In this document: positions 1 to 37,262 of the stretch, piece after piece
Layout of the letters: the number at the start of each line of letters is the position of its first letter
Position numbering within the stretch: position 1 is the stretch's first letter
Assembly (NCBI GenBank): GCA_036769285.1
Contig: DAIPLK010000009.1
Location: 1 to 37,262 of the forward strand
Source: Gemmatimonadales bacterium
GTDB lineage: Bacteria > Gemmatimonadota > Gemmatimonadetes > Gemmatimonadales > GWC2-71-9
Direction: 5' to 3'
DNA length: 37,262 bases
Notes under the pieces: model-generated
What the model was told of the DNA's origin: nothing
Database searches by the model: none
What the model saw: only the letters and a program-made list of their open reading frames with translations
Translations under genes and position numbers: made by a program

Positions 1-20
1 TCCGTGGCCTGCGGCGCCTG

Positions 21-1454
21 TTACAGTGAGCGCGAGACCGCCAGGATGCTCTTCCACGCGGCCGCCACGTGCTCGTGCTCGGTGCAGCGCTGACCGACGA
101 CGAGACGGATGGCGTAGCGCCCGCCGAGCCGCGTGTGGGTCAGGTGCCGCTCGCGCCCGGCATTCACCGCGGCCAGGAGCCGCGCGTTCAGCGCATCCCG
201 CTCCTCCTCGGACCGTCCCGGGGGCCGCCAGCGGAAGCAGACCAACCCGAACGGCACCGGCGCCATCAGCTCGAAGTCGGGATCGGCCTCGATCCAGCCC
301 GCCAGCTCCCGCGCCAGCGCCACGTGCCGGCGGATGAGCGCGCGGAGCCCCTCCACCCCATAGCTCCGAATCACGAACCAGAGCTTGAGCGCGCGAAACC
401 TGCGGCCGAGCTGAATGCCCCAGTCGCGAAAGTTGACCACGTCGGCGTCGTAGGGGGTGCGCAGGAACTCGGGAGTCGCCTGGAAGGTGGCGAGCAGCAT
501 CGCGGGGTCGCGGACGAAGTACGCGGTGCAGTCGAAGTTGGTCAGCAGCCACTTGTGCGGGTTGAAGACGATGCTGTCCGCCTGCTCCATCCCGTCGAAC
601 AGCGGCCGAAGCTCCGGCACGATCGCCGCGGAGCCGGCATAGGCGGCATCCACATGGAGCCACGCCTCGTGCCGCCGGCAGAGCTCGGCGACCGGCCGCA
701 GCGGATCGATGGCCGTGGACGACGTCGTCCCCACGGACGCCACCACGCACGCCGGCCGGAGCCCCTGCGCCCGGTCCGCCTCCAGCGCCCGGGCCAGTGC
801 CTCCGGCCGCAGCGCGAAGTCCTCGTCGGTCTCGATGTGCCGCAGCATGTCGAGCCCGTAGCCCGCGAGCTTCACTGCCTTGTCGACCGACGAGTGCGCC
901 TCGCGCGAGGCATATACGGTGAGCGGCGCGTCCGCCGCCGCGAGACCCTGCGCGCCGATCTTTCCCCCCGTGGCCCGCTCCCGCGCGGTCAGCAGCGCCA
1001 TCAGCGTCGCCGTGGAGGCGGTATCCTGGATGACGCCTACGTACCCCATCGGAAGGCCGATCATCTGTCGCAGCCAGTCCATCACCAGCTGCTCCAGCTC
1101 GGTCGCAGCCGGCGAGGTCACCCACGACATCCCCTGCGCCCCCATGGTGGCAGTGAGCATCTCGCCCAGGATGGATGGCGGGCTGTTGTTGCAGGGGAAG
1201 TAGGCGAACCAGCCGGGATGGTTCCAGTGCGTCATCCCCGGCACGATGACGCGCCGGAAGTCGTCGAACAGCGCGTCGAACGGCTCGCCGTCGAGCGGCG
1301 GGGCGTCGGGCAGCTGGCGCCGGATGTCGCCGGGCGCGACGGCGGGCGTGATCGGGAAGGAGCCGACGTCCCGCATGTAGTCGGCCATCCAATCGACCAG
1401 CGCGTGGGCGTGCCGGCGGAACTCGTCGGGCTGCATCGGCCAAAGCGAATGCAC
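21..1454 (-). CDS. Group II PLP-dependent decarboxylase (aromatic-L-amino-acid / tyrosine decarboxylase-like)
   Basis: 477-aa ORF with DDC-family hallmarks: N-terminal DEFRRHAHALVDWMADY, HWNHPGWFAYFP and the PLP-lysine motif SIVFNPHKWL. The longest ORF starts at GTG 1454; ATG 1436 (MQPDEFRR) is an equally plausible start. Confidence 0.85.
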   Translation of the reverse strand: MHSLWPMQPDEFRRHAHALVDWMADYMRDVGSFPITPAVAPGDIRRQLPDAPPLDGEPFDALFDDFRRVIVPGMTHWNHPGWFAYFPCNNSPPSILGEMLTATMGAQGMSWVTSPAATELEQLVMDWLRQMIGLPMGYVGVIQDTASTATLMALLTARERATGGKIGAQGLAAADAPLTVYASREAHSSVDKAVKLAGYGLDMLRHIETDEDFALRPEALARALEADRAQGLRPACVVASVGTTSSTAIDPLRPVAELCRRHEAWLHVDAAYAGSAAIVPELRPLFDGMEQADSIVFNPHKWLLTNFDCTAYFVRDPAMLLATFQATPEFLRTPYDADVVNFRDWGIQLGRRFRALKLWFVIRSYGVEGLRALIRRHVALARELAGWIEADPDFELMAPVPFGLVCFRWRPPGRSEEERDALNARLLAAVNAGRERHLTHTRLGGRYAIRLVVGQRCTEHEHVAAAWKSILAVSRSL

Positions 1455-1614
1455 GCGTGCGCCGGCGTCAAGTCGGAGTATCCTTGTGAGTCACCCCGGG
1501 CCCTTCGCCGCGCTCGAGGGCAAGCTCCGCGCGGCGGCGAGCACACGGCCATGGCTCCTTCGCTTCGCTCGGGATGACTCGGATGTACCCCGACGCCCCG
1601 GCCCGAGGACCCGC

Positions 1615-2472
1615 ATGCCCCCCGCGCCCGCCCGCGCCACCCACGGCCTGGTCTGGATGATCGTGGCCCAGGCCTGCTTCGCCTGGATGAACGTCTGCAC
1701 CCGGTTCGGGAGCCGGCACCTGCCGTGGGCCGAGATCGCGGCCGCGCGCTTCCTGGTGGGCGCGATGCTGGCGGCCGGGCTCGCCGCGGTGACGGGACGC
1801 TCGCTCCGGGTGACCGACCGGGCCGGGACCTGGTGGCGGAGCGCCTACGGCACCGTCGCCGCCATGGGCAGCTTCTACGCCCTCGGCTCGAGCCGGATCC
1901 ACGTGGGCGACGCCGCCACACTCGGTGCGACCGCCCCGATCTTCGTCGCGCTGCTCTCGCGTCGGCTCCTCGGGGAGCGGGTCGGCCGCCACGTGGGGCT
2001 CGCGGTGGCACTCGCCTTCGCCGGCGTGGTGGCGCTCGTGCGGCCGTCGTTTGCCCTGGCGTGGCCCGTGGCCCTGGTTGCCACCGCCGGGGCCTTCTGC
2101 TACGCGCTCGCCATGATCTGGCTCCGCCGCATCGGCCCCGGCGAGACTCACGAGGCGATCGTGCTGCACTTCTCGCTCGTCGGCCTGGCGACCATGCTGA
2201 TGCTGGCGCTGCCGGTCTGGCGCTGGCCCGACTGGCAGGGTGGCCTGGCGCTCCTCGGCGCGGGGCTCGGCGGCGGGGGCGCCCAGCTGGCGATGACCCG
2301 CGCGTACTCGCTCCAGCGCGCCGCTCCCGTGACCGCCGTCGCCAACCTCGGGGTGGTGTTCACCTACGTGCTCGCCATCCCGTTCTTCGGCGACCTACCC
2401 GCCGCCTGGCAGCTCGGTGGCGCGGCCCTGGTCATCGCGGCGACCGCGCTCCTCACGGCCGACGGCCGGTGA
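1615..2472 (+). CDS. EamA/DMT-family permease
   Basis: ORF 1486..2472 is strongly hydrophobic with two EamA-like halves (WMIVAQACFAWMNVCTRF..., GGGGAQLAMTRAYSLQRAAPVTAV...). The first 43 codons are Arg/Pro-rich and not membrane-like, so I chose ATG 1615. Confidence 0.75.
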   Translation: MPPAPARATHGLVWMIVAQACFAWMNVCTRFGSRHLPWAEIAAARFLVGAMLAAGLAAVTGRSLRVTDRAGTWWRSAYGTVAAMGSFYALGSSRIHVGDAATLGATAPIFVALLSRRLLGERVGRHVGLAVALAFAGVVALVRPSFALAWPVALVATAGAFCYALAMIWLRRIGPGETHEAIVLHFSLVGLATMLMLALPVWRWPDWQGGLALLGAGLGGGGAQLAMTRAYSLQRAAPVTAVANLGVVFTYVLAIPFFGDLPAAWQLGGAALVIAATALLTADGR

Positions 2473-2494
2473 AGGGGTCGCTTATCTTCCGGCG

Positions 2495-3148
2495 ATGGGG
2501 ATCGCCGTGACTCCTCCAGGTCTCGCCTACGATCCGGAGCTCGCCTGTCGCCAGCTGGCGCAGGTGGACCCTCGGATGGGCGCGCTCATCGCGCGGGCCG
2601 GCGCGTTCACCATGCGCCCCGAGCCGGTGCAGAGCCTGTTCGCGGCGCTGCTCGAGGCCATCGTCTATCAGCAGCTCTCGGGAAGGGCGGCGGCCACCAT
2701 TCTCGGCCGCGTCGTCGCGCTCTACCGTCCCCGCCGGTTTCCCCGGCCACAGGACATCGTTGCCACCCCGCCCGAGCGCCTCCGCGCCGCCGGGCTCTCG
2801 GCGGCCAAGACCGCGGCAATCCGCGACCTGGCCGCGCGGACTCTGGACGGCACGGTTCCTCCCATGGGACGCGTCCGGCGAATGCCGGACGAGGATATCG
2901 TCGCGCAACTGACGACGGTGCGCGGGGTCGGACGCTGGACGGTAGAGATGCTGCTGCTCTTCCGGCTGGGACGCCCCGATGTGCTGCCACTGGGCGATCT
3001 GGGCGTGCGAAAGGGATTCGCGCGGGTATTCAACCCGCGCGTGCTGACCGACCCGCGGGTACTGAGCCGCCGGGCCGAGCGGTGGCGCCCGTATCGCTCC
3101 GTGGCAAGCTGGTATCTCTGGCGCGCGCTCGACCTCGAACGCGCCTGA
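2495..3148 (+). CDS. DNA-3-methyladenine glycosylase II-like HhH-GPD base-excision repair enzyme
   Basis: Helix-hairpin-helix/GPD signature LTTVRGVGRWTVEMLLLFRLGRPDVLPLGDLGVRKG and C-terminal WRPYRSVASWYLW, as in the AlkA/Mag family. I chose ATG 2495 because the longer 2417 start overlaps the upstream permease. Confidence 0.8.
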   Translation: MGIAVTPPGLAYDPELACRQLAQVDPRMGALIARAGAFTMRPEPVQSLFAALLEAIVYQQLSGRAAATILGRVVALYRPRRFPRPQDIVATPPERLRAAGLSAAKTAAIRDLAARTLDGTVPPMGRVRRMPDEDIVAQLTTVRGVGRWTVEMLLLFRLGRPDVLPLGDLGVRKGFARVFNPRVLTDPRVLSRRAERWRPYRSVASWYLWRALDLERA

Positions 3149-3167
3149 ACGGAAGGGAGCACGATCC

Positions 3168-3608
3168 ATGAGCCTGACGGTGACGCCGGCGACGGCCCAC
3201 GAGCCAAGTCTTAGTACGGTCGAGATGCTCTGCGAGCGCCTGGGTGAGCTGGGATTGCCCATCGGCCCCGACACCGCGCGCGAGCTGATCCGCGCCGTGC
3301 TGGCGACGGAGGCCCCTCGGATGGACGCCCACATCCGCGAGGCGCTCCAGACCTCGCTGGATACGATCCGCATCGCCGCGCAATCGGCCAGCGGCGTGCT
3401 GGCCAGCACTGCCCCGGTCGAAAGCAGGGTCGCCCCCGTCCCCTTCAAGCCAGTGCTGGACCCGGCGCCCCGGCGTGTCACCCCCGCGGCCACCCCGAGA
3501 CCGGCGGCCGGACGACGGCCGATCAGCAAACGGGGCCCCGACGCCGACCCCGGCGACGATGTCGGCGGCGACAATCGGCCGGTGTTTCGGCGCCCGCGCG
3601 GGCGCTGA
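3168..3608 (+). CDS. Hypothetical protein (helical N-half, Pro/Arg-rich C-half)
   Basis: 146-aa ORF whose ATG is preceded by GGAAGGGAG. GC3-rich codon usage fits coding sequence. I recognise no family. Confidence 0.45.
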   Translation: MSLTVTPATAHEPSLSTVEMLCERLGELGLPIGPDTARELIRAVLATEAPRMDAHIREALQTSLDTIRIAAQSASGVLASTAPVESRVAPVPFKPVLDPAPRRVTPAATPRPAAGRRPISKRGPDADPGDDVGGDNRPVFRRPRGR

Positions 3609-3610
3609 GG

Positions 3611-5074
3611 TCAGTGAACTTGGGTGTGGGACGAGGCGCCGCCCAGATCGTAGCGGCGAAGCTTGACGTACAGACTCTGCCGGCTCACCCCGAGCACCTC
3701 CGCGGCGGACGTGCGATTGTCCCGCGTGAGCTCGAGGGCGGCCTCGATGAGATGCCGCTCGACCAGGCCCACCGTGTCACGCACCAGATCCCGCAGGGAC
3801 ACGCGGCCGACCAGCCCGGTGAGTTGCTCGACCGCGCGCGTCAGGTCGCGCGCCCCCTGCGGGCCGCCCGACAGGCGGCGGCCGATGTCCCGAAGGACAA
3901 GGCCGATGCACGGTTCCGCGCCCTTCAGCGCGGCGACGGCCGACAACTCCACCTCGCCGCTCGACCCGTACTGGCCGCGCGCGGCGGTGGAGAAGAGCCG
4001 CACCACGCCGTGCTCGCGCAGGGCGGCGAGCAACATCTCGAGATCGGCCCCGGGTCGCCCGATCCATTCGGCCACCGACCGGCCTCGCACCTGCTCCTCG
4101 GTCGCGAGCTGCGCCAGATCGAGAAAGGCGGCGTTGGCGGTGAGAACGCGCCCGGCGAGGTCGGTCACCACGAACGCGTCCGGGACCTCCCCGATGAGTT
4201 CCGACAGGCGGGCGTTGGCGGAGGAGGTCGCCGCCGATTCGCGCGCCGCGGGACGGAGGCGGACGAGGAACACATTGGAGCTCTCCTGTCGGACGAGCGC
4301 CGCCGAGAGGAGCGCGCTGCGTCCGTCCGCCGACAGCGAAACGCGCACCGGGTCGGCTCGGCCGACCGCGCGCACCGTAGCCAGGTAGTCCGAGGCGGCG
4401 AGCTGCCCCGCCGGATCGAGCCCCAACGGGAACACCGTGGCGGCCATCACGCGCGCCTCCACGCCCAGCAGCTGAAGCGCGGCGGAATTGGCCTCCATGA
4501 TCTTCATCGTGTTCGCGTCGATGACCATCACCGCGTCGTCCGAGAGCTCGAACAGCAAGCGGTACCGGGTCTCCATTTGCCGCATGGACGTGTAGTCGCG
4601 CTCGAGCGCCTGCTGTGCTTCGACGAGCTGGCGCTGAAGCCGGGCGTGCTCGCCCAGGTCCCGGCCGACGGCCATGATCGTGCCCTCCCGGTCCAGCCGC
4701 AGCGCGGTGTAGGCTACGGCGAGGTCGGGGGCATCGGGGAGCGGGTGGTCAACCTGGGCACGGCGGGAGACGCCGTGCTCGCGCGCCTCCGCCAGCATCT
4801 CTTCCACCCTTGGCCGGCTCTCGGCGGTGACGGTTTCGGCCCACGCGCGCCCCAGCCAGGCCAGGCACTGCTCCAGATGCGGGTCGGCGGCATTGAGGCG
4901 GACATCGCGCACCACCCCGTGGACGTCGAGGATCAGCGCCACGTCGGCCGCCGCGGAGGCGATGGCGGCGGCGGAAGTTTCATCGCGCTGGCCAGGCGCC
5001 CCGATCCGGGCGTCGCGCCCATCCACCGGTTTGTCCATGGTCCCGATGCTAGGGCGCGCCGCCCCGACCGTCAA
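3611..5074 (-). CDS. PAS-domain transcriptional regulator with C-terminal Fis-type HTH (PpsR/CrtJ-like architecture)
   Basis: 487-aa ORF with repeated PAS-like segments (e.g. YRLLFELSDDAVMVIDANTMKIMEANSAA, LSELIGEVPDAFVVTDLAGRVLTANAAFLDL) and a terminal Fis-type HTH (NRTSAAEVLGVSRQSLYVKLRRYDL). The longest ORF starts at TTG 5074; ATG 5038 (MDKPVDG) is an alternative. Confidence 0.75.
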   Translation of the reverse strand: MTVGAARPSIGTMDKPVDGRDARIGAPGQRDETSAAAIASAAADVALILDVHGVVRDVRLNAADPHLEQCLAWLGRAWAETVTAESRPRVEEMLAEAREHGVSRRAQVDHPLPDAPDLAVAYTALRLDREGTIMAVGRDLGEHARLQRQLVEAQQALERDYTSMRQMETRYRLLFELSDDAVMVIDANTMKIMEANSAALQLLGVEARVMAATVFPLGLDPAGQLAASDYLATVRAVGRADPVRVSLSADGRSALLSAALVRQESSNVFLVRLRPAARESAATSSANARLSELIGEVPDAFVVTDLAGRVLTANAAFLDLAQLATEEQVRGRSVAEWIGRPGADLEMLLAALREHGVVRLFSTAARGQYGSSGEVELSAVAALKGAEPCIGLVLRDIGRRLSGGPQGARDLTRAVEQLTGLVGRVSLRDLVRDTVGLVERHLIEAALELTRDNRTSAAEVLGVSRQSLYVKLRRYDLGGASSHTQVH

Positions 5075-5214
5075 TGCCCCAGCCCACGGCAGACGGCGGC
5101 GGTCCCGCTTGCCCCAGCCTGGGGCTCGCGCACATGATGGGAGGGAGTCAGATTCGCAGTTCAGTAGGCGCCAGAGTCAGCGCATCGATAACCGGCAGCT
5201 CAGAGAGGCGAGGA

Positions 5215-5427
5215 ATGTCTCACATCAACGACTGCATCCCCGGACAGCAGGCGAAGATTCTGCGGTCGGGCGTGGCGAGAGTGGTGGGCAAGACCGGCAC
5301 GATCGTCGAGGTCTCCCGCATCCGGCGTCCGCCGACCGGCCCGCTCAAGGACGCGGTGACGGTGGACGTGCCGGGCCACGGAGAAATCTCGGTGTCGCCG
5401 GCGGACCTGGAGATCGTGAAGACGTAG
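5215..5427 (+). CDS. Small hypothetical protein (70 aa)
   Basis: ATG 5215 is preceded by GAGAGGCGAGGA and codon usage is GC3-rich. The longer 5074 start would overlap the divergent regulator's start region. No family recognised. Confidence 0.5.
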   Translation: MSHINDCIPGQQAKILRSGVARVVGKTGTIVEVSRIRRPPTGPLKDAVTVDVPGHGEISVSPADLEIVKT

Positions 5428-5433
5428 GCGCGG

Positions 5434-5610
5434 TCAAAATTCGCGCTTCTTCATCTCCTTGAACAAGCGCTGCGTCTCGGGGTCTTCCTCCTCCTCACGC
5501 TGCCGCAGCGTGGGGTCGAACTTCACCGACCGGTTCCCCTTCGGGGGGGCGACCTTTGCCGCGTTCTTCTTGGCGAGGGCGGCGATACGCTGATCTTCGC
5601 GCTTGGACAT
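5434..5610 (-). CDS. Small highly charged hypothetical protein (58 aa)
   Basis: Hand-translated, and absent from the ORF track because it is under 60 aa: MSKREDQRIAALAKKNAAKVAPPKGNRSVKFDPTLRQREEEEDPETQRLFKEMKKREF. The ATG is preceded by AGAGAGG and third positions are mostly G/C. Confidence 0.4.
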   Translation of the reverse strand: MSKREDQRIAALAKKNAAKVAPPKGNRSVKFDPTLRQREEEEDPETQRLFKEMKKREF

Positions 5611-5699
5611 CGGGCCTCTCTGGATTGGTGTGGGCTCGAGCCGGAAAGTTAGTCGGGTGCGCGCACCGCGTGGAGCGCGGCGGCGCCTGGCCCGGCCTC

Positions 5700-5739
5700 A
5701 ATAGCAAAAGGCAGTGACCCGGGAGTCCCGAGCCACTGC
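5700..5739 (-). terminator. Intrinsic terminator downstream of tRNA-Asn
   Basis: The minus strand reads GCAGTGGCTCGGGACTCCCGGGTCACTGC followed by CTTTTGCTATT. This gives a stem of about 12 bp (two G-U pairs) plus a U-rich tail, 34 nt past the tRNA 3' end. Confidence 0.55.
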
Positions 5740-5772
5740 TCCAGTACGACTCTTCTTGGCCTCTTCTCAGCA

Positions 5773-5845
5773 CTCCCGAGGAGGGACTCGAACCCCCGAC
5801 CCGGTGATTAACAGTCACCTGCTCTACCAGCTGAGCTACTCGGGA
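5773..5845 (-). tRNA. tRNA-Asn (anticodon GTT)
   Basis: Hand-folded 73-nt cloverleaf. Acceptor stem is TCCCGAG/CTCGGGA, D-arm GCTC-AGCTGGTA-GAGC, anticodon arm GGTGA-CTGTTAA-TCACC, T-arm GGGGG-TTCGAGT-CCCTC, and the discriminator is G. CCA is not encoded. Confidence 0.93.
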
Positions 5846-5889
5846 AGGATGCCGACGCAACGTCGCTTGAGCCTCGTGCGCCGGGCCCA

Positions 5890-5918
5890 AAACTAGTGGG
5901 CGCGCCGGACCCAAGCAA
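5890..5918 (-). promoter_or_regulatory. Candidate promoter for tRNA-Asn
   Basis: The minus strand reads TTGCTT, a 17-nt spacer, then TAGTTT, about 45 nt upstream of the mature tRNA 5' end. This is a sequence match only. Confidence 0.3.
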
Positions 5919-6064
5919 CGGCGGCGTGCCGTTCCGTTCACTGGTCGGTCAGGTCGGCGTTCATCCGCCGCTCTGGCACCCTCGCCGGAACCCGCTGTTA
6001 CAATAGAGCTTAGATTTGTAGTGAGAGCCTGCTCACCAGATCGGACTAGTGAGTAAGTGTTCAC

Positions 6065-6108
6065 TTGACAAGGCGATCCCAGCCAGAGTACACTTTGCGG
6101 CGCAAAGT
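6065..6108 (+). promoter_or_regulatory. Candidate sigma70-type promoter with an overlapping perfect palindrome, upstream of holB
   Basis: TTGACA (6065-6070), an 18-nt spacer, then TACACT (6089-6094). A 17-nt palindrome ACTTTGCG-g-CGCAAAGT (6092-6108) overlaps the -10 and the expected transcription start. All of this lies inside an AT-rich spacer. Confidence 0.4.
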
Positions 6109-6197
6109 CATGCCAATGAGCTAAGTTAAGTTATTGTTGATAAAGATGTTACATAGGTACAGGTACCTTTTCCCCGTCCCCCTCTTACCTTGAGTCC

Positions 6198-7289
6198 ATG
6201 GCCCTGCCGCCCCTGATTGGACACCAGGACGCCAGGCTCCGCCTGGCTGATGCCGTCCGAACGGACCGGCTGCCCCAGGTCATCCTGATCTCCGGGCCGG
6301 CCGGGGTCGGCAAGCAGCGTCTGGCGCTCTGGCTGGCCCAATTGGTCCTCTGTGAGCGCCGGGATACGGAACCCTGCGGCGGCTGCCGTGCCTGCCGGCT
6401 GGTGGGCGGGTTGGCTCACGCGGACCTCCACTGGTTCGTCCCCATCCCCCGCCCCAAGGCGGCGGACCCGGACAAGGCAGTGGAGGAAGCGGCCGAGGCA
6501 ATCGGGGAAGTACTCGAGGAGCGGCGGTGCCGGCCCTGTTACGCACCGGCAGACGGGATGGCGAGCCACTCCTTGGCGTCGGTCCGGCTGCTCCATCGAC
6601 GGGCGGCGCTGACGTCCGTCGAGGGCGGCCGCCGGGTCTTCATCATCGGTGACGCCGAGCGCCTGGTGCCGCAGGAGTCGAGTCAGGAGGCGGCCAACGC
6701 GCTGCTCAAGCTGCTGGAGGAGCCGCCGGTCGGAAGCCTGTTCATCCTGACGACCGTGGACCCTCGGCGGCTGCTGCCGACGATCCGGTCGCGGGCCGTG
6801 CCGGTCCGATTGAACCGGTTGAGCGACGAGCAGGTGCGCGAGTTCCTCGAGCGGCACGCCGAGCCCCGGCTCGCGGCGCAGGCATTGGACGACCGTGTGG
6901 CACTGGCCGCGGGCTCGATCGGCGATGCGCTCGCGGCCGGCGAGGAAAAGGGGAAGGCGTATCGAGCCGCCGGGGAGTTGCTCGAAGCGGTGCTGGCCGG
7001 CTCGGCCGCCCGCTACGAGCGGGCGCTGAAGCAGGCGCCGTTCTCGGCGCGGGGCGAGTTCACCGCCATGCTCGATGCGCTGGCGGACACGCTGGGCGAG
7101 GCGGCGCGAGGCGCCCTGGGCCAGCCGACCCGGCGGCCGGTGACGCCCGCCCTCTTGGGCCGCGGCGATCCGGCTCCTTTGCTCCGGGCCATGGAGCGAG
7201 TCGCCGAGGCGCGCGAGGCGGCCTACGGCAACGTGAACCCGCAGATCCTCCTCGCGGTGCTGGGCGAGGAGCTGGCGGAGGAGCTATGA
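6198..7289 (+). CDS. holB: DNA polymerase III delta-prime subunit
   Basis: Clamp-loader AAA+ features: [13 protein letters not shown] (Walker A), Zn module [10 protein letters not shown], and sensor motif [10 protein letters not shown]. 363 aa. Confidence 0.85.
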
Positions 7290-7765
7290 AGCTGTCCCAC
7301 CTGGACGAGGCGGGCCGCGCGAGAATGGTGGACGTCGCCGGCAAGCCCGAGACGGAGCGCACCGCGGTGGCGGAAGGCCTGGTCCGGATGTCCCGGAAGG
7401 CGTTCGACCAGGTCGCGGGTCATGCCGTCGCCAAGGGGGACGTGCTCGCGGTGGCCGAGGTGGCGGGAGTGATGGCGGCCAAGCGGACGGGGGAGTTGAT
7501 CCCCCTCTGTCACCCGCTGGGGCTGGATCTGGTCACGGTCGAGGCCCGCCTGGTGCCGGACCTCCCCGGCGTGGGAGTCACGGCGACGGCAAAAGTGACG
7601 GGGCGCACAGGAGTGGAGATGGAGGCGCTCACGGCGGTGAGCGTCGCGTGTCTGACAATTTACGACATGGTCAAGGCGGTTGATCGGGAGATGGTGATCG
7701 AAGGGGTCCAGCTGATCAGCAAGACCGGGGGGACCCGGGGAGACTGGCGCCGCTCCGATTCGTAG
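7286..7765 (+). CDS. moaC: Cyclic pyranopterin monophosphate synthase accessory protein MoaC
   Basis: 159 aa with [21 protein letters not shown] and [24 protein letters not shown], all typical of MoaC. The start overlaps the holB stop (ATGA). Confidence 0.93.
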
Positions 7766-7808
7766 GTCAGGAGGACGCGGCCTTCTCATACGGCAAGGAG
7801 GTTGGCCA

Positions 7809-8513
7809 ATGAAACGACCGACCGACAAATACAACGATCCCAGCCCGCGCACGTTCCGGCACCTGCTGCTGCGCGGGGGACTGCTGCTCGTCACGGCCGT
7901 CGTCATCGGCAACCTGGCGGGCTGGACCAAGGGGGTCCGCGCGACCGACGCCGCCAAGGCGCCGGATGCGGGTTTCATCGCGCGCCGGATCGGGAGCCTG
8001 GGCGACCAGCTCGCGGCCGCGAAGGGCGAGACCGACCTGCTCAAGATCCAGCTCGACCGCGCCAACGCCATCATGACGAGCTCGGCCAAATACCAGATTC
8101 CGGCCGACCTGGCCGCCTCGATCTACGACATCGCGTTGAGCGAGGGAATCGATCCGGCCCTGGGATTCCAGCTGGTGAAGATTGAGAGCGACTTCAAGGC
8201 GAATGCCCGGAGCTCGATGGGTGCGATTGGCTACACCCAGCTGCAGGTCGCCACGGCGCGGTTCTACGAACCGGGGGTGACCGAGCGTGCGCTGACCGAG
8301 CGCGACCTGAACCTGCGCATCGGTTTCCGCTTCCTGAACGACCTGCTCGGGAAGTTCGACCACGACACGCAACTCGCGCTGCTGGCGTACAACCGGGGGC
8401 CGGCGAAGGTAGCCGACATTCTGGCCCAGGGCGGCGACCCGACCAACGGGTACCCCGGCGCGGTGCTCGACGGGTATCGCCCGCCGCGTTCGGCGGCCCC
8501 GGGCTGGCGCTAG
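7809..8513 (+). CDS. Membrane-anchored lytic transglycosylase (SLT domain)
   Basis: N-terminal TM helix (LLLRGGLLLVTAVVIGNLAGW). SLT motifs are present: ESDFKANARSSMGAIGYTQL (catalytic Glu) and LLAYNRGPAKV. The RBS AAGGAGG precedes the ATG. Confidence 0.8.
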   Translation: MKRPTDKYNDPSPRTFRHLLLRGGLLLVTAVVIGNLAGWTKGVRATDAAKAPDAGFIARRIGSLGDQLAAAKGETDLLKIQLDRANAIMTSSAKYQIPADLAASIYDIALSEGIDPALGFQLVKIESDFKANARSSMGAIGYTQLQVATARFYEPGVTERALTERDLNLRIGFRFLNDLLGKFDHDTQLALLAYNRGPAKVADILAQGGDPTNGYPGAVLDGYRPPRSAAPGWR

Positions 8514-10207
8514 CCGGGAATCTTCAGCGTGGCGCCTGCACGCAGGGAGCCGCGCGCTGACAGACCGTTCGCTTCCTTGAGGGCCTGGACCGAGACGCCG
8601 TAGCGTTTCGCCAGGCCCGTCAGCGTTTCCCCCCATCGAACCCGGTGCACGCGCGAGCCGTCTGCCGAAGCGACCGTGGGCGCCGGTGGCGCCAAGGGCT
8701 TCCGGGCGACCGGTGGCACCACACGGAGCCGCTGGCCTGCCCGCACGATCTCGTTCGTGCCGAGCGCGTTCCAAGCCCGCAGCTCGCGGACCGTGACCCC
8801 GTACTCCGAGGCGAGCCCCGAGAGCGTCTCCCCGCGGCGGACCCGATGGAACCCCGTGGGGCTGCTCGCGGCCGGCTCCACGGGATCGGCCATGCGCCGC
8901 GCCACCGAGGTCGAGATCGCGCCACCGGTGGGCACGATGATCCGCTGGCCGGGACGGAGGCGCTTGGCGTTGATGCGGGGGTTCGCCTCGGTCACGAGCC
9001 ACGTGCTGACGCCGTAACGGCGGGCAATGCCGCCGAGCGTCTCGCCACGCACCACCGTATGCTCGAAGAAGGTGATCCGCCTCGCGGGCGCGAGCTCGGC
9101 GTACGCTGCCACCGTCGCGGGGCCGCGCCCCGGGGGGATCCGCACGACCGATTGCACGCCCGGGGGCGTGGTCAGGCGCAGGTACTGTGGATTGAGCTCA
9201 CGAATCGCCGCCACGGTGGTGTCCGCCAGGCGCGCGATCACATCGAGCCCGGTCATGGTGGGCACTACGATCGAGTCGTAGGCCGCCGGTTCGGCCGGTC
9301 CGACCTGGAAGCCGTAGCGCACCGGCTCCTTCGCGATACGCGCGGCCGCGAGCAGCTTGGGCACGTAGTCCTTGGTCTCGCGACGCAACAGCTTGGTATC
9401 GTAGAGACGGAAGAACGTGGCGTCGGAGTTGGCCGATTCGGTGTCCTCGTCGTCCGGCAGCCGTCGCATGCCGCGCGACACCTTGCCGGCACCGGCGTTG
9501 TAGGCGGCGGCAGCCAGGTAGAGCGATCCGAACCGGTCGTTCAGGTGCTTGAGGTGACGGGCCGCCGCAGCGGTCGCGCGATAGGGATCACGCCGCTCAT
9601 CCACCCACGAGTCCACCCGCAACCCATAGCCTCGGGCCGTGCCCTTCATGAACTGCCACATGCCGACCGCCTTGGCCCGGCTCGTGGCCGTGTTCGAGAA
9701 GCCGCTCTCGATGAGCGCGAGGTACACCAGATCGCCGGGGAGACCCTGCTCCTGCAGGCGCGAGCGGATCATCCCCTCGTAGCGGGGCATGCGCGTGAGC
9801 CAGATACCCATCCGCTCGCGCCCCTTGCCCTTGAAGAAGTCGAGGTAGTACTGGACCCGGTCGTGGCTGTTGTAGGTGTCGACGTCGATATCCCAGCTGA
9901 CCGGCGTGGCAGGCAGCGCATCCTCGGGCTCGTCGTCGGCCGGCCGGGCCTCTTCGAGCGCTTCCAACACCGCCGCGTCGGCAGCGCTGTCGGTGGCCAG
10001 CCGGAGTTCGGCGGCGAGCTCCTCGGCGGGTATCAGGGAGTCGAGCGCGGGAGCCGGCGGGAGCATCAGCAGATCGGCCGCGGGCGCGCCACGCGGCGCG
10101 CCAGCCGCCAGGGCAGGGTCCGCCGCGGGCGCCACCGGCGCAGGCGGGCGATGCCCCCCGCATGCGAACGCAAACGCCAGAAGTATCGGGAGCAGGGACC
10201 GCGGCAT
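8510..10207 (-). CDS. mltD: MltD-like lytic murein transglycosylase lipoprotein with LysM repeats
   Basis: Lipobox LLAFAFAC at the N-terminus. SLT core: LALIESGFSNTATSRAKAVGMWQF and AAYNAGAGKV. At least three C-terminal LysM repeats (H-V-RGETL-G-A--YGV...). Confidence 0.88.
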   Translation of the reverse strand: MPRSLLPILLAFAFACGGHRPPAPVAPAADPALAAGAPRGAPAADLLMLPPAPALDSLIPAEELAAELRLATDSAADAAVLEALEEARPADDEPEDALPATPVSWDIDVDTYNSHDRVQYYLDFFKGKGRERMGIWLTRMPRYEGMIRSRLQEQGLPGDLVYLALIESGFSNTATSRAKAVGMWQFMKGTARGYGLRVDSWVDERRDPYRATAAAARHLKHLNDRFGSLYLAAAAYNAGAGKVSRGMRRLPDDEDTESANSDATFFRLYDTKLLRRETKDYVPKLLAAARIAKEPVRYGFQVGPAEPAAYDSIVVPTMTGLDVIARLADTTVAAIRELNPQYLRLTTPPGVQSVVRIPPGRGPATVAAYAELAPARRITFFEHTVVRGETLGGIARRYGVSTWLVTEANPRINAKRLRPGQRIIVPTGGAISTSVARRMADPVEPAASSPTGFHRVRRGETLSGLASEYGVTVRELRAWNALGTNEIVRAGQRLRVVPPVARKPLAPPAPTVASADGSRVHRVRWGETLTGLAKRYGVSVQALKEANGLSARGSLRAGATLKIPG

Positions 10208-10342
10208 CGCGTGGCTCCGGGATGAACGGAGATACGGTAGCCCCGCGCGGGCCGGGACCGCGAGCCCGTTCGGGGAACGTTCGGGTACGCAAACCGCAGG
10301 AGCCGAGGCGAACTGAGGCGAACGACCACGCCCGGGAGGGCC

Positions 10343-10762
10343 TCAACGCATGAACAGGCGGTTCCCGAGGATGCGGTTGGTTGCGTTCAGCACGGCCAGT
10401 GCCGCGCCACGGGCGGCATCGTTGTCGGTGAGGTAGGAGCCCACCACACGGTGGCCGACTCCCTCCCCCTGCACCGCGAGCGAAACGATGACGACGGTAG
10501 CATCGAATGCCCGGACGGCCTTCACGCCTAGCAGCTCGAAGGTCATGTCCCGCTGCACGGCCTGAGTGAGCGCGTCCACGCACGCCTGCGCGGCGCAGCG
10601 GAGTTCGCCCGCCTGGGACCCCAGGCCCTCGTTTTCGCCGGTGAACTGTTCCGATTCCTTCCAGGTCAGTCCCACTCGTGCGCGGCACCGCCCGTTAGGC
10701 AAGCGGTCGAGGACGAACTCGGCGAAGCGGAGCCGCTCGCTGAGCGGATTGGGCGGCGACAT
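10343..10762 (-). CDS. Hypothetical protein
   Basis: The ORF runs 10343..10780 with a TTG start. ATG 10762 (MSPPNPLSERL) preceded by AGGGA is preferred. Composition looks globular and coding-like; no family recognised. Confidence 0.5.
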   Translation of the reverse strand: MSPPNPLSERLRFAEFVLDRLPNGRCRARVGLTWKESEQFTGENEGLGSQAGELRCAAQACVDALTQAVQRDMTFELLGVKAVRAFDATVVIVSLAVQGEGVGHRVVGSYLTDNDAARGAALAVLNATNRILGNRLFMR

Positions 10763-10798
10763 GTATGTCCCTGGGGGCAAAGGCCATGCCAGTCAACA

Positions 10799-11062
10799 TC
10801 ATGCGGACTCGAAGCGCACCTCAAGCTGATTGCCGTGCTCGGCCGGCGGCCGGATGACGTCCACCTCGAGTTGGGGCCGGCCAACCTCGTCCAGATCCAC
10901 CCCAACGACGAGGAGCTGGCCGTCCGCCATCTCGACTCGCAGCTGCCGGCGGTCGGAGCGCATCACGGCCCCACTCACGATCTGGCTCCTGAGCGCGGCA
11001 AGCGTATCGGCGATGCGGCGCAAATCCTGGAGCGACACGGGACGGATGGGTGAGCGGGTCAC
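10799..11062 (-). CDS. Small hypothetical protein (87 aa)
   Basis: The C-terminal part of ORF 10799..11311 looks protein-like (SLQDLRRIADTLAALRSQI...LLVVGVDLDEVGRPQLEVDV). GTG 11062 overlaps the upstream gene's stop (GTGA). The longer N-terminal extension overlaps that gene and looks like noise. Confidence 0.45.
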   Translation of the reverse strand: MTRSPIRPVSLQDLRRIADTLAALRSQIVSGAVMRSDRRQLRVEMADGQLLVVGVDLDEVGRPQLEVDVIRPPAEHGNQLEVRFESA

Positions 11063-11298
11063 TGGAGATGCTCCGCGAGAAAGGCGATGAGCGCCGCGTC
11101 CGAGATCTGATCGGCCTGCGCGAAGAGCGCGGCCTTGGAGGCGGACGAGAGCGGATAGGTTGCCCAGACCGGGCGCTGCCCCATCTCCGTTGGCCGGAAC
11201 GAGAAGACCAGGTTCCAGTGCGGTGAGTTGGGGCGGCGCTCGGCGGCGATCAGGACGTTCCACCGCCGGTCGTCGTGCTGGACGACTCTCCAGACCAT
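11059..11298 (-). CDS. Small hypothetical protein (79 aa)
   Basis: The ORF runs 11059..11334 with a TTG start. ATG 11298 (MVWRVVQHDDRRWNVLIAAE...) is preceded by GGAG at 7-nt spacing. Confidence 0.5.
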   Translation of the reverse strand: MVWRVVQHDDRRWNVLIAAERRPNSPHWNLVFSFRPTEMGQRPVWATYPLSSASKAALFAQADQISDAALIAFLAEHLQ

Positions 11299-11354
11299 CC
11301 GGGAACTCCACAGTGGGGAACGGGGGCCGGCCAATTATGGACCGCGTTCGGGAA

Positions 11355-11948
11355 TCAGGTCAAGAGCCCTTCGGCGCGCGCATCGGCCGCGGTGTCCACA
11401 TCTCGGAGTGTCGGGAGCTCGCGCCACGCCACGCCGGCGCGCGCGAGGCGCACGCGGGTCTCGGCGAGCAGGCGGCTCGTGCTCCACGGCATGGCGTCGA
11501 ACAGATCGGGCAGCGGCGTGCGGCCCCCGATGAGATAGTAGCCGCCGTCCTCGGTGGGCCCCAGCACGACTTCCCCGCGCGTGGCGATCGCCCCCGCCTC
11601 GCGGAGCAGCACGCCGTCGAGGCGAGGGCAGTCCACCCCGATGGCGAGCCAGGGGCGCCCCCGGGGGACCGCCTGCTCGGCCGCGGCGAGCCGTGCGCCG
11701 AGGTCGCCCGACGCCTGCGGCCGCAGATCCAGGCGGTCGCCGAGCCAGAGACGCATTTCCGCGCCGGCGTCGGTGGGCGTGAACCAGACGGTGGCGCCGA
11801 ATCCGGCGTCGCGCGCAGCGGCGAGGGTGCGGATCACCATGAGCCGGTAGAGCCTCAGTGCCTGGCGATCCCCGATCTCCGCGGCGAGACGCGTCTTGAC
11901 CATACCAGGGCGCGGGGCTTTGAGGAGAATCGCGAGCGCCGGTATCAT
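11355..11948 (-). CDS. DUF2064 / TIGR04282-like nucleotidyl-transferase-fold protein (rSAM/selenodomain-associated transferase 1 type)
   Basis: PALAILLKAPRPGMVKTRLA N-terminus, GDLGARL, IGVDCPRL, GPTEDGGYYLIG and PWSTSRLL, which match my recollection of the DUF2064 family. Confidence 0.75.
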   Translation of the reverse strand: MIPALAILLKAPRPGMVKTRLAAEIGDRQALRLYRLMVIRTLAAARDAGFGATVWFTPTDAGAEMRLWLGDRLDLRPQASGDLGARLAAAEQAVPRGRPWLAIGVDCPRLDGVLLREAGAIATRGEVVLGPTEDGGYYLIGGRTPLPDLFDAMPWSTSRLLAETRVRLARAGVAWRELPTLRDVDTAADARAEGLLT

Positions 11949-12640
11949 CGCGCGGGCGGCTCGGGGAGGTACCAGCGGGCCAGCCGGTCGGGCGCCACGC
12001 CGGCGAGGAAGAGCCCGAGCAGCGCCAGGTTCCGGAGCGTGCCGCGGAACTGGCCCTCGCGCCGCCAGCGGCGGGCGTCGGCGAGGATCGGTGCCGGGAG
12101 GCGCTCGACATGGGCCACCCGGGCGATTCGCCGGCTCAGGACGACGTCCTCCATGATCCGGGTCTCGGGATAGCCGCCGACGGCGTCATAGAGCGAGCGC
12201 CGCACGAGCAGTCCCTGGTCCCCGTAGGCCAGGCCGGTGATCCGCCACCGCAGAGCCGCTCCCCGCTCGACCCACCGCAGCCAGCGTCCCTTGCCGTCGA
12301 TCGCGAGCCGCCAGGCCGCGGCCTGCACGTCCGCCCGCCCCAGCGCCGCCTCGACCGCCGCCACCGCAGCGGGCACGAGTCGGGCATCGGCGTGCACCAC
12401 GAGCAGCCAGTGGCCCGAGGTGGTCGCGATGCCGGCGACCAACTGCCGCCCGCGCCCTCGGGGCGCGTGAACCACGCGCGCCCCACGAGCGGCGGCCAGT
12501 TCGGGCGTGCCGTCCGAGGAGCCGCCGTCGGTGACGATGATTTCGTGGGGAACCGTGAGCGCCGAGAGATCCTGCAGGAGTCGCGGCAGGCGCGGCGCTT
12601 CGTCGAGCGTCGGGATGACGACCGACAGGAGCGTGGTCAG
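11945..12640 (-). CDS. Family 2 glycosyltransferase, TIGR04283-like (rSAM/selenodomain-associated transferase 2 type)
   Basis: The tracked ORF (11945..12475) lacks the GT2 N-terminus. The same frame stays open upstream and encodes LSVVIPTLDEAPRLPRLLQDL...EIIVTDGGSSDGT. Downstream motifs are HADARL, YGDQGLLVRR, IMEDV and ADARRW. There is no ATG/GTG/TTG in that stretch, so I propose CTG 12640, which overlaps the ilvE stop. Confidence 0.7.
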   Translation of the reverse strand: MTTLLSVVIPTLDEAPRLPRLLQDLSALTVPHEIIVTDGGSSDGTPELAAARGARVVHAPRGRGRQLVAGIATTSGHWLLVVHADARLVPAAVAAVEAALGRADVQAAAWRLAIDGKGRWLRWVERGAALRWRITGLAYGDQGLLVRRSLYDAVGGYPETRIMEDVVLSRRIARVAHVERLPAPILADARRWRREGQFRGTLRNLALLGLFLAGVAPDRLARWYLPEPPAR

Positions 12641-13542
12641 CTCCGGACGAGCGCCTGGTAGCGGGCCCGCAAATCGCGGGTGATGGGTCCGGCCTTGCCG
12701 GCGCCGATGACCCGGCCGTCGAGCTGGCGGATGGCCACGATCTCGGAGGCGGTGCCGGTGAGGAACGCCTCGTCAGCGGTGTAGACATCGTAGCGGTTGA
12801 GCATGGTCTCCTGAACCTCGTACCCGGCGTCGCGCGCCAGCTCGAAGACCACCTCGCGGGTCACGCCCTTGAGAATGCCGGCGTAGGGCGGCGGGGTCCG
12901 GAGGATGCCGCTCTTCACGATGAACACGTTCTGGCCTGATGCTTCGGCCACGCTCCCCGCGCTGTCCAGCATCAGCACCTCATCGGCGCCGGCCTGGATC
13001 CCCTCCACCTTGGCCATCACGTGGGCCAGGTAGTTGAGCGACTTGACCCGGGGAGAGAGCGACTCGCGCTGCGAAATCGGGGTGGCCGCGGTCACCACCT
13101 TGAGGCCCGCCTCGTAGACCTCTTCGGGCCACAGCTTGATCGTGTCCATGATGACGATGACCGACGGCTTGGGACTCTTCCGCGGGTCGATGCCGAGATC
13201 GCCCACGCCGCGGGTGATCAGGTGGCGAATATAGCCCTCGGTGATTCCCGAGCGCGTGACCGCCTCCTCGGTGATCGCGGCGAGCTCGCCCTTGGGCATC
13301 GGGATGTCGAGCCAGATGGCGTGGGCGGAGTCGTAGAGCCGGTCGAGGTGCTGGGCCAGGCGGAAGGTCTTGCCGGCATAGACCCGGGTTCCCTCGAAGA
13401 CTCCGTCGCCATAGAGGAGGCCGTGGTCGTACACCGAGATCTTGGCCTGGCCCCGCTCGTACCACTGGCCGTCGAGCCAGGTGGTGGGGACGCCGGCGTC
13501 CGGCTTGGGAGTCTTCGCCGATTGGTGGAGGCTGGCAGTCAT
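12637..13542 (-). CDS. ilvE: Branched-chain amino acid aminotransferase (class IV)
   Basis: 301 aa with VYDHGLLYGDGVFEGTRVY, NYLAHVMAKVEG and EASGQNVFIVK...GILKGVTR, typical of fold-type IV BCAT. Confidence 0.9.
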   Translation of the reverse strand: MTASLHQSAKTPKPDAGVPTTWLDGQWYERGQAKISVYDHGLLYGDGVFEGTRVYAGKTFRLAQHLDRLYDSAHAIWLDIPMPKGELAAITEEAVTRSGITEGYIRHLITRGVGDLGIDPRKSPKPSVIVIMDTIKLWPEEVYEAGLKVVTAATPISQRESLSPRVKSLNYLAHVMAKVEGIQAGADEVLMLDSAGSVAEASGQNVFIVKSGILRTPPPYAGILKGVTREVVFELARDAGYEVQETMLNRYDVYTADEAFLTGTASEIVAIRQLDGRVIGAGKAGPITRDLRARYQALVRS

Positions 13543-13651
13543 GGAGGGGAATCTACAGCGCGATGGGGGGGGCCGCCACCGTTTTGCAGCTGCGGTGGCG
13601 CCGCTACACGACCACTATTGCGGCACAATGAGAGCCAGTGGGAGACCCGGC

Positions 13652-15706
13652 TCAGCGGTGAACGAAGGCCGCCTTCGAGCGGGGGCCATTGGCGAGGAAG
13701 TTCGCCACCCCGATCCGCCGGTCCTCGGTCCCGCAGCACTGCCCGAACATCTCCGACTCGAAGCGCAGTCCCTCGCCCAGCGGCTTGCGGCAGCCTTCGA
13801 CGATCGCCCGGCAGATGAGGCCGTCGATCGCGCGACTCAGGTGACCGAGCTCGACCGGCGGCAGCTCGTCGGGGGTCTCCAGCGGCCTCGGATCGATCGG
13901 CCGCAATGCGATCTCCCCTCGCGTGGCCGCGCGCGCCAGCATTACCGCCGCCGCCACCACGTCTCCCTCCACCTCCTCACGGATCAGGCCGCACTCGACC
14001 GCCTCGCGACCGGAGAGGCCACGCCCCGTCCGCAGCATCTCGGCGGCCCGCTCGATCCCGACGATGCGGGGCAACCGCTGGGTCCCTCCCGAGCCCGGCA
14101 CGATACCGAGGCTGGCTTCCGGCATCGCCACCGCCAGGGTCAGACCCTTTCGCGCGATCCGGGCGGTGCAGCAGAGCGCGAGCTCGCAGCCGCCCCCCAG
14201 AGCGAATCCGTTGAGGGCACACACCACCGGCTTACCGAGGCGCTCGATCAGGTTCCCGGCCTCCTTGGTTCGCTGAGAGGCTGCGAAGCCTTCCTCCGGC
14301 GTCTCGATGCCGGCCAGGAAGTGCACGTCGGCGCCCGACACGAACGCCTTGGTGCCGAAACCGGTGAGAACCACGGCCGCGATGGCGGGGTCGTCGCGCA
14401 GCGCGGAGAACTGCGCCTGTAGCTGCTGGTACACCTCCTCGCTCAGGGCGTTGAGCACCCGCGGCCGCCGGATGGTGAGGATCGCGACGTCGCCGTCGTC
14501 CCGCCGGATGACGTGATCAATCCGGAACGGCCGCCCCGCCGCCGCCTGCCCGACGAGGCAGCGCGGCACGGCGAACCCGGGATGCCCGGCGGCGTACGTC
14601 TCCACCAGGGCCAGCGCTCGATCGACGCCCAGCTGGTTCATGAAGCCGAACGGCGGACGCATGGCCAGGCCCAGCTCGATGGCCATCTCGAGATCGCTCA
14701 ACCGGCTGATGCCGCTATCGAGCACCTGCCCAGCCAGCCCGAAGTAGGCGCCGCGCATCGCGTCGGCGATCCGATTCTCCTGATCGGCGAGAAGCTCGAC
14801 CGGGTCGTTCCGGGCCGGCACCTCCCAGGGCTGCTTCGACGCCATGGCTTCGCGCAGCAGTCGCGGTACCCTGAACCACGCGCCCAGCTTCTCGGTCATG
14901 ACCTCCAGGGCGTGGGCGGTGATCGGGTTCCCGCCGGTGAGGTTCATGGCCGTGAAGGGACCGACCCCGAGTCCCAGCGCACGGCGGGCGGCGGCGTCCA
15001 CCTCCCTGGTCGTGCCCAACCCCTCCTCGACCGCAAGAGCCGCGGCCAGGAACAGTCCCTCGAAGACCGGGTTGACCGCGTAGCCGTAGCGGCCGCCCAC
15101 CTGAATGGGAACTTTCCCGATCGCCTCATAGAAGGCCATCAACGCCCTGGTGAGGGCCGGCTCGGTTTCACCTGCCGGGACGATTTCCACCAGCGGATTG
15201 CGCTCGGCAGGAAAGAAGTAATGGATCACCAGCCCGCGCTCGCGGTGCCCTAGGCCGGCGAAGATCGCCTCCGGCTCGATATGGGACGAATTCGAGGCCA
15301 GCACCGCGGTCGGGCCGCACACCGCTTCGAGCCTCGCGAAGATCTTCCGCTTGATGTCGACCTGCTCCGTCGCCGCCTCGATGACCAGGCCGGCGCCGGC
15401 CAACTCCCCATAGTCGGTGGTGAAGCTGGCCGCGCTCCGGATGGCATCGGCCGTGGCCGGAGTGAAGGCGCCGCTCTCCTGTCCCTTCCGTACCTTCTGG
15501 TCGAACTTGGCCCGCCCTCGCTCGAGCGCTTCGGGCACGAGGTCGACGACCACGACCCGAACGTTCTGGGGATGCAGGACCTGGGCGAAGTGGAGTGCGA
15601 TGTCGGGCCCGATCTGCCCCGATCCGACGACACCGACAAGATCGAGGGCGACGGTCGTGATCTCTTTCGATCGCTCGTTCGGGAAACACAGGCGAATACT
15701 TGACAA
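13652..15706 (-). CDS. Bifunctional 3-hydroxyacyl-CoA dehydrogenase (N-terminal) / enoyl-CoA hydratase (C-terminal)
   Basis: N-terminal Rossmann motif VGVVGSGQIGPDIA and a 3HCDH C-domain. The C-terminal crotonase fold shows ILTIRRPRVLNALS, FVSGADV and ALNGFALGGGCELAL. The TTG start is preceded by AGGGAG. Confidence 0.88.
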   Translation of the reverse strand: MSSIRLCFPNERSKEITTVALDLVGVVGSGQIGPDIALHFAQVLHPQNVRVVVVDLVPEALERGRAKFDQKVRKGQESGAFTPATADAIRSAASFTTDYGELAGAGLVIEAATEQVDIKRKIFARLEAVCGPTAVLASNSSHIEPEAIFAGLGHRERGLVIHYFFPAERNPLVEIVPAGETEPALTRALMAFYEAIGKVPIQVGGRYGYAVNPVFEGLFLAAALAVEEGLGTTREVDAAARRALGLGVGPFTAMNLTGGNPITAHALEVMTEKLGAWFRVPRLLREAMASKQPWEVPARNDPVELLADQENRIADAMRGAYFGLAGQVLDSGISRLSDLEMAIELGLAMRPPFGFMNQLGVDRALALVETYAAGHPGFAVPRCLVGQAAAGRPFRIDHVIRRDDGDVAILTIRRPRVLNALSEEVYQQLQAQFSALRDDPAIAAVVLTGFGTKAFVSGADVHFLAGIETPEEGFAASQRTKEAGNLIERLGKPVVCALNGFALGGGCELALCCTARIARKGLTLAVAMPEASLGIVPGSGGTQRLPRIVGIERAAEMLRTGRGLSGREAVECGLIREEVEGDVVAAAVMLARAATRGEIALRPIDPRPLETPDELPPVELGHLSRAIDGLICRAIVEGCRKPLGEGLRFESEMFGQCCGTEDRRIGVANFLANGPRSKAAFVHR

Positions 15707-15745
15707 AGTTACTCCCTATTACCTTATACTCTTGGGACCTAGACC

Positions 15746-15797
15746 TGGACGCCCGGGGCTCTGCCTGGCTATTATATTGTGAACGTTCGTTCGACAA
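15746..15797. promoter_or_regulatory. Divergent promoter region with a near-palindromic operator candidate
   Basis: An AT-rich core ATTATATT gives TATTAT on + (15770-15775, with TGGACG 18 nt upstream) and a perfect TATAAT on - (15771-15776). Next to it lies TTGTGAAC-gttc-GTTCgACAA (15777-15797), which contains the perfect palindrome GAACGTTC. Confidence 0.35.
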
Positions 15798-15839
15798 ATC
15801 AAGGCGGTTCCCCCCTCGACGCTCCCAAGAGGAGGCGGG

Positions 15840-17006
15840 GTGACGCGAACGGAAGTGGTGGACTGGGCCAGGAACCAATACGAGGACCTGGACTTCACCG
15901 CGGCTCGCCGGTGGCTGGCGGAGGGCCCGGGGCGGAAGGCGGGCGGCTATCTGCCGGTCTACGCGCCGCGCGAGGTGCTCCACGCCTCGGGCTTTCTTCC
16001 CGTCGGGATCTATGGCGCCGGGGATATGCTGGAGACGATCCGCGGCGACGCCTTCTACCAGTCCTACATCTGCCATCTGCCGCGCTCCGTGATCGAGCTG
16101 GCCCAGTCGGGCCGCCTCGATCTGCTGTCAGCCGTGCTCTTCCCGTCCACCTGCGACGTGATCCGGAACCTGTCGGGCATGTGGAAGCTGTTGTATCCCG
16201 ACGTCTACGTCCGCTACATCGACGTTCCCCAGGTGCCCGATCCCGCTTCGGCCCTCGAGTTCTGGGAGGGGGAGCTCCGGCGCCTGCTCCACGACCTGGG
16301 GCAGATCTCCGGCCGGGTCCCCTCCGACCAGGATCTGCGCGGTTCGATTGCGCTCTACAACGAGATGCGGAAGGTCATCCGAGATCTCTACCGGCTGCGG
16401 CGGGAGCGGCCCTGGGACCTGCCGACGGAGGAGCTCTACCTCCTGCTGCGGGCCGGGGAGGTCACCCCGCCCGAGGAGTTCGTCCTGCAGGCACGGCGCT
16501 ATCTCGCCGCGGTCGAAGCGGACCCCAGGCGGCGCCGGGACAACAGCCGGGTCATCGTGGTAGGGGCGTTCTGCGAGCAGCCGCCGCTCGGCCTGATCAA
16601 GTCCATCGAGCGGTCCGGCTGCTACATCGTGGACGACGACTTCGTCCTCGGGAACCGGTTCCTGGTCCGGGACGTGCCGGCCGAGGGTGACCCCGTGCGG
16701 GCGCTGGCCCGGGCCTTCGTCGAGAACGAGCTCCGGACGGCGGTTCGGTACGAGGGCGACCCCGACGGCAAGAAGCGACTGATGGGCGAACAGGTGGCCG
16801 CGGCGAGCGCCGACGGGATCATCTTCGCCACGCCCAGCTTCTGCGACCCCGCGCTGCTTGACCAGCCGATGCTGCGCGGCGGGGCGGAGCGGGAAGGCAT
16901 CCCTTGCATCGCCTTCAAGTATGCCGAGAACACCGGCCAGTTCCAGCAGTACCGGGAGCAGGCCGGCACGTTCTCGGACTCCATCAAGCTCTGGGGAGGT
17001 GGCTGA
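15840..17006 (+). CDS. bcrC: Class I benzoyl-CoA reductase subunit C (BcrC/BadD type)
   Basis: 388 aa HGD-D family protein; T. aromatica BcrC is about 386 aa as I recall. Motifs: YLPVYAPREVLHASGF, YICHLPRS, FPSTCDVIRN and FATPSFCDP. The GTG start follows AAGAGGAGG. It is first in a C-B-A-D gene order. Confidence 0.85.
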   Translation: MTRTEVVDWARNQYEDLDFTAARRWLAEGPGRKAGGYLPVYAPREVLHASGFLPVGIYGAGDMLETIRGDAFYQSYICHLPRSVIELAQSGRLDLLSAVLFPSTCDVIRNLSGMWKLLYPDVYVRYIDVPQVPDPASALEFWEGELRRLLHDLGQISGRVPSDQDLRGSIALYNEMRKVIRDLYRLRRERPWDLPTEELYLLLRAGEVTPPEEFVLQARRYLAAVEADPRRRRDNSRVIVVGAFCEQPPLGLIKSIERSGCYIVDDDFVLGNRFLVRDVPAEGDPVRALARAFVENELRTAVRYEGDPDGKKRLMGEQVAAASADGIIFATPSFCDPALLDQPMLRGGAEREGIPCIAFKYAENTGQFQQYREQAGTFSDSIKLWGGG

Positions 17007-18280
17007 TGGCCGACGCCCTCAAGGATCGCTCGATGCTCCTCCAGAAGGAGATGCTCGCGAGCCACATGGCGCGGCTGGAGCAGGCCCCCGAGACCGGCGA
17101 ACCGGTGGTCTACACCTTCGTGCCGGGCAACCTGACCGAGTTGATCAGATCGTTTGGCGCGCTGCCGGTGCTGCCGGAGATCAACGCGCTCCAGTCGGGC
17201 ATGCGGAAGCTGTCGGGGGATTATATCGCCGAGGCAGAGCGGGCGGGCCACTCCGAAGACGTGTGCACCTACGTCAAGTGCGACATCGGGATGCTCCGCT
17301 CCGGGAACCTGGGCCCCTCGGGAACCAAGCTCCCCAAGCCCGACCTGCTGCTCCTGTCGTACACCGGCTGCTACACGTTCATGAAGTGGTTCGAGCTGCT
17401 GCGGGAGGAGTACGACTGCCCGGTGGTCTTCTTCCACGTCCCCTACCAGGGCGACGGCGTGCTCGAGCCGGAGCACCGAACCTACATGCTCCGGCAGCTC
17501 CGGGAGCAGGTGATTCCGGCGCTCGAGCGGGCCACCGGCCGGAAGTATGACGAGGACGCGCTGCGCCACAGTCTCGGCCTCGCCGCCGAGGCGGAGGACG
17601 ACCTGGTCGCCGTACTGCATGCGGGCAAGCGCCGGCCCAGCCCGATCGACGGGTATTTCGGCACGGTCTATTACGTCGGGCCGATGTTCAGCGCCTTCCG
17701 GGGGACGCCGGAAGGGGTCGAGTACTACCGGACTCTCCGGCAGGAAGTCGAGGAGCGGGCGGCCGCCGGTCTCGGCCCGATCACCCCGGACGGGCCGCTC
17801 AACGACCAGCGCTATCGCCTGGTGGTCGAGGGACCGCCCAACTGGACCAGCTTTCGCGACTTCTGGAAAATGTTCTCGGACGAGGGGGCCGTCGTGGTGG
17901 CGTCGACCTACAGCAAGGTGGGTGGCACCTACGACTTCGGCTTTCGGCACAACCCGGCCGATCCCCTCGGGACGCTGGCCGACTACTGCAGCGGTTGCTA
18001 CACCAACCTCAACCTTCCCGCGCGGGTCGACATGCTGGCCCGCTATATCCAGGAGTACCAGGCCGACGGGTTCCTGATCAACTCGGTCAAGTCGTGCAAC
18101 TCCTTCTCCGCCGGGCAACTGCTGATTCTCCGGGAGGTGGAGAAGCGGACCGGGATGCCCGGCGCATTCATCGAGTCAGACCTGGTGGATCCCCGCTATT
18201 TCTCCGCGGCAAACATCAAGAACCGGCTGGAGAGCTACTTCCAGATGATCGACGCGCGCCGGCGGGGGAAGACGGCATGA
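17006..18280 (+). CDS. bcrB: Class I benzoyl-CoA reductase subunit B (BcrB/BadE type)
   Basis: 424 aa with long stretches matching my recollection of BcrB/BadE: [83 protein letters not shown] and [23 protein letters not shown]. The ATG overlaps the bcrC stop (TGATG). Confidence 0.9.
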
Positions 18281-19548
18281 CCTGCGTCGTCGGCATCGAC
18301 CTGGGCTCGACCACCACCAAGGCGATCATCCTCGATGAGAACCAGCGGGTCCTGGGGCGGGGCATCACCAACTCGCGGTCCAACTACGAGCTCGCCGCGG
18401 CGGTGGCGCGCACCGAGGCCGTCATCAACGCCCGCTTCGGGATGGTCCACCAGCGGGCGGAGGAGTTGGGGGCGGCCGATGCTGTCGGGCGGCTTCGGCG
18501 GGCATTCGTGCTCGAGCAGATGCTGCACCAGCTGCGACACCTCGAGCGGCTGACTCTTGAGGAGGTGGCCCACTCGGCGCCCGCCGGTCTCCGGGCGCCG
18601 TTCGCCGGGGCCCTCTCGGAGATCTGCCGCCGGATCGCGGCGGAGGAGGAGGCCCGCTTCACCCAGCCGCCGCTCCTGCGCTCGGACTTCTTCCGCGACG
18701 CGGCCGGCTCGGCCTTCATGCGCATCGCGGAGGAGATCGCCGATCCCAACGGGGTGAGCTTCGACCGGCTGATCGGCGTCTACGACAAGTGCATCATCCG
18801 AGTGGAGAACGAGCCGCTGGATCTGGACTTCCGCGATCACATCGGGTCCGCGCTGCAGCGGGTCGGCAATCCGCCCGGCCTGGCCGACGCGGTGGACATG
18901 GCGGTGGCCAGCGACCTCACCCCGGCCGCGACGGTGGGCACCGGCTACGGCCGGGCCCGCCTGCCGTTCCCCAAGGAGCAGATTCGATCGGAGATCCTGT
19001 GCCACGGGCTCGGGGCGCATGCGCTGTTTCCGGAAACCCGCACGGTGCTCGACATCGGGGGCCAGGACACCAAGGCGATCCAGGTGGATTCGGCAGGGAT
19101 CGTGACCAGCTTTCAGATGAACGACCGCTGCGCCGCGGGGTGTGGCCGCTATCTCGGCTACATCGCCGACGAGATGAATCTCGGGCTCCATGAATTGGGT
19201 CCCCTCGCCGAGCAGTCGCGGCGCTGCGTCAAGATCAGCTCCACCTGCACCGTGTTCGCCGGCGCGGAGCTGCGCGAGCGGCTCTCCCTGGGTGAGAAGC
19301 GGGAAGACATCCTCGCCGGGCTCCACCGCGCGATCATCCTCCGCGCCATGAGCCTCCTGGCGCGCTCGGGCGGCGTGTCCGACGAATTCACCTTCACTGG
19401 CGGTGTGGCCAAGAACCCCGCCGCGGTGCGCGCCCTCCGCGAGCTGGTGGGGGAGAACTACGGCGAGCGGACGCTCAACATCTCGCCCGACAGCATCTAT
19501 ACCGGCGCGTTGGGCGCGGCCATCTTCGCCGCGAGGACGCTGGACTGA
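18277..19548 (+). CDS. bcrA: Class I benzoyl-CoA reductase subunit A (BcrA/BadF type ATPase)
   Basis: 423 aa BcrAD/BadFG-family ATPase. Motifs: [22 protein letters not shown], cluster-ligand contexts [12 protein letters not shown] and [11 protein letters not shown], and the long insertion after the first phosphate loop that is typical of BcrA. There is an ATGA overlap with bcrB. Confidence 0.88.
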
Positions 19549-20399
19549 TGCCCGTCACCAGTGGTATCGACGTCGGCAGCGGCGCGGTCAAGGCCGTGGT
19601 CATGGGCACCGATGACCAGGGCGAGGAGCGGCTGCTCGCCAAGGTGTCGTCGCGCATCCGCCGCCGGGAGGTGGCCAAGGTGGTGGACGAGGTATTCCAC
19701 GCCGCGGTCGAGCAGGCCGGGGCCGGCGAGCCAGACTACATCGCCACGACCGGAGAGGGCGAGGAAGTTCCGTTCGCGACCGGGCATTTCTACGGCATGA
19801 CGACCCACGCCCGGGGAGCCCTGTACCTCGAACCCCGGGCTCGCGCAGTGCTGGACGTGGGGGCCCTCCACACGCGCGCGGTGGCGATGGACGGGCGGGG
19901 CCGGGTCCTGGACTACAAGATGACGAGCCAGTGCGCCTCCGGATCCGGCCAGTTCCTGGAGAACATCGCCCGCTATCTCGGCGTCTCCCAGGAGGAGATC
20001 GGCCCGCTCTCCCTCCAGGGAAAGAATCCTGAGAAGGTCAGCTCGATCTGCGCGGTGCTGGCGGAGACCGACGTGATCAACATGGTCTCGCGCGGCATCA
20101 CCACCCCCGACATCCTGCGCGGGGTGCACGACAGCATGGCGGACCGGTTCGCCCGGTTGCTTCGCTCCCTTCAGTTCGACGGCGCGATCTTCGTGAGCGG
20201 CGGGCTCGCCTCCGACCTGGGGCTGCGGGCGGCCCTGAAGGATGCGCTCGACAAGCGGATGCCCGCGGGCACCGCGAGCCGGGAGGTGGTCACCCACCCG
20301 GACGCCATCTTCGCGGGGGCCATCGGCGCGGCGCTTCACGGCGGCTTCCGCCATCGGAAGCTGCAACGGGCCGCCGGAACCCGGGCCGAAGCCGACTAG
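19548..20399 (+). CDS. bcrD: Class I benzoyl-CoA reductase subunit D (BcrD/BadG type ATPase)
   Basis: 283 aa with GIDVGSGAVKAV, SQCASGSGQFLE and SSICAVLAETDV, and a degenerate second phosphate loop (LDVGALHTRAV) as in BcrD-type subunits. There is a TGATG overlap with bcrA. Confidence 0.88.
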   Translation: MPVTSGIDVGSGAVKAVVMGTDDQGEERLLAKVSSRIRRREVAKVVDEVFHAAVEQAGAGEPDYIATTGEGEEVPFATGHFYGMTTHARGALYLEPRARAVLDVGALHTRAVAMDGRGRVLDYKMTSQCASGSGQFLENIARYLGVSQEEIGPLSLQGKNPEKVSSICAVLAETDVINMVSRGITTPDILRGVHDSMADRFARLLRSLQFDGAIFVSGGLASDLGLRAALKDALDKRMPAGTASREVVTHPDAIFAGAIGAALHGGFRHRKLQRAAGTRAEAD

Positions 20400-20417
20400 G
20401 CAAAGGGGAACGAGGTC

Positions 20418-21296
20418 ATGGGAATCACCGCCATCGGGTACCACCGGCCGGCCACCCTGGCCGATGCCTGCGAGCTGGGCAGGCGGCTGGGGAGCGAGGG
20501 CGCGTTCCTGGCCGGCGGCACCGAGCTGCTGCCGGATTACCAACGGGAGCGCGAGACGGCGCTGCACCTGATCGCGCTCGATGCCATCGAGGAGCTCCGC
20601 GGCATCCGGATCGACGGCAACCAGCTCCGAATCGGTGCCCTGACGACGGTCGCCCAGGTCGCGGCATCACGGCAGGTGCGGGAGTGGTTTCCGGCCCTGG
20701 CCGAGGCCGCGGGCGCCATCGGGAGTCCCCCCATCCGGAGCCGCGCCACGATCGGGGGCAATTTCTGCCGCGCGGTGCCGTGCGCCGACACCCCACCGGC
20801 CGCCGTCGTTGGCGGGGCGCGGGTGCGACTCATGGGGCCCGAGGGAACCCGCGAGTTCGAGGCCGCGCACTTCTTCGTCGCACCACGCCGAACCGTGCTC
20901 CAACCGGGCGAGCTGCTGGTCGAGATCGTGATTCCGGAGCAGCCCGCGCTTTCGGGCGCGAGCTACCAGCGCTTCGCCCGCCGGCGCGGCTCCGCCCTGC
21001 CGGTCGCGGCCGTGGCAGCGCGGCTGGAGTTCGCTGATGGCAAGATCACCGGCGCCCGAATCGCACTCGGCGCGGTCGCCCCGGTCCCACTGCTGGCTCA
21101 ACGCTCGGCGGCGGTCGTGGTGGGGGAGTCGCCCACGGCGGAGCTGTTTGCGCTGGCCGCCGCGGTGAGCGCCGAGGAGGCGCTGCCCATTTCCGACGTT
21201 CGCGGCTCGGCCGCCTTCCGGCGCGAGTTGGTAGCGGTCCTGACACGGCGAGCCCTCGCCGAGGCGGCGCGGCGAGCCGGGGTGAAGCCGGCATGA
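20418..21296 (+). CDS. Xanthine-dehydrogenase/CO-dehydrogenase-family FAD-binding (medium) subunit
   Basis: 292 aa with FLAGGTELLP, RSRATIGGNF and C-terminal SDVRGSAAFRRELV, typical of CoxM/XdhB-type FAD subunits. Confidence 0.88.
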   Translation: MGITAIGYHRPATLADACELGRRLGSEGAFLAGGTELLPDYQRERETALHLIALDAIEELRGIRIDGNQLRIGALTTVAQVAASRQVREWFPALAEAAGAIGSPPIRSRATIGGNFCRAVPCADTPPAAVVGGARVRLMGPEGTREFEAAHFFVAPRRTVLQPGELLVEIVIPEQPALSGASYQRFARRRGSALPVAAVAARLEFADGKITGARIALGAVAPVPLLAQRSAAVVVGESPTAELFALAAAVSAEEALPISDVRGSAAFRRELVAVLTRRALAEAARRAGVKPA

Positions 21297-24157
21297 GCGA
21301 CGAGATGCTGGTGCGGCTCACGGTCAACGGCGATGACCACACCCTGGCGGTGAGGCCGAGCACCACGCTCCTCCAGGCCCTGCGGGACCTGCTGGATCTG
21401 ACGGGCACCAAACACGGGTGTGGCACCGGAGACTGCGGGGCCTGCACGGTGCAGGTGGACGGCGACCCGGTCGCCTCCTGCCTGACTCTCGCGGCCGCCG
21501 TCGACGGGAAGCGGGTCACCACGGTCGAGGGACTCGCCCGGGGTGCTGACCTGCATCCGCTGCAGAAGGCCTTCGTCAAGCACGGAGCCCTGCAGTGCGG
21601 CTTCTGCACCTCCGGCACGCTCATGTCCGCCAAGGCGCTCATCGACCGGAATCCGAGCCCGTCGGAGGAGGAGATCAAGGAGGCGCTGAGCGGCAACCTC
21701 TGCCGCTGCGGGACCTACCCCAGGATCATTCAGGCGGTGCGGGAGTGGCAGGAGTTCGAAGGCACGCCCCTCGACACCAAGCCGCGCGCGCACGGCGAGC
21801 AGGACCAACGGCGAGACCACGCGGTGGTCGGCCACGCGGTGACCCGCTGCGATGCCCCCGACAAGGTGACCGGGCGGGCCAAGTACACCGCCGACCTGCG
21901 GCTCCCGGGCATGCTGCACGGCAAGATCCTGGGCAGCCCGATCGCGCACGGCCTGATCAAGCGGATCGACGTCTCCAGGGCCCGCGCGCTTCCCGGCGTG
22001 CTCGCGGTGATCACCGGGGCCGACGTGCCGAAGACCTGGTACGGCGTGAGCCCGGCGCGCGAGGACGAGCAGATTCTGGCCCAGGACCGGGTCCGCTACG
22101 TGGGCGACGAAATCGCCGCCGTCGCGGCGGTGGACCTGGAGACGGCCGAGCGGGCCATCAAGTGCATCGAGGTGGAGTTCGAGGAGTTGCCCGCGGTGTT
22201 CGACCCGGACGCCGCCATGGCGCCCGGGGCGCCGCTCATCCACCCGGAGCACCCCCGCTACGCCGGCAACGTCAACACCCGGGTGGATTGGCATTTCGGC
22301 AACGTGGCGGAGGGGCTCGCACAGGCGGACCTCGTGCGGACCCAGCGGTTCGTCGGCAACCGCACGTACCAGAGCCCGCTGGAACCGCACGCGGCGCTGG
22401 CCCGGTGGGAGCCTCACGGCGACCGCCTGACGATCTGGTCGTCCACCCAGACGCCGCACTACCTCCACCGCTCGCTGGCGCGGACGCTGGACATCCCGAT
22501 GGGGAACATCCGGGTCATCCGGCCGGCGGTGGGCGGCGGCTTCGGCGCCAAGGCGGAGGCGACGCCGCTCGATTTCTGCGCCGCGATCCTCGCCCGAACG
22601 ACCGGCCGGCCGGTGATGATGGCCTACTCCCGGGAGGAGATGCACCGCCACTTCCGCGGCCGCCACAAGCAATACATCGACCTCACGATCGGGGTGAAGC
22701 GGGACGGCACCATCACCGCCGTGGACCAGCGGGTGGTGCTCGATGGCGGCGCCTACACCTCCTTCGGTGTGATCACGGCGTATTACGCCGGGTCGATGCT
22801 CCCCACGTTGTACAAGATGCCGCACTACCGGTACGAGGGGATCCGGGTGTACACCAACCTGCCCGCGTCGGGCGCCTTCCGGGGCCACGGCGTGCCCCAG
22901 CCCCGGTTCGCCTTCGAGTCCCTCCTCGACATGATCGCCGAGGACCTTGGCATGGATCCGCTGGAGCTTCGGCTGCGCAACGCCATGCAGCCGGGCACCC
23001 GGACCTGCAACGCCCTCGACGTCTCGTCGTGCGAGCTCACCCAAACCCTCGAGCGGGCGCGCGAGGCGTCGGGCTGGCGGGCCAAGAAGGGGCGGCTCCC
23101 TCGCGGCAAAGGCATCGGCGTGGGATGCGGCGGGTTCGTCTCGGGGGCGGCATACCCGATCTACCGATCCGACTTCCCGCACTCGAATGCCATGATCCGG
23201 GTCCAGGAGGATGGGACCGCGGTGTCGCTCCACATCGCCGCGGCCGAGATCGGGCAGGGGTCGGACACGGTGATGGTCCAGATCGCGGCGGAAGAGCTGG
23301 GTGTCCCGTACGACCGGGTGTGGCTGGCGGAGTGCGATACCGTGCTGAGCCCGCTCGACCTCGGGGCCTATTCCAGCCGCCTGACGCTGATGGGCGGCAA
23401 CGCCGTCCGGATGGCGGCGCAGCAGGTGAAGGCCCGGTTGCTGGCGGTCGCCGCCAAGGAGCTGGGGTGCGATCCCGCGAGCCTGGTCGCCCGAAACGGG
23501 CGGATCTTCGTCCAGGGAGACCCCGCGAAGGGCCTCGAGTGGGCGGCGGCCGCCCGGCTGGCGTTTTCCCGCGAGGGGCCGGTGGTCGGCGTGGGCTCGT
23601 ACCAGCCGCCCAAGCACCTCGGCGGTGACTTCAAGGGCGGCACCGTCGGCACTTCGCCGGCCTACAGCTTCTCCACCGTCGTGGCCGAGGTCACCGTCGA
23701 TCTCGAGACCGGCTACGTCACGGTGGACCGCGTCACCGACTTCAGCGATGCCGGCACGGTCATCAACCCCGCGACCTTCCACGGCCAGGTGGAAGGATCC
23801 ATCGTGATGGGGCTGGGGGAGACGTTGCTGGAGGACACCGTGGTGGGGCAAGGAGGCCGTTTGGCCAATCCGAACCTGCACGACTATCTGATCCCCACCA
23901 TCGGCGACACGCCGGAAATCACCACCGTGGCGGTGGAGAGCTACGAGCCGCACGGGCCGTTCGGCGCCAAGGAAATCGGGGAGGGTTCCCTCCTGCCCGT
24001 GCTGGGCGCGATCGCCAACGCGATCTACGACGCCTGCGGCGTGCGCGTGATGGAGCTCCCCATCACCCCAGAAAAGATTCTCGCAGCCCTGAAGGCTGGC
24101 CACCCGAGGGAGCCCGGAATCCCGACCGTCGCCAGAGAGGAGACACCGACCCGATGA
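21293..24157 (+). CDS. Fused [2Fe-2S] small subunit + molybdopterin-binding large subunit of an XDH-family oxidoreductase
   Basis: 954 aa. The N-terminal 155 aa or so carry both 2Fe-2S motifs (CGTGDCGACTV, CGFCTSG...CRCGTY). The remainder is aldehyde oxidase/XDH a/b-hammerhead plus Moco domains (VTGRAKYTADL, AVGGGFGAKAEA, RGHGVPQ, GAKEIGEG). There is an ATGA overlap with the FAD subunit gene. Confidence 0.9.
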   Translation: MSDEMLVRLTVNGDDHTLAVRPSTTLLQALRDLLDLTGTKHGCGTGDCGACTVQVDGDPVASCLTLAAAVDGKRVTTVEGLARGADLHPLQKAFVKHGALQCGFCTSGTLMSAKALIDRNPSPSEEEIKEALSGNLCRCGTYPRIIQAVREWQEFEGTPLDTKPRAHGEQDQRRDHAVVGHAVTRCDAPDKVTGRAKYTADLRLPGMLHGKILGSPIAHGLIKRIDVSRARALPGVLAVITGADVPKTWYGVSPAREDEQILAQDRVRYVGDEIAAVAAVDLETAERAIKCIEVEFEELPAVFDPDAAMAPGAPLIHPEHPRYAGNVNTRVDWHFGNVAEGLAQADLVRTQRFVGNRTYQSPLEPHAALARWEPHGDRLTIWSSTQTPHYLHRSLARTLDIPMGNIRVIRPAVGGGFGAKAEATPLDFCAAILARTTGRPVMMAYSREEMHRHFRGRHKQYIDLTIGVKRDGTITAVDQRVVLDGGAYTSFGVITAYYAGSMLPTLYKMPHYRYEGIRVYTNLPASGAFRGHGVPQPRFAFESLLDMIAEDLGMDPLELRLRNAMQPGTRTCNALDVSSCELTQTLERAREASGWRAKKGRLPRGKGIGVGCGGFVSGAAYPIYRSDFPHSNAMIRVQEDGTAVSLHIAAAEIGQGSDTVMVQIAAEELGVPYDRVWLAECDTVLSPLDLGAYSSRLTLMGGNAVRMAAQQVKARLLAVAAKELGCDPASLVARNGRIFVQGDPAKGLEWAAAARLAFSREGPVVGVGSYQPPKHLGGDFKGGTVGTSPAYSFSTVVAEVTVDLETGYVTVDRVTDFSDAGTVINPATFHGQVEGSIVMGLGETLLEDTVVGQGGRLANPNLHDYLIPTIGDTPEITTVAVESYEPHGPFGAKEIGEGSLLPVLGAIANAIYDACGVRVMELPITPEKILAALKAGHPREPGIPTVAREETPTR

Positions 24158-24792
24158 CCATGCGCGGAGGCCTCGAGGTCATGGAGCCGCGGCGCAACCG
24201 CCCGCGGGCCGCGACGCAACAGAAGCTCGATCATCTCCTGGCGACGGCGGCCGCGCTGATCGCGGAGAAGGGGTACCGGGCGACATCGTTGCGCGACGTG
24301 AGCCGGGCGATCGGAGTGAGCGTCGCCGGACTCTACCACTATTTCACCAGCAAGGAGGACCTGCTCTACCAGCTCCAGTACCGGACCTTTGCGGCGCTGC
24401 TCCAGGCGCAGGAGGAGCGGGCCAGCGAGCCGGGCACGCCGGAGGACCGCTTCCGGCGGCTGATCGTCGGGCACCTGGAATTCTTCGCCAGCCACCCCAA
24501 CGAGCTCAAGCTGTGCACCTACGAATTAGAGTCCCTCAAGGGGGACGCGTTCGCCACGGTGGAGGCGCTGCGCCGTCGGTACTACCGGCTGGTCACCTCG
24601 GTCGTCGCCGAGCTGATGGAGGGGTGGGGCCCCGATGGCGCGGAATCGAAGCGGAGCCGGCACGCCGCGCTGTTCGTCTTCGGGATGCTGAACTGGATGT
24701 TCATGTGGTATGACCCCACGCGCCACGGGACCCTGGCGGACATCGGCGACGAAATGGTCGAGTTCGCCCTGAACGGTCTCCGGCGCAGGTGA
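24154..24792 (+). CDS. TetR/AcrR-family transcriptional regulator
   Basis: N-terminal HTH KGYRATSLRDVSRAIGVSVAGLYHYFTSKEDLL. ATG 24154 overlaps the upstream stop (ATGA); ATG 24181 is an alternative. Confidence 0.88.
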   Translation: MTMRGGLEVMEPRRNRPRAATQQKLDHLLATAAALIAEKGYRATSLRDVSRAIGVSVAGLYHYFTSKEDLLYQLQYRTFAALLQAQEERASEPGTPEDRFRRLIVGHLEFFASHPNELKLCTYELESLKGDAFATVEALRRRYYRLVTSVVAELMEGWGPDGAESKRSRHAALFVFGMLNWMFMWYDPTRHGTLADIGDEMVEFALNGLRRR

Positions 24793-24808
24793 CGGAGGAC
24801 AGCCCCTG

Positions 24809-26020
24809 ATGCAATTCACGGATGTGTGGATCCCCTACGGTGCCTACTGGGCATCGCCCTTCGCAGCGTGGCAAGGAAGCTTCGCCACCTTGCCGCCGAT
24901 CCCCTTCGCGGCGGACCTGGCGAAGCGGGCCCTGGCGGAGCGCGGGATCGCGCCGGCGCAGATCGATGGGCTGTGCCTCGGTACCACGGTCCCCAGCCAG
25001 CACTCGTTCTACGGCGCTCCATGGTTCGCCGGGCTCGCGGGCCTGTGTCATCTGAGCGGCCCCACGATCAACCAGGCGTGCGCGACCGCCGTCCGCTGCG
25101 TGGTGCAGGGCGCCCAGGAGCTGGCCGCCGGCAGCGCCACGGTCTACCTCGCGGCCACCGCCGACCGGACCAGCAATGGTCCCCACCTCTACTACCCGAA
25201 TCCGGGCGGCGCCGGCGGCACCGGGCAGTCGGAGGATTGGGTGCTGGACAACTTCGGGCGCGACCCCTACGCCGGGAACTCGATGATCCAGACGGCGGAG
25301 AACGTGGCCCGTGAAGCGGGCATCAGCCGGGAGGCGCAGGAGGAGATGACGCTCCTCCGCTATCGCCAATACCAGCGCGCCCTGGAGCACGACGGCGCGT
25401 TTCAGGCGCGCTACCTGGTCCGGCCGGTGGAAATTCGGGACGGGCGGGGACGCAAGGTCCTGAAGACGGTGACCGGCGACGAGGGCATCCATCCGACGAC
25501 CGGCGAGGGTCTGGCGGCGCTCCGGCCGGTGATCGAGGGAGGCAGCGTGACCTTCGGTACCCAGACCCATCCGGCGGACGGGAATGCCGGGTGCGTTCTG
25601 GTGCGCGGCCGCGACCGGGCCCGCGCGCTCGGGAAGGACGGCGGTGTGGGGATCCAGCTGCTCTCCTACGGAGAGGCCCGGGTGAAACCGGGATTCATGC
25701 CGATGGCGGTGGCACCCGCGGCGCGGCTGGCGCTCGAACGCGCCGGCATCACCGCCGGCGACCTCGCCAGTGTCACCACGCACGCTCCGTTTGCCGTCAA
25801 CGATGTTTACCTCGCCCGGGAGCTGCGGCTCGACCCCGAGCGGATGAACCGCTACGGGTGCTCGCTCGTGTGGGGCCATCCGCAGGGGCCCACCGGGCTG
25901 CGCTCGATCATCGAGCTGATCGAGGATCTGGCCCTGCTGGGCGGCGGCTACGGTCTGTTCACCGGCTGCGCCGCCGGGGACAGCGCGGCCGCGGTGGTAC
26001 TCAAGGTCACGGAGAACTGA
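24809..26020 (+). CDS. Thiolase-family acetyl-CoA C-acyltransferase
   Basis: 403 aa with nucleophile context INQACATA, WGHPQGPTG (His) and C-terminal FTGCAAGDSAAAVVLKV. The RBS GGAGGA lies upstream. Confidence 0.85.
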   Translation: MQFTDVWIPYGAYWASPFAAWQGSFATLPPIPFAADLAKRALAERGIAPAQIDGLCLGTTVPSQHSFYGAPWFAGLAGLCHLSGPTINQACATAVRCVVQGAQELAAGSATVYLAATADRTSNGPHLYYPNPGGAGGTGQSEDWVLDNFGRDPYAGNSMIQTAENVAREAGISREAQEEMTLLRYRQYQRALEHDGAFQARYLVRPVEIRDGRGRKVLKTVTGDEGIHPTTGEGLAALRPVIEGGSVTFGTQTHPADGNAGCVLVRGRDRARALGKDGGVGIQLLSYGEARVKPGFMPMAVAPAARLALERAGITAGDLASVTTHAPFAVNDVYLARELRLDPERMNRYGCSLVWGHPQGPTGLRSIIELIEDLALLGGGYGLFTGCAAGDSAAAVVLKVTEN

Positions 26021-26043
26021 ACCGCACCGAAAGGAATCACCGT

Positions 26044-27015
26044 ATGGGAGAGTTCGCCTCCAGGGCCGCCGGCGACTTCGACTTCCGGGACATCCTCTAC
26101 CAGAAGGGGGATATGACGGCCCGGATCACGCTCAACCGGCCGGAGGCCTACAACGCGTACCGGACCGGGACGCTCCGTGAGCTGATCACCGCGTTCGAGG
26201 ACGCGTCGAACGACGACCAGGTCGGCGTGATCGTGTACACCGGCGCGGGAGACAAGGCGTTCTGCACCGGCGGCGACGTCAAGGAGTACGCCGAGCTCTA
26301 CACCAGGCGTCCCCGGGATTACTGGAAGTACATGGGGCTGTTCAGCAGGTACATCGAGAGCATTCTCCACAGCGGCAAGGTCACCATCGCCCGGATCAAC
26401 GGGATGGCGGTCGGCGGGGGCAACGAGTCGCAGCTCGCCTGCGACCTCGCCGTGATGGCGGACGATGCCTACATCGCCCAGGTCGGAACCAGTGTGGGCA
26501 GTGTCGCGGCCGGTGGCGCCACCCAGTGGCTCTCGATTCACGTGGGGGACCGCCGCGCGCGCGAGATGCTGTTCCTCAACCCGCGCATCCGGGCGCAGCA
26601 GGCGCTGGAGTGGGGACTGGTGAACCGGGTGGTGCCGCGGGAGAAGCTCGACGAGGAGGTGCAGAAGCTCGTCGACGGCGTCCTGGACAAGTTCTCGGAG
26701 TGCACTCGCTACACCAAGCAGCAGCTGAACTACTGGAAGGAGTCGGCCTGGTACGCGACCATCGGCCATGCCCGCGATTGGCTCTCGACCCATTTCACGT
26801 CCCTGGAGCCGTACGAGGGGATGCAGGCCTTCGTGGAGAAGCGGAAGGCCGACTACCGGGGTCTCCGGCGGAGGGCGGCGGAGGGAGGGAGCAGCGAGTT
26901 CCTGTGGGGACCGTACACGCAGAGCTGCGGCGCCTGCGGGGCGAAGGGGATTCCCGAAGGCTTCACCTTCTGCGGCGCCTGCGGGGGCGCACTCGGCAAG
27001 CGGCATGGCGCCTGA
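26044..27015 (+). CDS. Crotonase-superfamily ring-cleaving hydrolase candidate (Oah/BamA-like, BadI/MenB-related) with C-terminal zinc-ribbon tail
   Basis: 323 aa with LNRPEAYNAYRT, GAGDKAFCTGGDVKEYAELYTRRPRDYWKYMGLF, INGMAVGGGNE and AQVGTSVGSV. It resembles my recollection of 6-oxocyclohex-1-ene-1-carbonyl-CoA hydrolase more than a generic hydratase. An extra tail ends in CGAC-x11-CGAC. I chose ATG 26044 (after AAAGGA); the longer 25591 ORF overlaps the thiolase. Confidence 0.75.
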   Translation: MGEFASRAAGDFDFRDILYQKGDMTARITLNRPEAYNAYRTGTLRELITAFEDASNDDQVGVIVYTGAGDKAFCTGGDVKEYAELYTRRPRDYWKYMGLFSRYIESILHSGKVTIARINGMAVGGGNESQLACDLAVMADDAYIAQVGTSVGSVAAGGATQWLSIHVGDRRAREMLFLNPRIRAQQALEWGLVNRVVPREKLDEEVQKLVDGVLDKFSECTRYTKQQLNYWKESAWYATIGHARDWLSTHFTSLEPYEGMQAFVEKRKADYRGLRRRAAEGGSSEFLWGPYTQSCGACGAKGIPEGFTFCGACGGALGKRHGA

Positions 27016-27751
27016 CCCGGGGGCACGGGTCGCCCTGGTAACCGGCGCCGGGCGCGGCATCGGCGCGGCGATCGCGCGGGAACTCGCCCGGGACGGATGT
27101 GACGTGGCGCTGGTGGACAAGGCGACGGCGCCGGCGGAAACGGTGGCCGGAGAGATCCGGCGGCTGGGGCGCCGGGCGGTTGTCCTCGACGCCGACGTGA
27201 CCAGCCTCACGGCGGCGGGGGCCTCTGTCGGCGCGGTATTGGCCGAGCTGGGCCGGCTCGACCTGCTGGTCTGCAACGCCGGGATCAGCCGCGACGCCGT
27301 GGTCTGGAAGATGACGGAGGAGGCGTGGGACGAGGTCATCGCGGTCAACCTGAAGGGGTGCTTCAATTATTGTCGCGTGGTGGCCCCGATCTTCCGGGCG
27401 CAGCGTCGCGGCCGGATCGTCACCGTCGCATCGATCAACGCCCTCCGGGGCAAGGCGGGCCAGGCCAACTACACCGCCTCGAAGGCGGGCGTGGTGGCGC
27501 TGACCCGGACCCTGGCGCGGGAGCTGGGACGGTCGGGGGTGACCGTCAACTGCGTCGCGCCGGGAATGGTGCGCACGGCGATGACCGACGCTCTGCCGCC
27601 GCAGATTCTCGACGCCGCCATCGCCGAGTCGGCCCTGGGGCGAATCGGCGAGCCCGAGGACGTGGCCCACGCCGTCGCGTTCCTCTGTTCCGACCGCGCG
27701 CGGCACATCACCGGCGCCGTCCTCCAGGTGGACGGCGGACAGTTCATGTGA
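27005..27751 (+). CDS. Short-chain dehydrogenase/reductase (FabG/BadH-like)
   Basis: 248 aa with TGAGRGIGAAIA, NAGI and the catalytic YTASKAG; C-terminus ITGAVLQVDGG. The start lies 11 nt inside the upstream gene. Confidence 0.9.
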   Translation: MAPDPGARVALVTGAGRGIGAAIARELARDGCDVALVDKATAPAETVAGEIRRLGRRAVVLDADVTSLTAAGASVGAVLAELGRLDLLVCNAGISRDAVVWKMTEEAWDEVIAVNLKGCFNYCRVVAPIFRAQRRGRIVTVASINALRGKAGQANYTASKAGVVALTRTLARELGRSGVTVNCVAPGMVRTAMTDALPPQILDAAIAESALGRIGEPEDVAHAVAFLCSDRARHITGAVLQVDGGQFM

Positions 27752-27767
27752 GAGGACACGGCGCCGC

Positions 27768-28541
27768 ATGACGGACGCGACCGGCACGGTGGGGTACCAG
27801 GTGCGCGACGACGTCGCCTACGTGACGCTCGGCGCGCCGCCCCTCAACCTGCTCACCGCGGCGATGATGGGCGATCTGGCGGCGGCGCTGGAGCGGGCCG
27901 GAGACGACCGGACCCTGAAGGCGATCGCGGTGACGTCGGCGGGGCGGGCGTTTTCGGCCGGCGCCGACGTGGGCGAGCACCGGCCGGAGCAGGCGCCGGC
28001 CATGATCGAGGGATTCAGCCGGTTGTTCCACGCGCTCGGCGCGAGCGAGCTGCCGCTGGTCATGGCGGTCGACGGCGCGGCACTCGGCGCTGGGTTCGAG
28101 CTGGCGCTGATGGCCGACGTGCTGCTCGCCAGCGAGCGGGCCAGCTTCGGCCAGCCCGAGATCCGCCTGGGCTTCTTCGCGCCGGTGGCAGTCGCCTGGC
28201 TCCCGGCCCGCATCGGGATCGCCCGGGCGATCGAGGTCACCAGTACCGGGCGGACCTACACCGCGGGGGAAATGCAGGTCATGGGGCTGGTGTCGCGGGT
28301 GGTAACCCCGGAGGAGCTGCCGGCGGCGCTGGAGGCGGTGCTGACCGACATGCGCCGGGCCAGCCCGGTCGTCATGCGGATGAACGTGCGGCTCGCGCGG
28401 CAGCTGCAGGGCCGTCCGTTCGAGGAGGCGCGGCGGGAGGCGGAGCGGGTGTTCCTGGAGGAGTTGATGGCGACGGAGGACGTGCGCGAAGGCATCGCCG
28501 CGTTCTACCAGAAGCGTCGCCCGGCATGGAAGAATCGCTGA
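27768..28541 (+). CDS. Enoyl-CoA hydratase (Dch/BadK-like candidate)
   Basis: 257-aa crotonase fold with SAGRAFSAGADVGEH, VDGAALGAGFELALMADV and EGIAAFYQKRRP. The context suggests dienoyl-CoA or cyclohexenoyl-CoA hydratase. Confidence 0.85.
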   Translation: MTDATGTVGYQVRDDVAYVTLGAPPLNLLTAAMMGDLAAALERAGDDRTLKAIAVTSAGRAFSAGADVGEHRPEQAPAMIEGFSRLFHALGASELPLVMAVDGAALGAGFELALMADVLLASERASFGQPEIRLGFFAPVAVAWLPARIGIARAIEVTSTGRTYTAGEMQVMGLVSRVVTPEELPAALEAVLTDMRRASPVVMRMNVRLARQLQGRPFEEARREAERVFLEELMATEDVREGIAAFYQKRRPAWKNR

Positions 28542-28551
28542 GGAGGACCGG

Positions 28552-30843
28552 GTGCGGATCCTGATCGTGGGAGCGGGAGCGCTGGGAGGGTTCGTCGGGG
28601 CCACCCTGGCGCGCGCCGGGGAGGACGTGACCCTGCTCGACATCAAGGAATCCCAGGCCCGGTTCCTCAACGACGCCGGGCTGGTGATCACCCGGGCCGG
28701 GCAGGAGGAAGCCTGTATCCCGGTGCACGTGGTCACCTCGGTCGAGGGCCTGGAGCCGTTCGACCTGGTGTTCGTCGCGGTCAAGACCTACGAGACCGAG
28801 GACGCGATGCGCGACGTGATGCCGGTGACGGGGCCGCACACCCGCTTCCTCTCCATGCAGAACGGCATCGGCAGCGCCGAGGTCATGGCGCGGTACGTCG
28901 GCCCCGAGCGGGTGGTCTGCGGCATCACCTACCACAGCATCCAGCATGCGGGCCCGGGCCGGCTGAATTATCGGGTCGGGATCAAACCGTTCCAGATCGC
29001 CCCCTTCGTCGGGGAGATCACCCCCGAGATCGAGGCGATCGGGGAGGTGTTCCGCCGGGCCGGGCTGGAGACGGCCACCGTCCCCAACATCGACGACGCC
29101 GTCTGGGAAAAGGTGCTGCACAACGCGGTGATCAACCCGGTCTCCGCGGTCACCGGACTGACCTGCCGCGAGATCCTGGCGGACCCCGACCTGATCGCCT
29201 TCATGCGCGAGCTGACCCACGAGATCGTCGCCGTGATGCGCGCGCGGGGTGTCGCGATCGTCGACCCGGAAGACCCCTTCCGTCCGCTGCTCAGCTCGCT
29301 CCAGGCGCTGGGCAAGAACCGGCCGTCCATGTGGCAGGATCTCGCCCGCGGCAGGCGGACCGAGATCGACGCGATCAACGGCGCGGTCGTCGCCGAGGCG
29401 GAGCGCCTCGGGCTCCAGGCCCCCCACTGCAGGGCCCTGGTGCGGTTCATCCACTCCCGCGAACGGCAGAAGTTCCTCAACCGCCAGGCGATCGTCCACG
29501 AACTGGGACTCGACGGCGGGGAGGAGCGAGCGGGGGACACCCCAGGGGCGGTGCGGCCGGAACGGCCGGTGCGCGCCACATCGCTGGGAGCGGACGGCGG
29601 CATGCCCCCCGGGGGGCCGCCGCTGGAGACCACCCGCCGACTGAAGGAATTGATGCGCGCCTACTATCGCGACCTCGAGGCCGCCTCGGACGATCCGGGG
29701 CGCCTGGTCGCGGCCTGCTCGGGCTTCTCGCCGGTCGAGATCGTCCGGGCGCTCGACGTGACGCCGTACTTCCCCGAAAATCACGCGGCGCTGATCGGGG
29801 CCAGCCGGCAGGTCGGGCCCTATCTCGCGCGGGCGACCGCCGAAGGATTCTCCCAGTTCGCGAGCTCGGCGATGCGAGCCGACATCGGCGCGCTGCTCGA
29901 GGGCAGCAGCCCCCTCGTGGGGGTGCACGGGATCAAGGGGCCGCCGCGCCCCGATGTCGTGATGTACAGCACCAACACCGGCCACGAGCTGCTCCGCTGG
30001 TTCGAGTTCTACGGCGCCCACTATCGCGTACCGGTGCTCGGCCTCCACCCGCCGCCGGCGCTGGACCAGCTGGAGCAGATGGACATCGACGCGGCGGCGC
30101 ACCAGATGTGGCGACTGGCGTCCGGGCTCGAGCAGGCGACCGGGCGCACCCTGGACGTGCACCGCCTGAGCGCCGTGGTCGGCCACACCGCCCAGGCCGC
30201 CGCGCTCTGGGGCGAGATCCTGGACCTCGCCCGCACGGTGCCCGCGCCCTTCACCTGGTTCGACACGCTGGTGCACGTCGCGCCCATGGTGGTCCTCCGG
30301 GGCACACCCGAGGCCGTAGCCTACTACCGCGAGCTGAAGGACGAGATCGAGGAGCGGGTCGCCCGGGGCATCGCGGCCGTGCCCAACGAGGCGTTCCGCT
30401 TCTACTGGGATGGACCCCCGATCTGGTGCGCGCTCCGGCCGCTCGCCCGGCTGTTCGGCGAATCGGGCATCGCGATCGTGGCGTCCACGTTCTCGACCGT
30501 CTTCGCCCTGTCCGGGTTGGATCCCAACGATCCCATCGAGAGCATGGCCCGGGCCTACACCGGGGTGTTCGGCAACCGGTCCGAGGCCTACAAGACGGCG
30601 TTCCTGGCCCGGAAGTTCGAGCAATACGGGGTGGATGCCGCGGTCTACCACGACTGCCGCACCACTCCCGAGGCGAGCCACGTACGTTACGGGCTGGCCC
30701 ACCGGCTGGAGCGCGCGACCGGCATCCCCGGATTCGTGGTGGAGGCCGACTCGCACGACCTGCGGCTCTTCTCCACGGAGCGTCTGCAAGGACTGATCGC
30801 CGGGTTTCTCGAGCGGCAGACCGCGCCCAGCGAGGTCCGGTAG
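28552..30843 (+). CDS. Fusion protein: ketopantoate-reductase (PanE/ApbA) domain + HGD-D (BcrB/C, HgdA/B-like) core subunit
   Basis: 763 aa. Residues 1-310 or so carry VGAGALGG, SMQNGIG, WEKVLHNAVINP and SMWQDLARGRRTEIDAING, a complete KPR signature. A Gly/Pro/Arg-rich linker follows. Residues from about 360 onward are paralogous to the 31696 gene (YFPENHAALIGASR, WFEFYG, YHDCRTT). The GTG start follows GAGGAGGA. Confidence 0.85.
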   Translation: MRILIVGAGALGGFVGATLARAGEDVTLLDIKESQARFLNDAGLVITRAGQEEACIPVHVVTSVEGLEPFDLVFVAVKTYETEDAMRDVMPVTGPHTRFLSMQNGIGSAEVMARYVGPERVVCGITYHSIQHAGPGRLNYRVGIKPFQIAPFVGEITPEIEAIGEVFRRAGLETATVPNIDDAVWEKVLHNAVINPVSAVTGLTCREILADPDLIAFMRELTHEIVAVMRARGVAIVDPEDPFRPLLSSLQALGKNRPSMWQDLARGRRTEIDAINGAVVAEAERLGLQAPHCRALVRFIHSRERQKFLNRQAIVHELGLDGGEERAGDTPGAVRPERPVRATSLGADGGMPPGGPPLETTRRLKELMRAYYRDLEAASDDPGRLVAACSGFSPVEIVRALDVTPYFPENHAALIGASRQVGPYLARATAEGFSQFASSAMRADIGALLEGSSPLVGVHGIKGPPRPDVVMYSTNTGHELLRWFEFYGAHYRVPVLGLHPPPALDQLEQMDIDAAAHQMWRLASGLEQATGRTLDVHRLSAVVGHTAQAAALWGEILDLARTVPAPFTWFDTLVHVAPMVVLRGTPEAVAYYRELKDEIEERVARGIAAVPNEAFRFYWDGPPIWCALRPLARLFGESGIAIVASTFSTVFALSGLDPNDPIESMARAYTGVFGNRSEAYKTAFLARKFEQYGVDAAVYHDCRTTPEASHVRYGLAHRLERATGIPGFVVEADSHDLRLFSTERLQGLIAGFLERQTAPSEVR

Positions 30844-30874
30844 GGCCCGGCGGCGAGGAAGGAGGCACCTCAGG

Positions 30875-31699
30875 ATGGAACCGGAGACCAGGATCGCGGC
30901 CGGCGTCGATGCCGGAACCGAGTGCGTCAAGGCCGTGGTGGTCGCCGACGGGGGCCGGGTGCTGGGCCGGGCGGTGCACCCGACGCGGGGCCACTTCCAG
31001 GCCTGCGCCTACGAGGTGCTGGCGGCGGCGCTCGACGACGCTCAGCTGCGGGAGCAGGATCTGATCGGACTCGGCGCGACCGGGTTCGCCTCGAGCTGCG
31101 TCCCCGGCGCGACGCTGACGGCGACCGAGACGGCTTGCCACGCGCTCGGGGCCTTCCACCACTGCAACCACGCGATGACCCTGGTGGACATCGGAGGCCG
31201 CGACCCCCATCTCATCACGGTGGACGCTGCCGGTCGGCCGGTGGAAGCCCGCAGTGTGCGGCGTTGCGCGGTGGGGGTCGGTAGCTTCCTGATGTTCGCG
31301 GCGCGCCATCTCGACGTTCCCCCCACGGGGCTGCAGGATCTGGCGGCGACGGCAAAGCAGGCGGCACGGGTGAGCAGCTACTGTTCGGTCTTTTCCAGCA
31401 ACGAGGTCCTCGAGCGGCTCCGCGAGGGGGCAACGCGGGAGGAGATCGCGTTGGGGAGCATGCAGTCCATTGCGGAACGGATCCTCGAGATGGGCGGCCT
31501 GGAGCCCCCGGTGATGGTGTCCGGCGGGGTGGCCGAGTACTTCCCGGGCGTGCTGCACGCCCTGGAGTCGCTCTCGGGAATCCCCGTCCGGCCCGTCCCC
31601 GAGCCGATGCTGGCCGGCGCGCTGGGCGCGGCCTTGAAGGTGCTCCGGGTGCCGGTCGTCCCGCTGAGCGCGGCCGCGACCCGAAAGGCGGCGCCATGA
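30875..31699 (+). CDS. BcrAD/BadFG/HgdC-family ATPase, divergent (BcrD-like partner)
   Basis: 274 aa with GVDAGTECVKAV, DIGGRDPHL (degenerate phosphate loops), and cluster-ligand contexts RRCAVGVGSFL and SSYCSVFSSNE. The RBS GGAAGGAGG lies upstream. Confidence 0.85.
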   Translation: MEPETRIAAGVDAGTECVKAVVVADGGRVLGRAVHPTRGHFQACAYEVLAAALDDAQLREQDLIGLGATGFASSCVPGATLTATETACHALGAFHHCNHAMTLVDIGGRDPHLITVDAAGRPVEARSVRRCAVGVGSFLMFAARHLDVPPTGLQDLAATAKQAARVSSYCSVFSSNEVLERLREGATREEIALGSMQSIAERILEMGGLEPPVMVSGGVAEYFPGVLHALESLSGIPVRPVPEPMLAGALGAALKVLRVPVVPLSAAATRKAAP

Positions 31700-32940
31700 G
31701 CGACATCCGCAGCACCGGTGCGCTCCGCGAGACGATGGGAGCCTACTACCGTTCGCTGGGGGATGCCGCGGAGCGGAAGACGGCTCCGGTCGCCTGGTGC
31801 TCCAGCGTCGGACCGACCGAACTGCTCCGCGCGCTCGGCTTCGCGGTGTTCTTCCCGGAGAACCACGCCGCGATGCTGGGGGCATCGCGCACCGCCCAAC
31901 GCTACATGCCGCTGGCGCATGCGCAGGGCTACTCCCAGGATGTCTGCTCCTATCTCAGCAGCGACATCGGGGCCTACCTCGCCGGCGAAACCCCGCTCTC
32001 GGCGTTCGGTCTCTCCGGCACCCCGCGCGCCGACGTCCTGGTGTTCAACACCAACCAGTGCCGCGACATCCGGGACTGGTTCGAGTGGTACGGGCGGAAG
32101 TGGGGCGTCCCGGTGATCGGCGTGCGCTCCCCGCGCTCGATCGACGACGTGACCGAGAGCGACATCGACGGGGTGGCCCGGCAGATCGAGGGCCTGGTGC
32201 CGCCGCTCGAATCGGTGGCGGGCCGGCGGCTGGACCCGGGCCGTCTGGCGGAGGTAGTCGGCCGGTCTCGACAGTGCTCCGACCTCTGGGAGGCATGCCT
32301 CCTGACCGCGGCGCACCATCCGGCGCCGCTCACCTTCTTCGACGGCACCATCCACATGGGACCGGCCGTCGTGCTGCGGGGTGACGAGGCGGCCAACGCC
32401 TATTACCGGACCCTCCTCGCCGAGCTCCAGGATCGCGCGGCGACCGCCACCGGCGCCGTGCCGGGCGAATCGTACCGCCTGTACTGGGAGGGCATGCCGA
32501 TCTGGGGGCGGCTGCGCGCGCTTTCGGCGGTGTGCATCGAGTTCCGCACCGCGGTCGTGGCCTCGACGTACTGCAACAGCTGGATCTTCTCCGCCCTCGA
32601 CGCGGCCGACCCGATCCGCTCGATGGCGCGCGCCTCGCTCGAGCTGTTCATCACCCGGTCCGAAGCGCCCAAGGAGCGTTACATCGAGGAGATGGTCGGC
32701 CGGTACGGGGTCGACGGCATCGTGTTCCACGACTGCCGGACCTGCTCCAGCAACTCGAACACGCGCTACGGCATGCCGCGGCGCCTGTCGGAACGGCTGG
32801 GCATCCCGACGCTGATCCTCGACGGCGACGTCAACGACCTCCGTTGCTTCAGCGACGAGCAGTCCCGCACCAACCTGGAGGGGTTCATCGAGCAGATCGC
32901 GGACGCCCGCGCGGCGGGCCGGCTGGCGGAGCGGCGGTGA
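31696..32940 (+). CDS. HGD-D family core subunit (BcrB / 2-hydroxyacyl-CoA dehydratase alpha-like)
   Basis: 414 aa with WCSSVGPTELLRALGF, FFPENHAAMLGASR, QDVCSYLSSDIGAY, NTNQCRDIRDWFEWYG and FHDCRTCSSNSNTRYG. There is an ATGA overlap with the upstream ATPase. Confidence 0.85.
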   Translation: MSDIRSTGALRETMGAYYRSLGDAAERKTAPVAWCSSVGPTELLRALGFAVFFPENHAAMLGASRTAQRYMPLAHAQGYSQDVCSYLSSDIGAYLAGETPLSAFGLSGTPRADVLVFNTNQCRDIRDWFEWYGRKWGVPVIGVRSPRSIDDVTESDIDGVARQIEGLVPPLESVAGRRLDPGRLAEVVGRSRQCSDLWEACLLTAAHHPAPLTFFDGTIHMGPAVVLRGDEAANAYYRTLLAELQDRAATATGAVPGESYRLYWEGMPIWGRLRALSAVCIEFRTAVVASTYCNSWIFSALDAADPIRSMARASLELFITRSEAPKERYIEEMVGRYGVDGIVFHDCRTCSSNSNTRYGMPRRLSERLGIPTLILDGDVNDLRCFSDEQSRTNLEGFIEQIADARAAGRLAERR

Positions 32941-33737
32941 GCTACTGGGCCGGAATCGACTGCGGTTCGTGGGCCACCAAGGCGGTGGTCATCGACCAGG
33001 GTGCCCGCCTGCTCGGCAGCGGAGTCGCCCGCTCCGGCGCCGACCTGGCCGCGGCCGCGGAGCGGGCGTACACTCTGGCGTTGGCGCAGGCCGGCCGGGA
33101 CAGGGACGAGATGGCGGCTGTCTGGGCCACGGGGTTCGGAAGGCAATCGGTGGAGTTCGCGGACGGATCGAGAACCGAACTGGACTGTCACGGGCGGGGA
33201 GCCGCGTACTATGTGCGGGAGCCGGCCGTCGTGATCGACATCGGCGGCCAGGACGCCAAGGTGATTCGCCTCGACGCCGACGGCCGGCGTCTGGCTCACC
33301 GGATGAACCGCAAGTGCGCCGCCGGGACGGGGAGCTTTCTGGACGAGATCGCCCTCCGGCTCGGGATCGAGGTCTCCGATCTCGACCATCTCGCGGCGAC
33401 GGCCACCGAAAGCTTCGAGCTGTCCAGCTTCTGCACCGTCTTTGCCGGCACCGAGCTGTTGACTCTCATCCGCGCGGGCAAGCGCCCGGCCGACCTGGCT
33501 CGGGCTGCGTACCTGTCGCTGGTCAAGCGAGTGGCCGCCATGGACGTGTTCCAGGGACGAGTGGTGGCCACCGGGGGCGTCGTGGCCCACCACCCGACGA
33601 TGGTCCGGTTGCTGGGCGAGGAGCTCCGGGCGGAGATCGTGGTGCCGCCGCACCCGCAGGAGATCGGTGCGTTCGGCGCGGCCCTCGCGGCCCGGGAGGG
33701 CGCCGCGTCGGTGGGCCCGGCGATGGAGGGCGGATGA
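32937..33737 (+). CDS. BcrAD/BadFG/HgdC-family ATPase, canonical motifs
   Basis: 266 aa with GIDCGSWATKAV, DIGGQDAKVI, NRKCAAGTGSFLDE and SSFCTVFAGTE. The GTG start overlaps the upstream stop (GTGA). Confidence 0.85.
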   Translation: MSYWAGIDCGSWATKAVVIDQGARLLGSGVARSGADLAAAAERAYTLALAQAGRDRDEMAAVWATGFGRQSVEFADGSRTELDCHGRGAAYYVREPAVVIDIGGQDAKVIRLDADGRRLAHRMNRKCAAGTGSFLDEIALRLGIEVSDLDHLAATATESFELSSFCTVFAGTELLTLIRAGKRPADLARAAYLSLVKRVAAMDVFQGRVVATGGVVAHHPTMVRLLGEELRAEIVVPPHPQEIGAFGAALAAREGAASVGPAMEGG

Positions 33738-35620
33738 TAAGCTTGGCGGAGGCCGCCGTGCGGAACGGCCCGGAGGTCCACTCCACGATCGAGCCGATCG
33801 GCGAGCGCGAATCGGTCGGCGGGCTCCTGGCCCGCCAGGTCGAACACTTCCCCGAGGTCCCGGTCTTCGCGGAGCCCTGCGCCGGCCGGTTCCGGAAAGT
33901 GACGTGGTCCGAGTTCTGCCGCGAGGTCGTTGCGTTCGGCCGGTTCCTCTCGGCGTCGGGGATCGAGCGGGGGGACCGGGTCGCCATGTTCTCCCCCAAC
34001 CGGCGCGAGATGCTGGTCACCGAGTTCGCGACCATGAGCCTCGGTGCGATCTTCGTCCCCATCTTCCCGGGCTACGCCGCGGAGCAGGCCCGCGCCCTGG
34101 TGGCGCAGTGCCGTCCCACGGCGCTCGTGCTCCCCGGTCTGGAGCAGCTCGAGCGGACCGGGGTGCCACCGACCGCCCGCGTGGTGGTGACCTTCGAGCC
34201 GGTCGAGCCGTCGGCGTTCGAAACGGCGCGGGGGGTGACCGGCGCGGACCAGGTGCTGTTCGCCGATGCCCTTGCCCGCTTCGCCGTCGGCGGGGGCGAC
34301 CCCGCCCTGGCGGCATTCCTCGACCAGGCGGCGGCCGTGGATCCGAGCGACCCCGCCCTCATGATGTACACCTCGGGGACCAGCGGCCGGCTCAAGGGCG
34401 TCCTCCTCACCCACGACAACATCCTCTCCCAGCAGCGGGCGCTGTCGGCGATCTGGACCGTGTCGCCCGAGGACCGGTTCCTCTCCTACTTGCCCTGGCA
34501 CCACAGCTTCGGCGGCATCTTCGAGAAGTACACGGCGCTGTACCACGGGGCCACGCTCTACCTCGACGATTCCGCGGGAAAGGACTTCGACCGGCTCATC
34601 CGGAATTGGAAGGAAGTCCGCCCGACGATCTATTTCAGCGTGCCGAAGGTCTATCAGGAGCTGGTGGCGCACGCCCAGGCTCATCCCGAGGACGAGCGGG
34701 AGATCATCCACCCGGAGCTCCGCTTCGTCTTCACCGCGGCGGCGCCACTCCCCGCCAACCTCGCGGCGTTCTTTGCCGAGCGCGGGATCCCGGTGCTCGA
34801 AGGCTGGGGACTGACCGAAACCTCTCCGTGCTGCACCGTCACCGACCCGGCCGAGCCGCGCACCGTGCCGGGGATGGTCGGGTATCCGATTCCCGGAGTG
34901 AGGCTCTACCTCGCCCCGGACGGGGAGATCCTGGTCCAAGGTCCCAACGTCATGCGGGGATACTTCGACGATCCGGAGGCGACCGCCAAGGTGCTTCCCG
35001 GCGACGGGTGGTTCCGCACGGGGGACCTCGGGTCGCTCATCGGCGCGGGGCTGAGGCTCCAGGCGCGGAAGGACCGCATCTTCAAGATGTTCAACGCGGA
35101 AAAGATCATCCCCACCGAGCTGGAGAACCGGCTCGCCGGGATGAATCCGTATATCCGCCATGTGATCGTGGTGGGTCAGGGGCGGAGTCACCTCGCCGCG
35201 CTCATCTACCCCGATTACTTCCGCATCGCCCAGGAGTTCGGTGAGGATCGAGCCACGGCCGATCGGGTGGTGAAGGAGTCCATCCGCGATACCGTGCTCG
35301 CCTTCAACCGCGACCACCCGATCCCCTACGAGCACATCCTCGCGCTGGCGGTGATCACCCGGGAGCTTTCGATCGAGCACAACGAGCTGACTCCGTCCCT
35401 CAAGCTGCGGGTCAGCAACGTCCTCGAGCAGGCGGAGCCCTACCTCGAGGCCGTGTACGAGCCGAGCGCGGATTGCGACTGCACCTTCCTGCGAAAGGTC
35501 ATGCGGATGGACCCGGACACGCGCCAGTGTTTCGCGGGGCTCGAGTGCACGCTGGATCACTGCCACGAATGCGGCAACCTGCTGTTCGGGGACTCGGCCG
35601 ACAGCGTCACGAACCCCTGA
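33734..35620 (+). CDS. AMP-forming acyl-CoA synthetase (FadD/ACSL-like) with Cys-rich C-terminal extension
   Basis: 628 aa with MMYTSGTSGRLKGV, EGWGLTETS, WFRTGDLG and ELTPSLKLR. An extra 51-aa tail follows (SADCDC...QCF...ECT...HCHEC). There is an ATGA overlap with the upstream ATPase. Confidence 0.88.
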   Translation: MISLAEAAVRNGPEVHSTIEPIGERESVGGLLARQVEHFPEVPVFAEPCAGRFRKVTWSEFCREVVAFGRFLSASGIERGDRVAMFSPNRREMLVTEFATMSLGAIFVPIFPGYAAEQARALVAQCRPTALVLPGLEQLERTGVPPTARVVVTFEPVEPSAFETARGVTGADQVLFADALARFAVGGGDPALAAFLDQAAAVDPSDPALMMYTSGTSGRLKGVLLTHDNILSQQRALSAIWTVSPEDRFLSYLPWHHSFGGIFEKYTALYHGATLYLDDSAGKDFDRLIRNWKEVRPTIYFSVPKVYQELVAHAQAHPEDEREIIHPELRFVFTAAAPLPANLAAFFAERGIPVLEGWGLTETSPCCTVTDPAEPRTVPGMVGYPIPGVRLYLAPDGEILVQGPNVMRGYFDDPEATAKVLPGDGWFRTGDLGSLIGAGLRLQARKDRIFKMFNAEKIIPTELENRLAGMNPYIRHVIVVGQGRSHLAALIYPDYFRIAQEFGEDRATADRVVKESIRDTVLAFNRDHPIPYEHILALAVITRELSIEHNELTPSLKLRVSNVLEQAEPYLEAVYEPSADCDCTFLRKVMRMDPDTRQCFAGLECTLDHCHECGNLLFGDSADSVTNP

Positions 35621-35636
35621 GGGGGATGCGCAGACG

Positions 35637-36713
35637 ATGACGCCGGTCAGGGAAACCTGGGACCGTTGGGTGATGACGAGCCCCAACGCGCCATTCGAAC
35701 GGCGCGAGACGCCCCGGCGGGCGCCCGGGCCCGGCGAGGCGGTGGTGGAGGTGGCCGGGTGCGGGGTCTGCCACACGGACCTGTCGTTCCTCTATCAGGG
35801 GGTCAAGACCCGCCAGCCGCCGCCGCTCGTGCTCGGCCACGAGATCAGCGGATTCGTGAGGGAGGTCGGGAACGGCGCCGATTCGGGACTGGTGGGTCGC
35901 GCGGTCGTCGTCCCCGCGGTGCTCCCCTGCGGTGAATGCGACCTCTGCCGCGCCGGGCTCCGGACCATCTGCCGCCGCCAGGTCATGCCGGGGAACGACC
36001 GGGACGGCGGCTTCGCTTCTCACTTGGTGGTTCCCGCCAGGTTCCTCTGTCCCGTCTCGGAGTCGGTCCTCGCCGAACACGACCTGTGGCAGCTGGCGGT
36101 CGTGTCGGACGCGGTGGCGACGCCGTTCCAGGCGGTCAAGCGCTCCGGGCTCGCCGCGGGTGAGCTGGCGGTGTTCGTCGGCGTCGGCGGGATCGGCATC
36201 CACGGCGTGCAGGTTGCCGCAGCGGTCGGGGCCACCGTCATCGGGCTCGACCTGGACGACCAGAAGCTGGAGCAGGCGGCCTCCGCCGGCGCGCATGCGA
36301 CGCTCAACGTGAGGGGCGTCCCGGGGAAGGAGGTCCGGAAGCAGGTGAAGGCCCAGGCCGAGGCGCTCGGCGCACCGGCCCACTGCTGGAAGATCTTCGA
36401 GATGTCTGGTACCGCCGCCGGGCAGGAGACCGCGTTCTCCCTCCTGGGATTCGGGGCGTCACTGGCCGTGGTCGGCTTCACCCAGGACCGGGTCGAGATC
36501 TGCCTTTCCAACCTCATGGCCTTCGATGCCGTGGCACGGGGAAACTGGGGAGCCGATCCGCTGCTGTACCCCGAGCTGCTCGGGTGGGTTGCCGACGGCC
36601 GGATCAAGGTGAAGCCGTTCGTCGAGCGGCACCCGCTCGACCGCATCAACGCGATCTTCGAAGCGGCCCACCAGGGCCGCCTCCTCCGGCGAGTCGTGCT
36701 GGTCCCTTCCTGA
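35637..36713 (+). CDS. Zn-dependent medium-chain alcohol dehydrogenase (Had-like candidate: 6-hydroxycyclohex-1-ene-1-carbonyl-CoA dehydrogenase)
   Basis: 358 aa with AGCGVCHTDLSF, LGHEISG, structural-Zn motif CGECDLCRAGLRTIC and Rossmann motif VFVGVGGIG. The Had assignment comes from context and from recalling that Had is a Zn-ADH family member. An alternative start is at 35673. Confidence 0.85.
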   Translation: MTPVRETWDRWVMTSPNAPFERRETPRRAPGPGEAVVEVAGCGVCHTDLSFLYQGVKTRQPPPLVLGHEISGFVREVGNGADSGLVGRAVVVPAVLPCGECDLCRAGLRTICRRQVMPGNDRDGGFASHLVVPARFLCPVSESVLAEHDLWQLAVVSDAVATPFQAVKRSGLAAGELAVFVGVGGIGIHGVQVAAAVGATVIGLDLDDQKLEQAASAGAHATLNVRGVPGKEVRKQVKAQAEALGAPAHCWKIFEMSGTAAGQETAFSLLGFGASLAVVGFTQDRVEICLSNLMAFDAVARGNWGADPLLYPELLGWVADGRIKVKPFVERHPLDRINAIFEAAHQGRLLRRVVLVPS

Positions 36714-36730
36714 TCCCGAGGAGCAGGGCC

Positions 36731-37262
36731 ATGAGAGCCATCGAGATCCTGATGCAGGAGCATCGGAACATCGAACGGGTGCTCGACGCGATGCAGACGA
36801 TGGCCGATCGCCTCGAGCGGGGTGGCGAAGTCCGTCCGGGATTCTTTCTCGAGGCCGCGGGATTCTTCGCGGACTATGCCGACGGCGTCCACCACCACAA
36901 GGAGGAGGACGTCCTGTTCGACTCGATCATCGCCGGCGGCATGCCGGCCGAGCACGGCCCGATCCCGGTGATGCTGCTGGAGCACGAGCAGGGGCGGGCG
37001 CTCATCCGGGGCGTCCGGGACGCCGCCCGCAGACTGGAGGGGGGCGACGACTCGGCCCGCCGGGAGCTGGTCTCCAGGGCTCGGGGCTACATCGCGCTGC
37101 TCCGGGATCACATCGCCAAGGAGGACGAGGTCCTCTTTCCGATGGCGGACGAGCTCCTCTCCGTTGCAGCTCAGGCGGACGTACTGGAGGGGTTCGGCCG
37201 AGCGGAGAGGGAGGACGGGCCAGGGGCGGTGGAGGAGCTGCTGGCCGTGGCGGAGCGGCTCG
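36731..37262 (+). CDS. Hemerythrin-like (HHE cation-binding) domain protein, 3'-truncated by the window end
   Basis: Hand-translated, and not in the ORF track because there is no stop in the window: MRAIEILMQEHRNIERVLD...GVHHHKEEDVLF...VMLLEHEQG...LRDHIAKEDEVLFPMADE. The H/E metal-ligand spacing is typical of hemerythrin-like domains. The RBS GAGGAG lies upstream. Confidence 0.8.
   Translation, partial: MRAIEILMQEHRNIERVLDAMQTMADRLERGGEVRPGFFLEAAGFFADYADGVHHHKEEDVLFDSIIAGGMPAEHGPIPVMLLEHEQGRALIRGVRDAARRLEGGDDSARRELVSRARGYIALLRDHIAKEDEVLFPMADELLSVAAQADVLEGFGRAEREDGPGAVEELLAVAERL

Follow-up and report, generated by a model that had tools for sequence, protein, structure and literature searches.

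Which reaction is catalyzed by a four-gene module with two core subunits and two different ATPases that lies close to a complete benzoyl-CoA reductase (BCR) gene set in a Gemmatimonadales genome, and would it be a second ring reductase or an enzyme of another kind? The window (the whole stretch of DNA analyzed, 37,262 nucleotides with a GC content of 70%) carries bcrCBAD and, 8.15 kb past bcrD, a PanE::HGD-D fusion gene (28552-30843) followed by an ATPase, a free HGD-D core, and another ATPase. An open-reading-frame check placed all four genes on the + strand, and the junctions read from the sequence overlap at 31696 (ATGA), 32937 (GTGA), and 33734 (ATGA), so that the core-ATPase-core-ATPase order, the coordinates, the overlaps, and the distance of about 8 kb described in an earlier note on this DNA all stand. 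The four frames are coding, as judged by a GC3 of 0.88-0.93 against 70% GC for the whole window, and the genes at 28552 and 30875 each have an AGGAGG-like ribosome-binding site in front. Domains and families were called by Pfam and NCBIfam profile searches with their cut-offs, and the Pfam search bore out the HGD-D, BcrAD_BadFG, and ApbA/ApbA_C assignments made earlier. Hereafter, the PanE-fused core is termed HGD1, the free core HGD2, and the ATPases at 30875 and 32937 ATP1 and ATP2, respectively (Table 1).

Table 1. Coordinates of the module and its neighboring genes in the window
Feature	Positions	Strand	Evidence or remark
bcrCBAD	15840-20399	+	NCBIfam equivalogs above cut-off for C, B, D; A 576 vs cut-off 578
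4-hydroxybenzoyl-CoA-reductase (4-HBCR)-like Mo enzyme	20418-24157	+	alpha part 939 bits vs 4-HBCR alpha
TetR regulator	24154-24792	+	
Thiolase	24809-26020	+	beta-oxidation-type companion
Oah/BadI/MenB-like crotonase	26044-27015	+	beta-oxidation-type companion
SDR	27005-27751	+	beta-oxidation-type companion
Enoyl-CoA hydratase	27768-28541	+	beta-oxidation-type companion
PanE/ApbA-type NAD(P)H 2-oxoacid reductase domain (fusion residues 1-306)	28552-29469	+	ApbA 125, ApbA_C 119 bits
Flexible linker (fusion residues 311-355)	29482-29616	+	AF2 pLDDT < 50, no secondary structure
HGD1, cluster-less HGD-D core domain, putative pseudo-subunit (fusion residues 356-763)	29617-30843	+	HGD-D 164 bits
ATP1, divergent HgdC/BcrD-like [4Fe-4S] ATPase, 274 aa	30875-31699	+	BcrAD_BadFG 113, TIGR00241 143 bits (cut-off 125)
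HGD2, catalytic-type HGD-D core with full cluster site, 414 aa	31696-32940	+	HGD-D 200 bits
ATP2, canonical activator-type [4Fe-4S] ATPase, 266 aa	32937-33737	+	BcrAD_BadFG 159, TIGR00241 207 bits
AMP-forming acyl-CoA ligase, proposed maker of the CoA ester substrate	33734-35620	+	AMP-binding 261 bits
had, 6-hydroxycyclohex-1-ene-1-carbonyl-CoA dehydrogenase	35637-36713	+	TIGR03201 449 bits vs cut-off 339

The fusion protein (763 aa) joins ApbA and ApbA_C domains to an HGD-D domain at residues 392-754. Its reductase part scored 266 bits against TIGR00745 (cut-off 141), which upholds the reported PanE fusion, and resembles the PanE/ApbA and D-mandelate/D-2-hydroxyacid dehydrogenases (5HWS, 1KS9, 3WFI) in fold (Foldseek matches to ketopantoate reductase 5hws, TMt 0.9, and D-mandelate dehydrogenase 3wfi) and in its catalytic Lys, Glu, and Asn motifs, with GxGxxG, N104, K187, N191, N195, S259, and E271 invariant among 12 diverse homologs. 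Unlike that family, however, it is fused to HGD-D, falls under every NCBIfam equivalog cut-off for 2-dehydropantoate reductase, and sits in a genomic context unrelated to pantothenate. Public annotation of the fusion clusters names ketopantoate reductase only, and the label "2-dehydropantoate 2-reductase" probably misstates the function. The linker consensus varies among homologs of the fusion.

The two cores are indeed paralogs, as the earlier note had it (44% identity, HGD1 being the closest paralog of HGD2), and form a clade excluding HadB, MbdO, and BcrB with 100% bootstrap support in a neighbor-joining tree, but they are not equivalent. HGD1 has a HadB-like fold (3o3o_A, TMt 0.91 by Foldseek). 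In 84/84 homologs none of the three [4Fe-4S] cysteines is left, their positions being held by S/N/Q438, G477, and T/A/S705, and the D-x-C-x-Y active-site motif is gone too, with D82 changed to F and Y86 to A/E/G. In HGD2, C84, C122, and C350, which align with BzdO C95, C128, and C380, and the D-x-C-x-Y motif are retained in 53/53 homologs. E55 (the PEN glutamate) and Y86 (the thioester tyrosine) are also kept, and C35 and C293 are invariant in addition, making five invariant cysteines in all. Because HGD1 lacks the cluster cysteines in every homolog, the module has one core cluster. The best solved matches of HGD2 were HadB (3o3m_A, 168 bits), then MbdO (100) and BzdO (74), and its distance to HadB (28%, 177 bits) is much the same as that to the BcrB of the window (28%, 140-152 bits), so the choice between dehydratase and reductase cannot be made on sequence alone. 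The module proteins fell under all NCBIfam equivalog cut-offs for known BCR or 2-hydroxyacyl-CoA dehydratase subunits (e.g., BcrB model, 128 vs 487; BzdO model, 72 vs 449), and a literature search found no paper on the module, in line with the earlier statement that no characterized enzyme with this configuration is known.

The ATPases also differ from each other. ATP1 retains its bridging-cluster cysteines (C131 and C170) in 78/78 homologs with changed phosphate motifs, GTE(C)VK and (D/N)IGGRDP, whereas ATP2 keeps the canonical DIGGQD and its cluster cysteines (C127 and C166) in 50/50, and matched HadI (4eht, 167 bits), MbdQ (149), and HgdC (145). ATP2 is 38% identical to HadI and 35% to ATP1, and the ATPase tree gave a sister relation of ATP1 and ATP2 at 50% bootstrap only; sub-clades congruent with those of the cores were recovered (HGD2 with ATP2, HGD1 with ATP1). 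At ~270 aa, both ATPases are shorter than BcrA (423 aa), and since their matches cover positions 225-396 of the BcrA model only, the BcrA-type insertion is absent in both, as previously reported.

The module is by no means peculiar to this window. The search gave 398 matches at E ≤ 1e-5, and at least 120 fusion clusters (at 90% identity) were listed from Gemmatimonadota, Acidobacteriota, Krumholzibacteriota, and Myxococcota MAGs; with this recurrence and that in the 84 loci fetched, the fusion is not a product of chance or assembly. The same four-gene order, which the earlier note had proposed to seek elsewhere, was contiguous in 42 of the 74 loci long enough for a gene-order count. ATP1 adjoined the fusion in all loci extending far enough, and HGD2 came immediately after ATP1 in 46/74 and not in 28/74; the overlapping junctions were conserved in 31/46 loci for ATP1 to HGD2 and 35/45 for HGD2 to ATP2. 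Elsewhere, HGD2-ATP2 lay on the opposite strand or further off (9 loci), or neither gene appeared in the 1.3-9 kb available past ATP1 (19 loci, 3 of which end within a convergent ligase/symporter operon), so that HGD2-ATP2, or at least the operon carrying them, was nearby in at least 58/74 informative loci. Conversely, 13 well-flanked metagenome loci had HGD2 and ATP2 alone, and some such pairs had no fusion within 8 kb. The interleaved order thus reflects two separable pairs, fusion plus ATP1 and HGD2 plus ATP2, which are apart in many genomes.

Gene context was similarly recurrent. Without exception, the gene after HGD2-ATP2 encodes a CoA ligase, and three ligase types share that one position (besides the type in the window, a different AMP-ligase in Myxococcota and an ADP-forming ligase with an SSF symporter in other phyla), and hydratase, dehydrogenase, and thiolase genes lie near the module in most loci reaching far enough upstream, in all phyla, other phyla having an SCP-x-type thiolase with DUF35 or a FadB-like fusion. 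The Mo enzyme, bcrCBAD, and had share one operon-like array with the module in the window; across loci, the Mo enzyme and TetR adjoin the module in most non-Anaeromyxobacter cases, and had is directly 3' of the module in most loci. Relatives sharing 54-60% identity with HGD2 have as neighbors an unfused PanE gene (L124, L139, L140, L156, L162, and L164; L124 also with a family III CoA-transferase and a LarA-type racemase) or genes for a thiolase, a FadB-like protein, and IorA (L144 and L160), and CoA ligases and beta-oxidation genes accompany such relatives as well. This neighbor set is a classical 2-hydroxyacyl-CoA dehydratase context, and an IorA-like gene adjoins the full module in two Myxococcota loci (L081 and L078).

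We therefore tentatively favor, at a probability of about 40%, an (R)-2-hydroxyacyl-CoA dehydratase in which HGD2 is catalytic, HGD1 is a dead partner tethering the reductase, ATP1/ATP2 form a matched activator, and the product is beta-oxidized to (4-hydroxy)benzoyl-CoA. Domains, cysteine patterns, gene order, conservation, and context were read directly, and from them we infer every chemical step. The PanE domain would use NAD(P)H to convert a 2-oxo acid into its (R)-2-hydroxy acid, the substrate most likely being, from context, an arylpyruvate (4-hydroxyphenylpyruvate or phenylpyruvate, for instance); alternatively, the 2-hydroxy acid may be taken up directly. The downstream ligase would make the CoA ester, whose thioester would bind at the three-cysteine [4Fe-4S] cluster of HGD2, and the ATPases would spend ATP to deliver a single electron from the [4Fe-4S] cluster that bridges them. 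The resulting ketyl radical would expel the alpha-hydroxyl group, recycling the electron and releasing an enoyl-CoA (cinnamoyl- or 4-coumaroyl-CoA), which the neighboring hydratase, dehydrogenase, and thiolase may convert to (4-hydroxy)benzoyl-CoA and acetyl-CoA, feeding the Mo-enzyme, BcrCBAD, and Had route of the same cluster. HGD1, a presumably dead HGD2 paralog, would serve as the partner subunit of the core dimer and hold the reductase by the 45-residue linker, with ATP1 as the ATPase protomer matched to it; the working particle would be HGD1/HGD2 plus ATP1/ATP2, derived from a simpler one-core, one-ATPase ancestor.

Several observations count for this dehydratase: the intact cluster site in HGD2 only, together with family membership; the position of HGD1 as closest paralog of HGD2 despite its losses; the invariant PanE motifs on a ketopantoate reductase/D-mandelate dehydrogenase fold, a family that yields D/(R)-2-hydroxy acids, the stereochemistry used by 2-hydroxyacyl-CoA dehydratases; the fixed place of the ligase, along with the SSF symporter; the contexts of HGD2 relatives and IorA near the module; the hydratase/dehydrogenase/thiolase trio in all phyla; the 4-HBCR-like enzyme, bcrCBAD, and had in the same array; the conserved 4-bp overlaps; and the pairing of one divergent with one canonical ATPase. 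Against it count the separable pairs, some HGD2-ATP2 having no fusion nearby, the even distance of HGD2 from HadB and BcrB, the 50% bootstrap for ATP1 and ATP2 as sisters, and the genes seen, which include neither an aminotransferase nor a ferredoxin. Further, since the hydratase ECHb best matches a dienoyl-CoA hydratase among named families (153 bits, under cut-off) and had is genuine, the companions could all serve the lower benzoyl-CoA pathway rather than beta-oxidation of a side chain. Known 2-hydroxyacyl-CoA dehydratases have a cluster-bearing beta subunit and a single activator gene, and the absence of both here also counts against. In HadBC/HadI of Clostridioides difficile (3O3M, 4EHT), which provide the best solved relatives of HGD2 and ATP2, the cluster site, PEN glutamate, thioester tyrosine, and pathway logic (D-2-hydroxyacid dehydrogenase, CoA activation, dehydratase, activator) are alike; a related system is the phenyllactate dehydratase of Clostridium sporogenes (FldBC/FldI, FldH, and FldA). 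However, HadC has a [4Fe-5S] cluster, whereas the partner core here has none and is an alpha-subunit paralog rather than beta-type, fused to a PanE-type reductase instead of an LdhA/FldH-type D-2-hydroxyacid dehydrogenase; the module has two ATPase genes for one in Had, a CoA ligase in place of a CoA-transferase, an HGD2 only 28% identical to HadB, and hosts in four other phyla rather than Clostridia. The one-core, one-ATPase layout presumed ancestral is seen in the stand-alone HGD2+ATP2 relatives, as in DCCP/DCCP-R (6ENO, 7YYL) and YjiM/YjiL, where homodimer docks with homodimer, although HGD2 lacks the DCCP seven-cysteine motif and matches DCCP at 24 bits only, over the C-terminal half.

A second ring reductase is less likely. 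In this reading, which we regard as unlikely, the module would be a BCR-like heterotetramer that uses ATP for the two-electron reduction or the dehydroxylation of an aryl- or dienoyl-CoA, e.g., a hydroxylated benzoyl-CoA, with PanE reducing the keto tautomer of the product. Class I BCRs (BcrCBAD, BzdNOPQ, and MbdONQP; 8S02, 9G87, 9GAI) likewise combine two cores with two unlike ATPases, one divergent (ATP1, as BcrD) and one canonical (ATP2, as BcrA), and to this extent the reductase-like inventory noted earlier holds; HGD2 aligns full-length with MbdO and BcrB and shares their three cysteines, BcrB gives HGD1 a slightly higher score than HadB does, C35 and C293 lie near the expected substrate pocket and could donate protons or H-atoms, and the module lies within a benzoyl-CoA gene cluster, between a dch-like gene and had, with a free-acid ligase and symporter adjoining HGD2 and many loci having no other BCR within 10 kb. 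Class I BCR, however, carries a [4Fe-4S] plus an [8Fe-9S] cluster, and BzdN stores electrons in the latter (PMC11971306). The module has no BzdN/BcrC-type subunit, six-cysteine [8Fe-9S] site, or other second core cluster such as two electrons require, and therefore no electron store, which suits a redox-neutral mechanism with one electron better. The two cores are both O/B-type, the order is interleaved, the BcrA insertion is lacking, a PanE fusion with the active-site motifs of free 2-oxoacid reductases is present, equivalog scores are far under cut-off, and the nearest relatives lie in dehydratase-typical contexts (LarA, CoA-transferase III, unfused PanE, and IorA), which makes the reductase the weaker reading.

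Because the pairs occur apart, the two ATPases may instead be independent activators: an HGD2 homodimer with homodimeric ATP2 would be a complete dehydratase, sharing an operon with the PanE::HGD1 fusion and ATP1, which would have another task, for example as a 2-oxoacid reductase whose HGD1 domain is a CoA-ester-binding or regulatory pseudo-enzyme, or as an adaptor for another redox partner. The loci with one pair only or with distant pairs, the sub-clades congruent within each pair, and the closeness of ATP2 to HadI point this way, yet HGD1 offers no cluster for ATP1 to reduce despite the cluster cysteines of ATP1, the HGD2-ATP2 pair, or at least its operon, is in the neighborhood of the fusion in most informative loci, a stop/start overlap joins ATP1 to HGD2 in 31/46 loci, and heterodimer partners usually arise from the closest paralog, as HGD1 is of HGD2; we consider this arrangement improbable. 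Finally, the same dehydratase mechanism acting on a non-aromatic 2-hydroxyacyl-CoA (e.g., from 2-oxoadipate, 2-oxoglutarate, or 2-oxoisocaproate) for ordinary beta-oxidation, with the aromatic genes mere neighbors, would suit the Anaeromyxobacter-type loci (full module, FadB-like gene, and thiolase, without 4-HBCR-like enzyme or had), the fatty-acid- or medium-chain-like ligases, and the leucine-pathway enzyme HadB as best solved relative, but is very unlikely given the arylpyruvate oxidoreductase IorA beside the module and HGD2 relatives and the tight linkage elsewhere to the 4-HBCR-like enzyme, TetR, had, and BCR genes.

Together, these comparisons suggest that the module is a widespread ATP-driven iron-sulfur enzyme, previously unstudied, whose new features are a cluster-less fused core, a spread over several phyla, and separability into two gene pairs.

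The module comprises four open reading frames at the positions that the earlier note had assigned them: a fusion of a PanE-type domain with an HGD-D domain (hereafter the fusion, with HGD1 as its C-terminal HGD-D domain), an ATPase (ATP1), a free HGD-D core (HGD2), and a second ATPase (ATP2). The overlaps described there, ATGA at 31696, GTGA at 32937, and ATGA at 33734, were all read in the sequence, and a Pfam profile search returned two matches each to HGD-D and BcrAD_BadFG, all four exceeding the gathering scores. The starts at 28552 and 30875 have good ribosome-binding sites ahead of them, and GC3 of the module genes is 0.88–0.93 in a window of 70% GC whose best matches are Gemmatimonadota. 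The bcrCBAD operon reported upstream is present, with 8.15 kb between the end of bcrD and the module start; against NCBIfam equivalogs, C, B, and D reach the cut-off, while A scores 576 versus 578. Following bcrCBAD, the array runs through a 4-hydroxybenzoyl-CoA reductase (4-HBCR)-like Mo enzyme, TetR, thiolase, an Oah/BadI/MenB-like crotonase (ECHa), an SDR, an enoyl-CoA hydratase (ECHb), the module, a CoA ligase, and had, the gene for 6-hydroxycyclohex-1-ene-1-carbonyl-CoA dehydrogenase. Rfam and ARAGORN scans of the window recovered a tRNA-Asn alone; no regulatory element turned up around the module.

Features of the window referred to in the text (positions in nucleotides)
Feature	Position	Strand	Product or remarks
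tRNA-Asn (GTT)	5772-5846	-	
FadB/FadJ-like bifunctional gene	13652-15706	-	Domain order reversed: 3-hydroxyacyl-CoA dehydrogenase first, hydratase last
bcrCBAD	15840-20399		
Mo enzyme	20418-24157		4-HBCR-like
ECHa	26044-27015		Crotonase
ECHb	27768-28541		Enoyl-CoA hydratase
Fusion	28552-30843	+	763 aa; ApbA/ApbA_C, residues 1-306; HGD-D, residues 392-754
ATP1	30875-31699	+	274 aa; BcrAD_BadFG/TIGR00241
HGD2	31696-32940	+	414 aa; HGD-D
HGD2 C35 codon	31798-31800	+	
HGD2 C293 codon	32572-32574	+	
ATP2	32937-33737	+	266 aa; BcrAD_BadFG/TIGR00241
CoA ligase	33734-35620		AMP-forming in Gemmatimonadota; directly after ATP2
Hemerythrin-like ORF (MRAIEILMQEHRNI...)	from 36735	+	Just past had

Among the neighbors, ECHa draws tied scores from the Oah, BadI, and MenB models (182–189 bits, all far below cut-off) and ECHb reaches 153 bits with the dienoyl-CoA hydratase model (cut-off 292), whereas the Had protein of the window is a clear ortholog. 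Judged by these scores, ring opening in this lineage may rely on non-orthologous enzymes, and all of ECHa, ECHb, the SDR, and the thiolase could serve the lower benzoyl-CoA pathway rather than side-chain oxidation. The FadB/FadJ-like gene is divergent from bcrC, and its product is 37% identical to that of a gene directly adjoining the module in the Myxococcota locus L081. In locus L001, too, had is followed by a hemerythrin gene. The Mo enzyme is atypical in that its [2Fe-2S] gamma subunit is fused to the alpha N-terminus (TIGR03193 matching residues 6–150, and TIGR03194 residues 184–933 with 939 bits versus a cut-off of 994). Its FAD subunit (292 aa) has only three Cys and aligns end to end with CO-dehydrogenase CoxM, while the alignment with 4-HBCR beta (1rm6_B) stops at residue 123; hence, the enzyme lacks the [4Fe-4S] loop that lets 4-HBCR accept low-potential electrons. 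This loop-less, gamma–alpha-fused form is kept beside the module in most phyla.

The two cores had been described as paralogous, and both are indeed HGD-D proteins in sister clades, but they are not equivalent, as the cluster cysteines occur in none of the HGD1 domains (0/84). In a joint alignment, the [4Fe-4S] ligands C84, C122, and C350 of HGD2 correspond to C84, C119, and C361 of BcrB and to C95, C128, and C380 of BzdO, match the HadB ligands, and are kept in 53/53 HGD2 sequences. In HGD1, S/N/Q, G, and T/A/S stand at these three positions, respectively, and the D-x-C-x-Y aspartate and tyrosine are also lost while fold motifs are kept; the lost tyrosine matches Tyr97 of BzdO, the residue binding the thioester oxygen (PMC11971306). 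Because cysteines, aspartate, and tyrosine are all lost, HGD1 is predicted to be a core with neither cluster nor catalytic activity. HGD1 and HGD2 alike are of the catalytic type (HadB/BzdO/BcrB), with no match of the HadC, BcrC, or BzdN models to either in the NCBIfam profile search, and HGD1 is the closest paralog of HGD2 (44% identity). A neighbor-joining (NJ) tree built with a fast distance method recovered an HGD1 clade (100% bootstrap) and a clade of all HGD2 (95%), together set apart from HadB, MbdO, and BcrB (100%). The distance of HGD2 to HadB (28% identity, 177 bits) and to the window's BcrB (28%, 140–152 bits) is about the same, and HadB is the best match of HGD2 among solved structures.

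HGD2 has a cysteine spacing of 35/84/122/293/350(/384), in which C35 and C293 are invariant besides the cluster ligands in all 53 linked and all 13 stand-alone sequences. C35 aligns to BzdO S42, beside the S44-A45-W46 pocket wall (MbdO likewise has Cys), and C293 can be placed, by manual alignment, opposite the "EETC" cysteine of double-cubane cluster proteins (DCCP); these two residues may be remnants of a sub-cluster that was lost, or thiols with a catalytic role. We considered a double-cubane cluster in HGD2 and dropped the idea, since the protein does not carry the DCCP seven-cysteine motif (CX19CX18-19CX29CX166-170CX32-34CX32C); its score with the double-cubane model NF040772 is 38 bits (cut-off 350). 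BzdO His131 was likewise abandoned as a reductase marker, as MbdO and the window's BcrB have Phe there.

The N-terminal part of the fusion (residues 1–306) scores 266 bits with TIGR00745 (cut-off 141) and belongs to the PanE/ApbA family, with Rossmann and ApbA_C domains and invariant nucleotide and catalytic Lys/Glu/Asn motifs, the latter presumably corresponding to E. coli N98, K176, and E256; every true 2-dehydropantoate reductase equivalog stays below its cut-off. Foldseek matched this domain to ketopantoate reductase and D-mandelate dehydrogenase, and the C-terminal domain to HadB (TMt 0.91), MbdO, and BzdO. An AF2 model of the fusion has two domains separated by a disordered 45-residue linker (pLDDT 76, pTM 0.53), though their orientation to each other is unreadable in a single-chain model of only moderate quality.

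The two ATPases are non-identical, as had been proposed (35% identity, distinct clades), and the BcrA insertion is missing from both. Their bridging-cluster cysteines are kept in 78/78 ATP1 and 50/50 ATP2 homologs. ATP2 has canonical phosphate motifs, and those of ATP1 are changed family-specifically, to GTE(C)VK and (D/N)IGGRDP, which recalls a divergent BcrD-type subunit. HGD2-only relatives have one ATPase gene, and the NJ tree was split 50/50 over ATP1 as a recent duplicate of ATP2.

An HGD-D fold core and two-cysteine ASKHA ATPases place the module inside the superfamily of class I benzoyl-CoA reductases (BCRs) and 2-hydroxyacyl-CoA dehydratases (HADs), yet, on present sequence comparisons, it lacks defining features of both. 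With the Hgd/Had/Fld/Lcd dehydratases it shares an alpha subunit with a three-cysteine, open-site [4Fe-4S] cluster (HGD2) and a linked 2-oxoacid reductase and CoA activation (the PanE fused, the ligase adjoining). However, the second core is an alpha-type paralog instead of a cluster-bearing beta subunit (HadC/HgdB type, [4Fe-4S]/[4Fe-5S]), and two ATPase genes stand in place of a single homodimeric activator gene. The class I BCR inventory of two unlike cores and two unlike ATPases is present at the gene level, but the gene pairs are separable, so that the four proteins may or may not make up one particle, and the BzdN/BcrC-type subunit with its six-cysteine [8Fe-9S] double cubane, a class I BCR feature (PMC11971306), has no counterpart, HGD1 being without ligand cysteines. 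Both cores also fall below the BcrB/BzdO equivalog cut-offs (TIGR02260, 487 bits: HGD2 128, HGD1 122; TIGR03191, 449 bits: HGD2 72, HGD1 68).

These comparisons bear on the reductase-like view of the earlier note, taken here as a BCR-like reductase or dehydroxylase. That view fits the two unlike ATPases, the location of the module with a dch-like gene on one side and had on the other, and the additional invariant cysteine pair around the HGD2 pocket, but the electron-storage cluster is missing and the relatives are of the dehydratase type, so that we consider it unlikely. From the class I BCR structure, the Birch reductase needs the BzdN-type [8Fe-9S] subunit as electron store, while the HAD beta subunit still has a [4Fe-5S] remnant, and the family diversified through sub-cluster loss (PMC11971306).

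The fusion has 398 database matches; at least 120 were listed, all PanE+HGD-D at 61–76% identity, and among the matches listed its annotation is at most "2-dehydropantoate 2-reductase." Hundreds of public proteins of that name are probably mis-annotated. We mapped the window proteins onto 84 loci, all from MAGs (80 from a scan with one genome per species plus four fetched earlier), with hosts in Gemmatimonadota, Acidobacteriota, Krumholzibacteriota, Eisenbacteria, and Myxococcota including Anaeromyxobacter. The fusion and ATP1 always adjoin. HGD2 directly follows ATP1 in 46 of the 74 loci with enough sequence, and the four-gene order is contiguous throughout in 42; in a further nine, HGD2–ATP2 lies at another place in the locus, in many cases on the other strand. 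In the remaining 19, HGD2/ATP2 was not found in the 1.3–9 kb available after ATP1, and three of these stop inside the convergent operon that carries HGD2–ATP2 in their relatives. Where genes are contiguous, the overlaps are kept at 31/46 ATP1-to-HGD2 and 35/45 HGD2-to-ATP2 junctions. Sequence comparison revealed no categorical difference between HGD1 or ATP1 of "solo" loci and those of other loci. The separable pairs, fusion+ATP1 and HGD2+ATP2, might suggest two independent systems, which we doubt, as the cluster-bearing ATP1 would then be without a cluster-bearing partner of its own. A Polyangiaceae locus (L083, 800–8744) holds the fusion, ATP1, HGD2, an ADP-forming ligase, a symporter, and had with no adjacent ATP2-like gene, and may show the system operating naturally with ATP1 only. 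As for the novelty claimed earlier, it stands insofar as none of the equivalog models, solved structures, or papers searched covers the architecture, but the module is built from known parts and occurs in several phyla. A literature search returned no paper on the PanE::HGD-D fusion or the four-gene module, and a paper on Krumholzibacteriota BCR makes no mention of the module.

A CoA ligase always follows HGD2–ATP2, with its type varying by lineage, i.e., AMP-forming (628 aa) in Gemmatimonadota, AMP-forming (531 aa) and unrelated to the former in Myxococcota, and ADP-forming with a sodium:solute symporter elsewhere. Different ligase types at one position suggest that HGD2 acts on a CoA ester which a ligase forms from an imported free acid. 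In most phyla, the Mo enzyme, TetR, the SDR, the hydratase, and had lie near the module, and Anaeromyxobacter-type loci have a FadB-like gene and a thiolase instead. The theme common to the loci is a trio of hydratase, dehydrogenase, and thiolase, as would be required for an enoyl-CoA product. In addition, a gene resembling that for IorA, an arylpyruvate:ferredoxin oxidoreductase, flanks the full module in Myxococcota L081 and L078 (TIGR03336, 523 bits).

Scanning metagenome contigs with the HGD2 alignment recovered more distant HGD2-like genes (54–62% identity) that adjoin one ATP2-like gene, with neither fusion nor ATP1 within 8 kb; the 13 such loci with at least 3.5 kb on both sides all keep C35, C84, C122, C293, and C350. 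Six loci have an unfused PanE-like gene beside the HGD2-like core, L124 also encodes a family III CoA-transferase and a LarA-type 2-hydroxyacid racemase, and L144 and L160 carry an ADP-forming ligase, thiolase, hydratase, dehydrogenase, and IorA. Together with IorA near the module, this is the classical company of (R)-2-hydroxyacyl-CoA dehydratases. Since stand-alone and linked HGD2 are interleaved in the tree, some "stand-alone" genomes may carry the fusion elsewhere. The HGD2-like clade of L124 (4263–12253) and L160 (4117–13588), with only one core and one ATPase gene adjoining the unfused PanE, racemase, CoA-transferase, ADP-forming ligase, and IorA genes, would represent single-core (perhaps homodimeric) 2-hydroxyacyl-CoA dehydratases if no beta subunit is encoded elsewhere; we know of no characterized enzyme of this kind.

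The missing second core cluster, the PanE fusion, the ligase, and the context of the relatives favor a one-electron, redox-neutral dehydratase. Our main reading, to which we give a probability of about 40%, is that the module is a 2-hydroxyacyl-CoA dehydratase feeding beta-oxidation. The PanE domain would reduce a 2-oxo acid to the (R)-2-hydroxy acid, the ligase would convert this to its CoA ester, and HGD2 would dehydrate the ester by ketyl-radical chemistry after ATP-driven electron injection, with the enoyl-CoA product entering beta-oxidation. HGD1 would be a dead partner protomer tethering the reductase, ATP1 the ATPase protomer matched to HGD1, and the interleaved gene order a duplicated [core+ATPase] unit. 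As the module is linked to the 4-HBCR-like enzyme, BCR, had, and IorA, we propose aromatic substrates, in which case 4-hydroxyphenylpyruvate or -lactate would lead via 4-coumaroyl-CoA and 4-hydroxybenzoyl-CoA to benzoyl-CoA, a route from aryl 2-oxo/2-hydroxy acids that has so far been only a written hypothesis (PMC13416013); the same dehydratase mechanism with an aliphatic substrate seems very unlikely. A bolder claim, somewhat unlikely in our judgment, is that the proteins form one heterotetramer undescribed in the superfamily, with a single catalytic [4Fe-4S] core, a cluster-free paralog bearing an NAD(P)H-dependent reductase, and a dedicated heterodimeric ATPase, and that it opens a new anaerobic aromatic route or an ATP-driven reductive dehydroxylation. 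Such a route would take tyrosine, phenylalanine, and aryllactates to 4-hydroxybenzoyl-/benzoyl-CoA in Gemmatimonadota, Acidobacteriota, Krumholzibacteriota, and Myxococcota; alternatively, ketyl-radical chemistry would be coupled directly with hydride transfer.

The module is real, conserved, and mechanistically informative, with its putative function read from context only. If the dehydratase model is true, the cluster-loss series of the superfamily, i.e., DCCP with two [8Fe-9S], BCR with [8Fe-9S] and [4Fe-4S], and HAD with [4Fe-5S] and [4Fe-4S] (PMC11971306), would gain one step, none plus [4Fe-4S], and a hetero-complex could arise from a homomeric core/ATPase pair by duplication of a two-gene unit. 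It would also bring oxygen-sensitive ketyl-radical dehydratase chemistry to phyla so far unlinked to it, which are abundant in soils and sediments, and would connect aromatic amino acids or aryllactates with the benzoyl-CoA pathway in a new way that can be tested.

Follow-up and report, generated by a model that had tools for sequence, protein, structure and literature searches.

Genes at the fusion locus

A gene at positions 28552-30843 of the window (the whole stretch of Gemmatimonadales DNA that was analysed, 37,262 nt) joins a ketopantoate-reductase-type (KPR) domain to an HGD-D domain in one open reading frame of 763 aa with no interruption. The gene is located on the forward strand, as are all those described below, and begins with a GTG start codon preceded 4 nt upstream by a GAGGAGG Shine-Dalgarno sequence. 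Pfam places ApbA at residues 3-148 (E 2e-36) and ApbA_C at residues 179-303 (E 2e-34), followed, after a disordered linker of ~55 aa, by HGD-D at residues 392-754 (E 1e-47). The KPR domain (ApbA + ApbA_C) covers 28552..29469 (residues 1-306), the Pro/Gly/Ala/Arg-rich linker 29470..29640 (approximately residues 307-363) and the fused HGD-D domain, termed alpha', 29641..30843.

Directly downstream lies ATPase 1 (30875..31699), assigned by Pfam, TIGR00241 (142.7 bits, cutoff 125.4) and alignments to the BcrAD_BadFG / acyl-CoA dehydratase activase family. It is followed by a separate, catalytic-type HGD-D protein termed alpha (31696..32940; Pfam, with alignment to HadB, MbdO and BzdO), by ATPase 2 (32937..33737, 266 aa; Pfam BcrAD_BadFG, E 2e-46) and by an AMP-forming acyl-CoA ligase of 628 aa (33734..35620), which by sequence, Pfam and profile scores is FadD/ACSL-like and not benzoate-ligase-like. 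The stop of alpha overlaps the start of ATPase 2 as GTGA, and the stop of ATPase 2 overlaps the start of the ligase as ATGA; such overlaps suggest a fixed stoichiometry of the module. Both ATPases keep the Cys pair of the bridging [4Fe-4S] cluster, as do the other two ATPases of the window, and they are 35% identical to each other. In a motif survey ATPase 1 carried a divergent DIGGR[DE] motif, while ATPase 2 has the canonical DIGGQD. A second ATPase is found at the equivalent position in loci L001 and L005. The initial annotation had missed the ATPase 2 gene and described an HGD-D/ATPase set. With this gene the module contains two HGD-D proteins and two different BcrAD-type ATPases bearing the Cys pair (genes 28552-33737), a four-subunit composition that resembles a benzoyl-CoA reductase (BCR), and its layout is therefore nearer to BCR than to 'dehydratase + activator'. 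The HadC, BcrC and BzdN models gave no match to either HGD-D protein of the module, and a beta-type subunit is absent.

On its two sides the module has a Dch-like hydratase and Had, and further upstream lie a benzoyl-CoA reductase and a molybdenum enzyme. The former, a Thauera-type class I enzyme (15840..20399), was identified with NCBIfam equivalogs for BcrC (TIGR02263, 490 bits), BcrB (TIGR02260, 677), BcrA (TIGR02259, 576) and BcrD (TIGR02261, 360); a branched-chain aminotransferase and a FadB-like gene are located just upstream of bcrC. The Mo enzyme (20418..24157), placed by profile and PDB matches in the xanthine-dehydrogenase family and 4-hydroxybenzoyl-CoA-reductase-like, consists of an FAD subunit (20418-21296) and a fused [2Fe-2S] and MoCo subunit (21293-24157). 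Its large subunit matched Thauera HcrA with 578 bits in the PDB search, against at most 395 for any other solved enzyme, and scored 939 on the 4-HBCR alpha model, below the cutoff of 994. The extra [4Fe-4S] loop of Thauera HcrB is missing from the FAD subunit, which looks like an ordinary hydroxylase flavoprotein. A block conserved in most loci (24154..27751) follows, with a TetR regulator (24154-24792), a thiolase (24809-26020), an Oah/BadI/MenB-like crotonase, ECH1 (26044-27015), and a FabG-like SDR (27005-27751). The crotonase ECH2 (27768..28541; Pfam and TIGR03189) has dienoyl-CoA hydratase (Dch) as its best match, with a score of 153 that is below the TIGR03189 cutoff of 292.5. At the other end, the Had-type Zn alcohol dehydrogenase (6-hydroxycyclohex-1-ene-1-carbonyl-CoA dehydrogenase family; 35637..36713) scored 448.6 bits on TIGR03201 (cutoff 338.65).

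Distribution and synteny of the fusion

The in-frame fusion reported in the initial annotation is genuine. Of the 75 loci examined in species-representative genomes (GC 50-74%), 73 have both parts in one frame with zero stops; this repeated occurrence in independent loci rules out an assembly or sequencing artefact. The domain architecture, for which a search had been proposed, is present complete in all 120 best database homologues (61-77% identity). Across these homologues the linker measures 50-75 aa (the aligned segment being residues 308-371 of the window protein) and has a mean column conservation of 0.57 versus 0.81 and 0.77 in the two domains. It is modelled as disordered by AlphaFold2, with pLDDT <50 at residues 313-336 and ~90 in both flanking domains. 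Scanning species-representative genomes gave 577 matching stretches related to the fusion, and the hosts of the best 78 of these 577 belong to Gemmatimonadota, Acidobacteriota, Krumholzibacteriota, Myxococcota, Eisenbacteria, Planctomycetota and others. Among uncultured bacteria of soil and sediment the fusion is widespread. Annotation pipelines uniformly name it '2-dehydropantoate 2-reductase', a misnomer. A literature search found no account of a KPR-HGD-D fusion, which agrees with the initial annotation, where none was known.

Gene order around the fusion is largely maintained. ATPase 1 comes directly after it in 65/65 loci, the Dch-like hydratase directly before it in 57/63, Had is present in 48/49, and the Mo enzyme is co-located in 38/44 as well as in the distant locus L006. 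The AMP-forming ligase is in line in 25 of 49 loci, an ADP-forming acyl-CoA synthetase taking its place elsewhere, and alpha is absent within 10 kb of the fusion in 16 of 49. Minimal loci hold KPR::alpha', ATPase 1, the Mo enzyme and lower-pathway genes only. In the loci examined, alpha orthologues always stand beside an ATPase and a CoA-activating enzyme, the latter being the AMP-forming ligase in Gemmatimonadota and an ADP-forming synthetase, together with an SSF transporter, in other phyla. Locus L048 thus has a convergent operon of alpha, ATPase 2, ADP-forming synthetase and SSF transporter, the last two identified by Pfam; L041 has a similar convergent operon in which the last two are ORFs matching in size and position, the Pfam identification coming from L048 only. 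L085 carries alpha, an ATPase and the ADP-forming synthetase together.

A KPR likewise accompanies alpha in every case, in three independent forms: the KPR is fused to the paralogue alpha' (the 577 relatives in species-representative genomes), fused to Cys-bearing alpha itself (P0124, locus L006), or adjacent and unfused (L083, a Desulfohalobiaceae MAG). All three occur in an aromatic context, namely BcrCBAD, the Mo enzyme and Had in the window, a Mo enzyme in L006, and a benzoate-CoA-ligase-family gene in L083 (TIGR02262, 549 bits, cutoff 375).

Residues of the KPR and HGD-D domains

The KPR domain scored 125 bits on PF02558, 119 on PF08546 and 266 on TIGR00745 (cutoff 141), and the fusion model matched KPR structures with TM 0.88-0.91 in Foldseek. 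Its Rossmann motif is GAGALGG. Residues were mapped by BLASTP alignment to E. coli KPR, the sequence of which was checked against PDB 1YJQ: K72, N98, K176, N180, S244 and E256 correspond to K78, N104, K187, N191, S259 and E271 of the fusion. K78, N104, K187, N191, E271 and D273 are kept in 120/120 homologues, and position 259 is either Ser or Thr. The KPR hallmarks recognized in the initial annotation are therefore retained, and from these residues the domain looks catalytically intact. Strand beta2 ends with an acidic residue, suggesting a preference for NADH. Every equivalog-level PanE model of NCBIfam scored below its cutoff (best NF005091, 196 versus 252 bits), which speaks against genuine PanE identity. 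The KPR family yields (R)-hydroxyacids, and Lactococcus lactis PanE is a KPR-family D-2-hydroxyacid dehydrogenase. Structure matches of the domain include alpha-keto-acid/D-mandelate dehydrogenase entries (PDB 3WFI, 8WL1), and the Pseudomonas aeruginosa paralogue KPR2 (PaKPR2, PDB 8IWG) is a 2-oxoacid reductase other than PanE (bioRxiv 10.1101/2024.01.05.573888).

Judged by alignment to HadB, MbdO and BzdO, alpha' is an alpha-type HGD-D without the three cluster-binding Cys. The cluster ligands of BzdO are C95, C128 and C380 (PMC11971306); the equivalent positions in alpha' are S438, G477 and T705. Position 438 is never Cys among the 119 homologues with a residue there, position 477 is Gly in 120/120, and position 705 is Cys in 10/120. 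Since none of the canonical [4Fe-4S] ligands aligns, alpha' cannot be the radical-generating subunit, and the term 'radical-enzyme core subunit' previously given to the fused domain was overstated. The Glu of the PENH motif (E409) is kept in 118/120 homologues, many residues of the active-site region are shared with Cys-bearing relatives, and the alpha' model fits best on HadB in Foldseek (3O3M_A, TM 0.91, rmsd 2.4 Å).

Alpha' and alpha are paralogues with 44% identity over 398 aa. In alpha the three cluster ligands C84, C122 and C350, along with E55, are kept in 45/45 orthologues. Alpha scored 168 bits against HadB in the PDB search, in which HadBC is the sole dehydratase reference, versus 100 for MbdO and 74 for BzdO; with NCBIfam the HadB model gave 188 bits versus 128 for the BCR model. 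The HGD-D proteins of the module stay well below equivalog cutoffs, with 145-188 bits on HadB (cutoff 750), 122 and 128 on TIGR02260 (cutoff 486) and 68 and 72 on TIGR03191 (cutoff 449).

Interpretation and comparison with known systems

The module is a new variant within the known BCR/2-hydroxyacyl-CoA-dehydratase family of oxygen-sensitive radical enzymes. In the explanation we favour, to which we give about an even chance, the fusion supplies alpha', a subunit with neither cluster nor catalytic role, to an unusual member of this family with four subunits; at its N-terminus it bears a tethered, active KPR-family D-2-hydroxyacid dehydrogenase, and the module serves a route from 2-oxoacid to enoyl-CoA. 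The KPR domain with NAD(P)H would reduce a 2-oxoacid to the (R)-2-hydroxyacid, and the acid would become a CoA thioester through the AMP-forming ligase here and the ADP-forming synthetase in other phyla. Alpha would then convert (R)-2-hydroxyacyl-CoA, the isomer taken by all known 2-hydroxyacyl-CoA dehydratases, to 2-enoyl-CoA by ketyl-radical chemistry, its [4Fe-4S] cluster, ligated by three Cys and open at the remaining site, being charged with a low-potential electron by an ATPase1/ATPase2 heterodimer. The enoyl-CoA may then go through a single beta-oxidation cycle (crotonase, dehydrogenase, thiolase). Observed directly are the domains, the conserved residues, the missing Cys ligands of alpha', the set of subunits and the synteny; that the subunits form a complex, which way the reaction runs and what the substrate is are inferred. 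The neighbours are a 4-hydroxybenzoyl-CoA-reductase-like Mo enzyme, BcrCBAD and Had, and aromatic 2-oxoacids are therefore the best-fitting substrates; from this context only, 4-hydroxyphenylpyruvate or phenylpyruvate are likely examples. An aryl 2-oxoacid would pass via aryl-lactyl-CoA and coumaroyl- or cinnamoyl-CoA to 4-hydroxybenzoyl- or benzoyl-CoA.

A three-step logic from 2-oxoacid to enoyl-CoA had been proposed in the initial annotation; the recurrence of alpha with an ATPase, a CoA-activating enzyme and a KPR across loci supports it, yet the fused HGD-D is not itself radical-generating. For a dehydratase route speak the invariant KPR residues, the kept Cys and Glu of alpha, closeness to HadB, the kept cluster Cys of the ATPases, and the linkage of alpha to an ATPase with non-orthologous replacement of the CoA-activating enzyme, as well as to a KPR in three independent forms, all of them in aromatic surroundings. 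The aminotransferase and FadB-like genes near bcrC count on this side too. Against it, two translationally coupled, different ATPases with two HGD-D proteins are a hallmark of stoichiometric, ATP-consuming class I BCR, a beta-type (HadC/BzdN-like) subunit is missing, and the tightest neighbours, the Dch-like hydratase and Had, are ring-pathway enzymes. Neither an aromatic aminotransferase nor an aryl-specific ligase is among those tightest neighbours, the ligase present being FadD/ACSL-like, and there are the loci without nearby alpha. Moreover, only with a CoA ester as KPR substrate would the two fused activities be consecutive steps.

The fusion is found amid benzoyl-CoA and 4-hydroxybenzoyl-CoA degradation clusters of phyla whose anaerobic metabolism of aromatics has been seen in metagenomes only. 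It extends the stepwise Fe-S loss of the BCR/HAD family (double cubane to [4Fe-5S] to [4Fe-4S]) to a cluster-free subunit, within a heteromeric alpha'/alpha and ATPase1/ATPase2 architecture without a beta subunit. Were the aryl-lactate route true, it would be a new CoA-conserving funnel from Tyr/Phe or plant aryl-2-oxo/hydroxy acids to benzoyl-CoA in respiring anaerobes.

The ring-pathway neighbours, the co-location with BcrCBAD and the 4-HBCR-like enzyme, the gene overlaps, and four subunits with two non-identical ATPases, of which ATPase 1 is degenerate in its motif (compare BcrD with BcrA), would also suit a BCR-like, stoichiometrically ATP-coupled reductase of a substituted aroyl-CoA such as 3- or 4-hydroxybenzoyl-CoA or another ring intermediate. 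The KPR would in that case reduce the ring-reduced product as its keto tautomer, or interconvert a keto/hydroxy ring intermediate near Dch and Had, an alternative already raised in the initial annotation. We consider this unlikely, as characterised KPR-family members act on 2-oxo-carboxylates and we know of none acting on a ring ketone. Both alpha and alpha' are nearer to HadB than to any BCR subunit, a canonical BcrCBAD is already in the cluster, and the recurrent unit of alpha, ATPase, CoA ligase or synthetase and transporter points to an imported free acid. The BzdN/BcrC-type double-cubane subunit for two-electron storage (PMC11971306) is lacking as well.

Somewhat less probable still is a new type of ATP-coupled radical enzyme, in which alpha' would hold the CoA-bound substrate for the tethered NAD(H) carbonyl reductase beside the ketyl-radical site of alpha, so that hydride and one-electron chemistry would act in sequence on one thioester. 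Candidate reactions would be 2-oxoacyl-CoA to 2-hydroxyacyl-CoA to enoyl-CoA or, alternatively, ring reduction of hydroxybenzoyl-CoA followed by ketone reduction. If true, this would give the anaerobic degradation of aromatics a new reaction sequence, in soil phyla that are abundant and uncultured.

Another proposal, which we regard as improbable, has the KPR acting on a 2-oxoacyl-CoA in the cluster-free alpha' pocket and passing 2-hydroxyacyl-CoA to alpha, making fused and adjacent activities consecutive. The 2-oxoacyl-CoA would come from a (hetero)aroyl-CoA via Mo hydroxylase and crotonase, for which furoyl-CoA dehydrogenase chemistry, leading from furoyl-CoA to 2-oxoglutaryl-CoA, is a precedent (PMC3223595). 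The hydroxylase-like FAD subunit fits, as do the retained PENH Glu and active-site-region residues of alpha' and the co-occurrence of KPR::HGD-D, ATPase and an XDH-family Mo enzyme in most loci, even in the deeply diverged, isolated island L006. However, the Mo large subunit is far nearer to Thauera HcrA than to other solved enzymes and scores 939 on the 4-HBCR alpha model (cutoff 994). The proposal is speculative and leaves Had, BcrCBAD and the free-acid ligase or transporter without a role, and we know of no KPR-family enzyme using CoA thioesters.

The gene content of the minimal loci could also describe KPR::alpha' and ATPase 1, with or without alpha and ATPase 2, as an ATP-driven electron-activation or reactivation module for the Mo enzyme or BcrCBAD. 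No ferredoxin-type CxxCxxCxxxCP motif occurs across the 37-kb window, no 2-oxoglutarate:ferredoxin oxidoreductase was found among the ORFs scanned, and the Mo FAD subunit is without the Fe-S loop that would be its own ferredoxin-accepting cluster. This is very doubtful, given that a flavin-less, hydride-transferring KPR cannot supply single electrons, that its invariant Lys/Glu/Asn carbonyl-reduction residues would be purposeless, that alpha keeps an open-site catalytic cluster and substrate-site Glu, and that the linkage to CoA-activating enzymes and a transporter would have no reason. Least credible of all is that the fusion is a true ketopantoate reductase serving CoA biosynthesis and regulated through an acyl-CoA-sensing domain, or else an artefact: the pipeline name and the CoA binding of a top structural match, Thermococcus kodakarensis KPR (PDB 5AYV title), stand against the missed PanE equivalogs, the invariably adjacent radical-enzyme ATPase in a catabolic operon setting and the 73 independent in-frame loci.

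The nearest known systems include dehydratases. HadBC, the (R)-2-hydroxyisocaproyl-CoA dehydratase, and its activator HadI (PDB 3O3M, 4EHT) share the HadB fold with alpha and alpha' (TM 0.91), the open-site [4Fe-4S] with its three Cys and PEN Glu with alpha, and an ASKHA-type ATPase with bridging cluster encoded alongside. Clostridial 2-hydroxyacyl-CoA dehydratase pathways (glutamate, lactate, phenyllactate) likewise pair a 2-oxoacid reductase with a CoA-activating step. However, HadC, the beta subunit with [4Fe-5S], is replaced here by an alpha paralogue without cluster ligands, and HadI is one homodimeric activator, dehydratases using such an activator transiently, whereas this module has two different ATPases. 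The clostridial reductase is of the D-isomer-specific 2-hydroxyacid dehydrogenase family and CoA activation is by CoA-transferase; here the reductase is KPR-family and fused to the enzyme, and a ligase or synthetase is used. Hosts of HadBC-type enzymes are fermenting Clostridia, those of the fusion respiring soil and sediment phyla. A precedent for a radical dehydratase in physical association with an enzyme of an adjoining pathway step is the FldABC/FldI system of Clostridium sporogenes, a phenyllactate dehydratase associated with the CoA-transferase FldA; its substrate is an aromatic 2-hydroxyacyl-CoA from aromatic amino acids, the class proposed here. FldA is a separate subunit and not a reductase, unlike the fused KPR.

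Class I benzoyl-CoA reductases (BcrCBAD, BzdNOPQ, MbdONQP; PDB 8S02, 9GAI) have, as here, two HGD-D proteins and two non-identical ATPases that are translationally coupled, and a catalytic alpha-type subunit with a three-Cys [4Fe-4S]; the module is also located inside a benzoyl-CoA pathway cluster. Their electron store, the BzdN/BcrC-type subunit with a six-Cys double-cubane [8Fe-9S] (PMC11971306), has no counterpart in the module, the HGD-D proteins of which are nearer to HadB in sequence and fold, and a KPR domain is in no described BCR. Non-PanE reductases of the KPR family (3WFI, 8WL1, 8IWG) share the two-domain fold and the Lys/Glu/Asn set with the fusion domain, and show that family members make D-2-hydroxyacids from both aromatic and branched 2-oxoacids. 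Whereas they are separate ~310-aa proteins, the KPR of the fusion is tethered via its ~55-aa linker to a subunit of a radical enzyme.

The fusion gene and its distribution

The fusion gene is an uninterrupted ORF on the forward strand (28552-30843) with a product of 763 aa. Its GTG start lies 10 nt past the stop codon of the preceding crotonase gene and is separated by 4 nt from a GAGGAGG Shine-Dalgarno sequence. Three Pfam domains were matched far over threshold, namely ApbA (residues 3-148) and ApbA_C (residues 179-303), which form the ketopantoate reductase (KPR) part, and HGD-D (residues 392-754). With Foldseek, the KPR half superimposed on KPR structures with TM-scores of 0.88-0.91 and the HGD-D half on HadB with 0.91. 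In the AlphaFold2 model (pTM 0.57) both domains have a pLDDT of about 90, while residues 313-336 are disordered. Among 120 homologues the interdomain segment measures 50-75 aa and has a conservation of 0.57, compared with 0.81 and 0.77 for the two domains.

Alignment of the N-terminal part with the E. coli KPR sequence identical to PDB 1YJQ places K72, N98, K176, N180, S244 and E256 of that enzyme at K78, N104, K187, N191, S259 and E271 of the fusion. Within the best 120 homologues K78, N104, K187, N191, E271 and D273 are invariant. The E. coli enzyme is NADPH-specific and carries Arg31 at the end of strand beta2. The final residue of this strand is Glu or Asp in 112 of the 120 homologues, an acidic character that suggests NAD(H) as the likely cofactor of the fused domain.

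The initial annotation described an in-frame fusion, and this is genuine: 73 of 75 independent loci (GC 50-74%) share one frame with no stop between the parts, which rules out a frameshift or lost-stop artefact. The best 120 matches in a 5.8-billion-protein database are full-length fusions with 61-77% identity. A scan of species-representative genomes gave 577 relatives, of which the best 78 loci belong without exception to metagenome-assembled genomes (MAGs), labelled Gemmatimonadota, Acidobacteriota, Krumholzibacteriota, 'Fibrobacteraceae', Myxococcota, Eisenbacteria, Planctomycetota and, once, Desulfohalobiaceae. One locus (L074, 10001-12194), possibly a pseudogene or misassembled, is the sole fusion-type locus with KPR and HGD-D matches in differing frames, the HGD-D match covering only 62%. 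The fusion is thus widespread in uncultured phyla, where it is consistently mis-annotated. As initially supposed, no PanE-HGD-D fusion appears to have been described; literature searches combining KPR with 2-hydroxyacyl-CoA dehydratase, '2-dehydropantoate 2-reductase' with benzoyl-CoA, and Gemmatimonadota with benzoyl-CoA reductase (BCR) yielded no such architecture, and the paper on BCR in Krumholzibacteriota is silent on it. A literature search for the structure of 3-methylbenzoyl-CoA reductase likewise found no paper.

A paralogue of the catalytic subunit without cluster ligands

By both sequence and fold the fused HGD-D domain is alpha-type (HadB, BzdO, MbdO), and it matched no beta/N-type model. 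Three Cys ligate the catalytic [4Fe-4S] cluster of BzdO and HadB (in BzdO these are C95, C128 and C380; PMC11971306). Alignment places S438, G477 and T705 of the fusion at these positions. In the 120 homologues Cys does not occur at the first of them, Gly is invariant at the second, and just 10 sequences have Cys at the third. Because the ligands are missing across the family, the domain is ruled out as a catalytic radical subunit, and its earlier description as a radical-enzyme core subunit goes too far. The separate HGD-D gene alpha (31696-32940, forward strand) aligns with the fused domain over 398 aa at 44% identity and with one gap, and the three Cys and the active-site Glu of alpha are present in 45 of 45 orthologues. 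This makes the fused domain, here called alpha', a paralogue of the catalytic subunit alpha that has no cluster. Alpha' remains under strong constraint, the Glu of its PENH motif being kept in 118 of 120 homologues; conceivably it holds a non-canonical metal site.

Gene context and its conservation

Nineteen closely packed genes, all on the forward strand, fill positions 15840-36713. BcrC, BcrB, BcrA and BcrD scored 490, 677, 576 and 360 bits with their equivalog models; BcrC, BcrB and BcrD exceed the NCBIfam equivalog cutoffs and BcrA falls 2 bits below its own. The electron donor of this Thauera-type BcrCBAD is not encoded nearby, whereas the Thauera gene cluster does encode one. A six-frame scan of the whole window for the motif CxxCxxCxxxC[PAG] gave no hit, and a ferredoxin encoded in the window was accordingly rejected as the donor; nor did a 2-oxoglutarate:ferredoxin oxidoreductase appear in Pfam scans of the remaining window ORFs. 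Next to bcrC on its upstream side, and on the opposite strand, are a branched-chain-type class IV aminotransferase (12637-13542; NF006185, 388 bits against a cutoff of 363) and a FadB-like 3-hydroxyacyl-CoA dehydrogenase/hydratase fusion (13652-15706), which could serve as source of 2-oxoacids and in side-chain beta-oxidation. The left part of the window holds a PAS/PAS/HTH_8 regulator on the reverse strand (3611-5074), with no sigma-54 AAA+ domain detected, and MoaC of molybdenum-cofactor biosynthesis on the forward strand (7286-7765).

A forward-strand xanthine-dehydrogenase-family Mo enzyme (20418-24157) has its [2Fe-2S] and MoCo subunits joined in one ORF. The large subunit scored 939 bits with the 4-hydroxybenzoyl-CoA reductase (4-HBCR) alpha model (cutoff 994), and Thauera HcrA is by far its nearest relative among solved enzymes; tblastn of the Mo subunit against plasmids, run for comparison with furoyl-CoA dehydrogenase, gave only unannotated matches of about 40% identity. 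The FAD subunit (292 aa, 3 Cys) resembles CO-dehydrogenase medium chains and aligns to Thauera HcrB over residues 4-123 only, and therefore lacks the extra [4Fe-4S] loop of HcrB, which we take to accept electrons from ferredoxin. The enzyme is 4-HBCR-like by sequence and may instead run as a hydroxylase. A literature search for furoyl-CoA dehydrogenase linked to 4-HBCR found nothing.

Between the Mo enzyme and the fusion, on the same strand, lie TetR, thiolase, an Oah/BadI/MenB-like crotonase (26044-27015), a FabG-like SDR and a dienoyl-CoA hydratase (Dch)-like crotonase (27768-28541). Because the crotonases score far below cutoffs (Oah/BadI 187 against 464-468; Dch 153 against 292), neither a Dch nor an Oah can be clearly assigned in the window. 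The fusion, ATPase 1 (30875-31699), alpha, ATPase 2 and an ACSL/FadD-like AMP ligase follow, and a forward-strand gene of the 6-hydroxycyclohex-1-ene-1-carbonyl-CoA dehydrogenase family (Had) scored 449 bits against an NCBIfam equivalog cutoff of 339.

The operon of HGD-D and ATPase genes with an AMP-forming ligase at 33734 had been recognized in the initial annotation, which overlooked a further ATPase gene. In relatives an additional BcrAD_BadFG gene separates the HGD-D gene from the ligase, and the window has a complete one of 266 aa on the forward strand (ATPase 2, 32937-33737), concealed in a plain ORF list within the longer ORFs 32532-33737 and 32969-35620. The gene begins within a GTGA that includes the stop codon of alpha, and it ends within an ATGA at 33734 where the ligase begins, so the ligase (33734-35620) has 628 aa instead of 883 aa. 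ATPase 1 and ATPase 2 share 35% identity, and each retains the Cys pair that in HgdC-type proteins bridges a [4Fe-4S] cluster. ATPase 1 orthologues have DIGGR[DE] in place of the canonical DIGGQD of ATPase 2, recalling the asymmetry of BcrD and BcrA in BCR.

Synteny was surveyed at 73 loci, each denominator counting those with enough flanking sequence. ATPase 1 is directly 3' of the fusion in 65/65 and the Dch-like crotonase directly 5' in 57/63. Had occurs within 48 of 49 loci, alpha and ATPase 2 each within 33/49, the AMP ligase within 25/49, the Mo enzyme within 38/44 and any Bcr gene within 22/44. The 16 of 49 loci counted without alpha have none within 10 kb. A divergent second BCR-like set replaces BcrCBAD upstream of the module in a Gemmatimonadales MAG (L026, 3780-7780); it includes two ATPases and matches BcrC and BcrB at 34-37% identity. 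At two non-Gemmatimonadota loci, L041 (14636-20101) and L048 (14536-20174), alpha is not in line and instead heads a convergent operon with ATPase 2 and products of 692 and about 470 aa. Pfam identified these in L048 as an ADP-forming acyl-CoA synthetase, taking the place of the window's AMP-forming ligase, and an SSF Na+/solute symporter; the L041 ORFs match them in size and position. A third locus (L051, 12801-14790) likewise has alpha and ATPase 2, the only two genes mapped there, on the opposite strand, and a 57%-identical alpha orthologue (P0131) lies beside an ATPase and an ADP-forming synthetase. The exchange of the CoA-activating enzyme for an unrelated type, together with a carboxylate-type transporter, points to the CoA ester of an imported free acid as the substrate of alpha.

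KPR-alpha linkage and the proposed role

Clustering at 50% gave only two full-length fusion lineages. The window-type lineage (representative P0121) has no Cys ligands, while in the other (P0124, 34% identity) KPR is joined to a Cys-bearing alpha orthologue, at a locus (L006) that holds only this fusion, one ATPase, an XDH-family Mo enzyme and Mo-cofactor maturation genes. In the Desulfohalobiaceae MAG (L083, 9872-12172) KPR and alpha are unfused but adjacent in the same frame, one stop and 9 nt apart, which could reflect a recent split or fusion, or chance (1 in 3). An ATPase and a ligase follow, and the neighbours include a benzoate-CoA-ligase-family gene (549 bits, cutoff 375), two more ligases, an ACT-pair protein, an M24 peptidase and a 3-hydroxyacyl-CoA dehydrogenase. 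Three arrangements of the KPR-alpha pair thus exist, all of them in an aromatic-acid setting, and the linkage is old and recurrent.

With this linkage and the CoA-activating enzymes, the initially proposed route from 2-oxoacid through 2-hydroxyacyl-CoA to enoyl-CoA fits the data best, refined to include alpha'/alpha and two ATPases. The KPR domain would form an (R)-2-hydroxyacid, a ligase or synthetase would convert it to the CoA ester, the alpha'/alpha and ATPase 1/ATPase 2 complex would dehydrate this by ketyl-radical chemistry, and beta-oxidation would follow; we judge this scheme about evenly poised between right and wrong. KPR-family enzymes yield D-(R) products and, to our knowledge, all dehydratases of this type take (R)-2-hydroxyacyl-CoA, so the stereochemistry fits. 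Paralogues of KPR among known enzymes include alpha-keto-acid and D-mandelate dehydrogenases. Given the linkage with the 4-HBCR-like enzyme, BCR and Had, our best, tentative guess at the substrate from context is aromatic 2-oxoacids (4-hydroxyphenylpyruvate, phenylpyruvate), in which we have less confidence than in the general scheme.

A reductase or ring-intermediate role, in part the alternative first offered, would suit the translationally coupled, BCR-like layout with two ATPases and the near-universal bracketing of the fusion by the Dch-like hydratase and Had, and we consider it unlikely though not negligible. The deep co-occurrence with a Mo enzyme that has no extra [4Fe-4S] loop in its FAD subunit would be consistent with a pathway by way of 2-oxoacyl-CoA, similar to furoyl-CoA degradation, which seems quite improbable. 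It would also accord with electron activation by the module, but a flavin-less KPR is unable to give single electrons, making this more doubtful still. That the fusion is a true PanE or an artefact is scarcely credible.

With ATPase 2 found and alpha' paralogous to alpha, the module comprises two HGD-D subunits and two different ATPases. In this it is like class I benzoyl-CoA reductase, although it has no BcrC/BzdN-type subunit. The combination of a cluster-free alpha-type subunit fused to KPR with a presumably heterodimeric ATPase, in the absence of a beta subunit, is new within the BCR/HAD radical-enzyme family.
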